Shown one piece after another: positions 1 to 64,000 of a DNA stretch of 64,000 nt. The notes below the pieces were generated by a model. The model saw only the letters and a program-made list of their open reading frames with translations. It was not told the origin of the DNA and did no database searches. Origin of the DNA: Candidatus Omnitrophota bacterium. Its GTDB lineage: Bacteria; Omnitrophota; Gorgyraeia; Duberdicusellales; 4484-171. How positions within the stretch are numbered: the first letter of the stretch is position 1; every line of letters starts with the position of its first letter. The position numbers were made by a program, and so were the translations under genes. The stretch lies in NCBI GenBank assembly GCA_021735655.1, contig JAIPGM010000003.1, forward strand, positions 128,001-192,000, in the 5' to 3' direction.

Positions 1-51
1 TTTAGGCGCAGAACAGGATAGAGTGTGATAAGTAAGTAAAAAGGAGGCCCA

Positions 52-510
52 ATGGCTAAAGCAGGAATAGTATTTTTAAAAATATTTAGAGTATTAATTG
101 GTTTAGTACTTTTAGTTTATAGTGCATGTTTGTTGGGCAGTTTTTTCTCGGTCTCGGTGCATGACTATATAGGTGCTTTAGGCCAGCAATATAAGGTGAT
201 TGGGTTTATCTTTGCCGGTCTTTCTTCTACGCCAGCCTTTGCTTATCTATCTTTGTTCGTTGGCTCAATATATTTTTTAGCGGCTATCTCGATACTTAGC
301 TTGAAACATAATCCGCGTATTGGTGCTACCTATATTTTATTTTCGGTGTGGGTATTCATTGTTTTTATTCTAGCCTTAAAAATTAAGGAAGGCATTGGGG
401 TTGGTTTTTCGAACCCAGACTTTATAGCTAGTGTAACCGATTTTTTTAAAATAATGGTACCATTGGTAATCCCAGCTTTATTTTTACCGTTTTTTACCGG
501 CGGAGAGTAA
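52..510 (+). CDS. hypothetical polytopic membrane protein
   Basis: ORF with an AAGGAGG RBS 8 nt upstream. At least 4 predicted hydrophobic helices. No recognisable motif. Confidence 0.45.
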   Translation: MAKAGIVFLKIFRVLIGLVLLVYSACLLGSFFSVSVHDYIGALGQQYKVIGFIFAGLSSTPAFAYLSLFVGSIYFLAAISILSLKHNPRIGATYILFSVWVFIVFILALKIKEGIGVGFSNPDFIASVTDFFKIMVPLVIPALFLPFFTGGE

Positions 511-568
511 AAAAGGCTTTACCCAGATTGTATTTTTGATATAATAAGTCTTAACAAGGAGGTGTCCA

Positions 569-907
569 GTGAAAAAGATAGTTCTTTTAGTAGTCATATT
601 GCAGTTATTTTTTCTTCCCGTACATGCTCAAGATTATAATGCTTTACGTAAATTCGGAAGAGGTCTTTCTAACACTTTTCTCGGGTTAACTGAAATTCCT
701 CGTCAGATGGGGATAACTCGTGAAGAATCTGGCAGTGTAGCCGGTGTTTTTTACGGAGCGCCAAAGGGCATTCTTTTTACTGTCGGTAGAATGGCTATAG
801 GCTTGTATGAAGTAGTTACTTTTTTAATTCCACCCTATAAGCCGGTGGTTGAACCAGAATTTGTACTTACTGAAGAGTATAATGACCTTACTCCTGATGA
901 GGAGTAG
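569..907 (+). CDS. small secreted protein, member A of a paralogous pair with conserved C-terminal IPPY...EPEFV motif
   Basis: N-terminal signal peptide (…LPVHA/QD). GGAGG RBS. Aligns along its length with ORF 31415..31741 (KxxRGxxN…E(I/V)P(R/K)Q…G…YG…KG…TV…G…Y(E/D)…F.IPPY…EPEFV). Confidence 0.6.
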   Translation: MKKIVLLVVILQLFFLPVHAQDYNALRKFGRGLSNTFLGLTEIPRQMGITREESGSVAGVFYGAPKGILFTVGRMAIGLYEVVTFLIPPYKPVVEPEFVLTEEYNDLTPDEE

Positions 908-1002
908 AGGAATTATAGATATTTTTTTAAGCTGGCCGAATATTGTTGGTGGTGGTCTCATAAAGGCATGCCAATACATCTATCGTTGTTAGGAAAAAAG
1001 TT

Positions 1003-1458
1003 ATGAAGACAGAGAGAGTTCATAAATTTTCCTCAGCCCAAAGCCTTAAACAGTTTAATTTCAGTATAATTATTTTTGTTGGAGCAATAATCCTTTTGGT
1101 TGTTTTTAAGAATTTTCAAGTTTCCAACCAGCAAACCTACGGAGATTTACACCTTCGGGACAAAGAAGAGATTGCTCAGGCTTTTGTCCAGCTAGAGCTT
1201 AGATTATCAGAAGTCGAATTCGCAGATTTAAATAGTTTGATTGCAAAAGGCATGAGGGTGCTTCCTGAGTATGAGCGAGATAAACTTGAAAAATTGCAGA
1301 AAAAATACGCCTATAAAGGGCATAAGAGCTTTACTGAAGATGATGTTTTAGCTATGCGGCAGTTAAACTATAAGGCGATTGGTTTACTTTCTGAGGAAGA
1401 TCAGTCTAGATTTCATTATCTTATGCTTAAGGCTACTGGAAAGGTTTCCGATAATTAG
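1003..1458 (+). CDS. hypothetical protein with single N-terminal TM anchor
   Basis: ORF. Hydrophobic segment aa 20-37. Charged helical remainder. Confidence 0.4.
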   Translation: MKTERVHKFSSAQSLKQFNFSIIIFVGAIILLVVFKNFQVSNQQTYGDLHLRDKEEIAQAFVQLELRLSEVEFADLNSLIAKGMRVLPEYERDKLEKLQKKYAYKGHKSFTEDDVLAMRQLNYKAIGLLSEEDQSRFHYLMLKATGKVSDN

Positions 1459-1484
1459 CGTTTAACTTTAAGTGAGTTTTAGCG

Positions 1485-2339
1485 ATGATTAAAAAATCAA
1501 TATTATTAATTTTCACAACTGGTTTCGTTTTTTTTGCTCAAGCCGAAGTGGTTGTTTTTAAAAATGGCAAAGTTATTGAAGGGGAAATAACCGAGCGAAC
1601 TTCGCAATATTTAAAAATTGAGCTTAGTGGCATATCAATAAAATATTATCTTGAAACGATTGAAAGCATTGATGGTGAGAAAATTTCTGATCTTGGGCTT
1701 AGTAAGGAAGGCGTAGAATTAGGCGCTAAGGTTAAGCAAGATAGAGTAATCAGTGAGACTTGGCGCAAGCATTATGCCCAGGCTGAGCAATATCTTGAGA
1801 ATCGTCAATACGAACAGGCAATATTGGAGTTTAATGAGGTTTTGAAAGAAGACCCTGGAGCATATGAGGCTTATACTGGCATAGGTTTTGCTAACATTCA
1901 GCTAGGTAAGTATGAAGAAGCTATAGCTAACTTTAAAAAGGCTATAGAAATAAATTCTGAATATGTTCAAGCTTATGATAATATCGGAGTTGTTTATTCA
2001 TTTTTACGCCGCTATCGTGAAGCTTTGCCTTATTTTGATAAAGCCATAAGTATAGATCCAGAATTTGTCACTGCTTACAATAATCTTGCATCTACCTATC
2101 TTTTTCTGGGTCAGTATCAAGAAGCGGTTATCTATTATCAGAAAGCTTTTCAAATTGACCCTCAAAATGCCGACTCTGCTCGTAGCCTTGGTGTGGCCTA
2201 TAATGATTTGGGTAAGGCAAAAGAAGCCAAGGAATATCTTGAGAAAGCAATAGAGCTCTATAAGGCTCAGGGTGACTATCATGGTGTGCAAAAAGCAGAG
2301 GACCAACTCAAAAACATTCCTAAAGATTCTCTTAAATGA
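1485..2339 (+). CDS. TPR-repeat protein with signal peptide
   Basis: Signal peptide. Repeated A..Y/N.G..Y…G.Y.EA…F.KA 34-aa TPR units through aa 100-260. Confidence 0.7.
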   Translation: MIKKSILLIFTTGFVFFAQAEVVVFKNGKVIEGEITERTSQYLKIELSGISIKYYLETIESIDGEKISDLGLSKEGVELGAKVKQDRVISETWRKHYAQAEQYLENRQYEQAILEFNEVLKEDPGAYEAYTGIGFANIQLGKYEEAIANFKKAIEINSEYVQAYDNIGVVYSFLRRYREALPYFDKAISIDPEFVTAYNNLASTYLFLGQYQEAVIYYQKAFQIDPQNADSARSLGVAYNDLGKAKEAKEYLEKAIELYKAQGDYHGVQKAEDQLKNIPKDSLK

Positions 2340-3487
2340 AAGCTTATAAAATTCTGCTCACAGCCTGTATATTCCTGTTTATTTTTCTCTGTTTCTTTCA
2401 TTATTTTTCTCAGAGGCCTCTTTGGGGAGATGAGAAGTTCGTTCTCGATAACATCAGAGACAGATCATTTAAACAACTCTTCGGAGTACTTAAAGACAGC
2501 CAGGCTTTTCCTCGAGTTTATTTAGGGATAGTTCAATCATTTTCAAAAGTGTTTCAGTATCATGTTTTGTCGTTACGTTTTTTACCATTTCTTTGTATGC
2601 TGTCGGCATTTTTTATTTGGAAGAGAGTGTATCGTCAAGTCCTAGATAGTCGTTGGCTGGCGTTATTAACCTTATCTTCTTTGAGTAGTATTTATTATTT
2701 TAGTTATTATGCGGCGGAATTAAAGCCTTACTCTATGGATGTATTGGTAGTAGCTATATTTTGTCTTTATTTTGTTTATCAAAAAAAACTGGACTCTAAA
2801 GGCCTTTCAAAAAAGTTTATTGTTGCAACTTTACTTTTACCGATTACCCTTTTCTTTTCCTATGCTAGTTTTTTAGTTTTTTGGATTGTAATTTATAATT
2901 TTTTATTCGTTGTTAAAAGAAGTCAAAAAATACTCTATCTTTTAATGATCTATTCTGCACTTTGTTTTTTATTTGGAATTTCGACATATTGGATTGATTT
3001 GAGACATGGCTATTCAACTCCCGGGCTCATATCTTATTGGAATGATTATTTTGTTTGCACTGATTCGGCCTATTGTTTTTTTAAATCCTTTGGTGAAGGT
3101 TTAAGGAAACTCGCTACTTGGTGGTTTGGTAATGTCGATTTTTTAAAGAGAAGTGCTTCTTTCGTCATACCTTTTTTTACAATTTCTTTATTTGTCTATG
3201 GTTTTAAATCTTTCAAAAGCAATAGCTGTCGACTTTTCAGTCTGGATTCTGTTGGTTTGGCTATTTTCCTTGAGTTGTTAGTTTTGGGAATTCTAAAAAA
3301 GTATCCTTTTACTGGAGAAAGGGTAACTTTATTCTTTGCTCCCTTTGTTTTTTATTTTATTATTAAAGGTATCAGCTCACTTAAAAAAATAAAAATTCTA
3401 TACCGATTTTTCGTTGTTTCTTACCTTGGTCTTATTTTAGGCTGTGGCCTGAACTCGATTTTAACTTATTTAAAGCTTTATAACTGA
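2336..3487 (+). CDS. polytopic membrane protein, possible GT-C-type (polyprenyl-phosphate-sugar dependent) glycosyltransferase
   Basis: About 10 hydrophobic helices. 4-nt overlap with the upstream gene. Immediately upstream of a Dpm1/GtrB-like GT2. No diagnostic motif, so function is inferred from context only. Confidence 0.4.
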   Translation: MKAYKILLTACIFLFIFLCFFHYFSQRPLWGDEKFVLDNIRDRSFKQLFGVLKDSQAFPRVYLGIVQSFSKVFQYHVLSLRFLPFLCMLSAFFIWKRVYRQVLDSRWLALLTLSSLSSIYYFSYYAAELKPYSMDVLVVAIFCLYFVYQKKLDSKGLSKKFIVATLLLPITLFFSYASFLVFWIVIYNFLFVVKRSQKILYLLMIYSALCFLFGISTYWIDLRHGYSTPGLISYWNDYFVCTDSAYCFFKSFGEGLRKLATWWFGNVDFLKRSASFVIPFFTISLFVYGFKSFKSNSCRLFSLDSVGLAIFLELLVLGILKKYPFTGERVTLFFAPFVFYFIIKGISSLKKIKILYRFFVVSYLGLILGCGLNSILTYLKLYN

Positions 3488-3512
3488 TTTTTTATTTTAA
3501 GGAGCAAAATTT

Positions 3513-4226
3513 ATGCAAAATCAAAAGAGTATACGTTTATCAATCATTATCCCTTGTTTTAATGAGAAAAACTTTATACGAGAAATCATTGATCGGGTGA
3601 ATAAAGCCCCAGTTGTCAATAAAGAGATAATTTTAGTAGATGATTGCTCGACTGACGGAACCAGAGAGTTGATCAAGAATGAGCTTCATAAACAGGTAGC
3701 TAAGGTAGTTTATAGCGATAAGAATTTGGGCAAAGGATCAGCTTTGCGCAAAGGGTTTGCTAAGGCTAGTGGAGACATTGTTATAGTCCAAGATGCTGAC
3801 TTAGAATATGATCCTGAGGAATATCCAAAATTAATTAAGCCGATTATCGAAGGAAAAGCTGATGTAGTTTATGGCTCACGTTTTGTCGGGTCGAGTGGGC
3901 ATCGAGTTTTGTATTTTTGGCATATGGTTGGTAATAAAGCTCTTACTCTTTTTTCCAATATATTTACTAATTTAAACCTTACCGATGTGGAGACTGGCTA
4001 TAAGGTTTTTCGAAAGAGTATCCTTGATAAGGTTAAGCTTGAAGAAGATGGATTCGGTTTCGAAGTGGAAGTTACCGCTAAAGTGGCTGAGTTAAAATGC
4101 AGAATTTATGAGGTTGGTATTTCTTATAACGGAAGAACTTATGAACAAGGGAAAAAGATCGGTTGGCGCGATGGAGTTAAAACAATAGTTACAATTATTA
4201 AATACGCATTATGCCGGCAGAATTAA
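3513..4226 (+). CDS. GT2-family polyprenol-phosphate glycosyl (mannosyl/glucosyl) transferase, Dpm1/ArnC/GtrB-like, soluble form
   Basis: LSIIIPCFNE…VDDCSTDGT…VVQDADLEYDP (DxD) motifs typical of GT2 Dpm1-like enzymes. 237 aa with no C-terminal TM. Confidence 0.8.
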   Translation: MQNQKSIRLSIIIPCFNEKNFIREIIDRVNKAPVVNKEIILVDDCSTDGTRELIKNELHKQVAKVVYSDKNLGKGSALRKGFAKASGDIVIVQDADLEYDPEEYPKLIKPIIEGKADVVYGSRFVGSSGHRVLYFWHMVGNKALTLFSNIFTNLNLTDVETGYKVFRKSILDKVKLEEDGFGFEVEVTAKVAELKCRIYEVGISYNGRTYEQGKKIGWRDGVKTIVTIIKYALCRQN

Positions 4227-4239
4227 GAAAGGGGGTAAC

Positions 4240-4620
4240 GTGACTAAGGGTAAATTTATATTAGTTTTTGCAGTAATTATTCTTATGAGTCAGTTTTTTG
4301 TTTTTGGGCAAGATCAGCCGCGTTGGCAAAGTCTATGTAAAGGCTCAGCTAACCCTTATTGCGTGGCTGTTGGCAAGGATGCTTGCAATAATGATTCTCA
4401 TCCAATACCTTTACGTGGCCTTGAATTGGGGAAGGTAACCGGCGTTGTTTGGATCCAAGAGGGCGAAACGGTTAGCGGTGTTGGTGAATGGCCGCAAGTC
4501 GCACCAAAAAATGACTATTATTACATAATTGATAATGACATATCTGAACCTTTTATTAGGGTATGTAGCGAAATCGAAATTAAGGCAGAAGTAGAGGATG
4601 CAGGATTTAGTTCCGATTGA
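4240..4620 (+). CDS. secreted Cys-containing hypothetical protein
   Basis: Signal peptide (…VFG/QD). 6 Cys. GGGGG RBS-like stretch upstream. Confidence 0.45.
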   Translation: MTKGKFILVFAVIILMSQFFVFGQDQPRWQSLCKGSANPYCVAVGKDACNNDSHPIPLRGLELGKVTGVVWIQEGETVSGVGEWPQVAPKNDYYYIIDNDISEPFIRVCSEIEIKAEVEDAGFSSD

Positions 4621-4813
4621 GATATTTTTAAGCCGCCATGAGGCAGAAGTTGTCAGGGGGTTCCTTCTAGATAGGGGAGTAGAGTCAGTAATCTCAATAG
4701 ATGATGTTGGCGGTCAGCTTCCGGGCTTGAATACATTATCCGGAGGGATAAGGCTACTAGTTAGGCGGGGCGATTTAAAAAGAGCCAAAGAAATCTTGGA
4801 AAATTTAGATTGA
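4598..4813 (+). CDS. DUF2007-like small protein (putative signal-transducing, PII-like fold)
   Basis: 71 aa. Pattern …FLSRHEAEV..GFL.D.G…GG…L.V…DL.RAKEIL matches what I recall of DUF2007. Confidence 0.5.
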   Translation: MQDLVPIEIFLSRHEAEVVRGFLLDRGVESVISIDDVGGQLPGLNTLSGGIRLLVRRGDLKRAKEILENLD

Positions 4814-4835
4814 CCTTTAGGGAGGGGAGTAAACC

Positions 4836-5033
4836 ATGTTTAAAAAGTTAAATAAAAGAGCGGAAAAATTAACTTTGATGGATGTTAAATTGTTGCAGTT
4901 ATCAACTTTTTTCATAAGCATCGCAATGGTTAAGTTTATTCCTGATTTATTAAAGATTAATTATTCAATTTTATTAGTGTTGGCAATTATATTCTTAGCT
5001 AAGCCTTTTTACTCTTTTTGGCTTAAGAAGTAA
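4836..5033 (+). CDS. small membrane protein (hypothetical)
   Basis: 65 aa with two hydrophobic segments. GGAGG RBS upstream. Confidence 0.35.
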   Translation: MFKKLNKRAEKLTLMDVKLLQLSTFFISIAMVKFIPDLLKINYSILLVLAIIFLAKPFYSFWLKK

Positions 5034-5052
5034 TATAATTAGGGGGGCCAAT

Positions 5053-5616
5053 TTGGATAGAAACAGAGCAAGATTATTTGAACTGGTAGTATTACTGGTT
5101 GTTGTTGGAATTTTAGCGGCAGCAGCTTTTTTTAATGCTTTTAGTGTTGTTGAGAAGGCTAAGATTTCTAAAATGGCGGTTGAGGTCAAAGCTTTAAAGA
5201 CAGCTTGGTATTCTTTTTACTCTGATTGCGGGTATTTTCCTACTGAAAATGATTATAAAGATAAAGGGGTTTATTCACATAGTGAAGTCGGGCCATTGAT
5301 GAAAGATACAGATATCACTAAGGATGTTCTAAGCAGAAGCAGTTGGAATGGCCCTTACTATAAAGGTAAGTGTCGTTCGCCATGGCTTGCGCCTTACTTA
5401 TATGATAATGACAACAACAACGTATACGATCCAGTTATTGGAACTAATCCTTATCGAGGGACTAATATCGGTATATCAGAATTAGATTTTAATGGAGATG
5501 TAGAAAAGATAGTTCCGGCGATGGATGAAATAATTGATGATGGAAATTCTTCAACCGGAAGCCTTAGATATACTCCTAATAAGCGAGTTTTTTATTTGAT
5601 TCATAATAATTATTAA
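5053..5616 (+). CDS. type IV pilin-like protein with degenerate prepilin N-terminus (paralog of 38717..39310)
   Basis: TTG start with AGGGGGG RBS. N-terminal hydrophobic helix carries a conserved Glu at the pilin +5-equivalent position, but the G|F cleavage site is replaced (…RA|RLFE…). Shares NAF..(I/V)EKAK(I/V)S…KA(L/Y)KTA.YS.Y(S/A)D.G, W(N/D)GPY and C-terminal DDG…G with the second pilin. Confidence 0.55.
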   Translation: MDRNRARLFELVVLLVVVGILAAAAFFNAFSVVEKAKISKMAVEVKALKTAWYSFYSDCGYFPTENDYKDKGVYSHSEVGPLMKDTDITKDVLSRSSWNGPYYKGKCRSPWLAPYLYDNDNNNVYDPVIGTNPYRGTNIGISELDFNGDVEKIVPAMDEIIDDGNSSTGSLRYTPNKRVFYLIHNNY

Positions 5617-5628
5617 ATTTAAAAAACA

Positions 5629-6606
5629 ATGAAAAATACAAAAATGGTTAAGTTAATTTTGGGAATTATCGCTTTAGGGGTTCTGCTGACTTCAGCTACT
5701 TGTTCCTTTCGGCCACAGCCAGTTATGAAGATTAAGGCAGGAAGGATGACGATAGTCGATTGTTTGCAGTTTCTTGTAGCTGAAGAGAAGGGATTTTTTA
5801 AGCAAGAAAACTTAGAGATAGAAACTGTTATTATGGCTGGTGGTGCAGATATCGCCCCGGCAGTAGAGTCTGGAGAGCTGGATATTGGTTTTTCGAATGT
5901 GCCTTCGATAATCTTTGCCTACGATAAAGGGATTAAGTTTAAATTTCTAACTCCGGGATCTTTCCGGGATTCGAGTATAGGTACCGACTCGCAACATCTA
6001 CTAATGTATAAAGGGTATGATTCTTTAGATCCTGAAGATTTTAACGGTAAGACAGTAGCTATAAATACGATGGCCAATATAAATGAATTAGCAATCAGGG
6101 CCTGGTTCGATAAGAACAAGGTAGACATTGACAAGGTTAATGTAGTTCCGGTTCCTTTCCCACAAATGGAATCAGCCTTTGAGACGCAGCAAATTGACGT
6201 TGCTATTGTCAACGAGCCTTTTGCAACTTTAAGTCTTTTACACGGCGTTACCAAGGTTTTAGACAGGTACCCGCTTAATGCTATCTCCAGACGGTTAATG
6301 GTTGCCAGTTGGTTTGTTACCGAATCAAGACTAAAAGAACACCCCAGGGAAATTCAAGCCTTCATCAGGGCAATTAACAAAGCAACTAAGTTTATCGTGG
6401 ATAATCCTGAAGAGACAGCCGAGATTGTTGCCTATAACACTCGGTTGCCAAAGGAGTTATCGGGAAAAATTCGTCTGCCTCTTTTTACAGAGCATATACT
6501 TAAAGAGGACTTACAGGTAATGATTGATGCCTCATTCAAATACGGTTTTATAAAGAACAAATTTGATGCTCAAGAAATAGTAATTGAAGAATTAAAGCTA
6601 AAATAG
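5629..6606 (+). CDS. periplasmic substrate-binding protein, NMT1/SsuA (nitrate/sulfonate/bicarbonate) family
   Basis: Signal/lipoprotein-like N-terminus (LLTSATC). Overall SsuA/NMT1-like pattern (…DIGFSNVPSIIFAYDKG…). No permease or ATPase genes adjacent. Confidence 0.7.
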   Translation: MKNTKMVKLILGIIALGVLLTSATCSFRPQPVMKIKAGRMTIVDCLQFLVAEEKGFFKQENLEIETVIMAGGADIAPAVESGELDIGFSNVPSIIFAYDKGIKFKFLTPGSFRDSSIGTDSQHLLMYKGYDSLDPEDFNGKTVAINTMANINELAIRAWFDKNKVDIDKVNVVPVPFPQMESAFETQQIDVAIVNEPFATLSLLHGVTKVLDRYPLNAISRRLMVASWFVTESRLKEHPREIQAFIRAINKATKFIVDNPEETAEIVAYNTRLPKELSGKIRLPLFTEHILKEDLQVMIDASFKYGFIKNKFDAQEIVIEELKLK

Positions 6607-6613
6607 ATTAGAA

Positions 6614-8773
6614 ATGAAGATACGTGCTAAATTAATTATTTTGTTTGTGGTTGTGGCCGTTTTAATTACCTTGATAAACGGATTTGTTTTTGTTATTCAG
6701 GGAGAAAGCTCTTTGGCCCAAAGGACGGAAGCTCAGCTTGAAAGCGTTACCGTATTAAAGGGGAATCAGCTTAAGGTTTTTATTAAGGATGCAACCAGCC
6801 GCTTAGAAGGTATAGCTCGGGAGAGAGTCCTTGTCGATAATTTTTTAAAATCAGTTGAGAATAAAAGTAGCCAATCTAACTTGGGAGATAATTGTCAGGA
6901 GTGCCATGAGCTATTAAGAGAAAGATTGGTCGGTGATCAGGATTTTAAAGAGCTGTTTATCTTAAATAGTCGAGGAGATGTTTATCTCTCGACCGATAAG
7001 GCCAATCAGGGGACAGATAAAATCTCGATGCCTTATTTTATTGAAGGCAAAAAAAACATATTTGTTCAGAATTTTTACTACAGTATAAGATTGAGGCAGT
7101 TGACTACGGTTATTGCTGTCCCGATTAAGGATTATAAGGAAAAGGTTATTGGTGTGTTGGCGGCTCGGATTAATTTGGATAAAATTAGTAATACTATGCT
7201 TGAGCGTTCTGGTTTGGGAGAAACTGGCGAAACTTATTTAGTTAGTAAATTTAATTACATGGTTACCGAATCAAGATTTGAGGGCGGCTTGGCTTTAAAG
7301 GGGGCGGTTTATAATGATGCCGTTAAAGACTGTCTAAAAGGAAACTCTGGGCGCAAAACTTATAATAATTACAGAGGTGTTTCTACTATCGGTGCATATA
7401 AGTGGTTTTCCGAAACAGATACTTGTTTAGTGGCTGAGATTAGTGAGGAAGAGGCATTAAAGCCAGTCAAAGAGTTAAGAGATATTATGGTTGTAGTTAA
7501 TGTTGTTGTTCTTATCTTGACAGTTATTTTGAGTTTTTTTCTCTCAAGAACAATCACCAATCCGATTATCAGATTGGTAAAAGGAACAGAGGAAATTAGG
7601 AAGGGTAATTTAAACTATAAGATCGATATAAATTCAAAAGATGAGATAGGTTGGTTAGGGCGATCTTTCAATGAGATGGCTGAGAGTTTGGAGAAGACGA
7701 CCGTTTCCAAAGCTTATGTAGATAGTATTATTGAAAGTATGAGTGATTCCTTGATTGTGGTTACTCCCAGATTAAAAATAGACCGGGTTAACCGGGCAGC
7801 ATCTGAACTTTTAGGATATAGGGAGGAGGAGCTCATAAATAAGCCAATTGAAAAGATCATTTCGTTTAGAGATGCTAGCTTTGCAAAATCAGCACTAAAG
7901 CTGCAGATAAAAAAGGGTAGCTTGATGAATCAGGAAGTATATTATCGCACTAAGGCTGGCAAAGAAGTGCCGGTTCTTTTTAGCGTTTCGTTGATGAAAA
8001 ATGAAGATGGGAGTATAAACTGTATTATTTGTACTGCTTGGGATATTACCGAACGCAAATTGGCTGAAGAAAAAATTAAAGAAGTGGCCGAGATGAAGTC
8101 AAAATTAACTTCAATGGTTTCACACGAGCTAAGAACCCCTTTAGCGGCGATTAAGACTGGTATAAATATTGTTGGAGACGGGTTAACCGGAAAAATTAAT
8201 GCTGAGCAAAGTGATTTCCTTGGTATTGTTAAAAAAAATGTTGATCGTTTAGGCCGTTTAATTAACGATGTTTTAAATTTCCAGAAATTAGAATCTGGCA
8301 AAATGCAGTTTAAGGTAGAGGAAAATGATATAAACCAGACAATTAAAGAGGTCTATAAGATAATGCATTCATTAGCAAAACAAAAAAAATTACAACTTGG
8401 CCTTGAGCTTGAAAAGAATCTTCCTAAGAGTTCTTTTGATAAAGACCGAATCATTCAGGTGTTAACTAATTTGATTAGCAATGCTATTAAATTCACCGAT
8501 AGTGGCCAGGTTACAATTACTACTCGAAGAGAGGCCAACCATGTTTGTGTAATGGTGGAGGACACCGGGGTTGGGCTTAGAGCTCAAGACCTTTCTAAGA
8601 TTTTTGAGTCATTTGAGCAATTAGAAAGAGTAAAGGGTAGAAAAATAGAAGGCACAGGCTTGGGTCTTGCGATCTGTAAAGAAATAATCGAGCAACATAA
8701 GGGAAAGATTTGGGTTAAGTCTGAGCTAGGAAAAGGGTCTCTTTTTAGTTTTATTTTACCAATAGTAACCTAA
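6614..8773 (+). CDS. sensor histidine kinase (TM - periplasmic sensor - TM - HAMP - PAS - HisKA - HATPase_c)
   Basis: Two TM segments flank a ~260-aa extracytoplasmic domain. HAMP is followed by a PAS-like region. H-box SHELRTPL. N/G boxes (NLISNAIKFT…DTGVGL…GTGLGLAI). Confidence 0.85.
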   Translation: MKIRAKLIILFVVVAVLITLINGFVFVIQGESSLAQRTEAQLESVTVLKGNQLKVFIKDATSRLEGIARERVLVDNFLKSVENKSSQSNLGDNCQECHELLRERLVGDQDFKELFILNSRGDVYLSTDKANQGTDKISMPYFIEGKKNIFVQNFYYSIRLRQLTTVIAVPIKDYKEKVIGVLAARINLDKISNTMLERSGLGETGETYLVSKFNYMVTESRFEGGLALKGAVYNDAVKDCLKGNSGRKTYNNYRGVSTIGAYKWFSETDTCLVAEISEEEALKPVKELRDIMVVVNVVVLILTVILSFFLSRTITNPIIRLVKGTEEIRKGNLNYKIDINSKDEIGWLGRSFNEMAESLEKTTVSKAYVDSIIESMSDSLIVVTPRLKIDRVNRAASELLGYREEELINKPIEKIISFRDASFAKSALKLQIKKGSLMNQEVYYRTKAGKEVPVLFSVSLMKNEDGSINCIICTAWDITERKLAEEKIKEVAEMKSKLTSMVSHELRTPLAAIKTGINIVGDGLTGKINAEQSDFLGIVKKNVDRLGRLINDVLNFQKLESGKMQFKVEENDINQTIKEVYKIMHSLAKQKKLQLGLELEKNLPKSSFDKDRIIQVLTNLISNAIKFTDSGQVTITTRREANHVCVMVEDTGVGLRAQDLSKIFESFEQLERVKGRKIEGTGLGLAICKEIIEQHKGKIWVKSELGKGSLFSFILPIVT

Positions 8774-8850
8774 AAAGGGATTAAAAATCCACTTAAGTTA
8801 TTTTCTAATACTTTAATAAACCAAATAATTTTTCAATAGAAGAAAATCCC

Positions 8851-8879
8851 TTGCCTAAAATACCCTCTACTGCTATAAT
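8851..8879 (+). promoter_or_regulatory. sigma70-like promoter for tRNA-Phe (TTGCCT-17-TATAAT)
   Basis: -35 TTGCCT at 8851-8856. 17-nt spacer. Perfect -10 TATAAT at 8874-8879. Sits 42 nt upstream of the tRNA. Confidence 0.45.
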
Positions 8880-8920
8880 TTTCTAATTGTTATTTGGTAT
8901 TTTTATCTGTTTTAAACCTA

Positions 8921-8993
8921 GGCGAGGTAGCTCAGTCGGTAGAGCGAGGGACTGAAAATCCCTGCGTGGGGGGTTCAATTCCCTCCCTCGCCA
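8921..8993 (+). tRNA. tRNA-Phe (GAA)
   Basis: Manual cloverleaf. Acceptor GGCGAGG/CCTCGCC. Anticodon loop CTGAAAA. T-arm GGGGG-TTCAATT-CCCTC. CCA not encoded. Confidence 0.9.
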
Positions 8994-9024
8994 CTTTTTT
9001 AAACGAAGTACCTTTTTAAGAAGT

Positions 9025-10482
9025 GTGAAAACTCTATTTTTTTTCATCGCTTTTCTTTTAATTTTTCCTGCCAACAGTTCATTTGCCCTTTTTAAGCCAG
9101 TTGAGAATTTAGAAGATACCCAAATAAAACGCTTAGTAATCTCTCCATTTGATTCGACTTCTGTCTATACTACTTCTAAGAATTCTTTATATCAAAGTCA
9201 AGATTCAGGAAAAAGTTTCGAAAAAGTATCGGTTTTCAAGGATGAAGAGGTTCAACATCTTTTTTTTGACCCTTATTTTGCTAACATAGTTTATATTGTA
9301 ACTAGCCGGCACCTTTATCGTTGGGAAGAAAAACTAGAAGTATTATTTTCTGCTCCTGATGAGGAGTTTATTTATAGTGCTGCCCGCCATAAAGAGAAGA
9401 TATACGTTGGGACCAACAAAGGGCTCTATTTTTCCTTCGAAGATGCTTTAATCTGGCATAAACCAAAGAATTCAATTGAAGCAACAGTTTATTATATCGA
9501 GCCGGCCAATGAACAAGTATATTTGGCTACTGATAGAGGTGTTTACAGCTTAAGCGGTGATGATCGGTTTAAGCGATTGTTTGTTGTGAGAAGGCAGGAA
9601 GAGGAAGATGCTGAGGAGTTTGTTCCCCGGATTATTAAGGTAGATATATTTGATAAAAATCGTCTTTGGTTGGGAACAAGCAGAGGACTGTACAGTTCCT
9701 TAAATTCCGGAAAGAATTGGAGTAAGGTTTATATTGGTGGTCTTGGCAGTCTATTTATTAATTGTATTGCTCAGACTAAGCTTCAAAATGATGTTCTTTA
9801 TCTAGGCTCGACCCGTGGTTTTTTTAAGGTTAATTTTAAAAGAAAATCATCAAAACAGATTTTTGAAGGTCTTCATTCATCTTATATTTGGTGGGTTACC
9901 TTTACTCAGCAAGGAATAATTTACCTGTCTACTTCTAAGGGTTTATTTCAGGAAACCTATTTTACTCCAACTGCCAATAATAATTTTAGGGAGCTGGCAG
10001 CTAAGGAGCCTTCAATTTATGAAGTTCAGCAAAAGGTTTTGCAATATAATGAGGTTCATCCGGATAAGATAGCTAAATGGAGGAAGAGATTAAAGTTTAG
10101 AGCGTTATTACCGGATCTTAATTTAGATTATGATAAAACAGTTACTTATGACAGTGGCTCTGATAAATATTATATTGGTCCACGGGATTGGGGAGTATCC
10201 TTAAGCTGGAATCTCGCTGATTTTGTTTGGAATAGTTATGAGGATGACATTGATACCCGTAGTCGCCTTAATACTCAGTTGCGCTTGGATATAATTGATG
10301 AAATAAACCGGGTTTACTATGAGCGTCTACGTCTAAAGAATGAAATCGCAATTAGCTCTTTAACTAAAGAAGAGCTATTTTCAAAGAAGTTGCGTTTAGA
10401 AGAGTTAACTGCTATCATTGATGGGTATAGTGGAGGATATTTTTCAAAAAGAATAAAAAAACTTAATGAGCAGCAACAATAA
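9025..10482 (+). CDS. secreted beta-propeller-like protein (Reg_prop/BNR-like repeats) with C-terminal helical domain
   Basis: Signal peptide. Repeated (V/L)GT.(K/R)GL(Y/F).S motifs (YVGTNKGLYFS, LATDRGVYS, LGTSRGLYSS, LGSTRGFFKV, LSTSKGLFQ). Confidence 0.5.
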   Translation: MKTLFFFIAFLLIFPANSSFALFKPVENLEDTQIKRLVISPFDSTSVYTTSKNSLYQSQDSGKSFEKVSVFKDEEVQHLFFDPYFANIVYIVTSRHLYRWEEKLEVLFSAPDEEFIYSAARHKEKIYVGTNKGLYFSFEDALIWHKPKNSIEATVYYIEPANEQVYLATDRGVYSLSGDDRFKRLFVVRRQEEEDAEEFVPRIIKVDIFDKNRLWLGTSRGLYSSLNSGKNWSKVYIGGLGSLFINCIAQTKLQNDVLYLGSTRGFFKVNFKRKSSKQIFEGLHSSYIWWVTFTQQGIIYLSTSKGLFQETYFTPTANNNFRELAAKEPSIYEVQQKVLQYNEVHPDKIAKWRKRLKFRALLPDLNLDYDKTVTYDSGSDKYYIGPRDWGVSLSWNLADFVWNSYEDDIDTRSRLNTQLRLDIIDEINRVYYERLRLKNEIAISSLTKEELFSKKLRLEELTAIIDGYSGGYFSKRIKKLNEQQQ

Positions 10483-11485
10483 ACCATTAGTTTTAATTTT
10501 GTGCGGAGGAAGGTCTCTTAGGCTTTGGCCGCTTTCGCAATATAAAAGTAAGAATTTTTTGGATGTTTTTGGTTTTTCCCCTTTAGAGCTTACCGTAAAG
10601 CGATTTTTAAAAATCACCCCTAAAGAAAATATTTTTTTGGTAGCTAATATTTCTGAGAAGAAGGAACTTGAGAAGTTAAAAATAGTCAGAAAAGCTAATA
10701 TAATTTTTGAACCACAAAGTAAAAATACTGCTGCCGCGGTGCTATTATCAATTTTACATTTAAAAAATCAGGCTAGAAAAAGTATTATCATTGCTCCGGT
10801 TGATCATTTAATTGAAAAGGAAAAAGAATTCTACAAAGCACTGAATCTTGCTTTGGCGGCAGCCCAAGCCGGTTCAGTTTGTACTTTGGGAATTAAGCCT
10901 AATGAACCTACGCCAAATTTTGGTTATATTCAAGTGAAATCAAAACAAAAAGGAAGCTACCCAATAAGACGCTTTATTGAAAAGCCAAGCCCTAGCCGGG
11001 CAAAAAAACTTATCGCTAAGGGGGGTTGTTTTTATAACAGTGGCATATTTGTGGCTTCTTTAGCTACCCTGATTGATGAATATAAGAAATACTATCCAGA
11101 TTACAATCATTTTATTAGGCTGTTTGCGAAAAAGAAAATAAAATCTCTTTATCGAGGATTGGAAAATAAACCTTTTGATAAGGCAATAATGGAGAAGACT
11201 AAAAAGGGTGCTTTGGTAAAGGGTAATTTTAGTTGGAAAGATTTTGGTTCTTGGTTATCGATTTATGAAGTTTTTTCTAAGGATGGTAAGGGCAATGTTT
11301 CCAGAGGTAAATCCTTCATGAAAGATAGTCGCAATAATTTAGTTTTTCTTAATGATTTAGGAAAAAAAATATTAGTTATCGGAATGGAGGACACTTTTTT
11401 AATTGACACTAAAGATTTCATTCTTCTTGCTAACCGCGCCCATATAAACAGTCTTAAAAAAGCCTTAAAACAATTTAAGCACTAG
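10466..11485 (+). CDS. mannose-1-phosphate guanylyltransferase-like nucleotidyltransferase
   Basis: N-terminal LVLILCGGRSLRLWPLS (G-G-x-x-x-R-L-x-P NTP-transferase motif). Size and overall pattern fit ManC/GMP. Confidence 0.7.
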   Translation: MSSNNKPLVLILCGGRSLRLWPLSQYKSKNFLDVFGFSPLELTVKRFLKITPKENIFLVANISEKKELEKLKIVRKANIIFEPQSKNTAAAVLLSILHLKNQARKSIIIAPVDHLIEKEKEFYKALNLALAAAQAGSVCTLGIKPNEPTPNFGYIQVKSKQKGSYPIRRFIEKPSPSRAKKLIAKGGCFYNSGIFVASLATLIDEYKKYYPDYNHFIRLFAKKKIKSLYRGLENKPFDKAIMEKTKKGALVKGNFSWKDFGSWLSIYEVFSKDGKGNVSRGKSFMKDSRNNLVFLNDLGKKILVIGMEDTFLIDTKDFILLANRAHINSLKKALKQFKH

Positions 11486-11499
11486 AATCTTCAATTAAA

Positions 11500-12258
11500 A
11501 TGACTTATTTTTATGGACCAGTCTTTTCTCGCAGGTTAGGTTTTTCTCTGGGGGTAGATTTATTTCCCAGAAAGACTTGTTCTTTTGATTGTATTTATTG
11601 TCAATTAGGCAGGAATACAAAAAAAGTTACCCGACGAATTTCTTGTGTTGAATTAGCTAAATTAAAGCAAGAACTAAAAACCATAATTAAAAAGAAACTA
11701 CGGATAGATTTTATAACTATTTCCGGAAGTGGCGAACCAACTTTACATAAGGATTTAAATAAAATTATTAAAGTAATAAAGACAACCACTAACAATAAAT
11801 ATTCGGTGTGTGTTATTACTAATTCATCTTTGCTTTATCGAAAAGATGTAAGGAAAGAACTTAGGGCAGCAGATGTAATCATTCCTTCTTTAGATGCAGC
11901 AAGCGCAAAAGTATTTCATAAAATTAATAAGCCTTATAAGGGGGCAGATTTAAATAAGTTATCGCAAGGTATAGTCAAGCTGTCTCAGGAGTTTAAGGGG
12001 CAAATTTGGCTTGAGGTTATGTTAGTTAAGGGTATAAATGATAACTTATCGGAAATAAAGAAATTAAAAAAGATAATTGAAAAGATATCTCCGAGCAGAG
12101 TCCAACTTAATTTACCGGTGAGACCAGCAGCGGTCAAGGTAAACTTACCGAGTGCTAAGAAACTAGTGCAGATAAGGAAAATTATCGGTTTTGATGCTGA
12201 GGTTGTCTCAGACGTTTACGATGGAAGAAAAGAGTTTACCGCTTCAACTTCAAGATAA
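11500..12258 (+). CDS. radical SAM domain protein
   Basis: CSFDCIYCQ (CxxxCxxC) cluster near the N-terminus. GSGEPTL glycine-rich SAM-binding motif. Confidence 0.75.
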   Translation: MTYFYGPVFSRRLGFSLGVDLFPRKTCSFDCIYCQLGRNTKKVTRRISCVELAKLKQELKTIIKKKLRIDFITISGSGEPTLHKDLNKIIKVIKTTTNNKYSVCVITNSSLLYRKDVRKELRAADVIIPSLDAASAKVFHKINKPYKGADLNKLSQGIVKLSQEFKGQIWLEVMLVKGINDNLSEIKKLKKIIEKISPSRVQLNLPVRPAAVKVNLPSAKKLVQIRKIIGFDAEVVSDVYDGRKEFTASTSR

Positions 12259-12262
12259 ACAA

Positions 12263-12919
12263 ATGATTAGAGAAAATATTAAAACTATTTTAAGCCAGTT
12301 GCCTCAAGGGGTGGAATTGGTGGCGGCAACTAAAGAGCGAAGCAGCGATGAAATAAACGAAGCCATTGAAGGCGGAGTTAAAATAATTGGCGAAAATTAT
12401 ATAAAAGAAGCCGAAGCTAAATTTGAGCTTATTGGCAAGAAAGCAAGGTGGCATTTAATTGGTCATCTCCAGAGCAATAAAGCAAAGGCGGCAGTTAAGA
12501 TTTTTGACCTTATTGAAACTTTAGATTCATTGGATTTAGCCGTTATTTTGGATAAAGAGTGTAAAAAAATAAATAAGGTAATGCCAGTTTTAGTTGAAGT
12601 GAATTCAGCCTCTGAGCCTCAGAAACGAGGGGTTTTGCCTGACCAAGTAGAAACTTTTTTGAATCAGCTTTTAGCTTTTTCTAACCTTAAGCTGTCGGGT
12701 TTGATGACTATGGGACCTTGGTTAGAAGATCCTGAGGCAATAAGGCCATATTTTAGAAAAACCAAAGAATTATTTGATAAAATTAAAGCTAATTATCAAG
12801 GTAAAATAGAAATGAAATATCTTTCAATGGGGATGAGTTCTTCTTGGCGAATAGCCATTGAAGAAGGAGCTAATATTGTAAGGATTGGAACGGCAATTTT
12901 CGGAAAACGAAAAGGTTAA
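12263..12919 (+). CDS. yggS: YggS-family pyridoxal-phosphate homeostasis protein
   Basis: VELVAATKERS…IGENY..E…W…IGHLQSNKAK pattern of YggS/PROSC. Start moved to the ATG at 12263, just after the upstream stop at 12258. Confidence 0.8.
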   Translation: MIRENIKTILSQLPQGVELVAATKERSSDEINEAIEGGVKIIGENYIKEAEAKFELIGKKARWHLIGHLQSNKAKAAVKIFDLIETLDSLDLAVILDKECKKINKVMPVLVEVNSASEPQKRGVLPDQVETFLNQLLAFSNLKLSGLMTMGPWLEDPEAIRPYFRKTKELFDKIKANYQGKIEMKYLSMGMSSSWRIAIEEGANIVRIGTAIFGKRKG

Positions 12920-12920
12920 A

Positions 12921-13628
12921 ATGAAGTTAAAGATAATTTTTGATAAAGAATCAGTAAATAGTAATTGTGTTGGTGGTTGGGGGGTTGCTTATTTGATTGA
13001 TGATAAGATTTTATTTGATACTGCTGAGAAGGCAGAGTATTTAATTACTAATTTAAAGGCCTTAGCTGTAGATATCGTCGGTATTGAAAAGGTAGTTATT
13101 TCTCATAATCATTGGGATCATCGTGCTGGACTTACGAGTTTGCTTGAGCTTAATAAAAAAATAGAAGTTTTTGCCTGCTCTGATTTTATAGATGAGTTCG
13201 GAAAAGAACTTTTTGGATATAATTTAAAATTGGTCGAGGCCCCGCTTCAGATAGCTAACAATGTATATACCAGCGGATGCTTGTCAGTCAACTATAAAGG
13301 TAGTAAGATAAAAGAACAGGCTTTGGTTTTGAGTGGCGAAAAGGGTATCTCTCTTGTTTCTGGTTGTTCTCATCCGGGGGTTTTAGCTTTAATTAATAGG
13401 GCTAAAGAGATTTTTCCTGAAAAAAGGTTTTATTCTTTAGTTGGCGGGCTTCATCTTATGGATGAGGACGAACGGTCGATCAACTACATTGTAGATGAGG
13501 TTAAAGGAGCTGGGGTAGAGAATATTATTCCTGGGCATTGTACGGGATTTAATGCAGTTAAGGTTTTTCAAAAGGTATATCAGGAACATTTTTTTGATTT
13601 GAAAATTGGTCAAGAAATTGAACTATAG
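12921..13628 (+). CDS. MBL-fold metallo-hydrolase
   Basis: HNHWDHRAGL (HxHxDH) metallo-beta-lactamase motif. Start placed at the ATG 2 nt after the yggS stop. Confidence 0.7.
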   Translation: MKLKIIFDKESVNSNCVGGWGVAYLIDDKILFDTAEKAEYLITNLKALAVDIVGIEKVVISHNHWDHRAGLTSLLELNKKIEVFACSDFIDEFGKELFGYNLKLVEAPLQIANNVYTSGCLSVNYKGSKIKEQALVLSGEKGISLVSGCSHPGVLALINRAKEIFPEKRFYSLVGGLHLMDEDERSINYIVDEVKGAGVENIIPGHCTGFNAVKVFQKVYQEHFFDLKIGQEIEL

Positions 13629-13646
13629 CCAAAGGGAGGTGTTTAA

Positions 13647-13979
13647 ATGAGCTTTAGGGTTATTTTTGTAGTTTTAACTGTAGCGGTTTTAATTTCTGGA
13701 TGTGTTCAGATGCGAGATTATACCGGGACTCGCGAGGGGGCTGCCGGATTAGATGTTAAGAATCGGTTCGGTGCTGGTCTTGAGAAAAAAGATTATTATG
13801 TAGTTAAGGATGGAGATGGTATTGTTATCGGTGATAACAAAGATGAAGTAATAGCTATGCTTGGTCTCCCGGATCAAGTAAGTACAACTCTTGAAGGTTA
13901 TGAATATTGGACTTATGATAAAAGGAGCCTTAAACTATTTTTTTCTCAGGATCGGCTCAGGGAGTGGGAAGAATTTTAA
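13647..13979 (+). CDS. small lipoprotein (hypothetical)
   Basis: Lipobox LISGC. GGAGG RBS. 110 aa. Confidence 0.5.
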   Translation: MSFRVIFVVLTVAVLISGCVQMRDYTGTREGAAGLDVKNRFGAGLEKKDYYVVKDGDGIVIGDNKDEVIAMLGLPDQVSTTLEGYEYWTYDKRSLKLFFSQDRLREWEEF

Positions 13980-15247
13980 TTCAATTTTTTGTTTAGATCT
14001 CTTACGTAGTTTTTTATTTTCCAAAAATCTTTTATTTTTTCTTTTTGAAAGAAGCTAAATAGAGAGTTGTTGTGTAAGATTGGCTCATCGACATTATTTT
14101 GATAATGTTTAAATATTTCAGTCTCCGGGACTGGTGAAAATTCAGCCAGAGATACTCTTGCCCCTAGTCGGTTTATAAATTCAACATCAGATTTTAATTC
14201 ATCAAGGTCTTGATTGGGGTAACCCAAAAGTAGATATATACTAAACTCACCATTTTTGAAACCGCCATTTTTGAGTGATTCTATTCCTTTAACTAAATCA
14301 TCTCTGGTTGCTTTATCTCCCCAGGCCTTTTGTAATTTTGGGTTTAGGGTTTCTAAGCCAAAATGAGGGTTGATAAAACCGGATTGTTTAAGAAGCTTTG
14401 ATATCTCAGGGTCTAGAAAGCGCAGATGAAGAGCATTCGGGGTGTGAAAGTTAATTTTTAATTTTCTTTTTACTATGTTGTTCAATAATATTTTTGCATA
14501 TTCTGGTTCATAAAGGAAGGCATCGTCGTAGAGAACAAAATGGCTTAGACCGCGTCGGGCATATTTTACGATAAAATTAACTATTTTATCAGAGTTTATC
14601 CTAAGGAATCCCGATGAAAGTTTTTTTATAGCGCAAAAGCTACAGCTAAATGGACATCCCCATGAGGTTCTCAAGACCAGATAGTCTAAAGAGCTATAGA
14701 AATTTTCATAATCAGGAAGAGTCGAATAGAGTTCTTCTAAGTTAAACGGACAATTTATTAGTTTAAAGAATTTGTCAATTTCAGAGTTTTTAAAAATAAA
14801 GTCGCCACAGTTATTTTCTTTAGCATGGCTATCACAGAGGGTTGCGTAGGTGCCTCCTAAAATTATCGGAATTTTGGGAAATTTTTTCCTTAATATTAAA
14901 TTTAATTCGATAATTGCTGGATACCAATAAGTCATTGATGAGGTAATAAGAATGTAGTCTGGATTTTTGCCAACTAAGCGTTTTTCGAATTCATCTTTAG
15001 GCATTCCGTAGCGTTTAAAATAACGGGGAATAGATTTAGCTGCTCCAGGGGTAGGAATGATTTCACAATAGTACTTACCGCGGCCAAAATCAGCTTGGGA
15101 TATTTTTTTATCTAGGCAATCGATATAGTCTATTGATAACCCTTTGTTTTTTAGGTAGGTCAGAATAACTAAAAATCCATAGGGTTTGAGCCAGAAATCG
15201 TAGGCAGCACAGTCAATTATCCAGGGATTTATTGCTAAAATATTCAC
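13976..15247 (-). CDS. B12-binding-domain radical SAM protein
   Basis: N-terminal cobalamin-binding-like Rossmann segment followed by CPFSCSFC radical-SAM cysteine triad. It is the lone minus-strand gene in this block. Confidence 0.75.
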   Translation of the reverse strand: MNILAINPWIIDCAAYDFWLKPYGFLVILTYLKNKGLSIDYIDCLDKKISQADFGRGKYYCEIIPTPGAAKSIPRYFKRYGMPKDEFEKRLVGKNPDYILITSSMTYWYPAIIELNLILRKKFPKIPIILGGTYATLCDSHAKENNCGDFIFKNSEIDKFFKLINCPFNLEELYSTLPDYENFYSSLDYLVLRTSWGCPFSCSFCAIKKLSSGFLRINSDKIVNFIVKYARRGLSHFVLYDDAFLYEPEYAKILLNNIVKRKLKINFHTPNALHLRFLDPEISKLLKQSGFINPHFGLETLNPKLQKAWGDKATRDDLVKGIESLKNGGFKNGEFSIYLLLGYPNQDLDELKSDVEFINRLGARVSLAEFSPVPETEIFKHYQNNVDEPILHNNSLFSFFQKEKIKDFWKIKNYVRDLNKKLN

Positions 15248-15303
15248 GAGTCCATTATAACAAATATGCTATAATAGGGAAATCTTAAGAATAGGAGCCA
15301 AGA

Positions 15304-16290
15304 ATGTTTGAAGAAGACTTTAGAAATACGGTAAAAAAATACTCTCTTTTGAAAAAAAGGGATAAGGTGCTTTTGGGAGTTTCTGGCGGACCAGATTCAC
15401 TCTGCTTGCTTCAGCTTTTTTTAAAATTGCAGAAAGAATACTCCCTAAAGTTGATCTGCCTGCATTTTAACCACCAGCTGCGTAAAGAGGCCGATAGCGA
15501 GGAGGATTTCGTAAGGCGAGCTTGCAAGCGTTTGGGTGTTGAACTTATCTCAGAAAGTAAGCCGGTTAATGATTTTTTTAAAGGGGATTCCTTAGAACAG
15601 ACGGCCAGAAACTTAAGATTTGATTTTTTCTTAAAACTTTCCCGACAGACTAAATTTAAAAAAATTGCCTTGGCTCACCATAAAGATGATTTAGTGGAAA
15701 CAGTTTTGATGCGTCTGATTCGTGGCTCAGGTTTAAAAGGTTTGCAGGGTTTCTTGCCAAAATCAAAATTCAGAAGCCTTACGGTTATTAGACCGCTGAT
15801 TGAATTAACGAAGAGTGATATTTTGAAATGGCTTAAACAAAACAAAATCGACTATTGTCTTGATCAGAGCAATTTTGAAGATAAGTTTTTTCGCAACCGT
15901 ATACGTTCAAAGCTTATGCCTTTGCTCAAGGAGCTTAATCCGAATATAGTTAACAATATTTATAATGCGGCCAGAACTATTTCTCTCGACTACTCTTTTT
16001 TGTATAGCTTTTCGCACCAGGCTTTTTTAGCCCTTAAGATGAAAGAAGGCAAGGGTAGCATTTCTTTAAGGCTTACTGGCCTCAAGGAATTACCTAAGGC
16101 AATTTTTGCTAATGTAATTAGAATTGCGATTGAAGATTTACAAGGACACACTCGAAGGTTAGAAGCCAAGCATTTAGTTGAGGTTGATGATTTAGTTGCC
16201 AAGCGGCCTCTGGGCAGTATTGTTAATCTACCATTTTTGATGGTGAAAAAAGAGCAAAATTCTCTACTCATTCAATCCTTGATTTTATAA
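15304..16290 (+). CDS. tilS: tRNA(Ile)-lysidine synthetase
   Basis: PP-loop LLGVSGGPDSLCLL (SGGxDS). Sits upstream of ftsH as in many bacteria. Confidence 0.8.
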   Translation: MFEEDFRNTVKKYSLLKKRDKVLLGVSGGPDSLCLLQLFLKLQKEYSLKLICLHFNHQLRKEADSEEDFVRRACKRLGVELISESKPVNDFFKGDSLEQTARNLRFDFFLKLSRQTKFKKIALAHHKDDLVETVLMRLIRGSGLKGLQGFLPKSKFRSLTVIRPLIELTKSDILKWLKQNKIDYCLDQSNFEDKFFRNRIRSKLMPLLKELNPNIVNNIYNAARTISLDYSFLYSFSHQAFLALKMKEGKGSISLRLTGLKELPKAIFANVIRIAIEDLQGHTRRLEAKHLVEVDDLVAKRPLGSIVNLPFLMVKKEQNSLLIQSLIL

Positions 16291-16314
16291 GCCGATACAG
16301 TATAATAATTAGCG

Positions 16315-18222
16315 ATGAATCAGAAAAAAATCCCCAAAAAGACCAAGTCTCCCAATAATAATTTCCTGCGTTCAGGATTTTTTATTATGGCTATATTTTT
16401 GGGTGTTTTGTGGTTGACCAGCCTTTTTAACTCAGAGCTTAACGGCACCGTAAAGAAGCTTGCCTACAGTGAATTTTACTATAAATTAGAACATAATTTG
16501 GAGAAGCCGGAGATAAAGTCGGTCAAGATGATTGATAATTTGATTCAGGGCAATTTTACTGAAAGTGCAGGAGGCGATCGATTTTATTTACATATACCTG
16601 CGGATGATGAAGACTTGCTTGCTTTGTTGAGAAAGAATGTTGATAAATTCGAAGTAGAGCCACCGCGTACATTTCTTTCTAATATTCTATTTTCTTTAGG
16701 ACCGATAATTATTTTGATTGGATTTTTTTGGTACATGTCTTATAAGGGTAACCAAATGGGTTCTCGGGTTTGGAGTTTTGGCAAGTCCCGGGCCAAGCTT
16801 ATGGATAAGGAAAAAACAACCCGGGTTACTTTTAATGATGTTGCCGGAATCGACGAAGCCAAAGAAGAACTCGAAGAGGTGATTGATTTTTTAAAAGATC
16901 CTAAAAAATTTCAGCGCTTAGGCGGAAGATTCCCTAAGGGAGTGTTGTTAGTCGGACCTCCTGGTTGTGGAAAGACTCTATTGGCTAAGGCTGTTGCTGG
17001 GGAAGCCAAGGTTCCTTTTTATAGCATTAGTGGTTCAGATTTTGTCGAGATGTTTGTCGGAGTAGGAGCTTCCCGAGTGCGGGATCTTTTTGAGCAGGCT
17101 AAAAAAGCCGCTAAAAGCGAGAGTAAGGGATGCATTATTTTTATTGATGAAATAGATGCTGTCGGTCGCCAGCGTTTTTCCGGAGTCGGCGGAGGCCATG
17201 ACGAGCGAGAGCAAACTCTAAATCAGCTATTGACTGAAATGGATGGTTTTCAGACTGAGATCGGAGTTATTGTTATGGCTGCAACCAATCGACCGGATGT
17301 TTTAGACCCGGCTTTGCTTCGTCCTGGGCGCTTTGATCGTCATGTTGTTATTTATGCTCCCGATATTCAGGGAAGAGAGGGAATTCTAAAGGTTCATACT
17401 CGTAAAATTCGTCTAGCCAAAAAAATTGACTTAAAAACAATTGCTCAAAAAACGCCTGGATTTTCGGGAGCTGATTTAGAGAATCTTTGCAATGAGGCTG
17501 CTTTATTGGCAGCTAGACATGGTAAGGAATCGGTAGAGCAGTCAGAGCTTGAAGAATCAATTGAGCGGGTAATAATGGGTCCGGAGAAAAAGAGCCGAAT
17601 AATTTCTAAGCGGGAAAAAGAACTAACTGCTTACCATGAAGCTGGCCATACGATACTGTCTTTATTAATTCCGGAAGTTGATTCTTTGTCCAAGGTTTCG
17701 ATAATACCTCGAGGCATGGCTGGCGGTTATACTTTTACTCCGCCGCGTGAGGATCGTTGGCATAGATCTAAAAAAGAGCTTCTTGGTACAATAACCGTGA
17801 TGCTTGGCGGGAGGGTGTCCGAAGAGGTAAATCTAGATGACATTACGACTGGAGCGAGTGACGATTTGACTAAAGTAACTCAAATTGCTCGCAAGATGAT
17901 TTGCGACTACGGAATGAGTGAACGATTAGGTAGCTATGCTCTTGGTTCAAACCAAGGGCCAATATTTTTAGGTCGCGACTTAATTAGAGAAAAAGACTAC
18001 AGCGAAGATACTGCTAAAATAATTGATGAGGAAGTTAAGCGGATTGTTGGTGAGTGCTATACAAGAGCCAAACAACTTATTACTGATAATAAAGCCAAGC
18101 TAAAAATATTAGCTGAAGCCTTGCTCGAAAAAGAAGTATTAGATGCCAAGGAAGTCAAACGCCTAATCGGTTTTAAAGATGAGGATAACCCCAGTAGTAA
18201 TAAAAAACGAACAAAAAGCTAG
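16315..18222 (+). CDS. ftsH: ATP-dependent zinc metalloprotease FtsH
   Basis: Two N-terminal TM segments. AAA Walker A GPPGCGKT. Walker B/SRH region. HEAGH zinc motif. Confidence 0.92.
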
Positions 18223-18229
18223 AGAGCTG

Positions 18230-19375
18230 ATGAGTTCTTTAGGTGTGAGTCGCCAAGGAGTAAGAATCCTGTCTCCGAAGAGCGTCTATTCGGTTTTTAA
18301 AATTGAAGGGATTAAGTCTTGGGAGGCTAATATTCTTAAGCAGCATCTTCTTTCTCAGGGTTCAGATGCCGCCATAGAGAGAGATGCTTTGGTAAAAGAT
18401 ATAAGGACTGGAGCTTTGATCTTTGGCAGTTTCAGTCAGTTAAAAAATCTCTGTAAAAAACTTAAAAACCAGCCGTTTAATTTAAAAGAGATATCGCAAA
18501 CTTTGTCATTTTATTTAGATAATATTCATAAAGAAACTTATATTTTTAGGGCCAACAATAAGCAGCTCAAAATAAATAAGCCATTGGTTTGTGGAATTAT
18601 TAATATGACTCCGGATTCATTTTTTCAAGACGGGCTGCTTAACAAAGATCAGAAATATATACTAGAAAGAGTGGAAAAGATGCTTAAAGCCGGAGCTAAG
18701 ATGATTGATATCGGTGGCGAGTCAACACGGCCATTTTCAAAGCCAATAACCGAAAAAGAAGAATTAGCTAGAGTAATTCCAACCCTTAAGGCGATAAGGA
18801 AGCGTTTCAGGAAAGTTTTAATTTCTCTAGATAGCTATAAATATTTAGTGGTTAAAGCGGCCGCAGCTGAAGGTGTTGATTTAATCAATGATATTACTGC
18901 TTTAAACGGGGATTTGCGAAAAAGTTCAGTGATTAAGAACTATAAGCTGGGTTGTGTTCTTATGCATATGAAAGGTAAACCTCGAGATATGCAGAAAAAT
19001 CCTCATTATAAAGATGTTATTAGTGAGGAGTTAGATTTTTTTAAGGAGAGATTACAGTTTTGTCAGCGAATTGGTATAGATAAAGAACGGATAATGATTG
19101 ATCCGGGGATAGGTTTTGGTAAAGATTTAAACGATAACCTTAAGCTTATCAATCAGCTTTATAAATTTAAGGTTTTTGGTTTGCCTTTGTTTTTGGGTTT
19201 GTCGCGGAAGTCTTTTATTGGTAAAATACTTAAAAGTGAACCTGGTGAACGTTTAGTTGGTACTCTTTCAGCGACCATCCTTAGCGTGGGCCAAGGAGCA
19301 AACATTTTACGTACTCATGACGTTGCTGAGACGGTACAAGCTTTAAAAGTAGCTTCAAAAATAACCAATAACTAA
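18230..19375 (+). CDS. folP: dihydropteroate synthase with ~115-130 aa N-terminal extension of unknown function
   Basis: Pterin-binding region INMTPDSFFQDG…IDIGGESTRP…GFGK. Alternative upstream ATG at 18179 overlaps ftsH. The N-terminal extension has no motif I recognise. Confidence 0.8.
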   Translation: MSSLGVSRQGVRILSPKSVYSVFKIEGIKSWEANILKQHLLSQGSDAAIERDALVKDIRTGALIFGSFSQLKNLCKKLKNQPFNLKEISQTLSFYLDNIHKETYIFRANNKQLKINKPLVCGIINMTPDSFFQDGLLNKDQKYILERVEKMLKAGAKMIDIGGESTRPFSKPITEKEELARVIPTLKAIRKRFRKVLISLDSYKYLVVKAAAAEGVDLINDITALNGDLRKSSVIKNYKLGCVLMHMKGKPRDMQKNPHYKDVISEELDFFKERLQFCQRIGIDKERIMIDPGIGFGKDLNDNLKLINQLYKFKVFGLPLFLGLSRKSFIGKILKSEPGERLVGTLSATILSVGQGANILRTHDVAETVQALKVASKITNN

Positions 19376-20136
19376 TGGATTTTATTTTCAGACCTTTCAA
19401 TTGGAAAAATATTGTTGAGATAATAATTCTCTGGTTTGTTATCTACCGGATTTTTATTTTCCTGAAAGGCACGAAAGCCTTTTACCTTTTGCGAGGTATA
19501 ATATTTTTAGTAATTGCCCTGATAGCTTTTCATTTTTTGAGTTTTCCGGTGTTAACTAGATTGTTGGCTTATTTCTTTGCCTTTTTTATTATTTTAGTAG
19601 TTATTATTTTCCAGCCTGAGCTGCGGGAGGGTCTTATCCATTTAGGCAAACGTCATATTTTTTACATAGAACCAAAGAGAGAGGAGATCGAAAATACCTT
19701 GCGCGAAATTGTTGCCACTTCTGGTACTCTTTCACGGAAAAAAGTAGGCGCTTTAATTGCTATTAAAAGAGAAATTGCCCTTAAAAAGTTTGTTGAAAGC
19801 GGTGTAATTTTAAATGCTGACCTTACTTCCGAATTACTTCAAAATATTTTTTATCCTTTTGCCCCTTTGCATGACGGTGGAGTTATTGTCGAGGGAACAA
19901 AAGTAGTAGCATCTTCCTGCCTTTTTCCTCTTAGCGAGAATTCGAGCCTGGAGAAAACATTGGGAATGCGTCATCGGGCAGCAGTAGGTCTTTCTGAGCA
20001 TTCTGATGCAGTGGTAGTAGTTGTCTCTGAAGAAAATGGTTCAATTTCTTTAGCAATTAATGGACAGCTATCAAGAAATCTTGCACCTAATGACTTACTA
20101 ACAATTTTGAAAGGGCAATTTACAAAATCTCGCTAG
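19375..20136 (+). CDS. cdaA: diadenylate cyclase CdaA (c-di-AMP synthase)
   Basis: Three N-terminal TM helices. DAC domain motifs DGGVIVEG and RHRAAVGLSE. Confidence 0.85.
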   Translation: MDFIFRPFNWKNIVEIIILWFVIYRIFIFLKGTKAFYLLRGIIFLVIALIAFHFLSFPVLTRLLAYFFAFFIILVVIIFQPELREGLIHLGKRHIFYIEPKREEIENTLREIVATSGTLSRKKVGALIAIKREIALKKFVESGVILNADLTSELLQNIFYPFAPLHDGGVIVEGTKVVASSCLFPLSENSSLEKTLGMRHRAAVGLSEHSDAVVVVVSEENGSISLAINGQLSRNLAPNDLLTILKGQFTKSR

Positions 20137-20177
20137 ACTTAAGATTAAAATGAATAATAAAACTAGAGAGGTGGTTT

Positions 20178-20315
20178 ATGGAGATTTTAAAAAAGATCAA
20201 TATTAAAAAAGCAATTACCCATAATTTTTGGCTTAAGTTGTTAGCTTTGATTCTTGCTGTTTTTGTTTGGCTATACGTAGCGGCAACTATTACTGGCGGG
20301 GGGCAACCAGCTTGA
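20178..20315 (+). pseudogene. 45-codon ORF resembling the N-terminal TM segment of CdaR (YbbR-domain CdaA regulator), apparently truncated
   Basis: AGAGAGG RBS then ATG at 20178. MEILKKINIKKAITHNFWLKLLALILAVFVWLYVAAT matches the N..W.(L/V)K(L/I)(L/I)AL(L/I).A.(F/L).(W/Y).(V/A) start of CdaR proteins. Stop after 45 codons. No YbbR repeats follow. Confidence 0.35.
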
Positions 20316-21037
20316 AATTAGGTGTCAATGTTGACCACGTTGCTACCTTGCGAAAAGCGAGGGGCACGAAATACCCTGATCCAGTGGTGGCAGCACTTTG
20401 CGCTGAATATGCTGGTTGCGATTCTATAGTTGTTCATGTCAGAGAGGATCGGCGGCATATAACTGAACGTGATGCGATCTTGATTAAACAGGCAGTAAAG
20501 GTGCCGCTTAATTTAGAGATGTCGGTAAATAAAGGCATCGTTGATTTTGCGCTAACGCTTCTTCCTGCCCAGGCGACTTTAGTTCCTGAGCGAAGATTGG
20601 AGCTAACTACTGAAGGCGGGCTGGACCTTTTAAAAAATACATCCAAGATTGTAAAGGCGATAGCTAGATTGAAAAACGCCGGAATAAGAATAAGTTTATT
20701 TATTGATCCGATAAAAAGGCAGATAACTAGAGCTAAAGAGCTAGGGGTTGATTTAATCGAGATTAATACTGGTAAATATTCAGAAAGCAAAACTCAGAGT
20801 GCTTTTAGGGTTCAGTTAACCAAGATAAAGGAAGCAGTAAAATTTGCTAGAGTTAAGAAATTAACAGTTGCCGCCGGTCATGGCCTCGATTATGAAAACA
20901 CTAAATCGATTGTTAAGCTAAAAGCAATTGATGAGCTTAATATTGGCCATTCAATAGTTTCTCGAGCAGTGTTAGTAGGCTTTCCGGTAGCAGTCAGCGA
21001 AATGATTTTTTTAATTAAAGGAAAGAGTAAACTATGA
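20312..21037 (+). CDS. pdxJ: pyridoxine 5'-phosphate synthase
   Basis: (M)KLGVNVDHVATLRKARG…YPDPV…AGCDSIVVHVREDRRHI classic PdxJ N-terminus. Probable TTG start at 20312, which overlaps the stop of the CdaR-like fragment. An ATG at 20267 would add an atypical 15-aa extension. Confidence 0.85.
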   Translation: MKLGVNVDHVATLRKARGTKYPDPVVAALCAEYAGCDSIVVHVREDRRHITERDAILIKQAVKVPLNLEMSVNKGIVDFALTLLPAQATLVPERRLELTTEGGLDLLKNTSKIVKAIARLKNAGIRISLFIDPIKRQITRAKELGVDLIEINTGKYSESKTQSAFRVQLTKIKEAVKFARVKKLTVAAGHGLDYENTKSIVKLKAIDELNIGHSIVSRAVLVGFPVAVSEMIFLIKGKSKL

Positions 21038-21396
21038 TAGTTGGCGTTGGTATAGATATGATAAAGATAGAGAAGATTAAATCAGCATTCGAGAAGTGGG
21101 GAGATGCTTTTCGGAATCGAGTTTTTAACGATGAGGAACTTGAGAATATTCCCCAAGGTAAGATGTACTATCAGCGTCTGGCGGCTCGTTTTGCAGCCAA
21201 AGAGGCGGTAATAAAAGCTATTTCCAAGGAACACCCCTTGGCCTTAACTGATATTATTGTTTTAAATAGAGAAAACGGAGCACCATATTGTAAATTTAAA
21301 AAAGATATTGGTGTTGATATTTTTCTTTCGATAACCCACATTGAAGACTATGCGGTTGCCTGTGCAGTTGCTCAAAAGGAATCCCGAGACACATAA
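21034..21396 (+). CDS. acpS: holo-[acyl-carrier-protein] synthase
   Basis: MIVGVGIDMIKIEKI… AcpS N-terminus. 120 aa. 4-nt overlap with pdxJ, the same order as the E. coli pdxJ-acpS pair. Confidence 0.8.
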   Translation: MIVGVGIDMIKIEKIKSAFEKWGDAFRNRVFNDEELENIPQGKMYYQRLAARFAAKEAVIKAISKEHPLALTDIIVLNRENGAPYCKFKKDIGVDIFLSITHIEDYAVACAVAQKESRDT

Positions 21397-22198
21397 GGGG
21401 GATTACGGATGCGTTTTGATTATTGGGGCCTCTTTAGGCCTGACTGGAGCAGTCTGCCTATCAGCCAGAGCAGCTTTGAAAATTGGCGCTGGCTTAGTTA
21501 GGGTAGGCGTACCTAAGTCATTAAATAATATTTTTGAAATTAAGCTAACTGAGGAGATGAGCTTACCGCTTGCCGATAAGGGAGGTTCACTCACTGAAAG
21601 CGCTTTTTCCCAAATTGAAAAAGTTTTAGATAAGGTTGATGTCTTAGTCATCGGTCCGGGAGCCAGCCTAGCTAACCCAACCAGAAAACTAATTTTAAGA
21701 ATAATTAGAGATGTCGATAAACCGATAGTTATTGATGCTGATGCAATAAGTGCCTTAGCTTCTGATTTAAGTGTTTTAGATAAAAGAAAGACTAAGCAGT
21801 TAATTATTACTCCTCATTATCAGGAATTCTCGAGGCTGGTTAAGGTTGATATTGAAGAAATCAAAAAAAATAGAAAAGAGCTTGCAGGGAACTTTGCTCT
21901 TAGGTATAATCTAACCCTTGTTCTTAAGGGTAATCGTAGCTTAGTAGTTCGCAATAAAGAGTTTTTTGAAAATGACAGCGGAAATGCCGGAATGGCGACA
22001 GCTGGGTCAGGTGATGTTTTAAGCGGGATAATTGCTGGCTTAGTTGCTCAAGGATTAAAACCTTTTGAGGCAGCAAAGCTGGGAGTGTATTTGCATGGTT
22101 TAAGCGGTGACTTGGCCGTTAAAGATAAGACCGAAAGCTGTCTAATTGCTTCTGATTTAATCGACTATTTGCCTCAAGCTATTAAAAGTTCTTTGTAA
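21341..22198 (+). CDS. nnrD: ADP-dependent (S)-NAD(P)H-hydrate dehydratase (YjeF C-terminal domain)
   Basis: HKGDYG.VLIIGAS…G…GSGDVLSGIIAGL motifs. The exact start is uncertain because it overlaps the acpS 3' end. Confidence 0.8.
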   Translation: MKTMRLPVQLLKRNPETHKGDYGCVLIIGASLGLTGAVCLSARAALKIGAGLVRVGVPKSLNNIFEIKLTEEMSLPLADKGGSLTESAFSQIEKVLDKVDVLVIGPGASLANPTRKLILRIIRDVDKPIVIDADAISALASDLSVLDKRKTKQLIITPHYQEFSRLVKVDIEEIKKNRKELAGNFALRYNLTLVLKGNRSLVVRNKEFFENDSGNAGMATAGSGDVLSGIIAGLVAQGLKPFEAAKLGVYLHGLSGDLAVKDKTESCLIASDLIDYLPQAIKSSL

Positions 22199-22213
22199 TT
22201 GAATAGATAATTT

Positions 22214-22287
22214 GCCTAGGTAGCTCAATCTGGCAGAGCACCTCACTTGTAATGAGGATGTTGGAGGTTCGATTCCTCTCCTAGGCT
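22214..22287 (+). tRNA. tRNA-Thr (UGU)
   Basis: Manual cloverleaf. Acceptor GCCTAGG/CCTAGGC. Anticodon stem CCTCA/TGAGG with loop CTTGTAA. T-loop TTCGATT. Confidence 0.85.
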
Positions 22288-22296
22288 CGTATTTTA

Positions 22297-22379
22297 GGGC
22301 AGGTACCCAAGCGGCCAAAGGGGACAGACTGTAAATCTGTTGTGCTTGCACTTCGAAGGTTCAAATCCTTCCCTGCCCA
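22297..22379 (+). tRNA. tRNA-Tyr (GUA), type II with long variable arm
   Basis: Acceptor GGGCAGG/CCTGCCC. Anticodon loop CTGTAAA. Long variable arm. T-arm GAAGG-TTCAAAT-CCTTC. Confidence 0.85.
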
Positions 22380-22396
22380 TTTTTTAAAGATTGATT

Positions 22397-22467
22397 GCGG
22401 GCGTAGTTCAGTGGTAGAACTCCAGCTTTCCAAGCTGGTCATGTCGGTTCGATTCCGATCGCCCGCT
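22397..22467 (+). tRNA. tRNA-Gly (UCC)
   Basis: Acceptor GCGGGCG/CGCCCGC. Anticodon stem CCAGC/GCTGG with loop TTTCCAA. T-loop TTCGATT. Confidence 0.85.
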
Positions 22468-22596
22468 TAATGAGATTTACATTTTTTCTAAGAAAAAATG
22501 TTTAATCGAATTATCCCGGAACACTCTCAAAAAATATCAAAGAGATTTTTTGAGTATTCGGGTGTTTCGGGGTAGACTCGAATAAAGAGATACAAC

Positions 22597-23601
22597 ATGC
22601 CTGAAAAAGTTTCGATAATCGGCGCCGGGAGCTGGGGAACAACTTTAGCGGTTGTTTTGGCCAAGAAAAAAATTAAGGTTGAGCTTTATAGTGTGTTTGA
22701 AGACCACAACCTTAAGATGCAAAAAGAGCGCCAAAATCGTCTTTTCTTAAAAGGGACAAAATTTCCTAATTGTTTAGGAATAAACCCCTCCCTGGAAGGA
22801 ATTCTTAATAACAAAATTATAATATTTGCTATCCCGGTTAAATTTGTCAGGAAGGTCTTAGTTAAAATTAAGAAACAAGGCGTTCGTTTAGACAATAAGA
22901 TATTGGTTAGCGTTAGTAAAGGTATAGAAGCTAACTCCTTAAAGAGGGCTTCTGAGATAATTGTTGAGGAGCTAGGGGTAAGGTCGCCAGCAGTGCTTTC
23001 TGGGCCCAATATTGCCAAAGAGGTATTAGCTGGAGTTCCTTCGGCAGCCATTTTAGCCTCAAAGAACAAGGCTATTGGTAGAAAATTACAGAAGTTATTC
23101 AACAGTCCGACCTTTAGGGTCTACTTGCATAATGATCTTGTTGGCGTAGAGCTAGGAGGAGCCTTGAAAAACATCATTGCCATTGCTTGTGGAATTTCCG
23201 ATGGATTAGGTTTTGGTACAAACACTAAATCAGCCTTGGCAACTAGAGGTTTGGTTGAAATTACCCGTTTGGGCAAGAAGTTAGGGGCCAATCCTAAGAC
23301 TTTTTGGGGTATTAGTGGTTTAGGAGACTTAGTTACTACTTGTTTTTCTCCCTATTCGCGTAATCGTTCGGTAGGTGAGGCAATTGGTAGTGGCCAGAAA
23401 GTAAGTACGGTTATTGGAAAGATGACCATGGTTGCCGAAGGCATTGAAACAGTAAAGTCTGCCTATCGTTTAAGTAAAAAAAGAAAGATCGATATGCCAA
23501 TCACCCGCCAAGTCTATGCAGTTTTTTATCAAGGAAAGTCCCCTAAGCAGGCAGTTATTGATTTAATGCGTCGTCCGCTTAAGGCTGAAAAGACCGTTTA
23601 A
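22597..23601 (+). CDS. gpsA: NAD(P)H-dependent glycerol-3-phosphate dehydrogenase
   Basis: N-terminal SIIGAGSWGTTLAVVLAKK Rossmann motif and overall GpsA pattern. Confidence 0.9.
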   Translation: MPEKVSIIGAGSWGTTLAVVLAKKKIKVELYSVFEDHNLKMQKERQNRLFLKGTKFPNCLGINPSLEGILNNKIIIFAIPVKFVRKVLVKIKKQGVRLDNKILVSVSKGIEANSLKRASEIIVEELGVRSPAVLSGPNIAKEVLAGVPSAAILASKNKAIGRKLQKLFNSPTFRVYLHNDLVGVELGGALKNIIAIACGISDGLGFGTNTKSALATRGLVEITRLGKKLGANPKTFWGISGLGDLVTTCFSPYSRNRSVGEAIGSGQKVSTVIGKMTMVAEGIETVKSAYRLSKKRKIDMPITRQVYAVFYQGKSPKQAVIDLMRRPLKAEKTV

Positions 23602-23609
23602 AATAAGAC

Positions 23610-23640
23610 AGGGGGTTCTTCACCCCCTTAGTTTGGTTTT
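23610..23640 (+). terminator. intrinsic terminator after gpsA
   Basis: AGGGGG-ttcttca-CCCCCT hairpin followed by a T-rich tract (tagtttggtttt). Confidence 0.5.
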
Positions 23641-23876
23641 GTCATCAAACTCTCTTGTACCTAATTATACCATGCAAAAACTGCCATTTTCAAGGAATAA
23701 AAGGGTTGTTTTAAAAACGTTTTCAATTTTTTATTTACTGTATTATTTTAAGTTTTAAAGCCCATTTTTACTGTTAATTAAGGGCATAAAATAATGTTAT
23801 ATTTATTCTATTGAGCGCTTACTCAAAAGGTGGTAAAATCTTATTAGTGAATTAAGTCCAATAAATAATTAAAAGA

Positions 23877-24227
23877 GTGGTAACTTTAAGTACAAATATG
23901 AATTTTAGCGGTTTGACTCAATGGTTTAGTTCTAATCTTGCCAGTTTAAAAAATTTCCAATTTTCTATATTTAATCCTGTTTTTTGGATATTTTTCGCTA
24001 TTTTGTTTTTAATAGCAATGAAGCTTTGGAGGTCAAAGAAAGCTTTTTCTTTTAGCTTAGTAGTTGCTTTCATTTTATTAGTTACAACTAAAGTGGAAGA
24101 GCTTATTAATAGAGCCTTGATAGCTCAATATGGAGGAACTCTTGACCCTTCTTTTTTAAGAATTGGGGCTATATTTTTTATTGCTGTTGTTTGGATATAT
24201 TACGCATTTATAAGGAGTGAGAATTAA
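23877..24227 (+). CDS. hypothetical membrane protein
   Basis: 116 aa with three hydrophobic segments. Preceded by a ~270-nt AT-rich intergenic region. Confidence 0.4.
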   Translation: MVTLSTNMNFSGLTQWFSSNLASLKNFQFSIFNPVFWIFFAILFLIAMKLWRSKKAFSFSLVVAFILLVTTKVEELINRALIAQYGGTLDPSFLRIGAIFFIAVVWIYYAFIRSEN

Positions 24228-24254
24228 AACTATTGTTTTCTTGGGAGGTGTTGC

Positions 24255-24500
24255 ATGAGAAGTTTAATTTGCATGTTATTGTCTGCAATATTTTTGGTAG
24301 GCTGTGTTGCTTTTGTTGATGAGAGCTCCGAAGGGAGAAAGGTTTATTCTCTTCTCCCTAGCAACAGGGAAGCTTTGTATATACTTGATCAAACTAGCCA
24401 GAAGACCCCGGATAAAGAGTTCGAAATCAAGTGGTCAGAGAAGCTTAAATGGCCGGAGAAGCTTAAGTGGCCGGAGAAGCTTAAGTGGCCAAATAATTAG
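24255..24500 (+). CDS. small lipoprotein with C-terminal (EKLKWP)x3 tandem repeat
   Basis: Lipobox FLVGC. GGAGG RBS. C-terminus encoded by three 18-bp tandem DNA repeats. Confidence 0.45.
   Translation: MRSLICMLLSAIFLVGCVAFVDESSEGRKVYSLLPSNREALYILDQTSQKTPDKEFEIKWSEKLKWPEKLKWPEKLKWPNN
24438..24491 (+). repeat. 3 x 18-bp near-perfect tandem repeat (gagaagcttaa[a/g]tggcc[g/a])
   Basis: Copies at 24438-24455, 24456-24473 and 24474-24491 with 1-2 mismatches. Lies inside the CDS, in frame. Confidence 0.7.
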
Positions 24501-24637
24501 AGTCAGTTTATTCTTTTAAATAAGGATATATTCGTGAAAAAAGCTTTTATCCTTGGTGGATATAATAATTATGAATTAAGGTTACACCTTTAAGGTTTTA
24601 ACCTTAAAACATTCAAACTTACCTTTTTACATTTATC

Positions 24638-24666
24638 TTGATACCCTTAATAAACCGTGATAAAAT
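24638..24666 (+). promoter_or_regulatory. sigma70-like promoter for tRNA-Pro (TTGATA-17-TAAAAT)
   Basis: -35 TTGATA at 24638-24643. 17-nt spacer. -10 TAAAAT at 24661-24666. Sits 45 nt upstream of the tRNA. Confidence 0.4.
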
Positions 24667-24711
24667 TCTTGCTAGACATATGGGCTTTGTTTTAGGGGTG
24701 TTTTCCCCCTT

Positions 24712-24787
24712 CGGGAGGTGGCGCAGCCTGGATTAGCGCACTTGCATGGGGTGCAAGGGGTCGTGGGTTCGAATCCCACTCTCCCGA
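24712..24787 (+). tRNA. tRNA-Pro (GGG)
   Basis: Acceptor CGGGAGG/TCTCCCG (one G-U pair). Anticodon stem CTTGC/GCAAG with loop ATGGGGT and G37. T-arm GTGGG-TTCGAAT-CCCAC. Discriminator A, with CCA encoded immediately after (to 24790). Confidence 0.8.
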
Positions 24788-24818
24788 CCAGTAGTTTAAA
24801 TTAAATAAGGAGGCAACA

Positions 24819-25169
24819 ATGGCTGAATATCCGGGCTCAGAAAGAAGGAAATTCCCTCGGTTAGATGCAAACTTTGTCATTAGCTATCGGATTAAAGAAG
24901 TGGTTGATGGCTATGATCTTACCCAGTCAAAGAATGTAAGTCAGGGGGGCATACTCTTAACTACCAATAGGTTGTTTAACAGGGGTACAATTTTAGCAAT
25001 GACTATACGTTTTCCGCTTATTCCTCAGAAAATTGATGTTACTGGCGAGGTTATTGATTCTAGAGAGGTGGTACGAGATTTAATTTATGAGACTAGAATA
25101 AAATTTCTAGATTTAGATGAAGAGTTTTTTCAAAAGTTAGGTGAGTTCATCCGGGAAAATTTAAAATGA
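24819..25169 (+). CDS. PilZ-domain protein (c-di-GMP binding)
   Basis: RRKFPRLD (RxxxR) and DLTQSKNVSQGG (D.S..GG) PilZ signature motifs. 116 aa. AAGGAGG RBS. Confidence 0.7.
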   Translation: MAEYPGSERRKFPRLDANFVISYRIKEVVDGYDLTQSKNVSQGGILLTTNRLFNRGTILAMTIRFPLIPQKIDVTGEVIDSREVVRDLIYETRIKFLDLDEEFFQKLGEFIRENLK

Positions 25170-26437
25170 TTACTAAGAAAGTTGGGATAATTGGCCTAGG
25201 AAACGTAGGTTTAGCGGTTCTTAAATCCCTCAAGAAGTACTCCTCATTAATTGCCCGTCGTAGCTCGGTAAAGATTGATGTTGTAAAGGTTTGTGATAAG
25301 CTTCGAGCCAGGGAAAAAGAGGTGAAGAAGTTTTCAGCCCGCTTTTGCACTAATCCTTTGGAGTTAATTCGAGATCCGGAAATTGACATTGTTGTTGAGC
25401 TGATTGGCGGCATTGAGCCAGCTCGTAAGCTTATCTTGGAAGCTCTAGCTAATGGCAAGGATGTGGTTACTGCCAATAAGGCACTTTTAGCTACTAGCGG
25501 TGCGAAGATTTTTTCATTGGCTGGATCTTTGAACCGTCGATTGGGATTTGAAGCTTCTGTTTGCGGAGCTATTCCGATTATAAAAAGCATTTCTGAAGGA
25601 TTGGTCGGTTGCGAGGTTAAGAAAATATACGGCATTCTTAATGGAACAACAAACTATATTTTATACAAGATGGCTAAAGAGAATATCGATTTCAATCTGG
25701 CGCTTAAAAGTGCCCAAAGAGAGGGCTATGCTGAGAAAAATCCCGGTTTGGATATCGATGGTGTGGATGCAGTTCATAAGTTATGCATTCTAAGTTATCT
25801 TTGTTACGGAGTTTGGCCAAAGAAAGGAGACGTTTATTGCCAGGGTATTTCTCGAATATCAGCTTTAGATATTACTTATGCTCGGCAATTACAATATCGG
25901 ATTAAATTATTGGCAGTTGCTAAAAAAGAAAAAGGTTTCCTTGACTTGCGGGTTCACCCAACACTTATTCCGATGGATCATCCTTTAGCCGGGACCTCTC
26001 TAAGTTATAATGCGGTGTATCTAGATACTAATCCTGCCGGTGAACTTCTTTTTTATGGAGAAGGGGCCGGAGGGGTAGCAACTTCTTCTTCGGTTATGTC
26101 TGATATCGTAAATATCGCCTCCTCCAAACAAGGTTTGATAAGAAAAGAGGAGAAAGTGGTTATTCGTAATACTGAAGATATAAAGAGTCGTTACTATACC
26201 CGTTTCATGATTCAGGATCATCCCGGGGTATTGGCTAAAATTTCAAAAATACTTGCTTCTTTTGATATTAGTATTGCTTCGGTTAATCAGAAAGAAAGAG
26301 ATAAGGAAAAGTTCGTTCCGCTAGTCATAATTACTCACGAAGCCCGAGAGAAAAATATTCGTAAGGCTATTCTTGAGATAGATCGACTAACGATAGTCAA
26401 AGGTCATTCTCAAGTAATAAGAATTGAGGATTTATGA
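25166..26437 (+). CDS. hom: homoserine dehydrogenase
   Basis: VGIIGLGNVGLAV NAD-binding motif, catalytic region, and a C-terminal ACT-like domain. Confidence 0.85.
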   Translation: MITKKVGIIGLGNVGLAVLKSLKKYSSLIARRSSVKIDVVKVCDKLRAREKEVKKFSARFCTNPLELIRDPEIDIVVELIGGIEPARKLILEALANGKDVVTANKALLATSGAKIFSLAGSLNRRLGFEASVCGAIPIIKSISEGLVGCEVKKIYGILNGTTNYILYKMAKENIDFNLALKSAQREGYAEKNPGLDIDGVDAVHKLCILSYLCYGVWPKKGDVYCQGISRISALDITYARQLQYRIKLLAVAKKEKGFLDLRVHPTLIPMDHPLAGTSLSYNAVYLDTNPAGELLFYGEGAGGVATSSSVMSDIVNIASSKQGLIRKEEKVVIRNTEDIKSRYYTRFMIQDHPGVLAKISKILASFDISIASVNQKERDKEKFVPLVIITHEAREKNIRKAILEIDRLTIVKGHSQVIRIEDL

Positions 26438-27504
26438 TGGCTTACGAAGGAGTTATTTCCCGCTACAGAAAGTATCTTCCGGTAAGCAAGGCCACTCCGA
26501 TAGTAACTCTTCAAGAGGGTAATACCCCACTTATTAAAGCTTCGAAAGTGTCAGCGGTTTTAGGTAAGAAGTTCAAGGTTTATCTTAAGTATGAAGGTCT
26601 TAACCCCACTGGTTCTTTTAAGGACCGGGGCATGACCATGGCTATTTCTAAGGCAAAAGAAGAGGGGGCTAAGGCGGTTATTTGTGCCTCAACTGGGAAT
26701 ACCTCAGCTTCGGCTGCTGCCTATGCTTGTCGCTGTGGCCTAAGGTGTATTGTAGTTATTCCTGAAGGGGCAATTGCCCTAGGTAAGCTTGCTCAAGCCC
26801 TAATTCATGGGGCAACGGTTATTGCAATTAAAGGTAACTTTGATCAAGCCTTAGAAATCGTTAAAGAGATGTCTCGTAAATATCCGGTAGAGTTAGTTAA
26901 TTCGATTAACCCTTATCGCATTGAGGGTCAAAAAACAGCGGCTTTTGAGGTATCTGATTTTTTGGGTTTTGCTCCGGATTTTCATTGTCTTCCGGTAGGC
27001 AATGCTGGTAACATTACTGCTTATTGGAAAGGCTATAAAGAGTATTATTCTTATAAAAAAATTAAGCATTTACCAAAGATGTTTGGTTTTCAGGCAAAGG
27101 GTGCAGCACCAATCGTCAAAGGACATCCGGTTAAGAATCCTAAGACAATCGCTACAGCCATAAAAATTGGCAATCCGGCAAGTTGGCAAAAAGCAGTAGA
27201 GGCCCAAGATGAATCTAAAGGCTTGATCCAAGCGGTTAGTGATGCTGAGATAATTTCAGCTTATAAATTTTTGGCTCAAGAAGAAGGAGTTTTTGTTGAA
27301 CCGGCCTCAGCAGCTTCAGTTGCCGGTTTATTTATGTTAAATAAGAAAAGGTTTTTTTCTAAGATCAAGAAGAAAGAAGTAAATATTGTTTGTACGCTCA
27401 CCGGCCATGGCCTCAAAGATCCTCAAGTGGCGATAAGAAATATAAAATCCCCTCCAGTTGTTAAAGCTGAATTAGAAGCAGTAGTCAAGAAAGCGCGGAT
27501 CTAA
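26434..27504 (+). CDS. thrC: threonine synthase
   Basis: EGNTPL…NPTGSFKDRGMT…ASTGNTSAS PLP-enzyme motifs. hom-thrC overlap. Confidence 0.9.
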   Translation: MMAYEGVISRYRKYLPVSKATPIVTLQEGNTPLIKASKVSAVLGKKFKVYLKYEGLNPTGSFKDRGMTMAISKAKEEGAKAVICASTGNTSASAAAYACRCGLRCIVVIPEGAIALGKLAQALIHGATVIAIKGNFDQALEIVKEMSRKYPVELVNSINPYRIEGQKTAAFEVSDFLGFAPDFHCLPVGNAGNITAYWKGYKEYYSYKKIKHLPKMFGFQAKGAAPIVKGHPVKNPKTIATAIKIGNPASWQKAVEAQDESKGLIQAVSDAEIISAYKFLAQEEGVFVEPASAASVAGLFMLNKKRFFSKIKKKEVNIVCTLTGHGLKDPQVAIRNIKSPPVVKAELEAVVKKARI

Positions 27505-27517
27505 GGTAGTTAAAATA

Positions 27518-29134
27518 ATGAAAGGTTTTTACGATAAGATTTCCCATATTCTCGATGAGCTAGTTGCAAAGGGCTACGATTTGCAGCTAGAGCCGCCTTT
27601 GTGGGAATTACCTAAAGACCAACAGTTTGGCGATCTTTCATCAATGGTTGCTTTAAGATTAGCTTCGAAGTTAAAAAAAGATCCTTTGGATATTGCCTCA
27701 GAGATAAAAGCTTCCCTAGAGCAGAAACTTAAAGGTTCGGTTGAAAAAATCGAGATCGTTCGACCTGGATTTATTAATATATTTTTTTCTAGGGAAGTGC
27801 TTATAGATTCCTTAAATGAGATTATCGAGAGTGGCGATAAATTCTTCCGCAGTAAAATTAAAAAGAAGATAAACATTGAATTTTTGAGTGCTAATCCAAC
27901 TGGACCATTGTCGATTGCTCATGGTCGTCAGGCAGTGGTTGGTGACACAATTGCTAATATATTAGAGTTTTTTGGCAATCAGGTAAGCCGTGAATATTAC
28001 CTCAACGACACTGGAAGGCAAATAGATCTTCTAAAAACCTCAGTTAAAGCTTGGCTTAAGGTTAAAAAAGGTCAGTTGCCAGAGATTCCTGAAGGTGGCT
28101 ACAAGGGGCAATATTTAAAAGATGTTGCGAAAGAAGTTTTAGCTAATAAAGCCTATCGCAAGGATTCTCAAAGCTTAGATTTAGAAAAATTTGTTGTTAG
28201 CCATATACTTGATGAATTTATTAAAAAGGATCTAAAAGCTTTAGGAATAAAATTTGATAACTGGTTTAGTCAGAAAAAGCTTCTCAAGCAGGGAAAAGTT
28301 GAGGAAACCATCGGGCAGCTAAAGAAAAAGGAACTTCTTTATGAACAAGATGGAGCAATTTGGTTTAAAACTACTCAATTTGGCGATGATAAGGATAGAG
28401 TAATCAGGAAGGCTGATGGAGAGTTAACTTATTTTGCTTCTGATATCGCCTACCATAACGATAAGCTTGAGCGTAAATTCGATCAGTTAATAAATCTTTG
28501 GGGCCCAGATCATCATGGTTATATTCAAAGAGTTAAATCATCACTCAGTGCTCTAAAACATAAGCCAGATTTATTAAGGGTAGTTATTATTCAGCTGGTA
28601 ACCTTAAAAACTAAAGAAAAAATGTCTAAACGGGCCGGAACCTTTGTTTTACTCTCAGATTTAATTAAAGATATTGGTGGTGATACTACTCGTTTTTATT
28701 ATCTTATGAGAAAGAATTCATCACATTTGGAGTTTGATCTTGATTTAGCTAAACAGACCTCTTTTGATAATCCGCTTTACTATATTCAATATGTTTGTGC
28801 ACGGATCGAGAGTATTTTTAAAAAGGCCAAGGCCGGTTCATTCAAGAGCAAATATAGTTCAAATTTAGCTGAGGTCGAGGAGATGAATCTGCTGCGTTCG
28901 CTGTTACAGTTTTCCTACTGCCTTGAGAAGGCTTATTATTCTTTAGAACCGGTATTTATTATTGAGTTTTTAAAAAGTCTAGCTGCAAGTTTCCATCGTT
29001 TCTATGAGAAAATACGAGTTATTGATGAAGATGAAAAGGTAACTAAGGCAAGACTTAACCTCTTGCAAGGGGTTAAGGTCGTTTTCTCATCAGGATTAAA
29101 TCTCTTAGGGATAACCCCGGCTAAAAAAATGTAA
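27518..29134 (+). CDS. argS: arginine--tRNA ligase
   Basis: Class I motifs SANPTGPLSIAHGR (HIGH-like) and KMSKR. Length ~540 aa. Confidence 0.9.
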   Translation: MKGFYDKISHILDELVAKGYDLQLEPPLWELPKDQQFGDLSSMVALRLASKLKKDPLDIASEIKASLEQKLKGSVEKIEIVRPGFINIFFSREVLIDSLNEIIESGDKFFRSKIKKKINIEFLSANPTGPLSIAHGRQAVVGDTIANILEFFGNQVSREYYLNDTGRQIDLLKTSVKAWLKVKKGQLPEIPEGGYKGQYLKDVAKEVLANKAYRKDSQSLDLEKFVVSHILDEFIKKDLKALGIKFDNWFSQKKLLKQGKVEETIGQLKKKELLYEQDGAIWFKTTQFGDDKDRVIRKADGELTYFASDIAYHNDKLERKFDQLINLWGPDHHGYIQRVKSSLSALKHKPDLLRVVIIQLVTLKTKEKMSKRAGTFVLLSDLIKDIGGDTTRFYYLMRKNSSHLEFDLDLAKQTSFDNPLYYIQYVCARIESIFKKAKAGSFKSKYSSNLAEVEEMNLLRSLLQFSYCLEKAYYSLEPVFIIEFLKSLAASFHRFYEKIRVIDEDEKVTKARLNLLQGVKVVFSSGLNLLGITPAKKM

Positions 29135-30804
29135 TGACCAAAAAGATTTGGAGAATAAAAGAGCTAAATTCTCAAGCTCAAGAGCTAGCTAAGAAATATA
29201 ACTTACCCTGCTATTTAGTTCAAGTTCTTATAAATCGTGATATCGCCGAGAGAGACTTCGGTTTGTTTCTTAATTCTAGCCAGGCTGACTTTCATGACCC
29301 AAACTTACTTCCTGATATTCAAAAAGCCGTTGAAAGAATAAAGCTTGCTTCGCACAATAAAGAAAAGGTTTTAGTTTTCGGCGATTACGACGTTGACGGA
29401 ATAACTTCTTTAGTTATTTTTAATGAATATGCTAAGAACTTTCCTGAAAGCTTTAGTTTCTATATTCCTCATCGGATTAAAGATGGCTATGGCCTAAACC
29501 GAGAGGCAATTTTACGAGCTAAAGAGGAGAGGATTAGCTTGATCCTTGCTTTTGATTGTGGAACCAATGGCTATGATGAAGTAAAGTTAGCACAGTCTTT
29601 GGGAATAGATGTTGTTGTAGTCGATCATCATCTTTTAAAAGGCGACCAAGGCTTAAGTTGTGCTTTGGTTAACCCTAAAAGAAATGATTCTGAATATCCT
29701 TTTTCTGAGTTGAGCACGGGGGCTTTGTCTTTTAAGTTGCTTCAGCTTTTAGTTGGAAAAGATTGTCATGAGGTTTTAGATTTAGTTGCTTTATCGCTTA
29801 TTTGTGATGTTGTTCCGCTTAATGGTGAGAATCGGATTTTGCTTAAAGAAGGATTGAGGGTTCTTAAGTTAAGCCAACGGTCAGCGATTATCGCTCTTTG
29901 TAAAGTTTCCGGCATAAAGCAAAGGAATATCGATACTTTTCATGTTGGTTATATTCTTGGACCAAGGATTAATGCTTCTGGTAGGGTAGCCCATGCTAAT
30001 GATTCTTTTAAGCTATTTTTAACCGAGAATCAAGAGGAGGCTTTCAAGTTAGCTACCAAATTAAGTGAATATAATAAGTTGCGTAAAAATATCGAAACTC
30101 AGATTTTAAAAGAAGCTGAACAACACCTCCAGAATAGTTACTTGGAGCATTCAGCGATAGTCGTATCCGGAGACAATTGGCATCAGGGAGTTTTAGGTAT
30201 TGTTGCTTCTCGTCTGGCCGATAAATACCGTAAACCAACATTTGTTATTTCTTTTGATCAGGAGGTAGGCAAAGGTTCGGCTCGTTCTATTCATAGCGTG
30301 CATCTCCTGGAGATGCTTGATCAATGTGCTGATTCACTTATTGGTTATGGTGGTCATCGTAAAGCCGCCGGAGTTCATATAGCTAAGGCTGAATTGGAAA
30401 ACTTTCGTGATAAGATCAGCACCTTAATTGAAGAAAGTTTAAGCCCGGAAGATTTTATACCGGTGCTTGATATTGATGCTAAATTGAATTTTTGCGATAT
30501 TAGTATTGAGCTAGCTGAAAGTTTAGAAAATTTAAAGCCTTATGGTGAAGGTAATTCAGCTGGGCAATTTTTTAGCAGTAATATTTTTAAGAAAAGCGTT
30601 CCTAAAAGAATAGGCTATGGATCTTCAGTTTGGCTAAGTGATGGTGATAGGACCTACGAGGCAATAATTTACGATAAAAATATTTTAGAAATTATGAATT
30701 CTGGCGATAAGCTGGATATAGTTTTTACTCTCGGCATGAACACATACCATAATATTCCGCGGTTAGTTATCAGGGGTGCTAGACTTTCTGGAGGCAAAGG
30801 ATAG
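29134..30804 (+). CDS. recJ: single-stranded-DNA-specific exonuclease RecJ
   Basis: DHH-family motifs (GDYDVDGITS, VVDHH…, GGH) and DHHA1 region. Confidence 0.85.
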   Translation: MTKKIWRIKELNSQAQELAKKYNLPCYLVQVLINRDIAERDFGLFLNSSQADFHDPNLLPDIQKAVERIKLASHNKEKVLVFGDYDVDGITSLVIFNEYAKNFPESFSFYIPHRIKDGYGLNREAILRAKEERISLILAFDCGTNGYDEVKLAQSLGIDVVVVDHHLLKGDQGLSCALVNPKRNDSEYPFSELSTGALSFKLLQLLVGKDCHEVLDLVALSLICDVVPLNGENRILLKEGLRVLKLSQRSAIIALCKVSGIKQRNIDTFHVGYILGPRINASGRVAHANDSFKLFLTENQEEAFKLATKLSEYNKLRKNIETQILKEAEQHLQNSYLEHSAIVVSGDNWHQGVLGIVASRLADKYRKPTFVISFDQEVGKGSARSIHSVHLLEMLDQCADSLIGYGGHRKAAGVHIAKAELENFRDKISTLIEESLSPEDFIPVLDIDAKLNFCDISIELAESLENLKPYGEGNSAGQFFSSNIFKKSVPKRIGYGSSVWLSDGDRTYEAIIYDKNILEIMNSGDKLDIVFTLGMNTYHNIPRLVIRGARLSGGKG

Positions 30805-31017
30805 CTTTCCAGCTTTTATACATTTAGTACAAACTAGAGTTTTTTTAACTTTTCCTTTGACGATTACTCTTCTAGATTGTAAATTTGGCAGGAACCTTCT
30901 TTTGGTTATACCGGTAGTTTTTAAGCCCACCCCACCCTTTGCTTTAGGCAAACCTCTCCGGGCAATGCTTGAACCAGTTTGAGCTTTTTTTCCACAAATA
31001 CCACAACGTCTACTCAT
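30763..31017 (-). CDS. rpmB: 50S ribosomal protein L28
   Basis: MSRRCGICGKK…GNNRSHA-like…KRRFLPNLQ pattern of bL28. Converges on recJ with a 42-nt 3' overlap. Putative minus-strand promoter TTGACA-16-TATAGT (plus-strand coordinates 31049-31054 and 31027-31032). Confidence 0.8.
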   Translation of the reverse strand: MSRRCGICGKKAQTGSSIARRGLPKAKGGVGLKTTGITKRRFLPNLQSRRVIVKGKVKKTLVCTKCIKAGKLSFASRKSSTPDN

Positions 31018-31059
31018 AGGTAATCTACTATACTTTTAAATTAAATATTGTCAAGAAAA

Positions 31060-31366
31060 ATATTATTTTCTTATGGCAAAGGCCATATTTGCAGGTAAAA
31101 TGGGGCTATTTTGGCTGAAAACGTTTACAGTATTTCTTTGTTATACCCTGTTCAGGGTGGTTAAATCCATGGTATATAAGAGGTGTTAAAGCGTTCTTTG
31201 GAATTGAATCTCGTAGCGAAAAGGCAAACCTCAAGAAATTGTGGGGCGCAAAGCTCAAAGAGCCTAAAGGCCAAGTAAGTTCAAATGGCTAGGGTAGTCA
31301 GCTGCCGAATTATCTGATTAAGTTGGATAGGTAACCCATAGTCTTTTAGCTATGGGTTTTTTTGTT
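31060..31366 (+). ncRNA. candidate structured RNA, or long 5' leader of ORF 31415..31741, ending in an intrinsic terminator (identity unknown)
   Basis: ~350-nt non-coding gap between rpmB and the paralog-B gene. It contains several short hairpins and ends in a strong terminator 50 nt before the RBS. No confident match to tmRNA, RNase P, SRP, 6S or known riboswitch cores by eye. Confidence 0.2.
31333..31363 (+). terminator. intrinsic terminator (AACCCATAG-loop-CTATGGGTT + T7)
   Basis: 9-bp stem with an 8-nt loop followed by ttttttt at 31357-31363. Confidence 0.6.
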
Positions 31367-31414
31367 ATAGAGGGGGGCTTAATTTAGACACTTGGGAAAA
31401 AGGGGAGGTATGCG

Positions 31415-31741
31415 ATGGTTAAGAAAATCGTGGCTTTGATGTTGGTGATTGGTATATGCAGTATGAGTTTTGGTGCTTATGCGTATGATCAGAATGCAGC
31501 TACAAAACTTGCTCGTGGTATTGTCAATGGAGTTACTTCTTGGATAGAGGTTCCGAAACAAGTTTATCTAGTTTCTAAAGAGAGAGAGCCTTTAACTGGC
31601 ATAACTTATGGTATGGTTAAGGGAGTTGTTTATACGGTTTTACGGGTAACTGAAGGAGCTTATGATATAGCATCTTTTGCGATACCGCCTTATGACCAAC
31701 CACTTCTTGAACCAGAATTTGTTTTTGAAGGTTGGGAATAA
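31415..31741 (+). CDS. small secreted protein, member B of the paralogous pair (IPPY...EPEFV family)
   Basis: GGGGAGG RBS. Signal peptide (…SFGAYA/YD). Aligns with ORF 569..907 along the full length. Confidence 0.6.
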   Translation: MVKKIVALMLVIGICSMSFGAYAYDQNAATKLARGIVNGVTSWIEVPKQVYLVSKEREPLTGITYGMVKGVVYTVLRVTEGAYDIASFAIPPYDQPLLEPEFVFEGWE

Positions 31742-31781
31742 GTATAATTTAGAATATTAGCTCTTCCTCTTAAAAAGCAGG

Positions 31782-31820
31782 AAAAAAGGGCAGGTTCTTA
31801 TAGGGCCTGTCCTTTTTTTA
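31782..31820. terminator. bidirectional intrinsic terminator between convergent genes
   Basis: AAGGGCAGG…CCTGTCCTT hairpin preceded by an A-run and followed by a T-run. Located between the + gene ending at 31741 and the - gene ending at 31825. Confidence 0.5.
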
Positions 31821-31824
31821 TTTA

Positions 31825-32922
31825 TTATAGTTTGGGTATTTTTCCAAGCAGGGCGGTGTCGTTGTCCTTGTTGGCTAAAGCGCGGGCTTTCTTGAAATGT
31901 TTTTTTGCTTCCTTTACCTTGCCAGCGCCTGAAGCAATCATTCCTAAGTTGTAATATATTTTAGCATTGTTCTTGTCTACCTTTAGAGCTTTATTTAAGA
32001 CTCTGATGGCTTCGGGGTAGTTTTTTAGTTTTCCGTAGGCTGCCCCGAGATTAATATAAGATTTTACAAACGAAGGATCCTGCTTAATTGCTTCTTCAAA
32101 GTATTCAGCGGCTAGATCAAAATTATTTAGGTAAGCATAGATCACACCTAGTCGATAATGAGCCTGAGGGTTGTTAGGATTAAGCGAAATACTTTGTTGC
32201 AGGCAGTCAATTGCCTTTTCGGTTTCATTATTTTTAAAATGAGCTGAAGCCTTCCTTAGGAGATTCATTGCTTCTAGGGTTTTATGGCTTTGGGGAGTTT
32301 GAGAATCTTTTGATATTGCATCCAGATCTTTGGCATATATAGTTTTGGTTATTGTTTGAGGGTCGATTTCTTCACTTTCGGTAATTTCTTGAGGCTCTGG
32401 CTTTCGGAGAATATTTTGCTGGGCTAGACTTAAACCATTAAGGGCTTCTTTTAAGCCGGGCTTTAATTCTAGGCATTGAGAAAAATAATCAACCGCTTCT
32501 TGGTAGTTTTCTTTTTGATAGGCGCATAGCCCGAGATTATAGAAGATAATATATTTTTTCGGATAGTTTTCTTTAGCTAGCTTTTTTGCTTGGCTGAGTT
32601 CCTCTTGAGCTTGATTATACTCGTAGCGATTGATATGGATAATGGCGAGATTGATATAACTTTCGGGAAATTCCGGAAAGAGGAATTTAGCCTTTTCAAA
32701 TTCAAATTTAGCATCAGAATATTTTTTGTTTTCAAGTAATTCTAATCCGACAGCAATATTTCGGTCGTAAAGGTATTTAAGTGGTGGCTCTTGTTCATTT
32801 TCTTCCAGGAAATCAAAGGCATAAGCAAGAGGGATATTTAATGCAAATAGAAATAATATGGCAAGGAGTAAAGACCTTATTTTCATTGATTCTATTCTAA
32901 TACAGAATGTTTTGTTTTTCAA
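31825..32922 (-). CDS. TPR-repeat protein with signal peptide
   Basis: Signal peptide. Many TPR-like units (…Y..LG..Y…G.Y.EA…). Confidence 0.7.
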   Translation of the reverse strand: MKNKTFCIRIESMKIRSLLLAILFLFALNIPLAYAFDFLEENEQEPPLKYLYDRNIAVGLELLENKKYSDAKFEFEKAKFLFPEFPESYINLAIIHINRYEYNQAQEELSQAKKLAKENYPKKYIIFYNLGLCAYQKENYQEAVDYFSQCLELKPGLKEALNGLSLAQQNILRKPEPQEITESEEIDPQTITKTIYAKDLDAISKDSQTPQSHKTLEAMNLLRKASAHFKNNETEKAIDCLQQSISLNPNNPQAHYRLGVIYAYLNNFDLAAEYFEEAIKQDPSFVKSYINLGAAYGKLKNYPEAIRVLNKALKVDKNNAKIYYNLGMIASGAGKVKEAKKHFKKARALANKDNDTALLGKIPKL

Positions 32923-32949
32923 CTAATAAAGGAACTTTAATTTCTTGAG

Positions 32950-34887
32950 CTATAGATCTTGGCGTAATTGATTTTCGGCGTTAACGATATCGCGATTTAC
33001 TTTTTTCAAAGTCTGCGATATTTTTATCGCTAGTTGAGGGTTGATTATGTTTGATGAGCGTATTTCCCGCAAGACCTGAATCCCCATTCTGAAATAACGT
33101 ACTAGTTCACCTTCGTCAACAAAACATTGTTTATGTGTGTTGATGAAGCTTTGCCCTTGATACCACATTTTTGAGGCTTGACCTAGGTGGAAGAAGAACT
33201 TTTTGCTTAAAGGGTATATTCTAAAAAGACGTTCTTTTTTGTGAATATTTTTTATGAACTTATTTAGGCTTTGTTTAGTAGCTTTCATTTTTTTGCTTAG
33301 CTTAGGCCTGATTTCACCTTTTCGCGGCTCATAAACTAGAGCGATTATCAGAATAAATAGGCTTTCTGAATCAAGCGAATCAAGAAAGCCCCCCTCAAAC
33401 AGTTCACCGATAGTGAGTTCAAAACTGTATACTCGGGCTGCTAGTTCTCCTTTTTGGCTTAAACTATTACCAGTGATATAGTTTAAGTCTTTGAGAAGTT
33501 TTATTTTTCTTTTGAACAGGTCCAGAGTTTCTTTTTTCTCCCAAGATTTGCTTTGGTAACAGTGGAAGCTTTTAGGGTAGATATCATAGATTCGATCGCC
33601 CATTATTTGATATAGATTAAGAATTGTTGCATAGCGGGAGTTAAGTTGACTTTTTATCGGCTCATAGTTTCCGTAGATGATGCTTTCTAGGCTTCGGCCA
33701 TCAATATGAGATGGGTTTATTCTTGAAAAGACAAATCCTTCTTGGTCAATTCCCCGCCGACCGGCTCGTCCAGCCATTTGATAAAAGTCACGAGTTTTAA
33801 GGTAACCATGGTAATGGCCGTAGAATTTACTCATAGTGTCAAAGACAACTGTTTTTGCTGGCATGTTTACCCCAAGAGCAAAAGTTTCGGTGGTAAAGAT
33901 TAGCTTTATTAGACCGGTAGTAAAGAGACGTTCGATAAGTTCTTTTAAGGTTGGCAGTAGCCCAGCATGGTGATAGGCAATGCCTTTTTTGATCAAGGGT
34001 ATTAAGAAATTTATATGCGGAGATGAATCGATGTTAAATTTTTTAACCAACTGGTCAAAAAGGTTTATTATTTTAGTTTTTTCATCAAGGGTGAGAAAAT
34101 CAAAGTAGCTTACCTCTTGAGCTAATTCTTCACAGCGACGCCGTGAGAAGGAAAAATAAACACAAGGTTGAGCTTTTTTCTGGCTAATGGCGGTAATAAG
34201 TGTTTTTATTCGGTTCGGCTTAGAAAATACGTAGCGTTCTTGGTAGGAGGGATTTTTTAAGTTTTTGCGCAAGTGCGGTGATTTTTTCAGACTTGAGAAA
34301 TCGTAAAATATTTCATTATTGCATTGAAAGAAAAAATGGAGCGGTACTGGCCTATTTTCTTCAATAATTGTCTTAAGTTGAAAGGAATGAACTTTTTGCA
34401 GCCAGCCGGTAAACTGTTTAATGTTAGGAATCGTTGCGCTCAGAGCTAATATTTTCATCTGTGGCGGTAGGAGGATTATTGCTTCCTCCCAGACAGTCCC
34501 TCGTTCAATATCATCAAGATAATGGATTTCGTCAAAAATAATCCATTCTCGGTGTTCAAATTCATGAGGGTTTACCAGAATAGCGTTGCGGAATATCTCA
34601 GTGGTCATAATTAAAATCGGGGCTTGGCGGTTGATACTTACGTCGCCGGTTAGGATGCCAACTTGTTCGGGGTATTTTTTAGAAAAGTCTCGGAATTTTT
34701 GATTACTGAGAGCTTTGATTGGAGCGGTATAGATTATACCTTTTTTTTTCTTTAGTGAGTCTTCAATAATGTATTCAGCAATTAAGGTTTTGCCAGCCCC
34801 GGTGGGTGCACTGACAATTACTGAATTGTTATTTCGGGAAGCCTCAATAGCTTGGTTTTGAAATTTGTCGAGCTTGAAAGGTTTCAT
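32950..34887 (-). CDS. Ski2-like (Hel308/HelY/Lhr-type) DEAH-box superfamily-2 helicase
   Basis: Motif I SAPTGAGKT, motif II DEIHYL, motif III SAT, GIAYHHAGL (Ski2-type HHAG motif) and motif VI QMAGRAGRRG. C-terminal helical domain. Confidence 0.8.
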   Translation of the reverse strand: MKPFKLDKFQNQAIEASRNNNSVIVSAPTGAGKTLIAEYIIEDSLKKKKGIIYTAPIKALSNQKFRDFSKKYPEQVGILTGDVSINRQAPILIMTTEIFRNAILVNPHEFEHREWIIFDEIHYLDDIERGTVWEEAIILLPPQMKILALSATIPNIKQFTGWLQKVHSFQLKTIIEENRPVPLHFFFQCNNEIFYDFSSLKKSPHLRKNLKNPSYQERYVFSKPNRIKTLITAISQKKAQPCVYFSFSRRRCEELAQEVSYFDFLTLDEKTKIINLFDQLVKKFNIDSSPHINFLIPLIKKGIAYHHAGLLPTLKELIERLFTTGLIKLIFTTETFALGVNMPAKTVVFDTMSKFYGHYHGYLKTRDFYQMAGRAGRRGIDQEGFVFSRINPSHIDGRSLESIIYGNYEPIKSQLNSRYATILNLYQIMGDRIYDIYPKSFHCYQSKSWEKKETLDLFKRKIKLLKDLNYITGNSLSQKGELAARVYSFELTIGELFEGGFLDSLDSESLFILIIALVYEPRKGEIRPKLSKKMKATKQSLNKFIKNIHKKERLFRIYPLSKKFFFHLGQASKMWYQGQSFINTHKQCFVDEGELVRYFRMGIQVLREIRSSNIINPQLAIKISQTLKKVNRDIVNAENQLRQDL

Positions 34888-34895
34888 TTAAAAAT

Positions 34896-34971
34896 TGGTG
34901 GAGCCGGAGGGATTTGAACCCTCGACCTCAACACTGCCAGTGTTGCGTGCTCCCAACTGCACCACGGCCCC
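34896..34971 (-). tRNA. tRNA-Ala (GGC)
   Basis: Reverse complement reads GGGGCCG…CTGGCAG…GAGGG-TTCAAAT-CCCTC-CGGCTCC-A-CCA. Anticodon GGC. G3:U70 alanine identity pair present. CCA encoded. Confidence 0.85.
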
Positions 34972-35016
34972 AAGATCGCTGTAATTTATAAAGAATATTA
35001 TCATTTAGCTGGCAAA

Positions 35017-35052
35017 TTGTCAATTGACAAAGAAATTGGGGGGTGTTATGAT
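35017..35052. promoter_or_regulatory. divergent promoter pair sharing the palindrome TTGTCAATTGACAA
   Basis: + strand: TTGACA (35024-35029), 17-nt spacer, TATGAT (35047-35052) driving tRNA-Leu. - strand: TTGACA (complement of 35018-35023), 17-nt spacer, TAATAT (complement of 34995-35000) driving tRNA-Ala. Confidence 0.45.
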
Positions 35053-35074
35053 TTTTTATCTGTATTTTGTTTTA

Positions 35075-35158
35075 GCCGGAGTGGCGGAATTGGCAGACGC
35101 GCGGGATTCAAAATCCCGTCCTGGCGACAGGGTGTGGGTTCAAGTCCCTCCTCCGGCA
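35075..35158 (+). tRNA. tRNA-Leu (CAA), type II
   Basis: Acceptor GCCGGAG/CTCCGGC. Anticodon stem CGGGA/TCCCG with loop TTCAAAA. Long variable arm. Discriminator A. Confidence 0.85.
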
Positions 35159-35189
35159 TATGTAAAATAATCAGAGGAGCAAGAGCTAG

Positions 35190-36038
35190 TTGCTTAGATT
35201 AGGTGTTCACGTATCAATTGCCGGTAAGATCTATAAGTCTGTAGATAGGGCAGCGGAATTAGGTTGCAACACCATGCAGATTTTTTCCCGTAGCCCCCGA
35301 CAATGGCGCAAAACCGATATTAGTCAGGAAGATGCTGATATATTTAAAAAAAGAGCAAAGGAAAAAAATATCAGCCCAATCGTTGTTCATATACCTTATA
35401 CGCTTAACTTAGCTTCTTGCCGACAATCATTTCATAAAATTACGATAAAAGATTTTATCGCTGATCTTCTTGAAGTTGATAAATTAGGGGCCGATTATCT
35501 TGTAACTCATATGGGTTCATATAAGGGTGGAACCGAACTCGGTGGCCTTTCACGCATAGTTAATGCTTTGAAGAAAATACTTAAAGAGACTAAAGGGGTT
35601 AAAACTATGGTTCTTCTTGAAAATACTTCAGGCTCTGGTAGTTGGCTAGGCTATAAATTTTCTCATCAAAAGTTTATCTTTGATGAACTTAGTCATACCA
35701 AGCGTGTTGGCTTGTGTCTAGATACTGCTCATGCCTGGGCTGCTGGATATAAAATAAACGATGCTGTTGGCCTTAGTGGATTATTGAGGGAGATTGACCG
35801 GGAAGTTGGCCTTGAGCGAGTAAAAGTAATTCATATTAATGATACCTTAGAAGAATTAGATTCACGTCACGATCGTCATTTTGCAATCGGTGAGGGAAAA
35901 ATCGGTAAAAGGGGATTTAGTTTGATACTAAATCATCCTAAGTTGAAAGATATTCCGTTTATCTTAGAGACTCCGAGGAAAGATGAAGGTGATGATCAGA
36001 AAAATATAAAGATGGTGCGGCAATTGTATAAAGGTTAG
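35190..36038 (+). CDS. nfo: deoxyribonuclease IV (endonuclease IV, AP endonuclease family 2)
   Basis: MLRLGVHVSIAG…GCNTMQIF…SPRQW N-terminus and xylose-isomerase-like TIM-barrel pattern with conserved H/D/E metal ligands. Confidence 0.85.
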   Translation: MLRLGVHVSIAGKIYKSVDRAAELGCNTMQIFSRSPRQWRKTDISQEDADIFKKRAKEKNISPIVVHIPYTLNLASCRQSFHKITIKDFIADLLEVDKLGADYLVTHMGSYKGGTELGGLSRIVNALKKILKETKGVKTMVLLENTSGSGSWLGYKFSHQKFIFDELSHTKRVGLCLDTAHAWAAGYKINDAVGLSGLLREIDREVGLERVKVIHINDTLEELDSRHDRHFAIGEGKIGKRGFSLILNHPKLKDIPFILETPRKDEGDDQKNIKMVRQLYKG

Positions 36039-36057
36039 TTATAAGAGGTTTAGTTAT

Positions 36058-38511
36058 ATGAATTACAATAAGAAGATTGATAAAAAATGGCAAAATAAAT
36101 GGATAAAGCAGGGAATTTTTTCTGTAGATAATAAAGACTCAGCAAAACCTAAATATTACTGCCTGGTAATGTTTCCTTATCCATCGAGTGAACTCCATGT
36201 TGGTCATGCCCGAAACTATGTAATTGGCGACGCTGTTGGTCGCTATAAAAGAATGCAGGGGCTTGGTGTTCTTTCTCCGATGGGTTGGGATGCTTTTGGG
36301 CTGCCGGCTGAGAATCAGGCAATTAAACATAAGATTCATCCCAAGACCTGGACTTTTAAAAATATTAAGCGGATAAAGGAGCAATTGGCAAGTTGGGGGG
36401 TAGGCTATGATTGGCCACGAGAAATCGCAACTTGTGATCCGGAATATTATAAGTGGACCCAGTGGCTTTTTTTGAGGTTATATAAAAAAGGTTTAGCCTA
36501 TCGCAAAGAAGCCCCGGTTAACTGGTGCGAATCTTGTAAAACCGTTTTAGCTAATGAACAGGTAACTAACGGAAAGTGTGAGCGTTGTTCAAATGAGGTT
36601 AACCAGAAAAATTTAGAGCAATGGTTTTTTAAAATTACTGACTATGCTGACCGTCTTTTAGATGATTTAAAACTTTTAGAACAGTGGCCGGAGCGGGTAA
36701 GAACGATGCAGGATAACTGGATTGGTAAGTCTTTCGGTGCTGAGATTAACTTTCCGGTTGAAAATTCAGAACTTAAGTTTAACTGTTTTACTACTCGAGC
36801 CGACACTATCTTTGGGGCAACTTTTTTGGGTTTAAGTTGGGGCCATCCTTATGTGGTTGAGTTAATAAAAGATCTTGCCAATAAAGACGAGATTGAAGCT
36901 TTTATTGAAAAGGTAAAAAAGCAACCTCAGTCAGCTCGTCTAATAGATAATTTTGAAAAGGAAGGAGTTTTTACCGGAAAGTTCGCAATTAATCCGATGA
37001 CCGGTGAAAAGATACCGATTTGGATTGCTAATTATATTCTTTCCGGATATGGAACCGGAGCAATCATGTGCGTTCCGGCTCATGATTCAAGAGACTTGGA
37101 ATTTGCTAAGAAGTATAGCCTACCGATTGTTGAAGTCATTGAAGCCGAAGATAAACAAAAGCGCCTTAGCATAAGCCAAGAAGCTTACGAAGGGGAAGGG
37201 TCTTTAATTAATTCGGGAAAGTTTGATCGCCTAGGCTCGGAAGAAGCTAAAGAGCAAATCGTTGATTTTATGGAAAATAACAATATTGGGAAAAGGTCGG
37301 TTAATTATAAGCTTAGGGATTGGCTGGTGTCGCGTCAGCGTTATTGGGGGGCACCGATTCCGATTATTTATTGTGAGGCTTGCGGTGAGGTTGCAGTGGA
37401 GGATAAAGATTTACCGGTTCTTTTACCGGAAGTAAAAGAGTTCTTACCTACTGGGCAATCTCCTTTAACTTATATTGATAAGTTTATTAAGGTTAAATGT
37501 CCTAAATGTGGTAAGCCAGCTCGTAGGGAAACCGATACCATGGATACCTTTGTGGATTCTAGTTGGTACTATTTACGTTACATATCGCCTAAAGAGAAAA
37601 AAACAGCTTTTGTAAGTAATGATGTAAATAAGTGGCTACCGGTAGATCAATATATCGGAGGGGTAGAGCATGCAATTTTACATTTGATGTATTCGCGTTT
37701 TATTAATAAGTTTCTTCAAGATGAGGGGCTGATAGATTTTTCTGAGCCATTTAAGCGTTTGTTTACTCAAGGCATGATTGTGAAAGATGGCAATAAGATG
37801 TCTAAGTCCAAGGGTAATGTGGTTGCTCCTGATTATATTATTGATAAGTACGGAGCCGATACCATGCGGCTTTACATTCTTTTTATCGGCCCGCCGGAGA
37901 AAGATGCCGAATGGCAGGATGAGGGATTGCTCGGCGCTTGGCGGTTCATTCAAAGGTCATTAAAGTTGGTTGATATGTTTAAGGAGTGTTCAAAAGAAGA
38001 TAACCATGAGCCAAATAATCAAGAAAAGGCTTTACTCAGAAAAGTACATTCAACGATTAAAGAAGTTACCAAGGACTTAGAGGGAAATTTTCAATTTAAT
38101 ACGGCTATTTCAAAAATTATGGAGTTAGTGAACCAGGCCTATAAGGGTATTAGCGAGGCAGCCTTAAGTAAGGATATTTTAAGGCAAACTGTTGATACGG
38201 TGTTTTTGCTTTTATCTCCTTTTACTCCGCACATCAGTGAAGAGGTTAATGAAATTCTTGGCAATAAAGAGTCTGTTTTGAAGCGTTCTTGGCCGGTAGT
38301 CAAAGAAGAGTATTTAAAGCAAGCTGAGGTTGAGATCGCAGTTTCAATAAATGGTAAGGTGAAGGATAGATTAAAGATAGATGTTAATTGGTCTAAGGAA
38401 GAAGTTGAAGTTAAAGCCTTAGCCTTAGAGAAGATAAAAAAATCACTACAAGAAAAACCGCCCAAGAAAGTCGTCTACATCGATAAGAGAATTGTTAATA
38501 TTGTGGTTTAA
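36058..38511 (+). CDS. leuS: leucine--tRNA ligase
   Basis: HVGHARNY (HIGH), KMSKSKGN, and editing and anticodon-binding domains. 817 aa. Confidence 0.95.
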   Translation: MNYNKKIDKKWQNKWIKQGIFSVDNKDSAKPKYYCLVMFPYPSSELHVGHARNYVIGDAVGRYKRMQGLGVLSPMGWDAFGLPAENQAIKHKIHPKTWTFKNIKRIKEQLASWGVGYDWPREIATCDPEYYKWTQWLFLRLYKKGLAYRKEAPVNWCESCKTVLANEQVTNGKCERCSNEVNQKNLEQWFFKITDYADRLLDDLKLLEQWPERVRTMQDNWIGKSFGAEINFPVENSELKFNCFTTRADTIFGATFLGLSWGHPYVVELIKDLANKDEIEAFIEKVKKQPQSARLIDNFEKEGVFTGKFAINPMTGEKIPIWIANYILSGYGTGAIMCVPAHDSRDLEFAKKYSLPIVEVIEAEDKQKRLSISQEAYEGEGSLINSGKFDRLGSEEAKEQIVDFMENNNIGKRSVNYKLRDWLVSRQRYWGAPIPIIYCEACGEVAVEDKDLPVLLPEVKEFLPTGQSPLTYIDKFIKVKCPKCGKPARRETDTMDTFVDSSWYYLRYISPKEKKTAFVSNDVNKWLPVDQYIGGVEHAILHLMYSRFINKFLQDEGLIDFSEPFKRLFTQGMIVKDGNKMSKSKGNVVAPDYIIDKYGADTMRLYILFIGPPEKDAEWQDEGLLGAWRFIQRSLKLVDMFKECSKEDNHEPNNQEKALLRKVHSTIKEVTKDLEGNFQFNTAISKIMELVNQAYKGISEAALSKDILRQTVDTVFLLLSPFTPHISEEVNEILGNKESVLKRSWPVVKEEYLKQAEVEIAVSINGKVKDRLKIDVNWSKEEVEVKALALEKIKKSLQEKPPKKVVYIDKRIVNIVV

Positions 38512-38587
38512 CTTTTCTTTGATGACAAAATCACCATATTATACGAACTTCGTATTTGCTGCTATTATGGACATTTTACGAAACAAT

Positions 38588-38609
38588 ATTATAAGGAAAA
38601 ACCTTATAA
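38588..38609 (+). promoter_or_regulatory. inverted repeat TTATAAGG-n5-CCTTATAA overlapping a TATAAT -10 box upstream of the pilin gene
   Basis: Perfect 8-bp arms at 38588-38595 and 38601-38608. TATAAT at 38604-38609. A second palindrome, ATACGAA-c-TTCGTAT, lies at about 38551-38565. Confidence 0.3.
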
Positions 38610-38716
38610 TTGGTTATATTATTATGATAAAATGGCAACAATAGAATAAATAATTTAAGCAATTAGGTAGTTCGTCTGTTAATTGTTAGATATAAAATAA
38701 AGAAATGAGGAGAAAA

Positions 38717-39310
38717 ATGAAAAAAGTATTTACCTTGATCGAACTAATTGTAGTCATCGCTATCATCGCAATTTTAGCTGCTATCATTGCTCCCAATGCC
38801 TTTAAGGCCATTGAAAAAGCGAAGGTATCTGAAGCAATTGGAGATTTTAAAGCATATAAAACCGCGGCCTATAGTTTATATGCTGATACTGGTAAATGGG
38901 TTATGGAGGGTGCGGGTATTGAGTCTACTCCTGCTGGTGTATGTTGTTTTTTATTCTTGGAATCCGATAATAATGATTTATCTGTAGACCTTACTGGCTG
39001 GGTTGGTTGGGATGGACCATACATTGAGAAAATTAAATCAGAGCACCCTTGGGGAGGTTGGTATGCTTTTCAAAGTTGGGACGCTGGTAGAGGCCCAGAG
39101 GTAGATATGTGGGTTGATTTCGAAGATGATTGTTATCAAATTCCTAAAGATTGGGGAAACGGTGGCTGTCCTGTGCCATTAAAGGCTCAACTGAAAATTG
39201 ACAGCATGGTTGATGACGGGGATCTTACGAATGGAAGTATCTTAGATGGCCCATCTACAAATCAGGTAGAAGGCGATCTAAGTTGGATTTTGGTTTGGGA
39301 TGCTTTATAG
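38717..39310 (+). CDS. type IV pilin / pseudopilin (prepilin-type N-terminal methylation domain), non-canonical Val at -1
   Basis: GAGGAG RBS then MKKV|FTLIELIVVIAIIAILAAII. The FTLIE class III signal is present but the residue before Phe is Val (gta), not Gly. Paralog of 5053..5616. An upstream in-frame ATG at 38705 is unlikely because it lies within the RBS. Confidence 0.7.
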   Translation: MKKVFTLIELIVVIAIIAILAAIIAPNAFKAIEKAKVSEAIGDFKAYKTAAYSLYADTGKWVMEGAGIESTPAGVCCFLFLESDNNDLSVDLTGWVGWDGPYIEKIKSEHPWGGWYAFQSWDAGRGPEVDMWVDFEDDCYQIPKDWGNGGCPVPLKAQLKIDSMVDDGDLTNGSILDGPSTNQVEGDLSWILVWDAL

Positions 39311-39447
39311 TTTCAACCAAATGGAGACAGAGTTGATAGTTTTCTGATAAAATTATCTAACAAGTTGATCCACCTGGGCGTCTCAGTAGGTGGATATTTT
39401 TGCGTTATGAATATAAAAATTAACAAAAAGCAAGAAAGGAGGTAGTT

Positions 39448-39840
39448 ATGGATCAATCAAACGTATCATCAGGACAAGTTGGGGGTCAGAAAGAATCGCA
39501 GCACAATATCAGCATCCCAGTGTATCTTATTTTAACTCTTCTGTCTTGTGGGTTCTTCAATATTTATTGGAATTATCGACAGATGGAGGCTTGTAATGAT
39601 TTGTTAGGCAAGAAAGAGTTTGATTTTTGGCTTTGGTTTCTTCTTACGATTGTTACTTGCGGGATTTATCATATTTTTTATCAATACAAAATGGGATCAG
39701 CTATCGTTGAGATTCAACACAATAAAAATAAGGTCGTATTTGATAACTTGCCGATTATCAGTGTGCTGGTAACTATTTTTGGTATGACCGTAATAGTTGA
39801 TTGCATACATCAAAGTGAGATCAATAAGATAGTTAGCTAA
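39448..39840 (+). CDS. DUF4234-like small membrane protein
   Basis: Two copies of a TM segment carrying the (S/T)CG(F/I)(F/Y)..Y(W/F).Y motif (LSCGFFNIYWNY and VTCGIYHIFYQY). Confidence 0.45.
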   Translation: MDQSNVSSGQVGGQKESQHNISIPVYLILTLLSCGFFNIYWNYRQMEACNDLLGKKEFDFWLWFLLTIVTCGIYHIFYQYKMGSAIVEIQHNKNKVVFDNLPIISVLVTIFGMTVIVDCIHQSEINKIVS

Positions 39841-39848
39841 TTAATAAG

Positions 39849-40235
39849 ATGCAGAGCAAGACCCAGGCGTCTAGATATGTTCTCCGGGCGCTCATTGGTT
39901 CTATTTTTTTGATCGTTGTTCTTTCTGGTGTTTGTTTTTTCTTTTTTGGAATAGACCTCAAAGAACATCTTTCGTATTTGCCTTTGTGCCCTTTTCGGGC
40001 GATTACCAAAATTCCTTGTCCCGGTTGCGGCATGACTCATGCTTTTTTGGACATCGGACAATTTAAAATTAAAGAGGCGATCACCTACAATCCTTTTTCA
40101 GTACCTTTATTTTGTTTAATGGCAATTTACTTATTCTTTGGGCGTATTCCTTTATGGCTGAAACATAAGCGTTTAGTTTATTTAGCAGTAGTTAGCGTTT
40201 TAGTGGTTTGGGTATTAGGTTTGGTAGCAAGCTAA
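39849..40235 (+). CDS. DUF2752-domain membrane protein
   Basis: CPFRAITKIPCPGCGMTHAF (CP…CPGCG.T) signature flanked by TM helices. Confidence 0.6.
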   Translation: MQSKTQASRYVLRALIGSIFLIVVLSGVCFFFFGIDLKEHLSYLPLCPFRAITKIPCPGCGMTHAFLDIGQFKIKEAITYNPFSVPLFCLMAIYLFFGRIPLWLKHKRLVYLAVVSVLVVWVLGLVAS

Positions 40236-40274
40236 AGGTTTAGTCAATCCAATTTAATTTATTTAGCAATAACT

Positions 40275-40625
40275 ATGTTTTGCCTTACTCCTCAAGAAAG
40301 AAAGGTTATTTTTTTAATCGCTGGTTTGATTTTGTTGGGTGGTATTTTAAGATTTTTAAATACTGACAAAATAAATAAAATATTTTTAGAGAATGCCAGT
40401 AAAACTTCTGCTGAGGAAGCTAGTGGTCGGCAAATACTGATCAATATTAATAAGGCTGACAGAGGACAACTTGAGCTTTTGCCGGGTATTGGTACGGTAA
40501 CCGCAGAAAGAATTATTAATTACCGTTCTGATTACGGTATTTTTAAAAGTTTCGAAGATTTAGAAAAAGTTAAAGGAATCGGAAGCGAAAAGGCTAAAAA
40601 TTTGGCCGAGTTAATTGTTTTTTAA
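40275..40625 (+). CDS. comEA: competence protein ComEA (helix-hairpin-helix DNA receptor)
   Basis: N-terminal TM anchor. C-terminal tandem HhH (ININKA…LELLPGIG…AERII.YR…G.F.S.EDL.KVKGIG.). Confidence 0.8.
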   Translation: MFCLTPQERKVIFLIAGLILLGGILRFLNTDKINKIFLENASKTSAEEASGRQILININKADRGQLELLPGIGTVTAERIINYRSDYGIFKSFEDLEKVKGIGSEKAKNLAELIVF

Positions 40626-40638
40626 GAGTTAAGTCATT

Positions 40639-42075
40639 GTGGTAAATATAAATTATGGTTCTTTTTTTAATTTTTTTCTTTTTATTTTTTTTGCCTTAGG
40701 TATCATAGTTAGCGCATTTTTTCCATCATTCTTGACCTCCCTTTGTTGTTTTTTTGTTGTAAGTTTTTTTAGCTATTTTTTTTATCGGAGAAATCGACGG
40801 TTTCTTTCTGATATCTTAATTTTGGTTATCTTTTTTGTTCTTGGAGGTATTTGGTATCTGGCTAATTCGCATCATCAACCGGAATCCCTTTTAAATAAAG
40901 ATAAGCGATTTGTTCTTAAGGTAATATCTTTACCTAAAAATACAAAATTGCGCAGTAGTTTCGCTGCCGAGATAGATCAAGCAGACGGTCATCCCTTTAG
41001 ACAAACTTTAAGAGTTTATGATTATACGAAGTCTTTGGAATACTTAAATAGTTATGAGGTTTTGGGTAAGTTAACCAGAAGGAGCTATCATGATCGCTGG
41101 TTTTATTATCTTTGGATAAAGTCTAAAGCTAGGATAAATGAGCTTTCTTTGAATCCCTGGGACAAGTTTGTTAAAGGGACTAGCCTGTATATTCTTGATA
41201 TTTTTAGAAAGAATTCTACGGATCAGGCTTATCGGTTTCTGGCAGCGGTATTTTTAGGAAGAAGGGAGTTGCTGGGTGGCGAGCGTGAATTTTTCTCTCG
41301 GGCTGGAGCATCACATCTTTTGGCGATAAGTGGATTGCATGTTGGTCTTACCGCTTTAATTTTGTTTTCTTTCTTGGGATTCTTCGGCCTTTCTTTTAGG
41401 CTCCGTTTAGGAATTTCTTTAGTTTTTCTTTATCTTTATACTTTTTTGACCGGGGTCAGTCCGTCAACTTTACGGGCGGTTATTATGTACTCGGTATTTG
41501 CTTTTAGTTTTTTCTTAAAACGAAGACCACACTCTTTCAATTCTTTAGGTTTGGCCGGACTAATTTGTTTGTTAATAGATCCGGCAATGCTTTTTACAAT
41601 TGGCTTTCAACTATCTTTTATGGCAGTTTTTGCCATCCTTGTTGGTTATCGAATTTTTCCGGTTAAGTTAGTTGGCAGTCGAGCTCTGGTTTACTCTGGG
41701 CAGATTTTCTTTTGCTCTTTGTTTGTAAATGTATTTGTCACACCGTTAACCGCTTATTATTTCGGCAATATTAATACTTTGGGGATAGTCTATAATATTG
41801 TTTTGATTCCTTTTTTTACTTTTATTCTTACGATAAACTTCTTTTTAATTATATTGGCTCCAGTAAGTTTTATTGCTCAAAATTTAGGGGCTTTACTTTC
41901 ATTTCTTATTTTGATTTTTGTTTATTTGGTCCGGTTTTTAGGTTCTTTTAGCTTTTCTTATTTTAGCTGGCAATTTTCTCTAACCGGCGTGTTTGGCTAC
42001 TATTTTGTTCTGGCCGGGATTCTTGTGTTTTTCAAGCTCAAGAGTAGTCTCAAGCTCCAAAGTCCAGATAGTTAA
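40639..42075 (+). CDS. comEC: ComEC/Rec2 DNA-uptake channel, short form lacking C-terminal metallo-beta-lactamase domain
   Basis: DUF4131-like N-terminal region followed by the polytopic Competence domain (…FLAAVFLG.R…LSRAGASHLLAISGLHVG…). Ends at 478 aa with no HxHxDH domain. Confidence 0.75.
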   Translation: MVNINYGSFFNFFLFIFFALGIIVSAFFPSFLTSLCCFFVVSFFSYFFYRRNRRFLSDILILVIFFVLGGIWYLANSHHQPESLLNKDKRFVLKVISLPKNTKLRSSFAAEIDQADGHPFRQTLRVYDYTKSLEYLNSYEVLGKLTRRSYHDRWFYYLWIKSKARINELSLNPWDKFVKGTSLYILDIFRKNSTDQAYRFLAAVFLGRRELLGGEREFFSRAGASHLLAISGLHVGLTALILFSFLGFFGLSFRLRLGISLVFLYLYTFLTGVSPSTLRAVIMYSVFAFSFFLKRRPHSFNSLGLAGLICLLIDPAMLFTIGFQLSFMAVFAILVGYRIFPVKLVGSRALVYSGQIFFCSLFVNVFVTPLTAYYFGNINTLGIVYNIVLIPFFTFILTINFFLIILAPVSFIAQNLGALLSFLILIFVYLVRFLGSFSFSYFSWQFSLTGVFGYYFVLAGILVFFKLKSSLKLQSPDS

Positions 42076-42128
42076 GGGTTGATTAATGGTTTGACAAGAA
42101 TAGCCTCCTTTGATATAGTTTTTTATCA

Positions 42129-44114
42129 ATGAAGAAGGCCATTTTTCTTTTAATTCTACTTACCTTTTCTTGGTCGGTTTACCCTTTTTGGGTTTGGTCT
42201 CCTAAGACTCAGAAGTGGAAGAACCCTAAATATTCAGCCCTTTCCACTCCTTACCTTCAGTATAAAGCAGCTTTAAAGATTTTTGAAGAAGGACGCTACA
42301 AGGAAGCCCATAAGGAATTTAAGAAATTCTTAGCTCACTATCCTGATGCTAAAGAAGCGGCTGAAAGCCAATATTACCTGGGTAGATGCCTTGAGAAGTT
42401 TGATAAGTCTTATGAGGCCTTTTTAGTTTATCAAAAACTAATCGATTCTTATCCTAATAGCCAGCGGATTAACGAAGTAATTGAGAGGGAGTACAATATT
42501 GGTGAGTCCTTTTTGAATCGTGAACATAAGAAATGGCTGGGTTTGTCATTGTATGATTTTGTAGAGCATCCTTCGATATTAATTTTTAATAGTTTGGTCA
42601 ATAAGGCTCCTTATTCAGAATATGCGCCGCGAGCTCAATATAAGCTGGGGATCATTCTTTTTGAATTAGGCCGGTTTGACGAAGCTCGAGATGCTTTTCA
42701 GAAGGTAGTTGATAATTATTCTGATACTGAATGGGCTCCTCCGGCAAAGTATCAATTAGCTATAGCGACTTCGAAGGCCTTTCCGGGGGCCGACTATGAT
42801 TCTTCTTACTTACAGGAGGCTACTGCCAGGCTTGATGAGTTTATTAAAGAACATCCTGAAGCTAAGATTTCCGATCAGGCTGAGGATCAACTGAAGATTT
42901 TAAGGAACCGAGAAGCTAAAAAGAACTTTGAGATAGCTCAATTTTATGAAAATCAGGATCAATATGAAAGTGCGGTGATTTATTATCGTAAAGTCCTTGA
43001 TGAGTATATTGATAGTGATTATTATGATAGTTCTTTAGAGAAGGTTCAGGAGTTGAATCAGTTAATCGAAGGAAACTTGACTAAGAAAGATTTAATCTTA
43101 AGCCATAAAAAAGAAGCAGCTCAAACTAAGAAGGCAGAGAAGATTAGGGCAAAGGATAGAAAAAAGGACAACAAACAGGAGCTTCGACAGAATAAAATAG
43201 ATACAAAAAAGAGAATTCGACAGGAAGCAAAGATATCCAAAGAGCTTCGTCGTAAGGAAAAGCTTGCGCTTAAGTCTGAGGCCAGAGCTAAAAAAGAAAT
43301 AGCTAGGGCTAAGAAGTTAAGAGAGAAGCAGGATCGGGCACAGGAGAAGAAGAACCGTGCCAAAGAGAGACGCGAGGAAAAACTTGCCCGAAAGAATGAG
43401 GCTAAGGCGAAAAAACAGGCCCTAAGAGCTAAAGAGTTAAAAAAGAGGGAAGCTCCGACACAGGGAAAAAAAGAGTTGGTTGAAGAAAAAAGTAAGGAAA
43501 AGTTTGTTGAATTAGAATCGGCTAAAGCCAAGAAGGTACCTTTAAAGAGTCCAAAGCTAAAAAAGAAACAAGATCAGCGAGAACGAAAGCAGGCTCTTCT
43601 TGCCGAGAAGCGACAAAGAAAAATTGAGCGTAAAGCTCAAAAAAGAGCTAAAAAAGAATTTACTCGAATTAAAAAGTTAAAGAAAAAAGAAGAGCTTATC
43701 CAGAAAAAGAAAGATTCAATTGCAGCTAAGCAAAAAGCAAAGCTTGATCGGAGCAACGAAGCTAAAGCGAGGAAGGAAGCAGCCAGAGAAGAGAAACTAA
43801 GACAGAAAGCAGAACGCTTAAAAGATAAACAAGCTCTTATTGAAAAAAAGCGAGCCGAAAAATTAGCTCGTCGAATTGAAGCTAAAGTTAGAAAAGAGGC
43901 GATTAGGGAAAAGAAGTTAAAGGCCAAGCAGGAATGTATTCAAAAAGCAAAGCAGATTAAAGCCCAAAAGCGTCAAGAGAAGCTAATTAAAAAACAAAAA
44001 GCTAAAGCTAAAAAAATGGCACTTAAGGAAAAAAAGCGTAAAGAAAAATTAGCTAAAGAAAGTCGGACTGAGCCTAAAGTAGAAGCTCAAGATAAGGAGA
44101 CAGAAAATGATTAA
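42129..44114 (+). CDS. BamD (YfiO)-like TPR outer-membrane assembly factor fused to a ~350-aa Lys/Glu/Arg/Ala-rich low-complexity tail
   Basis: Residues 1-300 match BamD architecture (signal peptide, …YP.S.YA..AQY.LG…YSDTEWAP.A.YQLA…YY.K…). Residues ~310-661 are near-pure K/E/R/A with repeated AKAKK / EKLARK units. Confidence 0.65.
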   Translation: MKKAIFLLILLTFSWSVYPFWVWSPKTQKWKNPKYSALSTPYLQYKAALKIFEEGRYKEAHKEFKKFLAHYPDAKEAAESQYYLGRCLEKFDKSYEAFLVYQKLIDSYPNSQRINEVIEREYNIGESFLNREHKKWLGLSLYDFVEHPSILIFNSLVNKAPYSEYAPRAQYKLGIILFELGRFDEARDAFQKVVDNYSDTEWAPPAKYQLAIATSKAFPGADYDSSYLQEATARLDEFIKEHPEAKISDQAEDQLKILRNREAKKNFEIAQFYENQDQYESAVIYYRKVLDEYIDSDYYDSSLEKVQELNQLIEGNLTKKDLILSHKKEAAQTKKAEKIRAKDRKKDNKQELRQNKIDTKKRIRQEAKISKELRRKEKLALKSEARAKKEIARAKKLREKQDRAQEKKNRAKERREEKLARKNEAKAKKQALRAKELKKREAPTQGKKELVEEKSKEKFVELESAKAKKVPLKSPKLKKKQDQRERKQALLAEKRQRKIERKAQKRAKKEFTRIKKLKKKEELIQKKKDSIAAKQKAKLDRSNEAKARKEAAREEKLRQKAERLKDKQALIEKKRAEKLARRIEAKVRKEAIREKKLKAKQECIQKAKQIKAQKRQEKLIKKQKAKAKKMALKEKKRKEKLAKESRTEPKVEAQDKETEND

Positions 44115-44622
44115 ATTATTAATTCTAGCTGTATTTTTTTTAAGTTCTGGATGCGGTTATACTACTCGAGGTTCTATTTATGCCGGGAAAAAAATAATGG
44201 TTCGGCCGGTAATTAATACCATTGATGTAACTTCTCTGAGTGAAAGAACATCGGGGTATGTTAATTTTCCTATTTTGATTGAAAATAAATTAACTAATGA
44301 GATAGTAAGTAAATTTAACAATGATGGCCAACTTAAGGTAGTCAGTCAGGATCAACAGGCGCTTACACTTACTTGTTCAGTGGATAGTTACACCAAACAG
44401 ACTTTGCGTTATGAAGAGGCTAATGATGGCGAGGTGAAGGAGCAACGCTTGAGGCTGCATACACACATCAAGCTTACCTCAGCCACAGGTGAAGTATTAA
44501 TTGAAGAAGATGTTGTTGGTGAGACCGAGTATCTTGTTTCCGGAAGTGAGACCACAGCCCAAATCGCTTTAGTAAGCGATACAGCGCGAAGAATTTCCGA
44601 AGCGGTTTTGGAGCAATGGTGA
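44107..44622 (+). CDS. lptE: LptE-like LPS-assembly lipoprotein
   Basis: Lipobox LSSGCGYTTRG resembles the LptE AGCGWHLR start. 171 aa. 8-nt overlap with the upstream BamD-like gene. Followed by a holA-like ORF, as in the E. coli leuS-lptE-holA block. Confidence 0.5.
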   Translation: MIKLLILAVFFLSSGCGYTTRGSIYAGKKIMVRPVINTIDVTSLSERTSGYVNFPILIENKLTNEIVSKFNNDGQLKVVSQDQQALTLTCSVDSYTKQTLRYEEANDGEVKEQRLRLHTHIKLTSATGEVLIEEDVVGETEYLVSGSETTAQIALVSDTARRISEAVLEQW

Positions 44623-44685
44623 TTCGTTAGTCTTTTTATGTCAAAGCACAAGAATTGCCCGCCTTTGTTTTGAGTCAATAAAATT

Positions 44686-45378
44686 ATGAAAGTTAGAGAA
44701 AGACTTTTTTTAATTTCCGGTGGTAACTTCGACCAGCGACAACGTACACTCAGTGGTATAAAGAAAAGGTTATTTAAGGAGAAGGATTCCCCTTTAGATA
44801 CTTTTACTTTTTATGGGAAAGAGGTAGAGTTGAAGGGTTTAAATGACAAGCTGCTCACTGCTTCCTTTGGTCAGCGGAGGATGATTATTTTTAGAAATTT
44901 TCATCAGTTGGCATCTCCGGTGAGAAAGTTTATTTTTAAAAATATAAAGAGGATTCTTCTTGCGAATTATGTTGTTTTTGACAGCGATAAGGAGTATTAT
45001 CAGCTACAAAGAGATAAACGGTTTATGTCAGATAGTTTATTTACCTTGGCTATAAAGCAAGCTGCGGTATATAAGGTTAGTCCGGTAAAAAAAGATTTTT
45101 CGTTTCAGGATTTAATGAGTAGCTTGCGAAAGAATGATTTAAATAGTTCGCTTTATATTATTGAGAGTCTTTTTCGTTCCGGTAGCAACGCACACATGCT
45201 GGGCCCGCAAATCATTGGTGTATTGGTTCATAAATGTTCCGGTTTTAGTAATCCGCGGAGAGAGATTTGTCTAGAATATTTATGGGAGGCTGACCGAGCG
45301 CTTAAAGAAAAAGGAGTTGATAGTCGTCTGGCTATTGAAACTCTGTTAGTGAAGATATTTACCCCTTCAGCTGGTTGA
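44686..45378 (+). CDS. possible DNA polymerase III delta subunit (HolA)-like protein, short
   Basis: Weak N-terminal resemblance to HolA (LFLISG.N…, …ASFGQRRMIIF). Position after lptE matches E. coli synteny. Only 230 aa. Confidence 0.35.
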   Translation: MKVRERLFLISGGNFDQRQRTLSGIKKRLFKEKDSPLDTFTFYGKEVELKGLNDKLLTASFGQRRMIIFRNFHQLASPVRKFIFKNIKRILLANYVVFDSDKEYYQLQRDKRFMSDSLFTLAIKQAAVYKVSPVKKDFSFQDLMSSLRKNDLNSSLYIIESLFRSGSNAHMLGPQIIGVLVHKCSGFSNPRREICLEYLWEADRALKEKGVDSRLAIETLLVKIFTPSAG

Positions 45379-45669
45379 GGATTTTTTCTTAGCTGAAGTT
45401 GTTTTTTTAGTCGAAGGATTGACGAGCTTTGATAGACGTGATTTCTTATTGGCTGCCTTGTTTTTGTGAATAACATTACTTGAAACAGCCTTATCCAAAA
45501 GCTTGCATATTTTTTCTAGTGCTTTGGCGCGTGCTTTTGAGTCTTTTTCTTCAAGGCTTTTTTTAAGCGTTTTTAAGGCAACCCTAATGTTACGCTTTAC
45601 AGCAAGGTTCCGATGGTAGCGTTTTTTGCTTTGTCGTAAATCCTTTTTTGCAGCTCTTCTTTGTGGCAT
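45367..45669 (-). CDS. rpsT: 30S ribosomal protein S20
   Basis: MPQRRAAKKDLRQSKKRYHRN…HKNKAA… bS20 pattern. Lys-rich C-terminal extension. Confidence 0.85.
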   Translation of the reverse strand: MPQRRAAKKDLRQSKKRYHRNLAVKRNIRVALKTLKKSLEEKDSKARAKALEKICKLLDKAVSSNVIHKNKAANKKSRLSKLVNPSTKKTTSAKKKSSTS

Positions 45670-45741
45670 ATTTTCTCCTTAGTATTAGGAAGGATTCTAT
45701 AAGAATACTTATGGACTGTCAAGACTTTTTTTAGACTAGCT

Positions 45742-47277
45742 ATGCGTAGTAAAATTATTAAAAATACTTATATTTTAGGAACGGGAACTTTGATTTCTCG
45801 TATTTTAGGCTTTGTTCGGGATATCTTGATAGCTAGCTTTTTTGGAACTTCTGGATTGCTTGAGGCCTTTCTTGTCTCTTTTCGTCTACCGAATATATTT
45901 AGGAGTGTATTTGCTGAGGGTTTTTCAGATTCGGTAGCGACTCCGGTGTTGAGTGAATATCAAGAGGATCATCAGCAGATTTTTAAGCTGGGGAACCATT
46001 TACTTTCATTGTTTTGTGTTATTTTGCTTATTTGCACCATTCTTGGTATCATTTTTGCTAAATTTTTAGTCATGCTGATTGCTCCTGGCTTCATTAGCCA
46101 AGTTTTCAAATTTAATCTGGCTGTATCGTTTACTAGAATTACTTTTATCTATCTTTTTTTGATCGGCCTATCATCAGTAATGGTATCTGTTCTTTACTCA
46201 CTAAAGAAATTTTTTATCCCAGCAATTAACCCGATTTTTTTGAATATCTCGTTTATTTTAGGAATAGTTTTTTTTAGTCAATCTTTAAAAAATTATATTC
46301 TGATTATCTGCGTTATAGTTGCTGGAATTTTACAGTTGATATTTCCTTATTTTTCACTAAGAAGGCAAGGCTTTAGGTTCCGCTTTAGTTTCGCTGAGGC
46401 CTTGAAAAATGCGGCAGTCTTGCGAATGTTTAAGCTTTTTATTCCGCGAGCATGGTCGAGTATCGTTTATCATTTAAGTGTATTTATTGATACCATTTTT
46501 TCTTCATTGACAGTAATTGTTGGTTCGGGGGCTCTAGCCTCGGTTTATTACGCTAACCGGTTGATCCAATTTCCTTTTGCTATTATCGCTCTTTCAATAT
46601 CGCGGGTGGCAATCGTTGATCTTTCTTCTTATCATAGTCAGGGAAAATCCGAAGATTTCAAGGAACTTTTTGTTTTCTCTTTTCAGAACATCATTTTTTT
46701 TATTATACCGCTTTCAGTTATTTTTTTGTTTATTCCTGAAGCGATTATAAACATTATTTTTACTAGAGGGGCTTTTGACTCTTATTCATTGGCAATGACC
46801 TCTTCAGTCCTTTTTTTCTACTCTTTTGGATTATTTTTCTTTTGTGGTATCAAACTTTTGGTTAATTCGTTTTATTCTTTAAAGGATACTGTTCTGCCGG
46901 CGAAAACAGCTACTTTTTCACTTATCGTAAATGTAATCTTGAGTTCGATTCTTATGTTTCCTCTAAAGATTGGCGGTGTAGCCTTAGGCAGTAGTTTAGC
47001 GGCTATTTGTAATTTTTTCTTGTTGTATTATTTTTTTAAAAAAAGAATTGGTCCGATAGATTGGCAGGATACAAGATCTCAATTACTAAAGGTTTTGTCG
47101 CTTAGCCTAGTGGTCGGATTATTGGCGCGTTTTCTTTGGTATTATTCACCTTACAACAAGTATCTTAATGCTTTAGTGATAATCGTCGCTGTGGCGGTTG
47201 TTTTTTTTGGTGGTGGATACCTTGTTGGCTTAAGGCAGATTCGTCACCTAAAAGTATGGATATCCGCAAAAAAATAG
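45742..47277 (+). CDS. murJ: lipid II flippase MurJ (MviN)
   Basis: …GTLISRILGFVRDILIASFFG…AF.VSFRLPN.FR..FAEG… conserved MurJ N-terminus. ~14 TM. 511 aa. Confidence 0.85.
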   Translation: MRSKIIKNTYILGTGTLISRILGFVRDILIASFFGTSGLLEAFLVSFRLPNIFRSVFAEGFSDSVATPVLSEYQEDHQQIFKLGNHLLSLFCVILLICTILGIIFAKFLVMLIAPGFISQVFKFNLAVSFTRITFIYLFLIGLSSVMVSVLYSLKKFFIPAINPIFLNISFILGIVFFSQSLKNYILIICVIVAGILQLIFPYFSLRRQGFRFRFSFAEALKNAAVLRMFKLFIPRAWSSIVYHLSVFIDTIFSSLTVIVGSGALASVYYANRLIQFPFAIIALSISRVAIVDLSSYHSQGKSEDFKELFVFSFQNIIFFIIPLSVIFLFIPEAIINIIFTRGAFDSYSLAMTSSVLFFYSFGLFFFCGIKLLVNSFYSLKDTVLPAKTATFSLIVNVILSSILMFPLKIGGVALGSSLAAICNFFLLYYFFKKRIGPIDWQDTRSQLLKVLSLSLVVGLLARFLWYYSPYNKYLNALVIIVAVAVVFFGGGYLVGLRQIRHLKVWISAKK

Positions 47278-48473
47278 AGAAGTTGACTTTAGGTCCTGGT
47301 GTATATATTATGAAATCGGCCAACGGTGAAGTTTTCTATATCGGTAAAGCCTCTTCAATAAAAAAACGCATCATGAGTCATTTCTCTCGATCAGAATCTA
47401 AAAATAGTAATTTTCTTGGTGAGGTTTGTGATATTGAATGTATAGAATGCACAACCCCCGAGCAGGCATTAATTTTGGAGGCAGCCTTAATTAAAGAAAG
47501 AAAACCTAAATATAACATTGCTTTGCGTGATAACAAAAGCTATCCTTACGTAGCGGTTAGCAAAGATGATTTTCCGCGCATTTTTATCACTCGCCCTAAG
47601 ACAAAGTCGCCAGCAATTCTTTTTGGTCCTTATCCAGCGGCCAAAACCTTAAAGTCAGCTTTAGAGTCAATACGAAAAGTGTTTCCTTTTCGTTCTTGCT
47701 CAAGGTTACCTAAGACAGCTTGTCTTTTTTTTCATCTTAAACTTTGTTCGGCGCCCTGTGAAGGGAAGATTGTTTCTAGGGAGTACAAGGAAATCATTAG
47801 CAATGCTACAAAAATATTAAACGGTGAGCGAAGGCAGTTAACACAAAACTTAAAGGTAAAGATGAAGCGTTTAGCTGACAAGCAAAAGTTTGAACAAGCT
47901 GCCAAAATTAGAAATATTATTATAGCTATTGATAGTCTTTATGAGGGTAGGCCTAAAGCTCATGAAACAATTTCTTTAAAAGAGACTTTGGGCTTGGCTA
48001 AGCTCCCTTTATACTTAGAGGCTATTGATATATCTTCTTTGGGTGCTAGTGAGGCCACTGGTTCAGTAGTCGTCTTCAAGGATGGGTTGCCGGATAAAGG
48101 GAGCTATCGTCGTTTTCTAATAAGGGAAGTTAAGGGCAAGGATGACTATGCAATGATTGCTGAGGTAGTTAAGCGGCGTTACTCCAGATTAATAAGAGAA
48201 AAGAAGTCCTTACCGGATTTAGTTGTCATTGATGGAGGTAGGGGGCATGTAGGAATTGCCCAGAAGGTGTTTTCAAGCTTAGGTATTTCTATAGCCGTAA
48301 TCGGCATAGCTAAGAAAAATGAAGAGGTTTGGTTTGCCGACAGAAGAGTTTCTTTATCAATAGCTAAAGATCAGCCTTGTTTACATCTTCTACAGCGGAT
48401 AAGAGATGAGGCCCATAGATTTGCCCATAGCTATCAGCTTCATCGTAGAAAAGGAAAGGTTTTTAAGAAATGA
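47256..48473 (+). CDS. uvrC: UvrC-family excinuclease, short form lacking the C-terminal (HhH)2 domain
   Basis: N-terminal GIY-YIG (GVYIM…GEVFYIGKA…R…H), Cys-rich CLFFHLKLCSAPCEG, a UVR helix, then the C-terminal endonuclease core (VIDGGRGH…IAKK.E…LLQRIRDEAHRFA). The ORF stops at 405 aa with no HhH tail. Confidence 0.75.
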   Translation: MDIRKKIEKLTLGPGVYIMKSANGEVFYIGKASSIKKRIMSHFSRSESKNSNFLGEVCDIECIECTTPEQALILEAALIKERKPKYNIALRDNKSYPYVAVSKDDFPRIFITRPKTKSPAILFGPYPAAKTLKSALESIRKVFPFRSCSRLPKTACLFFHLKLCSAPCEGKIVSREYKEIISNATKILNGERRQLTQNLKVKMKRLADKQKFEQAAKIRNIIIAIDSLYEGRPKAHETISLKETLGLAKLPLYLEAIDISSLGASEATGSVVVFKDGLPDKGSYRRFLIREVKGKDDYAMIAEVVKRRYSRLIREKKSLPDLVVIDGGRGHVGIAQKVFSSLGISIAVIGIAKKNEEVWFADRRVSLSIAKDQPCLHLLQRIRDEAHRFAHSYQLHRRKGKVFKK

Positions 48474-48739
48474 CTAATTTTGAGAAAAAGGTGTTACGGA
48501 TAGTTTCAAAGATACCTTTGGGCCAGGTGCGTAGCTATAAATGGGTAGCTATAAAGACCGGTCGCCCTAAGGCTTATCGGGCAGTAGCCAATGCTCTTAG
48601 GAAAAATCCTTATCCTTTGTTTGTTCCTTGTCATCGGGTAGTTAAATCATCGAATCAGGCCGGCGGGTATTCCTTGGGAAGCGACCTTAAGGTAAACTTA
48701 ATAAATTTAGAGAAAAAAATTAAAGATATGGTAAAATAA
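48470..48739 (+). CDS. ogt: methylated-DNA--protein-cysteine methyltransferase (Ogt/MGMT C-terminal domain, standalone)
   Basis: …IPLGQVRSY..VA…G…RAV..AL..NP…VPCHRVV…G…GY… with the PCHRV active-site Cys motif. 89 aa. Confidence 0.75.
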   Translation: MTNFEKKVLRIVSKIPLGQVRSYKWVAIKTGRPKAYRAVANALRKNPYPLFVPCHRVVKSSNQAGGYSLGSDLKVNLINLEKKIKDMVK

Positions 48740-48810
48740 TAAATACAGATATGAGGAAAGACTAATTATTCAAATTGTAAAAATTAAAGATTTTACTTAG
48801 GAGGTAAAAG

Positions 48811-49887
48811 ATGGATTTTAAAAATATTTTAGAGTTGATGATTGAGAAAAGCGCTACCGATATTTTCTTGCGAGTAGGTAGTCCTTTACGTGGCAGGATT
48901 AATACTGAAGTTGAAGTCCTCAGGGAAGATAGATTTACTTTTGATGAAATTAAACAGATTATCGAAATGATTACTAGGGAGCGAGACCGGGAAAGGTTAG
49001 AGAAACACCGAGGTTGCGAATTTACTTATTGGTATCGAGAGTATTGGCGTTTTCGGGTCGGTATATTTTATCAACGAAACACTCCGGCCTTGGTCGTGCG
49101 TAAAATTGACTTAAGAATACCTTCATTTCTAGAACTTAATTTGCCTTCGGCGGTGTTAGAAAATTTCTGCACCGAGCGAAGAGGGTTGATTTTGCTTACC
49201 GGTATTACCGGAAGTGGTAAATCAACAACGATCGCCAGCATGATTCAATTTATCAATAATAACTATGGGCGTCATATACTCACGGTTGAGGAACCGGTCG
49301 AATTTACTTTTCAGGATGACAAATCAGTGGTTAATCAAAGGGAGATTGGAACTGATGTTGAGAGTTATCATGATGCTCTCAGGCAGTTTGCTTTACATTC
49401 ACCGGACGTTATGTATATTGGTAATATCCTTGATGCTGAAACATGTCATGCGGCACTCACTGCCGCTGAAACCGGAGTTTTGGTTTTGTCTACGCTTCAT
49501 ACGGTGAATGCTACTTCTACTATAGAGAGGATTGTGAACTTTTTCCATCCTCATCAGCATGCCTTTGTTATGAATCAGCTTTCTTTTCTGCTCAAAGGAG
49601 TTCTTTCTCAGCGCTTGATTCCTCGTGCTGACAATTTGGGAATGATTCCAGCCTATGAAGTTATGACTCTTAGCCCATCGGTATCCCGACTTATAAAGGA
49701 GAACAAAATTTGGGAAATTCCTAAATATATTGCTTCTGGTGAGCATTACGGAATGATGAGTTTTCAACAATGTTTGTTGAAATTTGTCGAGGAAGGAAAA
49801 GTAACTGCAGATCATGCCTTACAGTTTTCCGATACCCGCGAAGAGTTAGAGCTGCTAATGCGTAATAAGGGATTAATAAAGGATTAA
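48811..49887 (+). CDS. pilT: type IV pilus retraction ATPase PilT
   Basis: Walker A GITGSGKST, Asp/His boxes and AIRNLIRE-like LIKENKI motif typical of PilT/PilU. 358 aa. Confidence 0.85.
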   Translation: MDFKNILELMIEKSATDIFLRVGSPLRGRINTEVEVLREDRFTFDEIKQIIEMITRERDRERLEKHRGCEFTYWYREYWRFRVGIFYQRNTPALVVRKIDLRIPSFLELNLPSAVLENFCTERRGLILLTGITGSGKSTTIASMIQFINNNYGRHILTVEEPVEFTFQDDKSVVNQREIGTDVESYHDALRQFALHSPDVMYIGNILDAETCHAALTAAETGVLVLSTLHTVNATSTIERIVNFFHPHQHAFVMNQLSFLLKGVLSQRLIPRADNLGMIPAYEVMTLSPSVSRLIKENKIWEIPKYIASGEHYGMMSFQQCLLKFVEEGKVTADHALQFSDTREELELLMRNKGLIKD

Positions 49888-49970
49888 AATAGGCAAGGCT
49901 TATCTAAAATATCGAGAAATAATTGCCATCAGTACCCTTCTTGCAATTATTATAAGAAAAGACTAGATTT

Positions 49971-51071
49971 ATGACTCAGGATATAAAAAAAAGAATTCAA
50001 CAGCTAGAGAAAGATCTTGTTCGTTTTGGGCAAATTTTAAAGATAGAGGATAAAAAGGGGCTAATTGAAAAATTGCAACTTAAGATGGCTCAACCCGGAT
50101 TTTGGAATGATCAAAAGATAGCAGCTAGCGTGGTTGATGAGCTAAAAGTTATTAAAAGTGACGTCGATGACTGGCAGGATTTATATAGTGCTTTTAAAAA
50201 TGTAGCCGAGATTGAAAGTCTAAACGATTCGGCTTTTGAAAAGGATATCATTAAGGAGCTGAGTAAACTAGAAGTTAACGCTGAGCAGTTTAAGCTCAAA
50301 ATTTTGTTTTCTGGTAAGTTTGACAATAATAATGCAATAGTAGAAATTAATTCCGGAGCCGGCGGAACTGAAGCTTGTGATTGGGCTTCAATGATTTTTA
50401 GGATGTATTGTCGCTGGGCCGAGGACAAAGGTTTTAAGCTCAAAGTTTTGGATGAATTGAGAGGAGACGAGGCCGGTTTAAAGAGCGTTACTTTTTTTAT
50501 CCAGGGAATTAGGGCCTATGGCCTTTTGCGTTCTGAACGGGGGGTACATCGCTTAGTAAGGATTTCTCCTTTTGATTCTAATAAACGTCGTCATACTTCA
50601 TTTGCTTCGGTAGATGTTCTTCCTGAGATAAAAGATGATGTTGAAATTGAAATAAGGCCTGAAGAGTTAAAAATAGATACCTATCGGGCGTCCGGTGCTG
50701 GCGGCCAGCACGTAAATGTTACTGATTCGGCAGTGCGGATTACTCATATGCCTAGTGGTATTGTGGTGGCTTGTCAAAATGAGCGTTCGCAACATCAAAA
50801 TAAACAGGCTGCTTTTGGAGTGTTAAAAGCAAAGTTATATGAGCGCAAAGAAGAGGAGAATCGAAAGGAGCTGGAAGAAGTTTCCGGAATCAAACAAAGA
50901 ATAGAGTGGGGTTCCCAGATTCGTTCTTATGTGTTACATCCTTATCTTTTAGTCAAGGATCATCGAACTAACTTAGAGGTTCATAATGCTAAGAACGTTC
51001 TTGAAGGTAAATTAGATGATTTTATTTATGCTTATTTAAGATTCATGAGTGAGGTTAAGAAAAGTGCTTAA
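49971..51071 (+). CDS. prfB: peptide chain release factor 2 (uninterrupted, no programmed +1 frameshift)
   Basis: SPF tripeptide motif (RISPFDS) and GGQ motif (SGAGGQHVN). Single continuous 366-codon ORF. Confidence 0.9.
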   Translation: MTQDIKKRIQQLEKDLVRFGQILKIEDKKGLIEKLQLKMAQPGFWNDQKIAASVVDELKVIKSDVDDWQDLYSAFKNVAEIESLNDSAFEKDIIKELSKLEVNAEQFKLKILFSGKFDNNNAIVEINSGAGGTEACDWASMIFRMYCRWAEDKGFKLKVLDELRGDEAGLKSVTFFIQGIRAYGLLRSERGVHRLVRISPFDSNKRRHTSFASVDVLPEIKDDVEIEIRPEELKIDTYRASGAGGQHVNVTDSAVRITHMPSGIVVACQNERSQHQNKQAAFGVLKAKLYERKEEENRKELEEVSGIKQRIEWGSQIRSYVLHPYLLVKDHRTNLEVHNAKNVLEGKLDDFIYAYLRFMSEVKKSA

Positions 51072-53922
51072 AAATATAATTTTTAAAAATTGTCAAAGAA
51101 AAATTAATAAGCTTAAGCCCCAGGTAGAGATTTTGTTAAACAAAGAGATTCCTACTCCGGCTTTAAAGATTATTACTAGTTTTGCGCCGCTGGTGGTTAA
51201 GGTTAACTCTTATGAGCATGAGCTCGAATCAAAGCCCAAAGAGTTTTTTAAGGGCAAATCTAATGAATTTAAAAGCCTGATTAAAGCAAGGATTGCCAAA
51301 GCTTCAGTTGATGAGCATAAAGATATAACCGAAGCTGTTTTAGACGAGATTTTGCCATTTTATTTTGCTATGGTTAGAGAGGCAGCTAAACGAACAGTTA
51401 AAATGCGTCACTTTGACGTACAGATTCTCGGTGGAATTATTTTGCATAAAAATAAAATAGCTGAAATGGTGACTGGTGAGGGAAAGACTCTTGTTGCAAC
51501 TTTGGCAGCATCTTTAAATGCTCTTTTAGGCCAAGGGGTGCATATTGTTACGGTTAATGATTATCTAGCTAAGCGCGACCGAGAATGGATGGGGCCAATT
51601 TATGAATATTTAGGGTTTTCGGTGGGAGTTATTCAACAAGATATGTCTCCGCTTGAGCGAAAAGTAGCCTATGCTTGTGATCTTACTTATGGAACTAACA
51701 ATGAGTTTGGGTTTGATTATCTTCGTGATAACATGACAACTTCTCCTCAAAGCATGGTTCAGCGTAAGCATTGTTACGCAATTGTTGATGAGGTTGATTC
51801 GATCTTAATTGATGAAGCCAGAACCCCGTTGATTATTTCTGGTCCGGCCGAGAGTTATATTCAGAAATACTATCTTGCTGATCGAGCCGTCCGCCAGATT
51901 AAGGTTAAGGTTATTATTCAAAGGTATGATAATACTAAGGAAGGAACAGTTACTATAAAAAATAGAGATGGCTCTCAGGTCGTAATGACACCGCAAGAGT
52001 TGGAGGATCATTACGAGGCGATCATCGAGGAAAAGACCCATCAGGCCTATTTTACTCCTGCTGGAGAAAAGCATTGCGAGAAATTATTAGGGATAAAGAG
52101 TATTTCCGATGAATCCCCGGATAAGCTTTCTAATCCTTGGTCACATTATCTTACACAATCTTTAAGGGCGCATCATCTTTTCGCTGCCGATAAAGAGTAT
52201 ATTGTAAAAGAGGGCAAGGTTTTAATAGTTGATGAGTTTACTGGAAGGCTTATGTCTGGTCGGCGTTGGTCAGACGGTCTTCATCAGGCTGTTGAGGCTA
52301 AGGAGAATTTGAAGATACAAGAGGAATCACAAACTCTGGCTACGATAACTCTTCAGAATTATTTTCGAATGTATGATAAATTAGCCGGGATGACCGGAAC
52401 AGCTTACACCGAAGCCAATGAGTTTAATCATATTTATAAATTAGATGTTGTAGTTATACCAACTAATCGTCCGCTCCTCAGGGTTAATCATGCTGATAGA
52501 ATTTATAAGACCAAGAAAGGTAAATTTGCTGCCGTAGTTAGCGAAGTAGAAGAGCTTTCTAAGTTAAAACGCCCAGTTTTGGTTGGGACAACATCAATCG
52601 ACGATTCAGAGCAGCTTTCTTTTTTGCTTAATAAAAGCGGTGTCACTCATAGTATACTTAATGCAAAATATCATGAAAAAGAGGCCCGTATTGTTGCTCA
52701 GGCTGGACGATTAGCCCAAGTGACTATTGCGACTAATATGGCTGGCCGAGGAACCGATATTGTTTTAGGTGGCAATCTTGATTACTTTATAAAAGATATT
52801 CTGGCTAAAAATAATATATCTTTAGAAGATGAATCTTATCAAGAGGAGTATTCTCGGCTTTATCAGCAATATAAGGAAAAGTTTAAAAAAGATCATGATC
52901 AGGTTGTAGCTTTAGGTGGAGTGCATATTATTGGAACTCAACGCCATGAGTCAAGAAGAATAGATAACCAGTTACGGGGAAGATCAGGAAGACAAGGCGA
53001 TCCCGGATCATCTCGTTTTTACGTTTCCCTAGAAGATGATTTAATGCGTCTTTTTGGGTCCGAAAAAATATACGGGTTAATGGATACTCTTGGTTTTCCC
53101 GAAGACCAGCCAATAGAGCACACAATTATCAATCATTCTTTAGCCGTAGCTCAAAAGAGAGTTGAAGGGCATAACTTTGAAATACGTAAACAGCTATTGC
53201 AGTATGATAATATAATGAATAAGCAGCGGGAAGTTGTCTATCGTCAGAGAAGGGAGATTTTAGAGAGTAGCGATATGCGCGAGGAGATCTTTTTAATGCT
53301 TGATGATACAATTGATAAGAATGTACCGTTATACTTTCAAGAGGAAAGCGATATTTCCGGTCTCATCCAATGGGTAAAATCAAAGTTTGACTTAGAGCTA
53401 GAGAATGAAGAGATTGCTAAATTAGCGGTTGAAAAAATAGCTGAATTTGTAAAGGCTCAATTAAAAGAGGGCTATCATCAGAAAGAGGCTAAGTCTGTAG
53501 TTGATCAGATGCGCCAAATGGAGAGGGCGGCCAGTCTTTGGATAGTTGACTCGCGTTGGAAAGAGCATCTTTTAGTGATGGATCACCTTCGGGAAGGAAT
53601 ACATTTGAGAGCTCATGCTCATGTAGATCCTTTGGTTGAGTATCAACGAGAGTCATATCTTGCTTTTCAAGATATGATTTCAACTATCAAGGAGGGGATA
53701 GTTGAAATGGTTTTTAAAGCTAAAGTTAAACTGCTTCCTGAAGATGTCGGTGTTTTTTCAGAATCACCCAAAGATTTTATTCATTCTGAATACACACCCT
53801 TAGAGAATAAGTCTTCTAAGGAAAAGGCCGCTCCGCCTAAAGTAGGAGAAAAAAGGGTTGGTCGTAACGAACCCTGTCCTTGTGGGAGTGGAAAGAAATA
53901 TAAGAAGTGTTGTGGAGTCTAA
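51049..53922 (+). CDS. secA: preprotein translocase ATPase SecA
   Basis: DEAD-like motor motifs (MVTGEGKTL, DEVDSILIDEARTPLIISG), and C-terminal zinc finger CPCGSGKKYKKCCG. GTG start overlaps the prfB end. Confidence 0.95.
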   Translation: MRLRKVLKNIIFKNCQRKINKLKPQVEILLNKEIPTPALKIITSFAPLVVKVNSYEHELESKPKEFFKGKSNEFKSLIKARIAKASVDEHKDITEAVLDEILPFYFAMVREAAKRTVKMRHFDVQILGGIILHKNKIAEMVTGEGKTLVATLAASLNALLGQGVHIVTVNDYLAKRDREWMGPIYEYLGFSVGVIQQDMSPLERKVAYACDLTYGTNNEFGFDYLRDNMTTSPQSMVQRKHCYAIVDEVDSILIDEARTPLIISGPAESYIQKYYLADRAVRQIKVKVIIQRYDNTKEGTVTIKNRDGSQVVMTPQELEDHYEAIIEEKTHQAYFTPAGEKHCEKLLGIKSISDESPDKLSNPWSHYLTQSLRAHHLFAADKEYIVKEGKVLIVDEFTGRLMSGRRWSDGLHQAVEAKENLKIQEESQTLATITLQNYFRMYDKLAGMTGTAYTEANEFNHIYKLDVVVIPTNRPLLRVNHADRIYKTKKGKFAAVVSEVEELSKLKRPVLVGTTSIDDSEQLSFLLNKSGVTHSILNAKYHEKEARIVAQAGRLAQVTIATNMAGRGTDIVLGGNLDYFIKDILAKNNISLEDESYQEEYSRLYQQYKEKFKKDHDQVVALGGVHIIGTQRHESRRIDNQLRGRSGRQGDPGSSRFYVSLEDDLMRLFGSEKIYGLMDTLGFPEDQPIEHTIINHSLAVAQKRVEGHNFEIRKQLLQYDNIMNKQREVVYRQRREILESSDMREEIFLMLDDTIDKNVPLYFQEESDISGLIQWVKSKFDLELENEEIAKLAVEKIAEFVKAQLKEGYHQKEAKSVVDQMRQMERAASLWIVDSRWKEHLLVMDHLREGIHLRAHAHVDPLVEYQRESYLAFQDMISTIKEGIVEMVFKAKVKLLPEDVGVFSESPKDFIHSEYTPLENKSSKEKAAPPKVGEKRVGRNEPCPCGSGKKYKKCCGV

Positions 53923-53931
53923 TTTAGTAAA

Positions 53932-55383
53932 ATGACTTTGACCTTACTAGCCTTATGCGGTGGTATACTCACCGGTTTGAGTTTTAATTCAGAACCAACT
54001 TCTTTTTTAATCTGGTTTTCTTTAGTTCCTTTTATTCAAGTAATAAGTAAGAGCTCGCTTAAGGCGGGAATTTTTAGAGCTTTTTTATTTGGCTTTGCCT
54101 ATTATCTGGTAGTTATTTTTTGGATAGCTAAAGTTACCTTTTTGGGATTGATTGCCTTGGTTGTTTATCTTTCTTTGTATTGTGTATTGTTCTTTTTAGT
54201 CGGTCGTTACTTTTTAAAGAAACCTTTGAGACTTATCAGCCTACCTTGTTTTTGGGTTTTGATTGAGTTTTTGAAGGAGAATATTTGGACTGGTTTTGGC
54301 TGGGCTAACCTAGGGTATTCTCAGTATAATAATCTTCATTTAATCCAGGTAGCTGATATTGGCGGAGTTAAGCTGATTTCTTTTTTAGTCGTAATGGCTA
54401 ATGTTTTTATTTGGGAAGTAATCACAACCAAAGGGCCAAAACAGAAAAAGGCGATCGTCAAGAAAGCTCTTTTTGTGTGTTTGATCTTTCTGGCTTGTTT
54501 TTCTTATGGAGCTTATCGGCTTAAGAACTTAACCGAGGCAGGTTCTTTAGAAGTTACAGTAGCTCAGCCAAATATTCCCCAAAGTTTAAAATGGGATCCT
54601 AGCGCAGCTTCTTCAATTGTAGATAAGTTGGGGTCATTAGCTAAAGAAACAAAGAAAGAATCTTTAGTCATTTTCCCTGAGGCAGCTTGGCCGTATACTG
54701 TAGCTCAAGAAGATGTAGAAGATTTGAGAAGTTTTGCTGAAAGTATAGATCGGCACATTCTCATTGGTTCAGTTATCAAAGAAGGAGATAAGTTTTATAA
54801 TTCAGCCTTATTGTTTCAGTGGAGGGCATCAGCAATCCGTTTGTGTGGTTCTTATCGTAAAATAAAACTAGTTCCTTTTGGTGAGTATGTTCCTCTTAGG
54901 AAATTGTTTAGTTTTATTGAGGTGCTGAATACAATTGGAGACATAAGCCCCGGAGAAACACTTTCAGGATTTTCGCAATCCGGACATAACTATTCGGTTT
55001 TGATTTGTTTTGAGGATGTTTTAGCGAGTTATGTTACTCAGATGGTTGGTGATAGTGATTTTTTAGTTAATATTACTAATGATGCTTGGTTTGGTGGAAA
55101 CCCCCAGAGCTTTCAGCATTTGGGCGTTATGACTTTAAGAGCTGTTGAGAACAGAGTTTCTATTGTCCGCAGTGCTAATACTGGAATTAGCGGTTGGGTA
55201 TCTTTTAAAGGAGAAATTGAGAAACTAACCCATCAAGGTAAGGAAGTTTTTTTTCCGGCTATTAAAACTTTTCGAATTTCTTTGAATCGGGTACGAGGGG
55301 TTTATACTTTTTGGGGTGAGCTTTTCCCGGTTTTTTGTGGTATGTTTCTTTTAGCGGTTTTTATCAAAAGCAGCAAAGATTAG
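53932..55383 (+). CDS. lnt: apolipoprotein N-acyltransferase
   Basis: N-terminal polytopic domain plus CN-hydrolase domain with the E…K…C triad context (…VLICFEDV…). Confidence 0.85.
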   Translation: MTLTLLALCGGILTGLSFNSEPTSFLIWFSLVPFIQVISKSSLKAGIFRAFLFGFAYYLVVIFWIAKVTFLGLIALVVYLSLYCVLFFLVGRYFLKKPLRLISLPCFWVLIEFLKENIWTGFGWANLGYSQYNNLHLIQVADIGGVKLISFLVVMANVFIWEVITTKGPKQKKAIVKKALFVCLIFLACFSYGAYRLKNLTEAGSLEVTVAQPNIPQSLKWDPSAASSIVDKLGSLAKETKKESLVIFPEAAWPYTVAQEDVEDLRSFAESIDRHILIGSVIKEGDKFYNSALLFQWRASAIRLCGSYRKIKLVPFGEYVPLRKLFSFIEVLNTIGDISPGETLSGFSQSGHNYSVLICFEDVLASYVTQMVGDSDFLVNITNDAWFGGNPQSFQHLGVMTLRAVENRVSIVRSANTGISGWVSFKGEIEKLTHQGKEVFFPAIKTFRISLNRVRGVYTFWGELFPVFCGMFLLAVFIKSSKD

Positions 55384-55392
55384 GGGTTTTTA

Positions 55393-55881
55393 ATGAAAGT
55401 TAATTTAGAAGTAATAAAAGTTAATAAACCGAAAGATTTAAACGTAATCATCGGTCAAGCCCATTTCATTAAAACAGTTGAAGATATCTATGAAGCACTC
55501 ATTAGCAGTTCTCCGACGATAAAATTTGGCTTGGCTTTCTCCGAAGCTTCCGGTGAGTGTTTAGTCAGGACAGAAGGTAATGATCCAGAGCTAAAAAAAA
55601 TAGCCAGCGATAATGTGTTAAGCTTGGCTTGCGGACATATGTTTTTTATAGCCTTAAAGGAGTCCTATCCGATTAACGTTTTAAATCAGATAAAAAATAT
55701 TCCTGAAGTCTGTCGCATTTTTTGCGCTACAGCTAATCCGTTGGAGGTTATAGTTTGTGAGACTGCCCAGGGAAGAGCGCTTTTAGGAGTTGTTGATGGC
55801 GCTAAGCCCAAAGGCCTTGAGACTGAGGATGATGTTAGGGCGAGAAAAGATCTTTTAAGGAAGTTTGGATACAAGCTTTAA
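55393..55881 (+). CDS. conserved hypothetical protein (possibly DUF355/adenosine-specific-kinase-like)
   Basis: 162-aa soluble ORF. The family assignment is a recollection only and no diagnostic motif was verified. Confidence 0.35.
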   Translation: MKVNLEVIKVNKPKDLNVIIGQAHFIKTVEDIYEALISSSPTIKFGLAFSEASGECLVRTEGNDPELKKIASDNVLSLACGHMFFIALKESYPINVLNQIKNIPEVCRIFCATANPLEVIVCETAQGRALLGVVDGAKPKGLETEDDVRARKDLLRKFGYKL

Positions 55882-55895
55882 GGAACAAAGAGTAT

Positions 55896-56834
55896 ATGGC
55901 TAAAGAAAAAAAGAAATTCTTGCGTCGTAACGCTGGCTGGATTGCCATGCGAATTTTTACTTATCTTAACGGAATAACTCCTTTAGGCTGGAACTACTTT
56001 TTGGGTAGTGTTTTAGGAAGTATTGCTTACTTAGTGGTTAGGCGCCATCGTAAGATTGCTCTTGAAGGCCTAGAACTTGCTTTCCCGGAAAAAACAGTTA
56101 AACAACGCAAAAAAATAGCTCGTCAGGTATTCATTTTTATGGCTCAGAGTTCTTTTGAGCTGCTTCATTGCTTAAAGAATATTCATCAGCTGAAGAATAT
56201 CAGTATTGAGGGGGAAGAATATTTAAGGCAAGCCTTAGCAAAGAAAAAAGGAGTTATAATTGTAACCGCCCATCTAGGTAATTTTCCGCTAATGAGTTTA
56301 AAGCTAGCAAAAGCCGGGTATCCGGTTAGCTTTGTTACTCGGCCGATGCGTGATGAGAAGACTAGTGATTATATTCATGGCCTAAGGAGTGCTACCGGAG
56401 TTAAAACAATTTTTTCTTATCCACGTCGTGAATGCGTAAATGGTATTATTAAGGCTTTAGCTAATAATGAGATAGTAGTAATGCAAATGGATCAGAATTT
56501 TGGTACTGGCGGCGTTTGGGTGAAATTTTTCGGCCAGTTGGCGGCTACACCAGTGGGGCCGATAGTTTTAGCTCTACGTACTCAAAGTGCGGTAGTACCG
56601 GCATATATATATCGTCAAACAACTGGTAAACATTGCATAAAGATATCTTCTGAACAGCAGTTAGACGTCGCCAAAGAAAAAGATGAAACCGTATTGGCTA
56701 ATGCAATTGAGCTTACTCGGATTATCGAAGCATGGGTGAGAGAACATGATTTTCAGTGGTCATGGATTCATCGCCGTTGGAAATCGAGGCCTTCAAAAGA
56801 AGTTGAAAGATTAAAATTTAAAATAGAACAATAA
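55896..56834 (+). CDS. lpxL: lipid A biosynthesis (Kdo2-lipid IVA) lauroyl/myristoyl acyltransferase, LpxL/HtrB family
   Basis: N-terminal TM anchor. …VTAHLGNFPL… (HxxxxD-type acyltransferase H-motif context). ~310 aa. Confidence 0.7.
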   Translation: MAKEKKKFLRRNAGWIAMRIFTYLNGITPLGWNYFLGSVLGSIAYLVVRRHRKIALEGLELAFPEKTVKQRKKIARQVFIFMAQSSFELLHCLKNIHQLKNISIEGEEYLRQALAKKKGVIIVTAHLGNFPLMSLKLAKAGYPVSFVTRPMRDEKTSDYIHGLRSATGVKTIFSYPRRECVNGIIKALANNEIVVMQMDQNFGTGGVWVKFFGQLAATPVGPIVLALRTQSAVVPAYIYRQTTGKHCIKISSEQQLDVAKEKDETVLANAIELTRIIEAWVREHDFQWSWIHRRWKSRPSKEVERLKFKIEQ

Positions 56835-56888
56835 AACTTGTAATCGCTAGATTTTTTTGTTAAAATTTTCTAAGATGAGAGATTTAAT

Positions 56889-57845
56889 ATGAGTAAGAAA
56901 TATTCTTTAGGTATTGGTCTTAATCTTTTTGATGCCCGAGCAGTTCTTTTGAATGATGAAGGTAAAGTTTTAGCAAAGGTGATCAAAAATAGGAGTACCG
57001 TTAATGCCAACGAAACTTTGGCAACTTTACTAGAGTTGTTTGAAGGGATTCTTGCTAAGTCTAAGCGATATAAATCTTCGATAGAGGGAGTGGGTCTTGC
57101 CTTAGGCGGAATTGTAAATAGTAAAAAAGGAATTGTTTACTGGCCTCAGCCGCCGGATTCTTATGTGGCAGTCCCTTTGGGAGATTATCTCAGGAAGAAA
57201 TTTGGCCTTAGCGTTTATATTGAAAATGATGCCAATGCTTGCGCTTGGGCTGAGTACCAAGCTAATTTTTCAAAATACAAAAATATTGTTTATTTGTTTT
57301 CAGGGGTGGGTTGCGGCGTTATTGCCAACGGCAACATATATAAAGGTAGAGATGGGGCTGCTGGAGAGTTGTTTTTAAATCCCAAAGCAGTTATGTCTTC
57401 ATATCTAGGCGATTTTTCTTTTCTTAAAGCTTGGCCGGCTGACTTGGATATAGTTAAGCGGGCTAAAACTGCCATTTCCTTGGGTCAAGAAACTAGCTTA
57501 GTAAAAAAGATAAGTTCTAGCGGCGAATTGTTTTTAGAATCTATATTTGAGGAGGCTAATAAGAAAGATAAACTTGCTCGGGATTTAATAAAAGAGGCTG
57601 CTCGAACTTTAGGCGTAAAAGCTGCCTTTTTAATTAACTTACTTAACCCGGAAGCAGTTGTTATTGGTGGCGGTTTAGAGAGTGCCGGAGAATTCTTTTT
57701 AGAAGAATGTATAAACTCGGTAAAGAAGTTTTCTTTTAACGAGATGAGAAAGGGCTGTAAAATAACCCTTTCTTGCTTGGGTAATGATGCGACTTCTCTT
57801 GGGGCAGCAATGTTAGTTTTTAAAGAAAATACTTTACAGAGATAG
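56889..57845 (+). CDS. ROK-family sugar kinase (glucokinase/N-acetylglucosamine kinase-like)
   Basis: N-terminal sugar-kinase phosphate motif region. …GVGCGVIANGNIYKGRDGAAGELF… ROK signature. Confidence 0.75.
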   Translation: MSKKYSLGIGLNLFDARAVLLNDEGKVLAKVIKNRSTVNANETLATLLELFEGILAKSKRYKSSIEGVGLALGGIVNSKKGIVYWPQPPDSYVAVPLGDYLRKKFGLSVYIENDANACAWAEYQANFSKYKNIVYLFSGVGCGVIANGNIYKGRDGAAGELFLNPKAVMSSYLGDFSFLKAWPADLDIVKRAKTAISLGQETSLVKKISSSGELFLESIFEEANKKDKLARDLIKEAARTLGVKAAFLINLLNPEAVVIGGGLESAGEFFLEECINSVKKFSFNEMRKGCKITLSCLGNDATSLGAAMLVFKENTLQR

Positions 57846-57897
57846 TATATATGCTAGTATATTATATACGTTATAATTAATTAAAAGGAGGTCACTA

Positions 57898-59082
57898 ATG
57901 GACAAATCAAAAATAATTCCGATCATTCTCTTGATTTTTATTTTAGGTATAGGATTTATTGCCTACACTTTCTATCAGCAGTCTCAGGAATTAGGCAAAA
58001 AAAATCAAGATTTAACGAAGGAGAATTCCGCCTTAATCCAAGAGAAAGAAGACTTAAAAGAGCAATATAATACTCAGCGAGAGAGAAATAATGCCTTAGA
58101 AGAGAGGCAATCAGCGATGAATGCTGAACTTTCACGATTAGAGAATGAACGAGATAGTTTCCAGACAAAGTTAGCTGAAGTTACCCAGGAAAGAGATCTG
58201 TTGGTTGAGAAGCTAAGTAGTAAGCCTACTCAGTCAAGCTCAAGTTCAAGCTCAGTCCAAAGCTTTAGCCCCTCAACGGTTTCTGGAGGACAGCTTTCTG
58301 AAGATCATTGGGCAGATTTTGTTAAGGAAAAAGCTTCCTTGGAAGCAAAAGTTGGTACTTTGAATAAAGTATTGCTTGATGCAAAAAGTAAGATATCGGA
58401 ATTAGATAAAGATAATAAAGAGCTCAGTATAAAAATTGATCAGCTTAATAAAACAAGAGAAAGACTTGACGAAGAAGTACGCTTTAAAGAAAGAACCTTA
58501 CGTGTCCTGAGTATGGATTTGGTTAGCGAGAGAGAAGAGCGGGCTTCAGCTGTTACTGAATTGAGAAAACTTCGAAGCGAAAATATAAGTTTAAAGAGAG
58601 AGATTGTTTTATCGAATAAAGAAAAAATGAATTTGCAAAGTACTCTCAGAGGCGCATTGGACAGAAAAGAAAGTTTGGAAAGTAGAATTTCTGATGCCGA
58701 GAATGTTTTAAAAGAAAAATCTTTAGCTTTCGGCGAATTACAAGAGCAGCTTGAACATGCAATAATTGGCAGTAAACGTATTACTGCTTCTGAGTCAGCA
58801 TCGGTGCAGTTGCCTCCGATTGTAGTTAAACCGGAAGCTCCTGGTTTGCGAGGACTTCGTGGCGAAGTTATAGCTGTAAATAAAGAAGAAAAGTTCATAG
58901 TTGTTGATATCGGAGAAGCTTCTGGTTTACGTCCTGGCGCTTTGTTAAAAGTTATGCGTGGAGATAGAGAAATCGCAACTTTAGAGGTTATTGAGACTCG
59001 TAGGGAAATTTCTGCCGCGGACATAAAAGAAGTAGTTGGCGGGACGACTATTCAAGAAGGCGATATCGTTATAAGTCGGTAA
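57898..59082 (+). CDS. membrane-anchored coiled-coil protein with Ser-rich linker and C-terminal beta-rich domain
   Basis: N-terminal TM. ~250 aa of heptad-like Q/E/K/L-rich sequence. SSSSSSV linker. C-terminal ~90 aa G.V..V……V.D.G…G…G…V pattern. Confidence 0.5.
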   Translation: MDKSKIIPIILLIFILGIGFIAYTFYQQSQELGKKNQDLTKENSALIQEKEDLKEQYNTQRERNNALEERQSAMNAELSRLENERDSFQTKLAEVTQERDLLVEKLSSKPTQSSSSSSSVQSFSPSTVSGGQLSEDHWADFVKEKASLEAKVGTLNKVLLDAKSKISELDKDNKELSIKIDQLNKTRERLDEEVRFKERTLRVLSMDLVSEREERASAVTELRKLRSENISLKREIVLSNKEKMNLQSTLRGALDRKESLESRISDAENVLKEKSLAFGELQEQLEHAIIGSKRITASESASVQLPPIVVKPEAPGLRGLRGEVIAVNKEEKFIVVDIGEASGLRPGALLKVMRGDREIATLEVIETRREISAADIKEVVGGTTIQEGDIVISR

Positions 59083-59125
59083 GTTTCTTCTTACTTCATC
59101 CAGCCTATTTTAAAACGGGATAGCA

Positions 59126-60118
59126 ATGTCTTCTAAAATAACCATCAAGGATGTTGCCAGAAAGGCGGGCGTTTCAATCGCTACGGTTTCTCGTTTTATC
59201 AATAATTTTCCTCTACGTCAAGAAAATAAAGATAAGGTTGAGCGGGCAATAAATGAGTTGAATTATCAACCTTTACTCTACGCTCGCAGACTCGCCGGCG
59301 GCAAACTTAATACTTTTGGCCTAATTCTTCCTGGTTATGAAGGGATATTTTATTCTTTTTACGCTTTAGAGATAATTCGTGAAGTCGCTGCATCAACGGC
59401 TCAAAACTCAATTGATTTGCATCTGAATATTTTTTGGGATAAAGACAACTTCCAAAGTTCCTTAGTCGACGGAGTCATAATGGCTGATGTTATTGGCAAT
59501 GATCAGCAACTTGAGCGATTAACTAAGGAGGAGGTGCCCCTAATAGTTATAAATCGAAGGATTGATGATCCTAGGATTAGCTCGATATCTGTTGATAATT
59601 TTAAGGGAGCTTACGAGGCAGTAGAGTTTCTTATCCATCATGGACATAAAAGAATCGCCCATCTTGCCGGTGATTTACGCGTCCAATGCTCTCAGGAGAG
59701 GATTGATGGCTACAAAAGCGCTTTGGTTAAGAATAAAATTGAATTTCGGGAAGATTACGTTAAATCAACTAACTTTTCACGTAAGGATGCCCGGGAAGGC
59801 CTCGATGAGCTATTTGCTAAGGTTGATGAGGCTCCGACAGCAATTTTTTGCTGCAGTGATGAGGTAGCCTCAGAAGTTTTGAGTTTTGCCGAGGAAAAAA
59901 GAATCGAGGTTCCGAGATCTCTGAGCGTTATCGGTTTTGATGATAACCCTCACTGTCTTTATGGTAATTTAATGCTTACTACAGTTCGGCAACCCCTGAA
60001 AGCAATGGTCCAACAAGGGGTCAAGATTTTAAAAGATACTATCGATGAGAATAAACCTCCTCAGAAGCTGGTTCTTGATACAGAACTTATCATCAGAGAC
60101 ACAGTAGGATTTCTTTAA
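59126..60118 (+). CDS. LacI-family transcriptional regulator
   Basis: N-terminal HTH TIKDVARKAGVSIATVSRFIN and periplasmic-binding-protein-like effector domain. Confidence 0.85.
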   Translation: MSSKITIKDVARKAGVSIATVSRFINNFPLRQENKDKVERAINELNYQPLLYARRLAGGKLNTFGLILPGYEGIFYSFYALEIIREVAASTAQNSIDLHLNIFWDKDNFQSSLVDGVIMADVIGNDQQLERLTKEEVPLIVINRRIDDPRISSISVDNFKGAYEAVEFLIHHGHKRIAHLAGDLRVQCSQERIDGYKSALVKNKIEFREDYVKSTNFSRKDAREGLDELFAKVDEAPTAIFCCSDEVASEVLSFAEEKRIEVPRSLSVIGFDDNPHCLYGNLMLTTVRQPLKAMVQQGVKILKDTIDENKPPQKLVLDTELIIRDTVGFL

Positions 60119-60205
60119 GGCGTACTGTTTAGCGCTTAGGTGCCAAACAGATAAGTTATTTTTTTAATCTTCGTATCAATATGTTGAGTTTGAAGCTTAA
60201 CCTAC

Positions 60206-60221
60206 ATACTATATATAGTAT
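60206..60221 (+). promoter_or_regulatory. NrdR-box-like 16-bp palindrome ATACTATATATAGTAT abutting a TTGACA-17-TATACA promoter upstream of nrdJ
   Basis: Perfect palindrome resembling the NrdR consensus acaCwAtATaTwGtgt. -35 TTGACA at 60228-60233. -10 TATACA at 60251-60256. Confidence 0.4.
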
Positions 60222-60315
60222 TTTTTCTTGACACAGTTCATTAGCTATGATATACAATAAGTATTCTACTAGAAGCATTAATAATCAATAATTAAACATT
60301 AAGGAGAAGGGGGTT

Positions 60316-62607
60316 ATGCAGGAAGAGTTAAATTTTTCATCGAATGCAATTGTTGTTTTACGTAAACGTTATCTTAAGAAAAACAATCAAGGTGCGGTGT
60401 CAGAAACTCCAAAAGAGTTACTAGAAAGAGTTTCTCAGGCAATCGCTAGCGTCGAGGCAAACTACGGTCAAGATGCAAAGAGAGTAAAGGAAGTTAGAGC
60501 CGAATTTTTAGAGATGATGACTAATTTAGAGTTTATGCCTAATTCCCCCACCTTAATGAATGCCGGAAAAGATTTGGGTCAGCTTTCGGCTTGTTTTGTA
60601 GTGCCGGTAGAGGATTCAATGGAATCTATTTTTGATGCTATAAAATCAACCGCTTTAATTCATAAAACTGGTGGTGGTACCGGTTTTAGCTTTTCGCGTT
60701 TACGCCCTACAAATAGTGTTGTTAAGTCTACCGGCGGAGTTGCTTCTGGCCCGGTTTCTTTTATGAAGGTTTTTGACGCAGCTACCCAAGCGGTCAAGCA
60801 GGGGGGTACTCGTCGGGGAGCAAATATGGGGATATTACGCGTAGACCATCCCGATATTTTAGAGTTTGTAAAATGTAAAGAGAAAGAGGGGCAAATTTCT
60901 AATTTTAATATTTCGATAGCCCTAACTGATGAGTTTATGGATAAAGTTCTTCAAAAACAAGATTACTCTCTTATTGATCCTTTCAATAAAGAGATTGTTG
61001 GGAAATTAGATGCTAGCGAAGTTTTTAATCTAATTGCAACCTATGCTCATAAAAATGGGGAACCAGGGATTGTTTTCATCGATAAGATTAACCGTGATAA
61101 TCCTACTCCTAATCTTGGACTCATTGAAAGCACCAATCCTTGTGGCGAACAACCACTCCTACCTTTTGAAAGTTGCAATCTTGGTTCGATTAATCTTGCC
61201 AAGATGTTGACGAAAACTGATCAAGGTTTTGAAGTTGATTGGAAAAGATTGGAAAAGATTACAAAATCGGCGGTACGTTTTTTAGATAATGTAATCGATG
61301 CCAATAAATTTCCGCTTGAACAGATTAAAGAAAATACTCGTAATACAAGAAAAATTGGCTTAGGAGTAATGGGTTGGGCAACTATGCTTGGTTTTATGGG
61401 TATTCCTTACGATAGTGATGATGCAATTCACTTGGCCAAAGATGTAATGCGTTTTATTCGCGAGGCAGCCAAGAAGCAATCATTACAGCTAGCCGCAGAA
61501 AGAGATGTTTTCCCAGCTTGGAAAGGAAGTTCTTGGCATAAGAAGGGGATAAAGATACGTAATGCAACTTTAACTACTATTGCTCCTACCGGGACAATAA
61601 GTATTATTGCTGGGCCGACTTCAGGCGGAGTTGAGCCTAACTTTTCTCTTTGTTATTTTCGTAATGTTCTAGACGGAGAGAAGCTTCTTGAAGTTGATCC
61701 GGCCTTTGAGTATACAGCTAAAAAGCAAGGCTTTTATTCAGATGATTTAATGCAGCGGATTGCTAAAGGTGAAGATGTCCAGAGCATGGAGGAAGTTCCT
61801 GAAGAAACAAAAAGAATTTTTAGAACCGCAATGAACATATCACCTTTTTGGCATCTAAAGACTCAGGCTGCCTTTCAAGAGTTCACCGACAATGCTGTTT
61901 CAAAGACAATAAATTTACCTAATAGCGCAGTTGTTGATGATGTTAAGGAATCGTATCTACTAGCTTATAAGCTAGGTTGTAAGGGGGTTACCGTTTATCG
62001 TGATGGTTCAAGAAGCGTGCAGGTTTTGACCTTAGATAAGGCTGATAAGAAAAAGGAAGATAAGGAAATCCAGGGCTACTCAATAGCCGTACCTTATCCT
62101 AAACCGAGACCGGAAGTTATTTTGGGGACTACTACCAAGGTTACCACTGGATGTGGTAACCTTTATATTACCGTTAATCAAGATGAGGAAGATAATCTTT
62201 TTGAAGTTTTTACTCAGATGGGTAAGGCGGGCGGTTGTGCAGCTTCCCAACTTGAGGCTGTTGGTCGGTTAGTTTCATTAGCTCTTCGTGGCGGAATAGA
62301 TATAAAAGTTATTGTTGAGCAGTTGAAAGGAATTAGATGTCCTTCACCTTCCTGGGATAAGGGAAAGAAGATTTTTTCCTGTGCTGACGCAATAGCCAGA
62401 GTTTTAGAAAAAAGAGGAACCGATCAAAAAGAGATAGTTAATGTTGTGACCCAACCGGCTAAAAGTGAAGAGGCAGATAAAGTTTTTGCTCCAGTTGCGA
62501 CTAGAGACTCTCATACTATCGTTGGAGTATGCGTTGAATGCGGTTACGCTCTGCGTCATCAAGAAGGCTGCCTTGTTTGTGATGCTTGTGGCTATTCTAA
62601 GTGCTGA
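60316..62607 (+). CDS. nrdJ: adenosylcobalamin-dependent (class II) ribonucleotide reductase
   Basis: ATP-cone-like N-terminus. Catalytic motifs NPCGEQPL and [12 protein letters not shown]-terminal Cys-rich tail CVECGYAL…[12 protein letters not shown]. Confidence 0.9.
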
Positions 62608-62688
62608 CAACAGACAAATAGATTTTATTGATAAATTTGTGCCTGCTGGTAGGGGAAAAGCAGGCACTTTTTTTAAGAAGGAGAAGAG

Positions 62689-63432
62689 ATGATTAAGCTA
62701 GTTTTATTGCGTCACGGTGAAAGCATTTGGAATTTAGAAAATCGTTTTACTGGCTGGACCGATGTTGGTTTATCCGACAAAGGAGCAAAAGAGGCCCATG
62801 AAGGAGCTAAGTGGTTAAAAAAAGAAGGTTTTACTTTTGACGTAGCGTATACTTCAGTTTTAAGAAGGGCAATTCAGACTCTTTGGATGGTTTTAGATGA
62901 TTTAGATTTAATGTGGATTCCGGTTCAACGCTCCTGGCGTCTTAATGAGCGTCATTATGGAGCTCTCCAGGGATTAAATAAGCTAGAGACGGTTAAGAAA
63001 TACGGTGAGGAACAAGTTTTGATTTGGCGAAGGAGTTATGACACCCAGCCGCCGGCCTTAACACCTGATGATGAGCGGTCTCCGGCTAAAGACCTACGTT
63101 ATCAGAATTTAAAGCCTGAAGAAGTACCTTTAACCGAGTGCTTAAAGGATACGGTGAATAGATTCTTGCCTTATTGGCATGAGACAATAGTTCCTACCTT
63201 AAAAGACGGTAAAAAGGTTATCATTGCTGCTCATGGAAACAGTCTTAGGGCTTTAGTTAAATATCTCGATAATGTTAGCGATCAGGAAATTGTAAGCTTG
63301 AATATACCAACCGGAATACCGTTGGTTTATGAGTTAGACGACAATTTGAAACCAATCAGACACTATTATTTGGGAGATCCAGAAGTAATTAAGAAAGCAA
63401 TTGATTCAGTTGCTAAGCAGACTAAGAAATAA
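62689..63432 (+). CDS. gpmA: 2,3-bisphosphoglycerate-dependent phosphoglycerate mutase
   Basis: [20 protein letters not shown] (RHGE) histidine-phosphatase motif. 247 aa. Confidence 0.9.
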
Positions 63433-63518
63433 CAGCAAACGAATAGTTAACTAGGGGGCAGATCCGAATTTTAAAAATAGGGTGTGCCCTTTTTTTATTT
63501 GTGATACAATTTTAATCT

Positions 63519-64000
63519 ATGAAGCAATATGATTGTATTGTAGTTGGCTCAGGTCACGCCGGAATTGAGGCTGCTTATTTAGCCTCTAGGCTTGATTGTG
63601 AGGTGTTATTTTTAACCCTCGATATCGATGCCATTGGCAAGTTATCTTGTAATCCGGCTGTCGGCGGAGTGGCTAAGGGGCATTTGGTGCGTGAGGTTGA
63701 TGCTTTGGGTGGTTTAATCGGGAGAATAACCGATCGAGCTGCCTTAGGTTATCGAATTCTAAACCGTAGTAAGGGTAAGGCTGTCTGGGCTCATCGGGCT
63801 CAGGTGGATATGTTAACCTACCCCAAAATAGCGAGAGACTTTATCGAAAAGAGTGGCAAGATTAGAATATTACAGGCTAAGGTCGATAAAATTTTGGTCA
63901 AGGGCAAAAAAGTGTACGGAGTTCAAACTAATTTCGGTGAACTATTGTTATCGAGAAAAGTAATTATTTGCGCTGGAACATTTTTAAAGAGTACAATTCA
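63519..64000 (+). CDS. mnmG: tRNA uridine 5-carboxymethylaminomethyl modification enzyme MnmG (GidA), 5' part (runs off window)
   Basis: YDCIVVGSGHAGIEAA…SCNPAVGGVAKGHLVREVDALGG classic MnmG N-terminus. Truncated by the window end. Confidence 0.85.
   Translation, partial: MKQYDCIVVGSGHAGIEAAYLASRLDCEVLFLTLDIDAIGKLSCNPAVGGVAKGHLVREVDALGGLIGRITDRAALGYRILNRSKGKAVWAHRAQVDMLTYPKIARDFIEKSGKIRILQAKVDKILVKGKKVYGVQTNFGELLLSRKVIICAGTFLKSTI

Follow-up and report, generated by a model that had tools for sequence, protein, structure and literature searches.

What do two small, related proteins contribute to the cell envelope of an Omnitrophota bacterium, and what decides when they are made? Members of this uncultivated phylum have very small cells and possibly depend on a host. 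In the 64-kb window (the whole stretch of DNA analysed here), copy 1 (569..907, forward strand) begins with a GTG and encodes 112 amino acids, and copy 2 (31415..31741, forward strand) begins with an ATG and encodes 108; a six-frame HMM search of the window for the family described below returned these two members and no third.

Family membership, export and predicted fold

The two copies are paralogues. BLASTP aligns them with 38 identities over 103 residues (37%; 62% positives; E = 1e-23), from residue 1 to the EPEFV motif and with the whole mature region included. This bears out the first-pass annotation, which had described a paralogous pair aligned over its whole length and had named a similarity confined to the signal peptide as the observation that would speak against it. 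That the resemblance could be due to chance or to the signal peptide alone, or that the reading frames might not be genes, has a negligible probability and we consider it refuted: no point in its favour was found, and the pairwise E-value over the mature region, the matches of both proteins to a curated HMM, thousands of homologues and conserved synteny all stand against it.

Both proteins are members of NCBIfam TIGR04073, the "exosortase system-associated protein, TIGR04073 family", with copy 1 scoring 82.9 bits over profile positions 3-75 of 75 and copy 2 scoring 81.9 bits over positions 2-75 of 75 (cutoff 50), so that the earlier statement that the pair could be tied to no family was wrong. 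In GenBank, the family name is already borne by a protein from a Candidatus Omnitrophica MAG whose sequence matches copy 2 at 100% identity, and by near relatives of copy 1. Pfam searches gave no match for either protein, glycine-zipper families included. The family is large: with HMMER, 2504 representatives were recovered at E<=1e-3 and 1369 at E<=1e-10 among 1.84 billion 50%-identity cluster representatives, meaning that TIGR04073, a family known by name only, comprises more than 2500 such clusters in metagenomes. Among the best 150 of the 2504 representatives, homologues are nearly all 100-140 aa long with the domain at the C-terminus; a few homologues are longer, being lipoproteins whose N-terminus carries a coiled coil. 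The invariant columns comprise K, R-G, N, E, several G, R, G-x-Y-E, T-F and P-E-F, and the motifs that had been read off the two sequences alone (K-x-x-R-G-x-x-N, E-I/V-P, G-x-x-Y-G-x-x-K-G, R, G-x-Y-E/D, IPPY and EPEF) coincide with invariant or near-invariant family columns. The name presumably rests on the occurrence of the family in genomes with a PEP-CTERM/exosortase system. The first-pass annotation had also held that a match to a well-characterised family of known function would count against its reading; TIGR04073, being named by genomic association only, is no such family. Our literature search on TIGR04073 and "exosortase-associated protein" found no paper on the family, and our search of solved structures found none related to it by sequence or fold and no specific structural match.

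Each copy opens with a segment rich in K/R, which leads into a hydrophobic helix and an A-x-A site, in agreement with the earlier assignment of a signal peptide to both (residues 1-20 in copy 1 and 1-23 in copy 2). Read from the sequence and from the N-terminal helix of the AF2 models, with putative cleavage sites VHA↓QD and AYA↓YD, these signal peptides are consistent with the Sec/SPase I type. Genes for BamD and Lnt are present in the window and therefore indicate a diderm cell, which together with a Sec signal peptide and its AxA site points to a periplasmic or envelope location. We thus infer that both copies are Sec-exported and periplasmic, with mature forms of roughly 85 residues. A soluble periplasmic location is not certain, because the hydrophobicity of helix 2 is high enough in a hydropathy analysis to raise the flag of a possible membrane helix.

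The AF2 model of copy 2 (107-sequence alignment; pLDDT 89.6, pTM 0.70) begins with a signal-peptide helix (2-20) and continues with two long helices, 28-56 and 59-87, that run antiparallel; the C-terminal stretch, 88-108, is non-helical and likewise confidently modelled (pLDDT about 88-90). The model of copy 1, built from a shallower alignment, has the same helices and a disordered acidic end …TEEYNDLTPDEE (pLDDT <50). The modelling predicts an antiparallel two-helix hairpin, followed by IPPY…EPEFV as an ordered strap. Helix 2 bears a glycine zipper with invariant glycines (G59-x3-G63-x3-G67 in copy 1), and the invariant residues in the family alignments are glycines plus K, R, N and E.

From sequence and model, IPPY…EPEFV looks like the last part of the family domain and not like a cleavable sorting tag. 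The TIGR04073 profile ends at EPEFV, and the tails …EPEFVLTEEYNDLTPDEE and …EPEFVFEGWE contain neither a hydrophobic helix nor an Arg/Lys cluster after the motif; neither copy thus has the combination of P-E-P, membrane helix and basic cluster by which the PEP-CTERM sorting domain (TIGR02595) is recognized. A regular-expression and hydropathy scan of all ORFs in the window detected no PEP-CTERM tail. The earlier suggestion that the motif is a processing, docking or recognition tag therefore finds no support in a segment that closes the domain and is predicted to be ordered.

Genomic neighbourhoods of the two copies and their relatives

Copy 1 sits in a conserved envelope cluster. It is preceded by a promoter-like site, TTTACC-16-TGnTATAAT (518..545, forward strand; 10/12 consensus matches with an extended -10, a pattern match only), and by an AAGGAGG ribosome-binding site (557..563, forward strand). 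Directly upstream lies the gene for a 152-aa protein with four membrane helices predicted from hydropathy (52..510), and directly downstream that for a 151-aa protein with a predicted N-terminal anchor (1003..1458), neither of which has a Pfam or NCBIfam match. There follow, on the same forward strand, a 284-aa exported TPR protein (1485..2339; Pfam TPR_1, TPR_2 and TPR_8, E down to 3e-35; sub-threshold similarity only to PrsT, MamA and PilW), a 383-aa protein with about eight membrane helices as judged from hydropathy (2336..3487), and a GT2 glycosyltransferase (3513..4226; Pfam Glycos_transf_2, 130 bits) that resembles polyprenyl-phosphate sugar transferases (AglJ, PpgS, ArnC) and whose best NCBIfam matches fall below their own cutoffs. 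The product of 2336..3487 was considered as an exosortase (XrtA/EpsH; TIGR04178, PF09721) and rejected, as it matched no Pfam or NCBIfam model at E<=0.01. Three Omnitrophota MAGs keep the order of 4-helix membrane protein, TIGR04073 gene, 150-aa anchored protein, TPR protein, roughly 382-aa 8-helix protein, GT2 and a 126-aa exported protein, and pseudopilin genes lie on both sides of the copy 1 cluster. Copy 1 orthologues are 70-90% identical, all ending in …EEYNDLTP-D/E-E.

The surroundings of copy 2 are of a different kind. Its orthologues, 43-82% identical and all ending in …EF-V/A-F-E-G-W-x, are placed between rpmB and a convergent TPR gene. In the window this partner (31825..32922, reverse strand; 365 aa as listed) encodes an exported protein with NCBIfam and TPR matches, and its true start is probably an internal Met, giving a signal peptide that ends …PLAYA↓FDF. 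Between the two genes, the terminator scan found a shared terminator (31781..31819), an 18-bp hairpin with T-runs on both sides; since this bidirectional element closes the gene, copy 2 is monocistronic. A convergent TPR gene adjoins the copy-2-type gene in all ten loci of one set (L087-L096) and is kept in 13 of 17 further copy-2-type loci from metagenomes, and next to the most distant orthologue fetched (43% identity) it persists even though every other neighbour is different. With orthologues of its own and a conserved synteny in other Omnitrophota MAGs, each copy behaves as a functionally retained gene, as had been proposed before; copies 1 and 2 are separate orthologous lineages with different wiring.

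How far do these contexts extend within the family? Beyond the two lineages, we collected another subgroup of 180 relatives from GTDB genomes through a motif-restricted alignment and examined the best 80 of the 180, all of which belong to Omnitrophota or to MAGs whose labels begin with 'uncultured Planctomycet', so that what follows applies to these groups. At phmmer sensitivity none of these 80 loci had the TPR adjacency, which we therefore reject as a family-wide trait. PilZ genes (assigned by Pfam PF07238 at 40.8 bits) occupy the +1 or -1 position on the same strand for 49 of 87 family genes, where the density of PilZ genes in the vicinity would predict about 16%. This adjacency is restricted to a few lineages, being present in 16 of the 47 clusters formed at 90% identity and in 3 of the 10 formed at 55%. 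A 274-aa ATPase is encoded two genes from the family gene, on the other strand, in 38 loci of this subgroup; it matches the whole of TIGR03015 ('XrtA/PEP-CTERM system-associated ATPase') at 322.4 bits (cutoff 324.5), and in 34 loci a GspB-like protein accompanies it. At three loci (L008, L010 and L035), genuine PEP-CTERM tails are encoded no more than about 5 kb from the family gene. The window holds one PilZ gene (24819..25169), and we found no exosortase, PEP-CTERM protein or TIGR03015-like ATPase in its 64 kb; "exosortase-associated" is thus a provisional label for the source genome.

A c-di-GMP-I riboswitch upstream of copy 2

The 400-bp gap upstream of copy 2 contains a c-di-GMP-I (GEMM-I) riboswitch aptamer (31213..31309, forward strand), which matches Rfam RF01051 at 60.8 bits (gathering score 35) over model positions 1-87 of 87, with an E-value of 2e-9 for the whole window. 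It has the GAAA tetraloop and its receptor, as well as the G at the ligand-specifying position before GCAAAC. Downstream, an intrinsic terminator provides the presumptive expression platform (31333..31366, forward strand; AACCCATAG-loop-CTATGGGTT followed by a T-run), and a GGGGAGG ribosome-binding site lies 7 nt upstream of the ATG, which is itself 105 nt from the end of the aptamer. The same order of aptamer, terminator hairpin with T-run, ribosome-binding site and ATG recurs in 16 distinct orthologous leaders. The earlier reading of the sequence had missed this riboswitch.

Homologous aptamers precede copy-2-type genes in 24 of 28 loci. Rfam detected the aptamer, with its own or the GGC variant model, upstream of the copy 2 orthologue in all seven loci tested, and a covariance model built from these matches recovered it in 10 of 10 loci (L087-L096) and, among 17 metagenome loci of the copy 2 type, in 13; in the remaining four, none was detectable even with filters off. 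Counted by cluster, 12 of 15 at 90% identity have the aptamer, and all six clusters at 70% identity contain carriers. That copy 2 is a direct target of a c-di-GMP riboswitch is the best-supported reading of these leaders. The trait is not family-wide, a generalization that we reject since the 80 loci of the other subgroup show no aptamer directly upstream of their family genes. As a separate observation, a dozen GEMM-I aptamers in those 80 loci precede genes for other exported or membrane proteins. In the literature we found nothing relevant that links a c-di-GMP riboswitch to TIGR04073, exosortases or Omnitrophota, except for a table according to which such riboswitches precede PEP-CTERM genes in Methylophaga (PMC12530212).

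In which direction does the switch act? All 16 distinct leaders have a near-identical terminator stem, ACCCAUAG…CUAUGGGU, and a U-run; the stem follows the aptamer at a distance of about 10-25 nt and lies within a spacer that varies. The 5′ arm of this stem shows complementarity to GGCUAUGG, the aptamer strand that serves as tetraloop receptor, and at one locus (L092) UUAUGG in the aptamer is compensated by CCAUAA in the arm. As a hairpin needs only complementarity, the conserved sequence of the 5′ arm suggests that it has a second partner. Our case for OFF logic lies in this predicted alternative pairing: the ligand-bound aptamer would hold the GGCUAUGG strand, leaving the 5′ arm free to form the terminator so that transcription stops, and in the ligand-free state the same strand could capture the arm as an antiterminator. 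Copy 2 would then be made when c-di-GMP is low. An OFF switch is accordingly the direction that we favour, if by no wide measure.

GEMM-I switches of both directions are known, and an ON switch or a translational one, either of which would have copy 2 induced by c-di-GMP, retains perhaps half the credence that we give to OFF. Thermodynamic folding lends OFF partial support and does not settle the matter: the antiterminator appears in the minimum free energy (MFE) structure of the truncated transcript for just 6 of the 16 leaders, and every full-length MFE fold, computed with no ligand modelled, contains the terminator, both of which would suit the ON or translational reading. Set against this, the terminator does not overlap the aptamer, and the sole conserved competitor for its 5′ arm is the very aptamer strand that the ligand would sequester, the classical OFF layout; furthermore, the ribosome-binding site lies 40-50 nt past the terminator, with no predicted sequestration.

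Possible roles and relation to known systems

The riboswitch of the copy 2 lineage, the TPR neighbours and the PilZ- and ATPase-flanked loci of the other subgroup together place TIGR04073 in c-di-GMP-controlled envelope or surface assembly. Our best explanation, which we hold to be likely, is that both copies are Sec-exported hairpin proteins in a surface or exopolysaccharide assembly governed by c-di-GMP, with copy 2 probably switched OFF by c-di-GMP through its riboswitch. Judging from the genomic context, both would be small components of this assembly, with a structural or adaptor function.

Could the conserved ends of these proteins be more than the close of a domain? TPR domains bind C-terminal acidic peptides, as Hop and CHIP do with Hsp70/90 (EEVD-COOH), and as PEX5 does in binding PTS1. 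By analogy with this established binding mode, the lineage-specific C-termini (…EEYNDLTPDEE-COOH in copy 1 and …FEGWE-COOH in copy 2) may be docking peptides for the neighbouring periplasmic TPR proteins, which would make the hairpin protein the ligand or adaptor of a TPR scaffold and would extend the best explanation, not exclude it. We regard this as a tentative proposal, appreciably less likely than not to be correct. In its favour, a gene for an exported TPR protein is conserved in the neighbourhood of both copies, the pairing of copy 2 with its TPR gene survives the change of all other flanking genes and recurs across the metagenome loci, the extreme C-termini are conserved within each lineage, and the acidic end of copy 1 is predicted to be disordered. 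On the other side, the end of copy 2 is predicted to be ordered on its own hairpin, the copy 2 and TPR genes are convergent and not co-transcribed, the other subgroup shows no such adjacency, and TPR genes are common in Omnitrophota. The proposal is drawn from gene pairing and analogy. 

Two further readings appear less probable still. One has the proteins as membrane-embedded or membrane-active glycine-zipper oligomers, ring or pore formers loosely like SlyB-type glycine-zipper lipoproteins, in place of soluble adaptors; given invariant K, R and E within the helices, and with neither a Pfam glycine-zipper family nor a specific structure matching, we consider this unlikely. Very unlikely, in our view, is the earlier idea of a tag, here taken as a PEP-CTERM-like sorting or processing signal in IPPY…EPEF that an exosortase-like enzyme would recognise and cleave. 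The naming of the family for its co-occurrence with exosortase systems, the resemblance of the near-invariant P-E-F/Y to P-E-P, and the PEP-CTERM proteins and TIGR03015-like ATPase near family members at other Omnitrophota loci would all be in line with it, but the protein ends 4-14 residues after the motif with no membrane helix or basic cluster, the motif is P-E-F/Y and not P-E-P, the AF2 model of copy 2 has the tail as an ordered part of the domain, and no exosortase is visible in the window. A bolder version of our preferred explanation of c-di-GMP-governed assembly, which we put a little below the oligomer reading in probability, would have the hairpin proteins act as c-di-GMP-gated periplasmic adaptors. 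With the conserved x-P-E-F end and the acidic C-termini peculiar to each lineage, they would either bind to TPR scaffolds or imitate the PEP motif towards an exosortase, thereby timing the attachment of surface proteins or polysaccharides. If true, the riboswitch, copy 2 and the neighbouring TPR protein would constitute a minimal c-di-GMP switch module of three parts, specific to Omnitrophota.

To judge by the searchable literature, two things are new: in Omnitrophota, the conserved linkage of a GEMM-I riboswitch with a TIGR04073 gene and a convergent TPR gene, and, in another TIGR04073 lineage, the context of PilZ and TIGR03015-like ATPase. The riboswitch-controlled lineage, its TPR neighbour and the PilZ/ATPase-flanked lineage are the first regulatory and partner clues for this family. 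No paradigm is changed by them, as the family, the riboswitch class and TPR proteins are each already known, and these components are probably annotated automatically in the source record.

How do the two proteins compare with what has been described? At the level of the family there is no difference: they share with TIGR04073 their size, the signal peptide, the C-terminal EPEF ending and a match to the full length of the model, and only the exosortase association carried in the family's name lacks support inside the 64-kb window. With PEP-CTERM/exosortase systems (XrtA, EpsH) they have in common a conserved Pro-Glu C-terminal motif on exported proteins and the association implied by that name, and around relatives in other Omnitrophota the PEP-CTERM tails and the TIGR03015-like ATPase add to the likeness, as do the riboswitch-preceded PEP-CTERM genes of Methylophaga cited above. 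The copies differ in having P-E-F/Y with no membrane helix or Arg/Lys cluster behind it, and because of this they are not PEP-CTERM substrates by definition. The likeness to Hop/CHIP with EEVD and to PEX5 with PTS1 lies in a conserved acidic or aromatic extreme C-terminus on the hairpin proteins and a conserved neighbouring TPR protein, both exported; here the setting would be periplasmic and the TPR proteins match generic TPR models only, which makes the comparison one of pure analogy. Finally, GEMM-I aptamers with a terminator platform are known from V. cholerae Vc2 and from C. difficile Cd1, an OFF switch ahead of the flagellar operon. In the copy 2 leader the controlled gene is instead a TIGR04073 gene in Omnitrophota, an association that we found in no paper, and both ligand binding and regulatory direction are predictions; what it shares with Cd1 and Vc2 is the aptamer class (RF01051), an intrinsic terminator downstream and the control of an envelope or surface protein.

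Predicted c-di-GMP-responsive elements beyond the copy 2 leader

How far does c-di-GMP control reach in these bacteria? Outside the copy-2-type loci, we found 12 GEMM-I aptamers in ~1.2 Mb of Omnitrophota loci. Several of these aptamers (L027, 670..754; L012, 3403..3489; L010, 4681..4801; L035, 2094..2179; all on the minus strand) precede a small protein with a single membrane helix. These proteins, ~107-134 aa long, have a body resembling a coiled coil and carry a basic …AEPR-x-x-HR… tail; their pairing with an aptamer recurs in high-GC Omnitrophota loci. This unannotated protein is a putative second recurrent riboswitch target in the phylum. Other aptamers, in L032 (10354..10469, plus strand), L004 (755..847, plus), L029 (11653..11748, plus; 16436..16522, minus), and L019 (7408..7593, plus), lie ahead of genes for exported proteins that are either very large or family-less (3257 aa, 889 aa, 558 aa, and 735 aa). 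Because 12 aptamers lie in this ~1.2 Mb, the data suggest that c-di-GMP riboswitches control a broad regulon of surface proteins.

The window itself encodes a stand-alone PilZ-domain protein of 116 aa (24819..25169, plus strand; Pfam PF07238, 44.2 bits), a predicted c-di-GMP receptor, so that c-di-GMP signalling in this organism would extend beyond the riboswitch. Its gene is directly preceded by a tRNA-Pro. In the copy 2 leader, Rfam also gives a match to Qrr sRNA that falls below threshold (22.6 bits; gathering score, 50). It spans 31268..31366 on the plus strand, overlapping the aptamer's 3′ half and the terminator, and almost certainly arises from the hairpin and U-run alone.

Window composition, ComEC-like gene and pilin-like genes

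Nearly all window genes are carried on the plus strand, and the GC skew keeps a strongly positive value along the whole window (0.13-0.25 per 4 kb; GC content ~37%), therefore placing the window on one leading-strand replichore arm. The region 40275..42075 (plus strand) encodes a ComEA-like helix-hairpin-helix protein and, next, a protein of 478 aa with the ComEC N-terminal domain (TIGR00360, 101.7 bits). The latter stops once the channel region is complete, and nothing in it matches the C-terminal portion of full-length ComEC models.

The surroundings of the copy-1 cluster contain several dispersed genes for pseudopilins or type IV pilin-like proteins (N-terminal methylation motif, GspG/PilW_C-like), in the window (5053..5616 and 38705..39310, plus strand) and in syntenic MAG loci alike (L001, 7156..7698 and 13931..15812).

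Resemblance to known envelope systems

In the copy-1 cluster, an 8-helix membrane protein lies beside a GT2 resembling ArnC, AglJ, and PpgS (2336..4620, plus strand), accompanied by a small 4-helix membrane protein (52..510, plus strand). This layout is reminiscent of a periplasmic polyprenyl-phosphate-sugar glycosylation module, consisting of a GT-C, a GT2, and a GtrA-like protein. In contrast to that module, however, neither membrane protein matches its families in Pfam or NCBIfam, and the 8-helix protein has no match to any family in either.

Among L007-L086, the best 80 of 180 relatives from another TIGR04073 subgroup, a TIGR03015-like AAA ATPase (322.4 bits versus a cutoff of 324.5) is partnered by a protein of 192 aa that matches GspB weakly (PF16537). 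On the opposite strand, ~0.7-2.5 kb upstream of the TIGR04073 gene, the two genes form a conserved divergent pair adjoining PilZ-TIGR04073-PilZ, and resemble ExeA/ExeB in an exosortase-type context.

Follow-up and report, generated by a model that had tools for sequence, protein, structure and literature searches.

Two genes in the 64-kb window, by which we mean the whole stretch of DNA analysed here, from an uncultured member of the Omnitrophota, code for paralogous proteins with a predicted type IV pilin fold, and neither has Gly at position -1 of the prepilin-peptidase cleavage site. The reading that we favour, with a probability of roughly 0.6, is that both proteins, called here ORF A and ORF B, belong to an expansion of GspG-like pilins in which the requirement at -1 has been relaxed to small residues, and that ORF B would be cleaved by the prepilin peptidase PilD, ORF A remaining uncleaved. 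A residue other than Gly at -1 is a habit of this lineage, which mostly has Ser there, and it points neither to an error nor to a defunct gene. In ORF B, Val at -1 is a recurrent minority variant in an intact gene under purifying selection. The features discussed are listed in Table 1.

Table 1. Coordinates of the features discussed, in window positions, or in positions of the named locus for the PilD homologues
Feature	Position	Strand	Remarks
ORF A, divergent GspG-like type IV pilin-fold protein	5053..5616	+	187 aa, TTG start
Leader of ORF A, MDRNR	5053..5067	+	Arg5 is -1; gap-free with P0122 and the family alignment
alpha1N of ORF A, degenerate, ARLFELVVLLVVVGILAAAAFFNAF	5068..5142	+	Ala+1, Arg+2
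Shine-Dalgarno-like GAGGAG	38707..38712	+	4 nt 5' of the ATG at 38717, read from the sequence
ORF B, type IV pilin of expanded Omnitrophota family	38717..39310	+	197 aa
Leader of ORF B, MKKV	38717..38728	+	Val(-1) codon GTA 38726-38728
alpha1N of ORF B, canonical, FTLIELIVVIAIIAILAAIIAPNAF	38729..38803	+	Phe+1; Glu+5 at 38741-38743
PilT-like T2SSE-family ATPase	48811..49887	+	Pfam T2SSE E=1.6e-35, 358 aa
PilD homologue, Ser-type locus	L007 7745-8566		phmmer
PilD homologue, Ser-type locus	L009 2617-3555		phmmer
PilD homologue, Ser-type locus	L026 568-1425		phmmer

Two paralogous pilin-fold genes

A pair of paralogous pilin-like proteins with a set of common motifs had been proposed in the preliminary description, and this was borne out by BLASTP (28% identity over 170 columns, E=1e-11), by the alignment and by the pilin-fold models. 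The shared blocks are NAF, (I/V)EKAK(I/V)S, KA.KTA.YS.Y.D.G, W(N/D)GPY and a C-terminal DDG..GS. Each of the two full-length ORFs gave a confident model of a type IV pilin fold, in which a hydrophobic alpha1N of ~21 residues belongs to a helix of ~50 residues that is combined with a beta-sheet head. The absence of Gly at -1 from both proteins was upheld as well, the residue being Val (gta) in ORF B and Arg in ORF A. The C-terminal DDG was also considered as a calcium site of the GspG type and was discarded, as the Pfam T2SSG match ends at residue 121 and gives no support for homology in the loop.

ORF A is recorded at NCBI as MCF7907901 (K9L86_03360), in a MAG of Candidatus Omnitrophica, and labelled hypothetical. 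Its TTG start aligns with an ATG at the same codon in the 78%-identical P0123, and no other start codon was found 5' of the TTG. P0122, which is 61% identical and also 187 aa long, aligns with ORF A ungapped (MIKKRFTLVE against MDRNRARLFE), and in the family alignment, where Leu+3 and Glu+5 do not vary, these columns are occupied by Leu8 and Glu10 of ORF A. From this register the site of ORF A reads MDRNR|ARLFE, with Arg at -1. The loss of Gly and the retention of Glu+5 (codon 5080-5082) had been noticed before and both stand, while the cut previously drawn at RA|RLFE was one residue out of register. The site of P0122 is MIKKR|FTLVE, in which FTLVE is kept and -1 is still Arg; Phe+1 and Thr+2 are missing from ORF A and its closest relative. 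The subclade is rare, with three known sequences, all of which carry Arg at -1.

With respect to the class III signature, ORF A has a short, charged, hydrophilic leader, lacks a tiny residue at -1 and carries Ala+1 instead of Phe or Met. Arg occupies both -1 and +2, yet the hydrophobic helix is intact and Glu+5 is present. ORF A matches members of the family at E of about 1e-14 with 24-31% identity, as a divergent member; it passed Pfam T2SSG marginally (22.4 bits for a cutoff of 21) and did not match PF07963 N_methyl or TIGR02532. The AF2 model (pLDDT 89.7) consists of a helix over residues 3-59 and a beta head, and in a Foldseek search of the PDB with this model the top 16 matches were pilins or pseudopilins (16/16).

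The neighbours of ORF A are a glycosyltransferase-like ORF (recognized by eye, without Pfam), a DUF2007 gene, an NMT1-type binding protein and a histidine kinase, and a comparison of the ORF A and P0122 loci found no neighbouring genes in common. Several side observations were made on its relatives. P0123 (L002:786-1275) ends at ..YLYDNDK and is followed by unrelated AT-rich DNA, which is either genuine (a truncation or an insertion) or the chimeric end of a contig. The gene 3' of P0122 (L001:1045-1593) encodes a membrane segment and then ..LLLTAIAVPNFLRARTLAQESA, a stretch resembling a pilin alpha1 that is internal and not N-terminal. The N-terminus of P0147, also of this family, is likewise degenerate (..GSGQEKKELIFVGIAILILLAIVVPYGMRAIEKAQ), and P0146, of 1600 aa, contains five separate stretches matching ORF A.

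ORF B (MCF7907933) bears the NCBI label prepilin-type N-terminal cleavage/methylation domain-containing protein. An alternative start at 38705 would give 201 aa; the 197-aa form is the NCBI call, and its ATG is favoured by the GAGGAG sequence listed in Table 1. The gene begins with atg aaa aaa gta ttt acc ttg atc gaa, i.e. MKKV|FTLIE, a short charged leader in which Val takes the place of a tiny Gly or Ala at -1, with both Phe+1 and Glu+5 present. It scored above the cutoff for PF07963 N_methyl (26.8 vs 21.2 bits) and for TIGR02532 (22.4 vs 16.3 bits), and its alpha1N is near-invariant among 59 aligned family members.

Between 36058 and 45378 of the window, leuS is followed by ORF B, and then by its further neighbours DUF4234, DUF2752, comEA and comEC, a TPR/YfiO (BamD-like) gene and lptE. 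P0003, 66% identical to ORF B, is one of 4-5 pilin paralogues arranged in tandem (L084 5059-8594). A competence-pilus reading of ORF B was dropped, because the leuS/comEA/comEC position is absent at P0003.

The residue at -1 in the family and in the lineage

A search with ORF B resulted in 1089 matches, the best non-self ones at E=2e-79 with 65-66% identity, and all those with a named source were from Omnitrophica. To judge by these matches, the family is a large GspG-like pilin expansion nearly restricted to Omnitrophota. Its signature is FTLIELIVVIAIIAILAAIIAPNAF-x-AIEKAK ... GWDGPY ... DDG, and ORF B is a full-length member.

We counted the -1 residues in the best 118 of the 1089 ORF B homologues, namely those carrying the motif. 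Ser was found in 58, Gly in 36, Ala in 8, Val in 6 and Thr in 3, the rest being Phe (2), Asn (2), Cys (1), His (1) and Leu (1), and the small residues (S, G, A, V, T, C) together make up ~94%. In these same 118 sequences alpha1N is almost invariant (FTLIELIVVIAIIAILAAIIAPNAF), including Phe+1, Thr+2 and Glu+5; Lys or Arg is present at -2 in 92/118 and the leader has 3-4 residues in 91/118. A more diverse search of representatives, seeded with ORF A, gave Gly 74, Ser 25, Ala 13 and Thr 6 at -1. The near-invariance of Gly, on which the preliminary description had relied, is not supported in this lineage, where the order is Ser > Gly > Ala > Val/Thr.

Pilin-like N-termini were then scanned at 80 loci of GTDB species representatives. 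Gly was present at -1 in 110/126 (87%) of the ORFs from other phyla (Firmicutes, Variovorax, Gemmatimonadota and others) and in 38/99 (38%) of the Omnitrophota-type ORFs (Fisher p=9e-15), the latter including several Ser-type MAGs that are labelled 'uncultured Planctomycetia' and were counted as Omnitrophota solely for carrying the pilin family. Val was seen in 0/126 of the pilin-like ORFs of other phyla and recurs in Ser-type genomes. Among the latter, the tally was Ser 13, Gly 6 and Ala 2, together with Thr, Val, Tyr and His, in JAHKAJ, and Ser in 11/11 in CAZFML; JAQUWY, CAZVRU and JAIPHU are further examples. JAQTZX, JBAZKL and JAKLGJ are Omnitrophota genomes of a Gly/Ala type, so that the Ser-type trait is not phylum-wide. 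In the Ser-type genomes, minor-pilin-like genes in operon-like clusters have leaders ending in S, T, A, V or Y, such as RKS|FSLVEV, KST|FTLLEM and RKV|FTLVEV. The open-access literature yielded no account of the -1 position in Omnitrophota, whether occupied by Ser, Val or another residue, nor of a bacterial pilin repertoire dominated by Ser.

The other pilins of the genome itself had been named as a possible test, in which Gly throughout would have marked the two genes as aberrant copies. The result was the opposite, with Gly in 0/4 of the paralogues assigned to the MAG: P0073, P0054, P0005 and P0016 all read (K/Q)KS|FTLIE, with Ser at -1. They were assigned to the same MAG by inference, because the NCBI accessions are consecutive and increase from the longer to the shorter contigs: MCF7907404 (341,261-bp contig), MCF7907694 (322,746), MCF7907901 and MCF7907933 (278,835), MCF7908551 (69,921) and MCF7908723 (56,791). 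P0005 is also present in the sequencing run of ORF B.

These results bear on the explanation that GTA stands in error for GGA or GGT, through sequencing or assembly, or that both genes are decaying, pseudogenised copies. GTA is indeed one substitution away from GGA, three canonical-motif positions are lost in ORF A, and P0123, a close relative of ORF A, is truncated in its contig. However, the ORF B protein is identical in the independent assembly that Logan provides for the same run (SRR12088349), Val(-1) recurs in 6/118 homologues and in other genomes, and the -1 codon is TCA in P0005 and TCC in P0003, Ser and not Gly being the residue of the same-MAG paralogues. The dN/dS values are 0.15 and 0.14 for ORF A (vs P0122 and P0123) and 0.13 and 0.11 for ORF B (vs P0005 and P0003), and the degenerate N-terminus of ORF A is itself conserved in P0123 (pN 0.12, pS 0.40 over codons 2-30). 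By these measures both genes, full length and with confident models as they are, are maintained by selection. Error and decay, both raised earlier as alternatives, are largely refuted, and we reject them as very improbable.

Prepilin peptidase and proposed processing

A motif scan and phmmer found no PilD, PilB or further pilin in the 64-kb window, and phmmer found no aroE or aroC homologue in it either. The PilD of the MAG itself is absent from the best 120 PilD homologues (P0266 belongs to another assembly). Three homologues were located at Ser-type loci (Table 1), with a conserved aroE-pilD-aroC order and at 1-9 kb upstream of arrays of Ser(-1) pilins; the array at L026 includes a Val(-1) paralogue. 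These three proteins have both catalytic Asp motifs and a CxxC..CxxC N-domain. The best 120 homologues (P0259-P0378) are 61-100% identical, those with a named source being from Omnitrophota, and all (120/120) contain Peptidase_A24 and A24_N_bact according to Pfam, as well as two CxxC pairs. On the basis of these conserved domains, CxxC pairs and catalytic motifs, the lineage apparently retains a functional, bifunctional PilD.

At the second catalytic Asp, 120/120 of these homologues read GLGD(V/I)DF, where GxGDxK is usual elsewhere, and the three aligned proteins contain an insertion of ~20 residues (..YLKxRKKESIEGExESL) ahead of it. An association of GLGDVDF with the -1 preference was weighed and abandoned, as Firmicute PilDs from Gly-type loci likewise vary at the Lys of GxGDxK.

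The PilT-like ATPase is the sole pilus-machinery gene among the annotated window ORFs, the Pfam run having covered those on either side of ~9-36 kb, and it adjoins neither ORF A nor ORF B. Within 48811-53922 it is directly followed by a release-factor gene (PCRF/RF-1) and then by secA, and it is the only pilus gene of this neighbourhood. At 52-1458 and 2336-3484 of the window, four ORFs (112-383 aa) had no Pfam match at E<=0.001. Type IVa machinery has been reported in most Omnitrophota (PMC10066038).

A peptidase of relaxed specificity and an uncleaved membrane anchor had been put forward as two possible explanations for both proteins, and each of them fits one protein best. For ORF B this is the relaxed peptidase, given the prevalence of residues other than Gly across the family, in the four paralogues assigned to the MAG and in other pilin classes of related genomes, and given the intact PilD of those genomes; a peptidase tolerant of small -1 residues is the best, if unproven, reading. 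For ORF A it is the anchor, because the -1 residue is Arg, and this pilin-fold protein probably stays uncut and anchored in the membrane.

The class III signal peptide of the lineage is very short, typically M-K-K-x|FTLIELIVVIAIIAILAAIIAPNAF, and its -1 position would have shifted from an obligate Gly to small residues, most commonly Ser and then Gly, Ala, Val and Thr. ORF B and its Ser(-1) relatives would be inserted by SRP/Sec with the N-terminus in and the K-rich leader in the cytoplasm. PilD, with an S1 pocket that admits small side chains, would cut ORF B after Val-1 and, being bifunctional, N-methylate Phe+1, and the mature subunit would then be open to the type IVa pilus machinery. ORF A, as suggested by three sequences, would remain unprocessed, as a bitopic inner-membrane protein whose pilin-like head is periplasmic, and selection would keep it for a non-filament role.

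A rival explanation concerns the cleavage after Val. PilD might take Ser, Gly and Ala but not Val, leaving ORF B uncleaved and retained in the membrane, perhaps with a non-polymerising or regulatory function, much like ORF A. In the mutagenesis of P. aeruginosa PilA by Strom and Lory in 1991, Ala or Ser at -1 was reportedly cleaved in part and larger residues were not, so that Val(-1) may be cut poorly or not at all. Val is beta-branched and accounts for only ~5% of the family members, and published descriptions permit just a tiny Gly or Ala (PMC7212644; PMC4471445). The sporadic bulky residues at -1 (Y, H, F, L, N) also suggest that some paralogues are perhaps non-substrates, which so large a family may tolerate. 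Against this, ORF B has a perfect FTLIELIVVIAIIAILAAIIAPNAF and is under purifying selection as its Ser(-1) relatives are, and the recurrence of Val in Ser-type genomes, with 0/126 in other phyla, points to a lineage-specific tolerance. We consider a PilD that rejects Val rather unlikely; the sequence of the enzyme does not disclose its specificity, and cleavage after Val may equal that after Ser or fall short of it.

Another explanation is that no member without Gly is processed, and that the family lies outside pilus biology, as signal-anchored periplasmic or surface proteins with alpha1N as the anchor. The paralogues are scattered or in tandem, apart from the pilus machinery, and they are very numerous; Planctomycetes have comparably expanded sets of proteins with a prepilin motif, whose role is obscure (DUF1559/TIGR04294). 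The near-invariance of Phe+1, Thr+2, Glu+5 and the whole alpha1N nevertheless exceeds what an anchor needs and matches a filament assembly interface. The ~94% of small -1 residues indicates that the site is still constrained, which argues against mere anchoring, and PilD is conserved together with its methyltransferase domain and lies near Ser(-1) arrays. This makes the explanation improbable, and processing of ORF B by a tolerant PilD is preferred.

A bolder version of that preferred reading can be proposed, in which a clade of Omnitrophota has re-tuned the PilD-substrate pair as a whole: the enzyme would accept any small residue before the cut (Ser > Gly > Ala > Val/Thr), behind a leader of 3-4 residues, and Arg(-1) proteins such as ORF A would be deliberately uncleavable and retained in the membrane. 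The PilD concerned would be the one with the invariant GLGD(V/I)DF and the insertion of ~20 residues before the second catalytic Asp. We put this forward tentatively, at somewhat below even odds. If true, it would overturn the 'Gly/Ala at -1' rule of prediction tools, and a single genome could then have dozens of pilin paralogues.

Significance and comparison with known systems

Pilin finders and annotation rules, e.g. 'GFxxxE' of TIGR02532, presuppose Gly or Ala at -1, and a lineage dominated by Ser with recurrent Val and Thr would be under-predicted by such rules. The variation in Omnitrophota would also represent a natural experiment on the specificity of prepilin peptidases, for which structural explanations are scarce in the case of the bacterial enzymes. 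Omnitrophota are ultra-small and probably host-dependent, and type IV pili have been proposed to serve in their attachment (PMC10066038), so that the question of which pilin paralogues are processable bears on host contact. The effect is modest in kind, since a single motif position varies and archaeal and Firmicute precedents exist.

At -1, bacterial type IV pilins have been described as having 'invariably Gly' (PMC4471445) or 'Gly or Ala' (PMC7212644). ORF A and ORF B share with them the short hydrophilic leader, Glu+5, the hydrophobic alpha1N of ~21 residues and the lollipop fold, and ORF B alone shares Phe+1. They differ from them by Val(-1) in ORF B, Arg(-1) in ORF A and Ser in most relatives, and ORF A further by the lack of Phe+1 and of an N_methyl match.

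The closest named sequence families are the GspG major pseudopilins (PF08334, TIGR01710; EpsG, PulG, XcpT). EpsG and PulG were among the top structural matches, some paralogues are named GspG by NCBI, and we take the GW(D/N)GPY of the family to resemble the 'WGxPY' motif of GspG. In contrast, the TIGR01710 cutoff of 88.85 bits was not reached by ORF A (41.5) or ORF B (45.2), no gsp operon (GspD/E/F) lies beside either gene, and both proteins exceed GspG by 50-70 residues and have additional elements in the head. GspG is usually single, whereas here there are dozens of paralogues per genome.

The ComG pilins of Firmicutes have a conserved Ala at -1 and a dedicated peptidase, ComC (PMC7212644). 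They provide a precedent for a whole bacterial pilin set with a conserved tiny -1 residue other than Gly, but this residue is Ala and not Ser or Val, and the pilin family and fold are different. The comEA and comEC genes adjoin ORF B, in a position that is not conserved in a relative.

In archaea, Gly(-1) has many exceptions, positions -2 and -3 contribute through basic residues, and PibD accepts substitutions near the cleavage site (PMC4471445, PMC4307647). The leaders of Omnitrophota resemble the substrates of PibD, FlaK and EppA in being rich in K/R at -2 and -3. The enzyme differs in that it is a bifunctional PilD of the bacterial type with an A24_N methyltransferase domain, and, unlike the archaeal class III substrates, the Omnitrophota pilins keep the bacterial FTLIE/Glu+5 signature.

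Follow-up and report, generated by a model that had tools for sequence, protein, structure and literature searches.

A 45-codon open reading frame lying directly after the diadenylate cyclase gene cdaA in a Candidatus Omnitrophota genome is likely to be a translated gene whose product (hereafter mini-CdaR, encoded by mini-cdaR) would be an orthologue of the cyclase regulator CdaR without YbbR ectodomains, docking on CdaA as a modulator without cell wall sensing. The comparisons below show that mini-cdaR is a genuine, conserved gene, linked to cdaA and descended from cdaR, whose product has a predicted N-in topology; that this product binds CdaA or alters the production of c-di-AMP is inferred.

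The small gene between cdaA and pdxJ

The small gene belongs to a string of co-oriented genes on the forward strand of the window, the 64-kb stretch of DNA that was analysed. The cluster opens with tilS (15304..16290; Pfam ATP_bind_3, 2.8e-57, and TilS) and continues with ftsH (16315..18222; Pfam Peptidase_M41, 4.2e-70, and AAA, 7.6e-46) and the dihydropteroate synthase gene folP (18179..19375; Pfam Pterin_bind, 1.9e-76 over residues 138-380; TIGR01496, 307 bits), whose product is extended by about 136 aa at its N-terminus and whose stop codon overlaps the start of cdaA in the sequence TAATG. cdaA (19375..20136) encodes a membrane-bound diadenylate cyclase of 253 aa consisting of an N-terminal membrane domain and a DAC domain (Pfam DAC, 5.9e-39; CdaA_N, 28.7 bits for a cutoff of 23.8); the protein passes the NCBIfam model TIGR00159 (228.4 bits for a cutoff of 188.8) and matches L. 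lactis CdaA (9g69_C) at 5.6e-51. A 41-nt spacer, in which no promoter-like or terminator-like site was found, separates cdaA from the co-oriented mini-cdaR (20178..20315; TGA stop at 20313-20315). The Shine-Dalgarno-like sequence GAGAGGTGG (20166..20174) lies 4-12 nt upstream of the ATG at 20178, bearing out the original prediction of a 45-codon frame with a good ribosome-binding site after cdaA, and GAGG/GGAGG-like sites precede the homologous small frame in most relatives.

As was also proposed at the outset, the small frame ends where pdxJ (20312..21037; Pfam PdxJ, 1.2e-87; TIGR00559, 275 bits; NCBIfam equivalogs above their cutoffs) begins. The weak TTG start of pdxJ at 20312 shares 4 nt with the end of mini-cdaR (cTTGA); it is backed by the Pfam PdxJ alignment, in which profile position 1 corresponds to residue 2, and the orthologues of pdxJ begin with MKLGVN at the same place. 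Because of this overlap, which recurs in 12 of the 28 loci where the pdxJ start could be placed (the window and 11 relatives), mini-cdaR and pdxJ are probably translationally coupled. The string ends with the holo-ACP synthase gene acpS (21034..21396; Pfam ACPS, 6.2e-16), whose position is kept in relatives, and with a gene for a NAD(P)H-hydrate dehydratase of the YjeF C-terminal type (nnrD, 21341..22198; Pfam Carb_kinase, 4e-52; TIGR00196, 216.5 bits), after which a cluster of tRNA-Thr, tRNA-Tyr and tRNA-Gly genes is found at 22214-22467.

Mini-CdaR opens with a basic, K-rich cytoplasmic segment, which is followed by the conserved juxtamembrane motif NFWLK, a single transmembrane helix and an outer tail of 6 aa, the periplasmic tails of the minis as a group measuring 6-10 residues. 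The conservation of the mini tail could partly reflect the pdxJ ribosome-binding site embedded there. The best 19-mer hydropathy is 2.47 for the window protein (mean of 2.08 over 30 sequences), the minis have net charges of +3.7 (N side) and +0.7 (C side), and the predicted topology is N-in with a single transmembrane helix; AF2 likewise returned a single helix, spanning residues 3-39. Pfam and NCBIfam scans of mini-CdaR were empty, with no YbbR domain (PF07949), and gave nothing relevant for four minis that carry the JGI label "YbbR domain-containing protein". Annotation misses the minis, giving them the name "hypothetical protein" and assigning them to no Pfam or NCBIfam family.

Relationship to CdaR and the place of glmM

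The peptide had been taken for the N-terminal membrane anchor of CdaR/YbbR, and profile comparisons with YbbR N-termini, which gave significant similarity, bear this assignment out. A full HMMER search of 1.84e9 representative proteins with the mini profile produced 263 matches at E<=1e-3. The best 150 of these included 39 proteins of at least 100 aa (E 3e-9 to 5e-5), all of which aligned within their first ~55 residues, at the extreme N-terminus, and 30 of which contain Pfam YbbR (PF07949; best 1.5e-22). Alignment of the minis with the long proteins, a set itself picked by N-terminal similarity, gave an hhalign probability of 99.3% and an E-value of 2e-20. Long YbbR proteins also share the genomic position of the minis: a 316-aa YbbR protein fills the identical tilS-ftsH-folP-cdaA-X-pdxJ slot at locus L039, a 323-aa one, named Candidatus Omnitrophota, fills the cdaA-X-pdxJ slot at loci L034-36, and forms of 153 and 112 aa occupy that slot in other contigs. 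Given that the profile matches YbbR N-termini and that long YbbR proteins share the slot, the mini-protein is the positional orthologue of CdaR cut down to the NFWLK motif and one helix; the residues common to the minis and full-length CdaR are N, K, A and W.

The link between the minis and long CdaR proteins is visible with profiles only. With the Lmo2119 YbbR fragment (taken from a PDB alignment) as its seed, a large protein search yielded only 2 proteins and supplied one Listeria N-terminal fragment, which was used for direct comparison. The mini profile scored 8.6-9.6 bits against the N-terminal fragment of Listeria fleischmannii CdaR and 0.6-6 bits against Bacillus-type CdaR N-termini, the best off-target segment of the window reaching 7.0 bits; the pattern N..W.K..SL.LA occurs at the same position in Firmicutes CdaR N-termini, at a level that is not significant. 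Since this direct similarity is at noise level, the homology of the minis to the experimentally studied CdaR proteins of Firmicutes is transitive, running through intermediate sequences. The mini profile had no PDB match at E<=10, the entry 9G69, considered as a CdaR structure, was discarded as it contains CdaA-DAC with GlmM, and none of the searches matched a structure of a CdaA-CdaR complex. The CdaR HMM found no CdaR match at the outgroup loci L031 and L032.

The gene following mini-cdaR is pdxJ and not glmM, so that the canonical cdaA-cdaR-glmM arrangement is not found here. The GlmM active-site motif [STG][AG]SH[NL]P is absent from all six frames of the 64-kb window, which is part of a 279-kb contig, and neither PGM_PMM nor YbbR Pfam domains were detected in the about 46 open reading frames scanned; among 447 stop-to-stop segments, the small frame was the sole match to the CdaR/YbbR HMM. 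A separate YbbR-domain protein may be encoded elsewhere in the genome. These results agree with the claim that glmM is missing from the ftsH-folP-cdaA locus and support its location elsewhere, outside this locus. The further claim of a broken operon holds insofar as pdxJ replaces glmM. The break cannot be ascribed to truncation of CdaR: relatives with a full-length CdaR share the glmM-less order cdaA-cdaR-pdxJ(-acpS), which is therefore the norm of the lineage. A cdaA-ybbR-acpS order, likewise without glmM, is known from Borrelia, and the genes of the Borrelia turicatae cdaA-bt0009-acpS operon are co-transcribed (PMC8316131). The window resembles this operon in having a CdaR-like gene after cdaA and no glmM, with pdxJ interposed between mini-cdaR and acpS, and differs from it in that BT0009 retains a YbbR domain that the window protein is without. 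The Firmicutes cdaA-cdaR-glmM operon is no universal template.

Conservation and alternative readings

A homologue of 39-51 aa lies between cdaA and pdxJ in 29 of 29 assessable species-level Omnitrophota relatives, i.e. genomes whose sequence continues past cdaA (CdaA identity of 62-87%), among them the complete chromosome CP070807.1 (locus L014). A single-sequence search with the 45-aa peptide returned homologues of 44-45 aa only, and the best 120 matches listed from a 5.8-billion-protein database were all 39-63 aa long, the named ones belonging to Omnitrophota. Similar minis of 47-58 aa precede glmM in Verrucomicrobiota-type loci, and the position directly after cdaA is also kept in the divergent loci L041-L044. 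The six closest pairs give dN/dS values of 0.08-0.33 for mini-cdaR; its entropy at the three codon positions is 0.97/0.56/1.38, and synonymous sites are near saturation (median pS of 0.73). On this record mini-cdaR is a genuine gene under purifying selection, neither a chance open reading frame nor a fresh pseudogene, and belongs to an old, widely conserved gene family as opposed to being a remnant peculiar to one genome. The original prediction that CdaR had decayed to a mini-protein is accordingly retained as to the reduction and given up as to the decay.

That mini-cdaR might be a non-functional stub left by deletion of cdaR, its product free of selection, is suggested by the loss of every YbbR domain, the lack of any Pfam or NCBIfam match and a clearly missing ectodomain. 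This reading is nevertheless extremely doubtful in view of frames of 39-51 aa kept without frameshifts in all 29 genomes, at CdaA identities down to 62%, of W18 and K20 being invariant across the minis of these relatives, of the low dN/dS at a median pS of 0.73, and of the maintenance of Shine-Dalgarno sites. An assembly or sequencing error hiding a full-length cdaR, for which the homopolymer run G6 at ~20297-20302 close to the end of the frame was one possible site, carries a negligible probability. A frameshift at this run was rejected as a means of restoring cdaR, a YbbR-like frame being absent, and within the window the CdaR/YbbR HMM matches the small frame alone. A long cdaR cannot be recovered by correcting an error, since the start of pdxJ coincides with the stop codon and leaves no room for more of the gene, and since 29 independent assemblies, including the complete chromosome, agree on the same short gene.

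Two further readings grant the gene a role and place it elsewhere. Mini-cdaR could chiefly be an upstream coupling frame feeding ribosomes to pdxJ, which starts with TTG and has no independent Shine-Dalgarno site, the peptide itself being irrelevant; the 4-nt stop/start overlap in the window and 11 relatives would fit, as would the G-rich tail codons, which are SD-like over the stretch 9-17 nt upstream of the start of pdxJ. Conservation at the amino acid level, however, peaks in the motif and helix, well away from pdxJ, the same peptide is kept where the gap to pdxJ amounts to 14-234 nt, and the Verrucomicrobiota-type minis precede glmM rather than pdxJ, all of which make coupling as the main role very improbable. 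Alternatively, mini-CdaR may be functional and act on a membrane partner other than CdaA, such as a c-di-AMP phosphodiesterase, FtsH or a transporter. An interaction of CdaR with Pde1 has been reported in S. pneumoniae (bioRxiv 10.64898/2026.09.06.749708), and ftsH is part of the same gene string. Yet the minis adjoin cdaA in every locus examined, despite upstream neighbours that vary between folP and dnaB and downstream ones that vary between pdxJ and glmM, and what they retain is precisely the set of residues in common with full-length CdaR (N, K, A, W); we regard another partner as unlikely and favour CdaA as the target.

Proposed function and origin of the short forms

Mini-CdaR resembles the CdaR/YbbR proteins of B. 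subtilis (YbbR) and L. monocytogenes (Lmo2119) in being encoded directly after cdaA on the same strand and in its predicted N-in, single-pass topology, and in its motif and helix it shows homology to the YbbR-domain proteins that occupy the same genomic slot. It differs from Firmicutes CdaR in its size (45 aa vs roughly 320-520 aa), in having neither a YbbR domain nor a disordered ectodomain, in being followed by pdxJ instead of glmM, and in a direct similarity to the N-termini that is not significant; nor can it sense the cell wall in the manner proposed for Firmicutes CdaR. Reports on the effect of CdaR are in conflict, activation of CdaA having been described as well as inhibition. The mode in which CdaR regulates the cyclase is still regarded as unclear (PMC8573169), efficient synthesis requires that CdaA be embedded in the membrane (PMC11686323), and it is the transmembrane region of CdaA that CdaR contacts (PMC8573169, citing Gibhardt 2020; PMC8316131).

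Mini-CdaR would be expressed from the tilS-ftsH-folP-cdaA-X-pdxJ-acpS-nnrD string directly after cdaA, and its helix and NFWLK motif would dock on CdaA at the N-terminal membrane domain, where full-length CdaR makes contact. Its role may then be that of a constitutive subunit in the membrane or of a modulator, influencing the stability, oligomeric state or basal activity of the cyclase; since it has lost the ectodomain that acts as wall sensor in Firmicutes, it would carry no cell-wall-sensing input. A large natural family in which only the motif and helix persist under purifying selection speaks for an independent function of this segment. Conservation among the minis highlights N16, W18, L19, K20, A27 and W31 as candidate residues, and the size of the 45-aa peptide makes binding and any effect on the cyclase directly testable.

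KdpF, AcrZ, MgrB and MgtS are transmembrane micro-proteins that modulate larger membrane proteins. Mini-CdaR is similar to them in length (about 30-50 aa), in its single helix, in being encoded beside or with its putative partner and in the presumed helix-helix packing; unlike these proteins, to which it bears no sequence relation, it derives from a truncated multi-domain regulator and did not arise de novo. Closer to it are CdaR-like proteins of 112-180 aa (for example P0151 in L033 and P0190 in L038), which begin with the NFWLK motif and helix and are encoded after cdaA and before pdxJ or glmM. In contrast to the minis, these single-domain forms retain about 70-130 extracytoplasmic residues, with one Pfam YbbR domain in P0151, for instance, and have the look of intermediates in the reduction that led to the minis.

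A broader reading, to which we give somewhat less than an even chance, is that the juxtamembrane N-x-W-x-K motif plus helix represents the ancestral CdaR module, sufficient to bind and regulate CdaA, and that the wall-sensing ectodomain is an optional addition repeatedly shed in bacteria of the PVC group, leaving an obligate micro-protein subunit of the cyclase. Such shedding would be exemplified by the minis that precede pdxJ in Omnitrophota (30-68 aa) and by those that precede glmM in Verrucomicrobiota-type loci (47-58 aa). The minimal CdaA-CdaR interface has been sought since 2013 and, if the ancestral-module reading is true, natural truncations define it. A single truncation event giving rise to all minis was rejected, the minis being non-monophyletic in the neighbour-joining (NJ) tree of CdaA (0 of 100 bootstraps). 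In the CdaA NJ tree, the 65-aa form of locus L042 groups with the 112- and 153-aa forms (50 of 60 bootstraps), and 60 of 60 bootstraps recover as monophyletic the clade of 30 that the window forms with its 29 relatives.

A conserved small gene between cdaA and pdxJ

A co-oriented gene string on the forward strand of the window opens with tilS (15304-16290) and continues with ftsH (16315-18222), folP (18179-19375), cdaA (19375-20136), a 45-codon ORF (20178-20315; hereafter mini-CdaR), pdxJ (20312-21037), acpS (21034-21396) and a NAD(P)HX dehydratase gene (21341-22198), after which lie tRNA-Thr, tRNA-Tyr and tRNA-Gly. The cdaA product scores 228.4 bits against TIGR00159 (cutoff 188.8), also matches Pfam DAC and CdaA_N, and by these profiles is a bona fide CdaA. 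GAGAGGTGG lies 4-12 nt 5' of the mini-CdaR ATG, and neither a promoter-like nor a terminator-like site was found in the spacer that separates the ORF from cdaA. As originally predicted, the ORF ends at a probable TTG start of pdxJ, the TGA lying within a cTTGA overlap; this TTG is taken as the true start because position 1 of the Pfam profile aligns to residue 2 and orthologues begin with MKLGVN at this point. The pdxJ frame is open for a further 45-130 nt 5' of its real start and runs across the 3' half of mini-CdaR (window 20267-20311; L001, L005, L006 and L014 among the related loci). A slip in a G-run of the small ORF would join the membrane anchor to PdxJ, which is probably incidental.

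The original prediction was that CdaR, the regulator of the diadenylate cyclase CdaA, may have decayed to this mini-protein; the conservation of the family contradicts a decaying remnant confined to this genome. A CdaA-based scan with one genome per species yielded 32 loci, 30 of them Omnitrophota-type (CdaA identity 62-87%); one of these (L003) stops right after cdaA, and in each of the 29 that extend further the cdaA-pdxJ interval contains an ORF of 39-51 aa. The consensus of these relatives is xxITxNFWLKLISLIIAIIVWLYVxGEITxGxxx, with W18, K20 and G41 invariant in the alignment and N16, L19, L24, A27, W31 and Y33 at least 90% conserved. Nei-Gojobori dN/dS in the six closest pairs was 0.08 (L018/L019), 0.09 (L023/L028), 0.14 (window/L001), 0.18 (L029/L030), 0.32 (L008/L009) and 0.33 (L017/L021), synonymous sites being near saturation overall (median pS 0.73), and codon-position entropy was 0.97/0.56/1.38. 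Shine-Dalgarno-like sequences precede most copies. The window peptide is 100% identical to K9L86_03435 from a Candidatus Omnitrophica MAG (278,835-bp contig), and minis of 39-63 aa form at least 120 clusters (90% identity) in a database of 5.8 billion proteins, the named ones being from Omnitrophota. The presence of the ORF in 29/29 relatives, its low dN/dS and the ribosome-binding-like sites rule out both a chance reading frame and a recent stub, and on this sequence evidence the 45-codon ORF is a real gene.

The 4-nt overlap of the mini-CdaR stop with the pdxJ start recurs in 11 relatives (with the window, 12 of the 28 loci with a placeable pdxJ start) and suggests translational coupling of the ORF to pdxJ as a secondary role. 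Coupling is not the main reason for its conservation, since conservation of the peptide is just as strong at loci with pdxJ 14-234 nt away or with glmM as the next gene.

Descent from CdaR

Given that neither Pfam nor NCBIfam matched the mini-CdaR peptide by itself, a profile was built from 121 minis and used in a full HMMER search of 1.84 billion representatives, which returned 263 matches at E<=1e-3. Among the best 150 of these are 39 proteins of at least 100 aa, all 39 aligned inside their first ~55 residues (E 3e-9 to 5e-5) and 30 carrying Pfam YbbR (PF07949; best E 1.5e-22). With hhalign, mini columns 9-44 aligned onto columns 4-39 of the long proteins (99.3% probability, E 2e-20), a figure that is not independent as the long set was picked by N-terminal similarity. 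Four minis have already been named 'YbbR domain-containing protein' by JGI. The predicted resemblance to CdaR N-termini thus stands for the YbbR proteins among the long matches and is weak for Firmicutes CdaR: against a best unrelated window segment of 7.0 bits, the minis scored 8.6-9.6 bits with an N-terminal fragment of Listeria fleischmannii CdaR, 5-6 bits with a B. subtilis N-terminus and 0.6-1.2 bits with Bacillus-type N-termini from metagenome loci. The pattern NN.W.(K/R)IISL.LA occurs at the matching place in minis and Firmicutes CdaR and is not significant alone.

Gene order is evidence for this descent independent of the profile search. Longer proteins occupy the same slot in the orders tilS-ftsH-folP-cdaA-[316-aa YbbR protein]-pdxJ-yjeF (L039), dnaB-cdaA-[323-aa YbbR protein]-pdxJ-acpS-Carb_kinase (L034-L036; the protein, RKY39881.1, comes from a Candidatus Omnitrophota MAG), ftsH-folP-cdaA-[153 aa, one YbbR]-pdxJ (L033) and cdaA-[112 aa]-pdxJ (L037). 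Together with the profile matches, the shared slot bears out the predicted likeness to the CdaR membrane anchor, and identifies the 45-aa protein as a positional orthologue of CdaR that has lost its ectodomain. Mini-CdaR descends from CdaR and would work like it, but the domain that defines the YbbR family is absent; it is therefore a truncated, anchor-only CdaR orthologue and not a YbbR-family member.

Ectodomain reduction and the position of glmM

On a CdaA tree built by neighbour-joining only, in which deep nodes are uncertain, one clade (60/60 bootstraps) unites the window with its 29 close relatives, and every member has a mini. More divergent minis in the folP-cdaA-X-pdxJ-acpS slot (X, the mini; 32 aa in L044, 65 aa in L042, 46 aa in L041) belong to loci whose CdaA branches with lineages keeping a CdaR of 112-323 aa; L042, L037 and L033 grouped in 50/60 bootstraps, and monophyly of all minis was recovered in 0/100. 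Among ~67 assessable loci of 80 metagenome loci chosen by CdaA, rough ORF calling of our own gave a CdaR-like ORF of <=70 aa in about 15, 130-180 aa in 12, 230-330 aa in 8 and >=380 aa in 28 (mostly Firmicutes-like, with glmM next), and detected none in 4. This range of lengths and the mixed branching of CdaA make the reduction of the ectodomain look recurrent or stepwise rather than a one-off event. Minis of 30-33 aa lie directly 5' of pdxJ in L044 (3001-3099), L051, L053 and L056, and such ultra-short forms, e.g. MKNWFSSNLVLKLVALVLAIITWFYVKGMH, stop 4-6 residues past the helix. Minis stand between cdaA and glmM, inside the canonical operon, in L088 (47 aa), L092 (58 aa) and L117 (51 aa; the same peptide is encoded in Verrucomicrobiota MAGs, MBV8351963.1 being one example), so that anchor-only CdaR is confined neither to Omnitrophota nor to the pdxJ context. 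A 406-aa NAD(P)/FAD-dependent oxidoreductase from Tissierellia (MDO5301002.1) shares a 90%-identity cluster with the 51-aa Verrucomicrobiota mini, probably through a clustering artefact.

That glmM is missing from the locus was confirmed: pdxJ stands in its place, the GlmM phosphoserine-loop motif was not found in any frame of the 64-kb window, and Pfam searches of ~46 of its ORFs found no PGM_PMM or YbbR domain. With a CdaR/YbbR HMM, the mini ORF was the sole match among 447 stop-to-stop segments of the window (1.2e-15). The original reading was of a broken canonical operon; the glmM-less order did not arise from the truncation, as pdxJ also follows full-length CdaR (L034-L036, L039) and cdaA-ybbR-acpS are co-transcribed in Borrelia turicatae (PMC8316131). 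The window encodes MurJ, Lnt and a lipid A acyltransferase, indicative of a diderm envelope with peptidoglycan, and glmM is accordingly expected elsewhere in the genome.

Predicted topology, proposed action and neighboring features

The minis carry a mean net charge of +3.7 on the N side and +0.7 on the C side, their best 19-residue hydrophobic window averages 2.08 on the Kyte-Doolittle scale, and the predicted topology is N-in. AF2, run on the 121-sequence alignment, models mini-CdaR as one continuous helix (residues 3-39; average pLDDT 74.8, highest at residues 21-40). The residues N, K, A and W, which minis have in common with long CdaR, would fall at the cytoplasmic membrane interface and inside the helix. 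Two reports place the CdaR-CdaA contact in the CdaA transmembrane region (PMC8573169; PMC8316131), and efficient CdaA activity needs membrane embedding (PMC11686323). According to bioRxiv 10.64898/2026.09.06.749708, Brogan 2025 ascribes wall sensing to the ectodomain of CdaR and its disordered region. The topology, the shared residues and the published contact suggest that mini-CdaR packs against the CdaA membrane domain, where it may act as a constitutive CdaA subunit or modulator without extracellular input. Single-helix micro-proteins such as KdpF and AcrZ are modulators, and mini-CdaR may be their functional analog. In our literature search, neither anchor-only CdaR nor the regulation of c-di-AMP in Omnitrophota was found described; the truncated protein, while not categorically new, would offer a clean natural dissection of the regulator-cyclase interface.

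The window FolP (398 aa) has its DHPS domain from residue 137 on, preceded by an extension of ~135 aa without a Pfam match. This extension (398-418 aa proteins, MRITP...LGVS..G..IL.PK...FKIEGI) is conserved in 22/22 relatives of the mini-CdaR clade checked among L001-L029; FolP of L033, L039, L042 and L044 (277-306 aa) is without it. A c-di-GMP-I riboswitch lies further downstream (31213-31309, forward strand; 60.8 bits, gathering score 35). After it come a hairpin with a T-run (~31335-31365) and then a 108-aa signal-peptide ORF (31415-31741, forward strand) matching TIGR04073 (exosortase system-associated; 81.9 bits, cutoff 50), which looks like a c-di-GMP-controlled secreted protein. In an 81-aa ORF (24255-24500, forward strand) the N-terminus is lipobox-like (…FLVGC) and EKLKWP is repeated three times in tandem at the C-terminus; tRNA-Pro (24712-24790) lies just 3' of this ORF.

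Follow-up and report, generated by a model that had tools for sequence, protein, structure and literature searches.

Among the closest described systems are two gene neighbourhoods and one type of ComEC protein. The Bacillus-type comE region has the order comEA-(comEB)-comEC-holA-rpsT(-), with rpsT convergent after holA. The proteobacterial order is leuS-lptE-holA(-nadD) (E. coli b0642-b0639), and in E. coli K-12, as a preliminary description of the present locus stated, nothing intervenes between leuS, lptE and holA; the lptE and holA genes overlap there, and the E. coli ComEC gene (ycaI) adjoins msbA-lpxK. Among ComEC proteins, the 'DC' type described by Pimentel & Zhang 2018 (PMC6299819) has a DUF4131+Competence profile. 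Of 51 naturally competent strains 14 have this profile, and Lactamase_B is present in only 52% of the proteins with a Competence domain; the ComEC of Omnitrophota is not mentioned in that survey.

The locus considered here lies in a 64,000-nucleotide stretch of an Omnitrophota contig, referred to as the window. The preliminary description had read about 5.6 kb between leuS and lptE, carrying a pilin, two small membrane proteins, comEA, a short comEC and a BamD-like gene, as an inserted block and, together with pilT (4 kb downstream) and another pilin-like gene (at 5 kb), as a compact DNA-uptake apparatus. At the level of open reading frames this description is confirmed: all the named frames exist and are co-oriented, the Pfam and NCBIfam labels agree, the distance from the leuS end to the lptE start is 5,595 bp, and both pilT and the second pilin-like gene are present. 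The interpretation as an inserted apparatus is partly supported, and the finding is largely ordinary, the leuS-comEA-comEC-bamD-lptE-holA region of the window having the gene order typical of the phylum.

35190-36038, nfo, preceding leuS (TIGR00587, 255 bits)
36058..38511, plus strand, leuS, upstream anchor of the conserved string
38512..40274, slot separating leuS from comEA, a gap that varies between lineages
38705..39310, plus strand, orphan GspG-like type IV pilin/pseudopilin (N_methyl E 3.6e-6; GspG N-terminal match)
39448..39840, plus strand, DUF4234 small membrane protein, first cassette gene (PF14018, E 3e-15)
39849..40235, plus strand, DUF2752 small membrane protein with CPGCG motif, second cassette gene (PF10825, E 1e-17)
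40275..40625, plus strand, comEA (HHH_3 E 5e-17; TIGR01259 E 1e-17, below its cut-off)
40639..42075, plus strand, comEC, 478 aa (PF03772, Competence, E 2e-49; DUF4131 E 2e-6)
42091..42119, plus strand, promoter-like site in the spacer between comEC and bamD (TTGACA-17-TATAGT with an upstream TG, 11/12 consensus match)
42129..44114, plus strand, BamD (YfiO)-like TPR protein (TIGR03302 92.8 bits against a cut-off of 81.4; PF13525 E 1.5e-15)
44107..44622, plus strand, lptE-like lipoprotein (PF04390 32.7 bits against a cut-off of 23; signal peptide ending LSSGC)
44686..45378, plus strand, holA-like, 230 aa, candidate delta subunit of DNA polymerase III (TIGR01128 E 1.2e-9, below its cut-off)
45367..45669, minus strand, rpsT (S20, E 1e-20), convergent with holA, downstream anchor
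45742..49887, plus strand, murJ - uvrC (short) - ogt - pilT, continuation of the conserved string
48811-49887, plus strand, pilT (TIGR01420, 365 bits against a cut-off of 319)

Gene order in Omnitrophota

The order comEA-comEC-bamD-lptE-holA-rpsT(-)-murJ-uvrC-ogt is invariant in all ten independent Omnitrophota loci compared, which span 33-67% ComEC identity and three of which come from chromosome-level MAG assemblies. In nine of the ten lineages nfo-leuS lies directly 5' of comEA and comEA-comEC-bamD sits between leuS and lptE, and pilT lies between ogt and prfB in nine of the loci, being absent only from L002. The order nfo-leuS-comEA-comEC-bamD-lptE-holA-rpsT(-)-murJ-uvrC-ogt-pilT-prfB-secA thus appears to be ancestral to the phylum. 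The block had been described as inserted, but the relatives carry the same order as their ancestral one, and none of the marks of an island (composition shift, flanking repeats, integrase, adjacent tRNA) was found at it. Probably the locus belongs to the core leading-strand housekeeping chromosome of Omnitrophota, an ancestral string in which novelty is confined to about 1.7 kb in the leuS-comEA spacer.

The slot between leuS and comEA

This 1.76-kb slot, of which the pilin, DUF4234 and DUF2752 genes take up about 1.7 kb, is the only lineage-specific part of the region, and its contents are recent additions to the conserved string. The gap from leuS to comEA measures 6-138 bp in seven Omnitrophota lineages and 25 bp in L092, the slot being empty in all of these. 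It measures 811 bp in L005, 1763 bp in the window and 2674 bp in L003, the cargo of these three being different in each. The flanks of the slot carry no repeats and its base composition shows no shift; the 193-bp gap that follows leuS in the window is AT-rich.

The slot pilin is modelled by AF2 as a true type IV pilin fold (pLDDT 91), with C. difficile PilA1 (E 1.5e-4) and EpsG/PulG as the top Foldseek matches. Its family comprises 909 homologs, several of which can share one contig, and the closest of these (53-66% identity) sit in other contexts (eno-divIC...ompA-uppS). By these comparisons the slot pilin appears to be one copy of a large, scattered, multi-copy GspG-like family that is not tied to competence. 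The second pilin-like gene of the window is a paralog with 29% identity to the slot pilin (E 5e-10); its N-terminus (RLFELVVLL) is degenerate and its start codon is TTG.

5053..5616, plus strand, second pilin-like paralog (T2SSG E 1e-4; GspG E 1e-10)

The two other genes of the slot have a history of their own. The window DUF4234 is 47% identical to the product of an Elusimicrobiota gene immediately 5' of the DUF2752 gene of that genome, and a word-indexed search returned 12 homologs of DUF2752, the named ones being non-Omnitrophota (Elusimicrobiota at 46%, then Armatimonadota and Acidobacteriota). DUF2752 has a DUF4234 gene immediately 5' of it in all three contexts examined (Elusimicrobiota, Armatimonadota and a third metagenome contig), in none of which the pair has competence or pilus neighbours, the flanks being unrelated. 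Judged from sequence, DUF4234-DUF2752 seems to be an autonomous two-gene cassette recurring across phyla and not tied to competence.

ComEA, ComEC and their proposed function

ComEA is of the short type, a membrane-anchored helix-hairpin-helix DNA receptor without an SLBB domain, and its gene immediately precedes comEC in all ten Omnitrophota loci. In ComEC, three TM helices at the N-terminus are followed by an OB fold and the channel ('Competence') domain. The claim that it lacks the MBL nuclease domain is borne out by the missing Lactamase_B match and by the AF2 model (pLDDT 86), which stops after the channel domain; in this model residues 88-169 form a beta-barrel for which SSBs and the ComEC OB domain 9iew are matches, and helices continue to residue 473. 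Lactamase_B is recorded in none of the best 120 ComEC homologs, most of which are about 465-500 aa long, the shorter ones being truncated gene calls. With 42 invariant columns and the HLLAISGLH block kept phylum-wide, the ComEC of about 480 aa with OB fold and channel is a phylum-wide and already known architecture.

ComEA, anchored in the inner membrane, would use its HhH domain to bind incoming double-stranded DNA on the periplasmic side, and the periplasmic OB fold of ComEC would receive this DNA, the channel domain passing one strand. Since ComEC is without the MBL nuclease domain, the other strand would have to be removed by a separate nuclease, as is likewise assumed for other 'DC'-type ComECs. 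In most relatives 6-55 bp separate leuS from the start of comEA, and bamD, lptE and holA overlap; comEA and comEC are therefore probably co-transcribed and expressed with housekeeping genes, not as a regulated competence island. In the window the string may be read as several separate transcripts, given the 11/12 site before bamD and the 193-bp gap after leuS. Across the 15 kb scanned, each of the three best promoter-like sites falls in a spacer immediately 5' of a gene (tRNA-Leu, bamD and rpsT), and the one before bamD is a putative promoter on the strength of its consensus match.

The BamD-like, LptE-like and HolA-like proteins

Among about 80 loci, bamD-lptE adjoins comEC only in Omnitrophota. 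These outer-membrane biogenesis genes and the holA-like replication gene would be tied to comEC by inheritance, not by function. LptE is kept in all ten lineages with 42 invariant columns, and in the window its gene shares its first 8 nt with the 3' end of bamD. The HolA-like protein is about 230 aa long phylum-wide; its profile-profile alignment (hhalign) with verified HolA gives 92.4% probability and E 5e-7 over the N-terminal ~110 columns, and the HolA HMM matches seven of ten other Omnitrophota orthologs (E 5e-10 to 1e-4) and misses the window copy.

Residues ~324-661 of the BamD-like protein (nt ~43098-44114) form a polycationic tail of 338 aa made of ~40-aa repeats, with 135 K+R against 57 D+E (net +78) and a periodicity with z of 11.6 and 10.1 at offsets 40 and 80 respectively. 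This tail is absent in six lineages and 145-338 aa long in five.

Alternative explanations

That a competence/pilus island of pilin, DUF genes, comEA, comEC and bamD was inserted into an ancestral leuS-lptE-holA, forming with pilT a dedicated transformation apparatus, is suggested by the uninterrupted E. coli order and by the presence of all the named genes in one orientation. Hardly any credence can be given to it, however, with comEA-comEC-bamD-lptE conserved in all ten lineages compared, pilT in its own ancestral position, no island marks, separate histories for the pilin and the DUF pair, and none of pilB, pilC, pilD, pilM-Q, comF or dprA, nor any further pilus or competence gene beyond those named, in the 64-kb window. 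What stands of the DNA-uptake claim is comEA-comEC as a real conserved pair with a pilin-like gene and pilT nearby; the pieces do not make one apparatus. It is likewise unlikely that the window/L003 clade has recruited a GspG-like pilin that is expressed together with ComEA and ComEC and forms the bulk of a DNA-uptake pseudopilus as its major subunit. In both lineages the slot holds a pilin gene that lies directly 5' of the comE genes and has the same orientation, so a local functional link in this clade could exist; the fold is that of a true type IV pilin, pilT is conserved nearby, and type IVa pilus genes are described as common across Omnitrophota classes (PMC10066038). Yet the slot of L005, a relative just as close, contains unrelated small membrane proteins, and the slot pilins of the window and L003 are just 43% identical against 53-66% for homologs elsewhere, which suggests independent arrivals; the family is also highly multi-copy, and between the pilin gene and comEA come a 137-bp gap and the unrelated DUF cassette.

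The missing nuclease domain could also mean that the short ComEC is a relic which has decayed or been repurposed, such as a membrane protein without a role in DNA transport, and transformation by MBL-less and/or OB-less variants has been called an open question (PMC12455585). This is very improbable, as the same architecture occurs in the 14 competent strains cited above (PMC6299819), length and motifs including the HLLAISGLH block are conserved phylum-wide, and the confident AF2 models predict an intact OB fold and channel. Moreover, comEC is always paired with comEA. Nutritional uptake of DNA has also been proposed for other reduced-genome lineages, and a possible, if somewhat doubtful, reading is that ComEA-ComEC imports DNA mainly as a source of nucleotides or nutrients, not for recombination, in ultra-small and possibly host-dependent bacteria. 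It is consistent with the apparently constitutive, housekeeping-linked setting of the genes, comEA lying a few bp past leuS in most lineages, with their retention across the phylum under purifying selection, as seen in the invariant ComEC columns, and with the account of Omnitrophota as mostly ultra-small cells with host-dependent traits (PMC10066038); against it, Seymour et al. (PMC10066038) also describe many Omnitrophota with relatively complete metabolisms.

Comparison with known systems

The ancestral housekeeping string favoured here can be set beside known systems at the level of both proteins and gene order. The slot pilin shares with GspG and type IV major pilins such as C. difficile PilA1 a class III N-terminal hydrophobic helix with Glu5 and a lollipop fold. 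It differs in that the near-invariant Gly at -1 of those pilins is variable in its family (Ser, Gly, Ala, Val or others; Val in the window copy), whose genes are orphan, multi-copy and outside assembly operons. The BamD-like protein shares the TPR/YfiO domain of the BamD/YfiO lipoprotein above NCBIfam and Pfam thresholds, but has no lipobox cysteine, carries a C-terminal repeat array of lineage-variable length, and is encoded by a gene translationally coupled to lptE. ComEC has a domain profile identical to that of the 'DC' type, with no architectural difference.

As in the Bacillus-type comE region, comEA lies directly 5' of comEC, holA downstream and rpsT convergent after holA. Omnitrophota differ from that region by having bamD-lptE between comEC and holA and leuS in front, by having no comEB-like deaminase, no MBL domain in ComEC and no SLBB domain in ComEA, and by a HolA of about 230 aa instead of about 340 aa. 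The order and orientation of leuS ... lptE-holA match those of E. coli, where lptE and holA lie close together or overlap, as they overlap in most Omnitrophota too; E. coli differs in its contiguous leuS-lptE, its remote comEC (ycaI) and its rpsT, which is not adjacent. Among 13 non-Omnitrophota comEC-holA loci, holA directly follows comEC in 12 (11 Bacillota and one Dictyoglomus MAG), with one gene between them in the thirteenth (L078), and rpsT(-) is detected just past holA in 10. Because holA follows comEC in Bacillota and Dictyoglomus and E. coli has leuS-lptE-holA, the Omnitrophota string appears to be the union of two old syntenies sharing holA, comEA-comEC-holA-rpsT and leuS-lptE-holA, and, since bamD-lptE is seen beside comEC only in Omnitrophota, this union could be a phylum-level assembly, not a relic.

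Gene order of the leuS–rpsT region in Omnitrophota

A preliminary description of the window had read a pilin–DUF4234–DUF2752–comEA–comEC–bamD block as an insertion between leuS and lptE–holA that forms a compact transformation apparatus. The descriptive part of this reading is confirmed, because every ORF that it named was found in place, the labels agree with profile searches, and the order in E. coli K-12 is leuS-lptE-holA-nadD with no gene in between.

Genes of the region and the profile matches or features by which they were named
38705–39310, pilin-like gene; prepilin-type N-terminal methylation motif, GspG/PilA-like N-terminus
39448–39840, DUF4234 gene; PF14018, E 3e-15
39849–40235, DUF2752 gene; PF10825, E 1e-17
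40275–40625, comEA; HHH_3 protein of the ComEA type, anchored in the membrane at its N-terminus
40639–42075, comEC; Competence domain, E 2e-49, without Lactamase_B
42129–44114, bamD-like gene; TIGR03302, 92.8 bits (cut-off 81.4)
44107–44622, lptE; PF04390, 32.7 bits (cut-off 23)
44686–45378, holA-like gene; TIGR01128, E 1e-9, below cut-off
45367–45669, minus strand, rpsT; S20, E 1e-20
48811–49887, pilT; TIGR01420, 365 bits (cut-off 319)

The idea of an insertion, in contrast, does not survive comparison within the phylum. Five gene-context comparisons and a GTDB species-genome scan supplied ten independent Omnitrophota loci. Their ComEC proteins have 33%–67% identity to that of the window, and three of the loci come from chromosome-level MAG assemblies (CP070807, CP070684 and CP070797). 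The order comEA-comEC-bamD-lptE-holA-like-rpsT(-)-murJ-uvrC-ogt-prfB-secA is constant in all ten, with nfo-leuS directly upstream in nine and pilT between ogt and prfB, likewise in nine. This order is the ancestral one in Omnitrophota, an outcome that the preliminary description had itself named as refuting its reading, and the block looks inserted only because E. coli was taken for comparison. The nearby pilT, which had been counted towards a compact apparatus, belongs to the same conserved layout. Only the pilin, DUF4234 and DUF2752 genes (38512–40274) are absent from the corresponding site in relatives, while comEA-comEC-bamD is present in 10 of 10 lineages. What appeared to be one 5.6-kb block thus consists of three units: a pilin paralog that stands as an orphan, a self-contained pair of membrane-protein genes, and the ancestral comEA-comEC and bamD-lptE(-holA) genes. 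All components belong to known gene families, and the arrangement is conserved.

The composition of the region gives no sign of a mobile element around 38.5–40.3 kb, and this possibility was rejected for want of repeats, tRNA, recombinase or a shift in GC content. The GC content of the block (38–45 kb) is 0.33–0.385, inside the spread of 0.32–0.44 seen in 1-kb windows over the whole window; neither the block nor the stretch around 38.5–40.3 kb has meaningful direct or inverted repeats, an adjacent tRNA or a recombinase gene, and an Rfam search of 34–50 kb returned two tRNAs and nothing else.

A full set for type IV pilus-dependent natural competence comprises ComEA, ComEC, major and minor pilins, PilB, PilC, PilD, PilM–Q with a secretin, PilT, DprA, ComF and RecA. 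Of these, the window has ComEA, ComEC, PilT and pilin-like genes, the latter including a degenerate paralog of the 38705–39310 protein at 5053–5616 (29% identity, E 5e-10), whereas pilB, pilC, pilD, pilM–Q, comF and dprA were not found within its 64 kb. PilM and a secretin are carried by relatives such as L002 (CP070684), the locus in which pilT is absent between ogt and prfB. There (1–5426 of that locus), a pilM–secretin–AAA_22 ATPase cluster lies within about 1–2 kb upstream of nfo-leuS-comEA-comEC, separated from nfo-leuS by two small genes alone. Beyond these genes, only one in the window has a Pfam family name that alludes to pili, a small stand-alone PilZ-domain (c-di-GMP receptor) gene at 24819–25169, which adjoins tRNA-Pro and hom and is unrelated to the block. 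Further along the string, the UvrC protein (47256–48473) is short at 405 aa and has GIY-YIG, UVR and RNase H-like endonuclease domains, with no C-terminal HhH domain detected in the window copy; its length is 406–412 aa in all relatives.

No description of this synteny was found in the literature searched, although the result is ordinary in kind. Its main value is as a correction: an order that looks island-like against E. coli is the normal chromosome layout of the phylum, and is therefore not to be read as a specialised or recently acquired transformation system.

Variable cargo between leuS and comEA

The interval between leuS and comEA spans 6–138 bp in seven lineages. It is likewise short (25 bp), and empty, in L092, a metagenome relative and one of at least two loci obtained by a metagenome scan with ComEA. 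Three loci have longer intervals, each with different cargo.

Cargo of the long leuS–comEA intervals
L005 (Omnitrophota relative), 811 bp; two small membrane proteins
Window (38512–40274), 1763 bp; pilin, DUF4234 and DUF2752
L003 (Omnitrophota relative), 2674 bp; pilin, two secreted proteins and a DUF4190 protein

A further relative, L011, has an extra gene for a 233-aa secreted protein between comEC and bamD (5537–6238 of that locus), so that a second spacer of the string can accept cargo too.

The two elements in the window's interval, the pilin and the DUF pair, have independent histories. The pilin belongs to a very large Omnitrophota family, with 909 matches at E<=1e-5 and several copies on single contigs. 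Its nearest homologs (66%, 58% and 53% identity) sit at other sites, two of the three between eno-divIC and ompA-uppS-cdsA-dxr-rseP-ispG, where one locus has a single copy and the other a cluster of at least four. An AlphaFold2 model built with 59 homologs (pLDDT 91, pTM 0.84) has a long N-terminal helix and a beta-sheet head, and Foldseek matches it to C. difficile PilA1 (6t8s; E 1.5e-4, probability 1.0), with further PDB matches to the major T2SS pseudopilins EpsG and PulG as well as to TcpA.

The canonical class III signal peptide of prepilins has Gly at position -1, which is required by prepilin peptidases. The window pilin (38705–38760 region) retains F+1, E+5 and the hydrophobic helix and has Val at -1. 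Val as a disabling mutation or sequencing error was considered and rejected because residues other than Gly prevail in the family: among 117 members (from the homologs P0121–P0240), the residue before FTLIE is Ser in 58, Gly in 36, Ala in 8, Val in 5 and Thr, Phe, Asn, Cys, His or Leu in the remaining 10. This departure from the canonical Gly points either to a peptidase of relaxed specificity or to pilins that stay uncleaved. The roughly 35 residues that follow position -1 are almost invariant across the family.

A word-indexed search with the DUF2752 protein yielded 12 homologs, the named ones being from outside Omnitrophota and the best from Elusimicrobiota (46%). Three contexts were examined: one in an Elusimicrobiota MAG, one on a contig with a protein that NCBI places in an Armatimonadota MAG, and one on another metagenome contig. 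In all three, the DUF4234 gene lies immediately upstream of the DUF2752 gene or overlaps it, and the flanks are unrelated, with no competence or pilus genes among them. Together, DUF4234 and DUF2752 form a conserved cassette of two genes for small membrane proteins, and the two often overlap (window 39448–40235; the compared contexts L094 3679–4399, L095 3633–4417 and L096 3604–4408). Nothing relevant on either DUF was found in the literature, and PADLOC gave no matches for the pilin, for either DUF protein or for BamD.

ComEA, ComEC and a possible route of DNA uptake

The ComEC protein is recognised by its channel domain (PF03772, 169 bits, E 1.8e-49) and by TIGR00360 (101.7 bits, cut-off 36.5), while the Pfam DUF4131 match remains under its cut-off (28.2 against 31.6 bits); PF13567 matches are on record for most of its homologs. 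The AlphaFold2 model (29 homologs, pLDDT 86) begins with three TM helices, which are followed by a beta-barrel (residues 88–169) and a helical channel bundle (residues 173–473). Matches to the barrel are OB folds of the SSB type and 9iew, the solved OB domain of ComEC, with probability 1.0 and weak E-values, so that an N-terminal OB fold is present in the model. That the MBL nuclease domain, which is not obligatory in this family, is missing, as the preliminary description had it, holds: there is no Lactamase_B match and the protein ends at residue 478, five residues past the last TM helix. Lactamase_B is recorded in none of the 120 best ComEC homologs, most of which are about 465–500 aa long (the shorter ones are truncated calls) and all named members of which are from Omnitrophota, among them an NCBI protein of a 'Candidatus Omnitrophica bacterium' with 100% identity. 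Across 40–63% identity, 42 columns are invariant, including the HLLAISG block. This 'DC' architecture (DUF4131 and Competence domains) is already known, occurring in 14 of 51 experimentally competent strains, with Lactamase_B present on only 52% of Competence-domain proteins (PMC6299819); the competence of such variants was still called an open question in a 2025 study (PMC12455585).

ComEA, encoded next to comEC in 10 of 10 Omnitrophota lineages, matches HHH_3 (62.3 bits, cut-off 27) and scores 63.7 against full-length TIGR01259, below the cut-off of 152; a hydrophobic stretch, VIFLIAGLILLGGIL, can be read from the sequence. The pair has its HhH and OB-fold DNA-binding modules and channel domain intact. 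ComEA would capture double-stranded DNA in the periplasm, from where the OB fold of ComEC would take it over and one strand would pass through the channel. As ComEC lacks the MBL domain, a separate nuclease would be needed to remove the other strand. The window has a single MBL-fold candidate, a stand-alone ORF of 247 aa (12885–13628; Lactamase_B E 1e-5) with equally weak RNase Z and lactonase matches. That it could be a split-off ComEC nuclease was rejected for lack of support, the ORF scoring 19.8 bits to the MBL region of a ComEC profile and lying 27 kb away.

In most relatives, comEA begins a few bases after leuS, and bamD, lptE and holA overlap by 4–8 nt. With this close packing, comEA-comEC is probably expressed together with housekeeping genes, not as a regulated competence regulon. 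A promoter-like site (42091–42119, 11 of 12 consensus positions) precedes bamD in the window and may separate bamD-lptE-holA from comEA-comEC. The universal housekeeping linkage of comEA-comEC suggests constitutive DNA uptake in the ultra-small Omnitrophota, and the imported DNA may be used for transformation or for nucleotide scavenging. According to the published survey of the phylum (Seymour et al., PMC10066038), every Omnitrophota class has type IVa pilus genes in most of its genomes; the survey reads them as attachment devices and makes no mention of competence. Constitutive DNA uptake would be a trait that it leaves without discussion.

Envelope and replication genes of the string

The YfiO/TPR domain of the BamD-like protein exceeds the cut-off of PF13525 (57.9 against 25 bits) as well as that of TIGR03302. 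The N-terminus in the window, MKKAIFLLILLTFSWSVYPFWVW, has no Cys and hence no lipobox; among relatives, the Cys is present only in L002, L010 and L012. Many Omnitrophota may therefore have a BamD without a lipid anchor. High conservation is nevertheless seen in the mature N-terminus, FW(I/V)WSPKTQKWKNP (window 42129–42200), although the lipobox Cys is missing in most relatives. Residues ~324–661 (43098–44114) form a C-terminal tail of Lys/Arg/Glu/Ala-rich repeats of ~40 aa (22+18), with protein-level autocorrelation at offsets 40 (z 11.6) and 80 (z 10.1) and a net charge of +78 (135 K+R against 57 D+E). Tandem Repeats Finder did not detect these repeats at the DNA level. As the tail is absent in six Omnitrophota lineages and 145–338 aa long in five (the window, L003, L005, L006 and L012), it expands and contracts quickly. 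It could be a spacer or a binder of polyanions; more speculatively, the array, which is encoded between comEC and lptE, could bind polyanions such as DNA or LPS in the periplasm.

LptE, a small lipoprotein, has a lipobox-like LSSGC, conserved as G-C-G-Y, and no PDB match by sequence-profile search, which likewise returned none for the HolA-like protein. The latter reaches 38 bits with TIGR01128 (cut-off 80) and E 0.009 with DNA_pol3_delta_C. When 11 orthologs from Omnitrophota were compared by hhalign with verified HolA proteins (E. coli and nine Bacillota), the match had 92.4% probability and E 5e-7 over the N-terminal domain only, and the HolA HMM finds 7 of the 10 other Omnitrophota orthologs and not the window copy. 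Throughout Omnitrophota the protein has about 230 aa, whereas it has about 340 aa elsewhere and the delta-subunit models cover three domains (about 320–350 aa); the position of its gene between lptE and rpsT fits HolA. It is considered a candidate DNA polymerase III delta subunit, a comparatively weak call.

These side observations are more unusual than the gene string itself, and the polycationic repeat tail of BamD, the pilin family without Gly at -1 and the DUF4234–DUF2752 cassette may each be worth a separate look.

Relation to comEC neighbourhoods in other phyla

The same scan of GTDB species genomes provided about 70 ComEC loci outside Omnitrophota. The next gene 3' of comEC is holA (PF06144 and PF21694) in 12 of them, 11 from Bacillota and one from Dictyoglomus, and in L078, another Bacillota locus, holA is the second gene downstream. 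In 10 of all these loci, rpsT was detected just past holA on the opposite strand, an order known as the comE-holA-rpsT arrangement of the Bacillus type. Families that recur among 150 other ComEC neighbours are aroA, ComEA, ComEB-type deaminase, S20, HolA, LexA and LepA, and LptE, YfiO and LeuS are not among the 25 most frequent neighbour families listed. The ~417-aa aroA (EPSP synthase) genes lie directly upstream of comEC in 10 loci, mostly Desulfobacterota (among L019–L028 and L032), and about 4 kb upstream of ycaI in E. coli (L088), making aroA-comEC another possibly old neighbourhood. The ComEC gene of E. coli, ycaI, is located beside msbA-lpxK, and its lptE and holA overlap.

Set against the Bacillota-type comEC-holA-rpsT order and the E. 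coli leuS-lptE-holA order, the Omnitrophota string looks like a union, around holA, of comEA-comEC-holA-rpsT and leuS-lptE-holA neighbourhoods, with bamD as an addition typical of Omnitrophota. Such a union may be a relic of an older order or may have been assembled within the phylum. A simple account in terms of a scar left by outer-membrane loss is weakened by the Halanaerobium locus L064, which also has holA directly after comEC, Halanaerobium being a member of a diderm Bacillota group. The furthest-reaching version of the relic reading takes leuS-comEA-comEC-bamD-lptE-holA-rpsT(-) as an ancient bacterial order, from which those of Bacillota/Dictyoglomota and proteobacteria were derived by loss or relocation of segments; this appears unlikely, yet if true it would make the genes for a DNA-uptake channel and for outer-membrane assembly neighbours in an early diderm ancestor. 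As it stands in Omnitrophota, the string joins two classic syntenies via holA.
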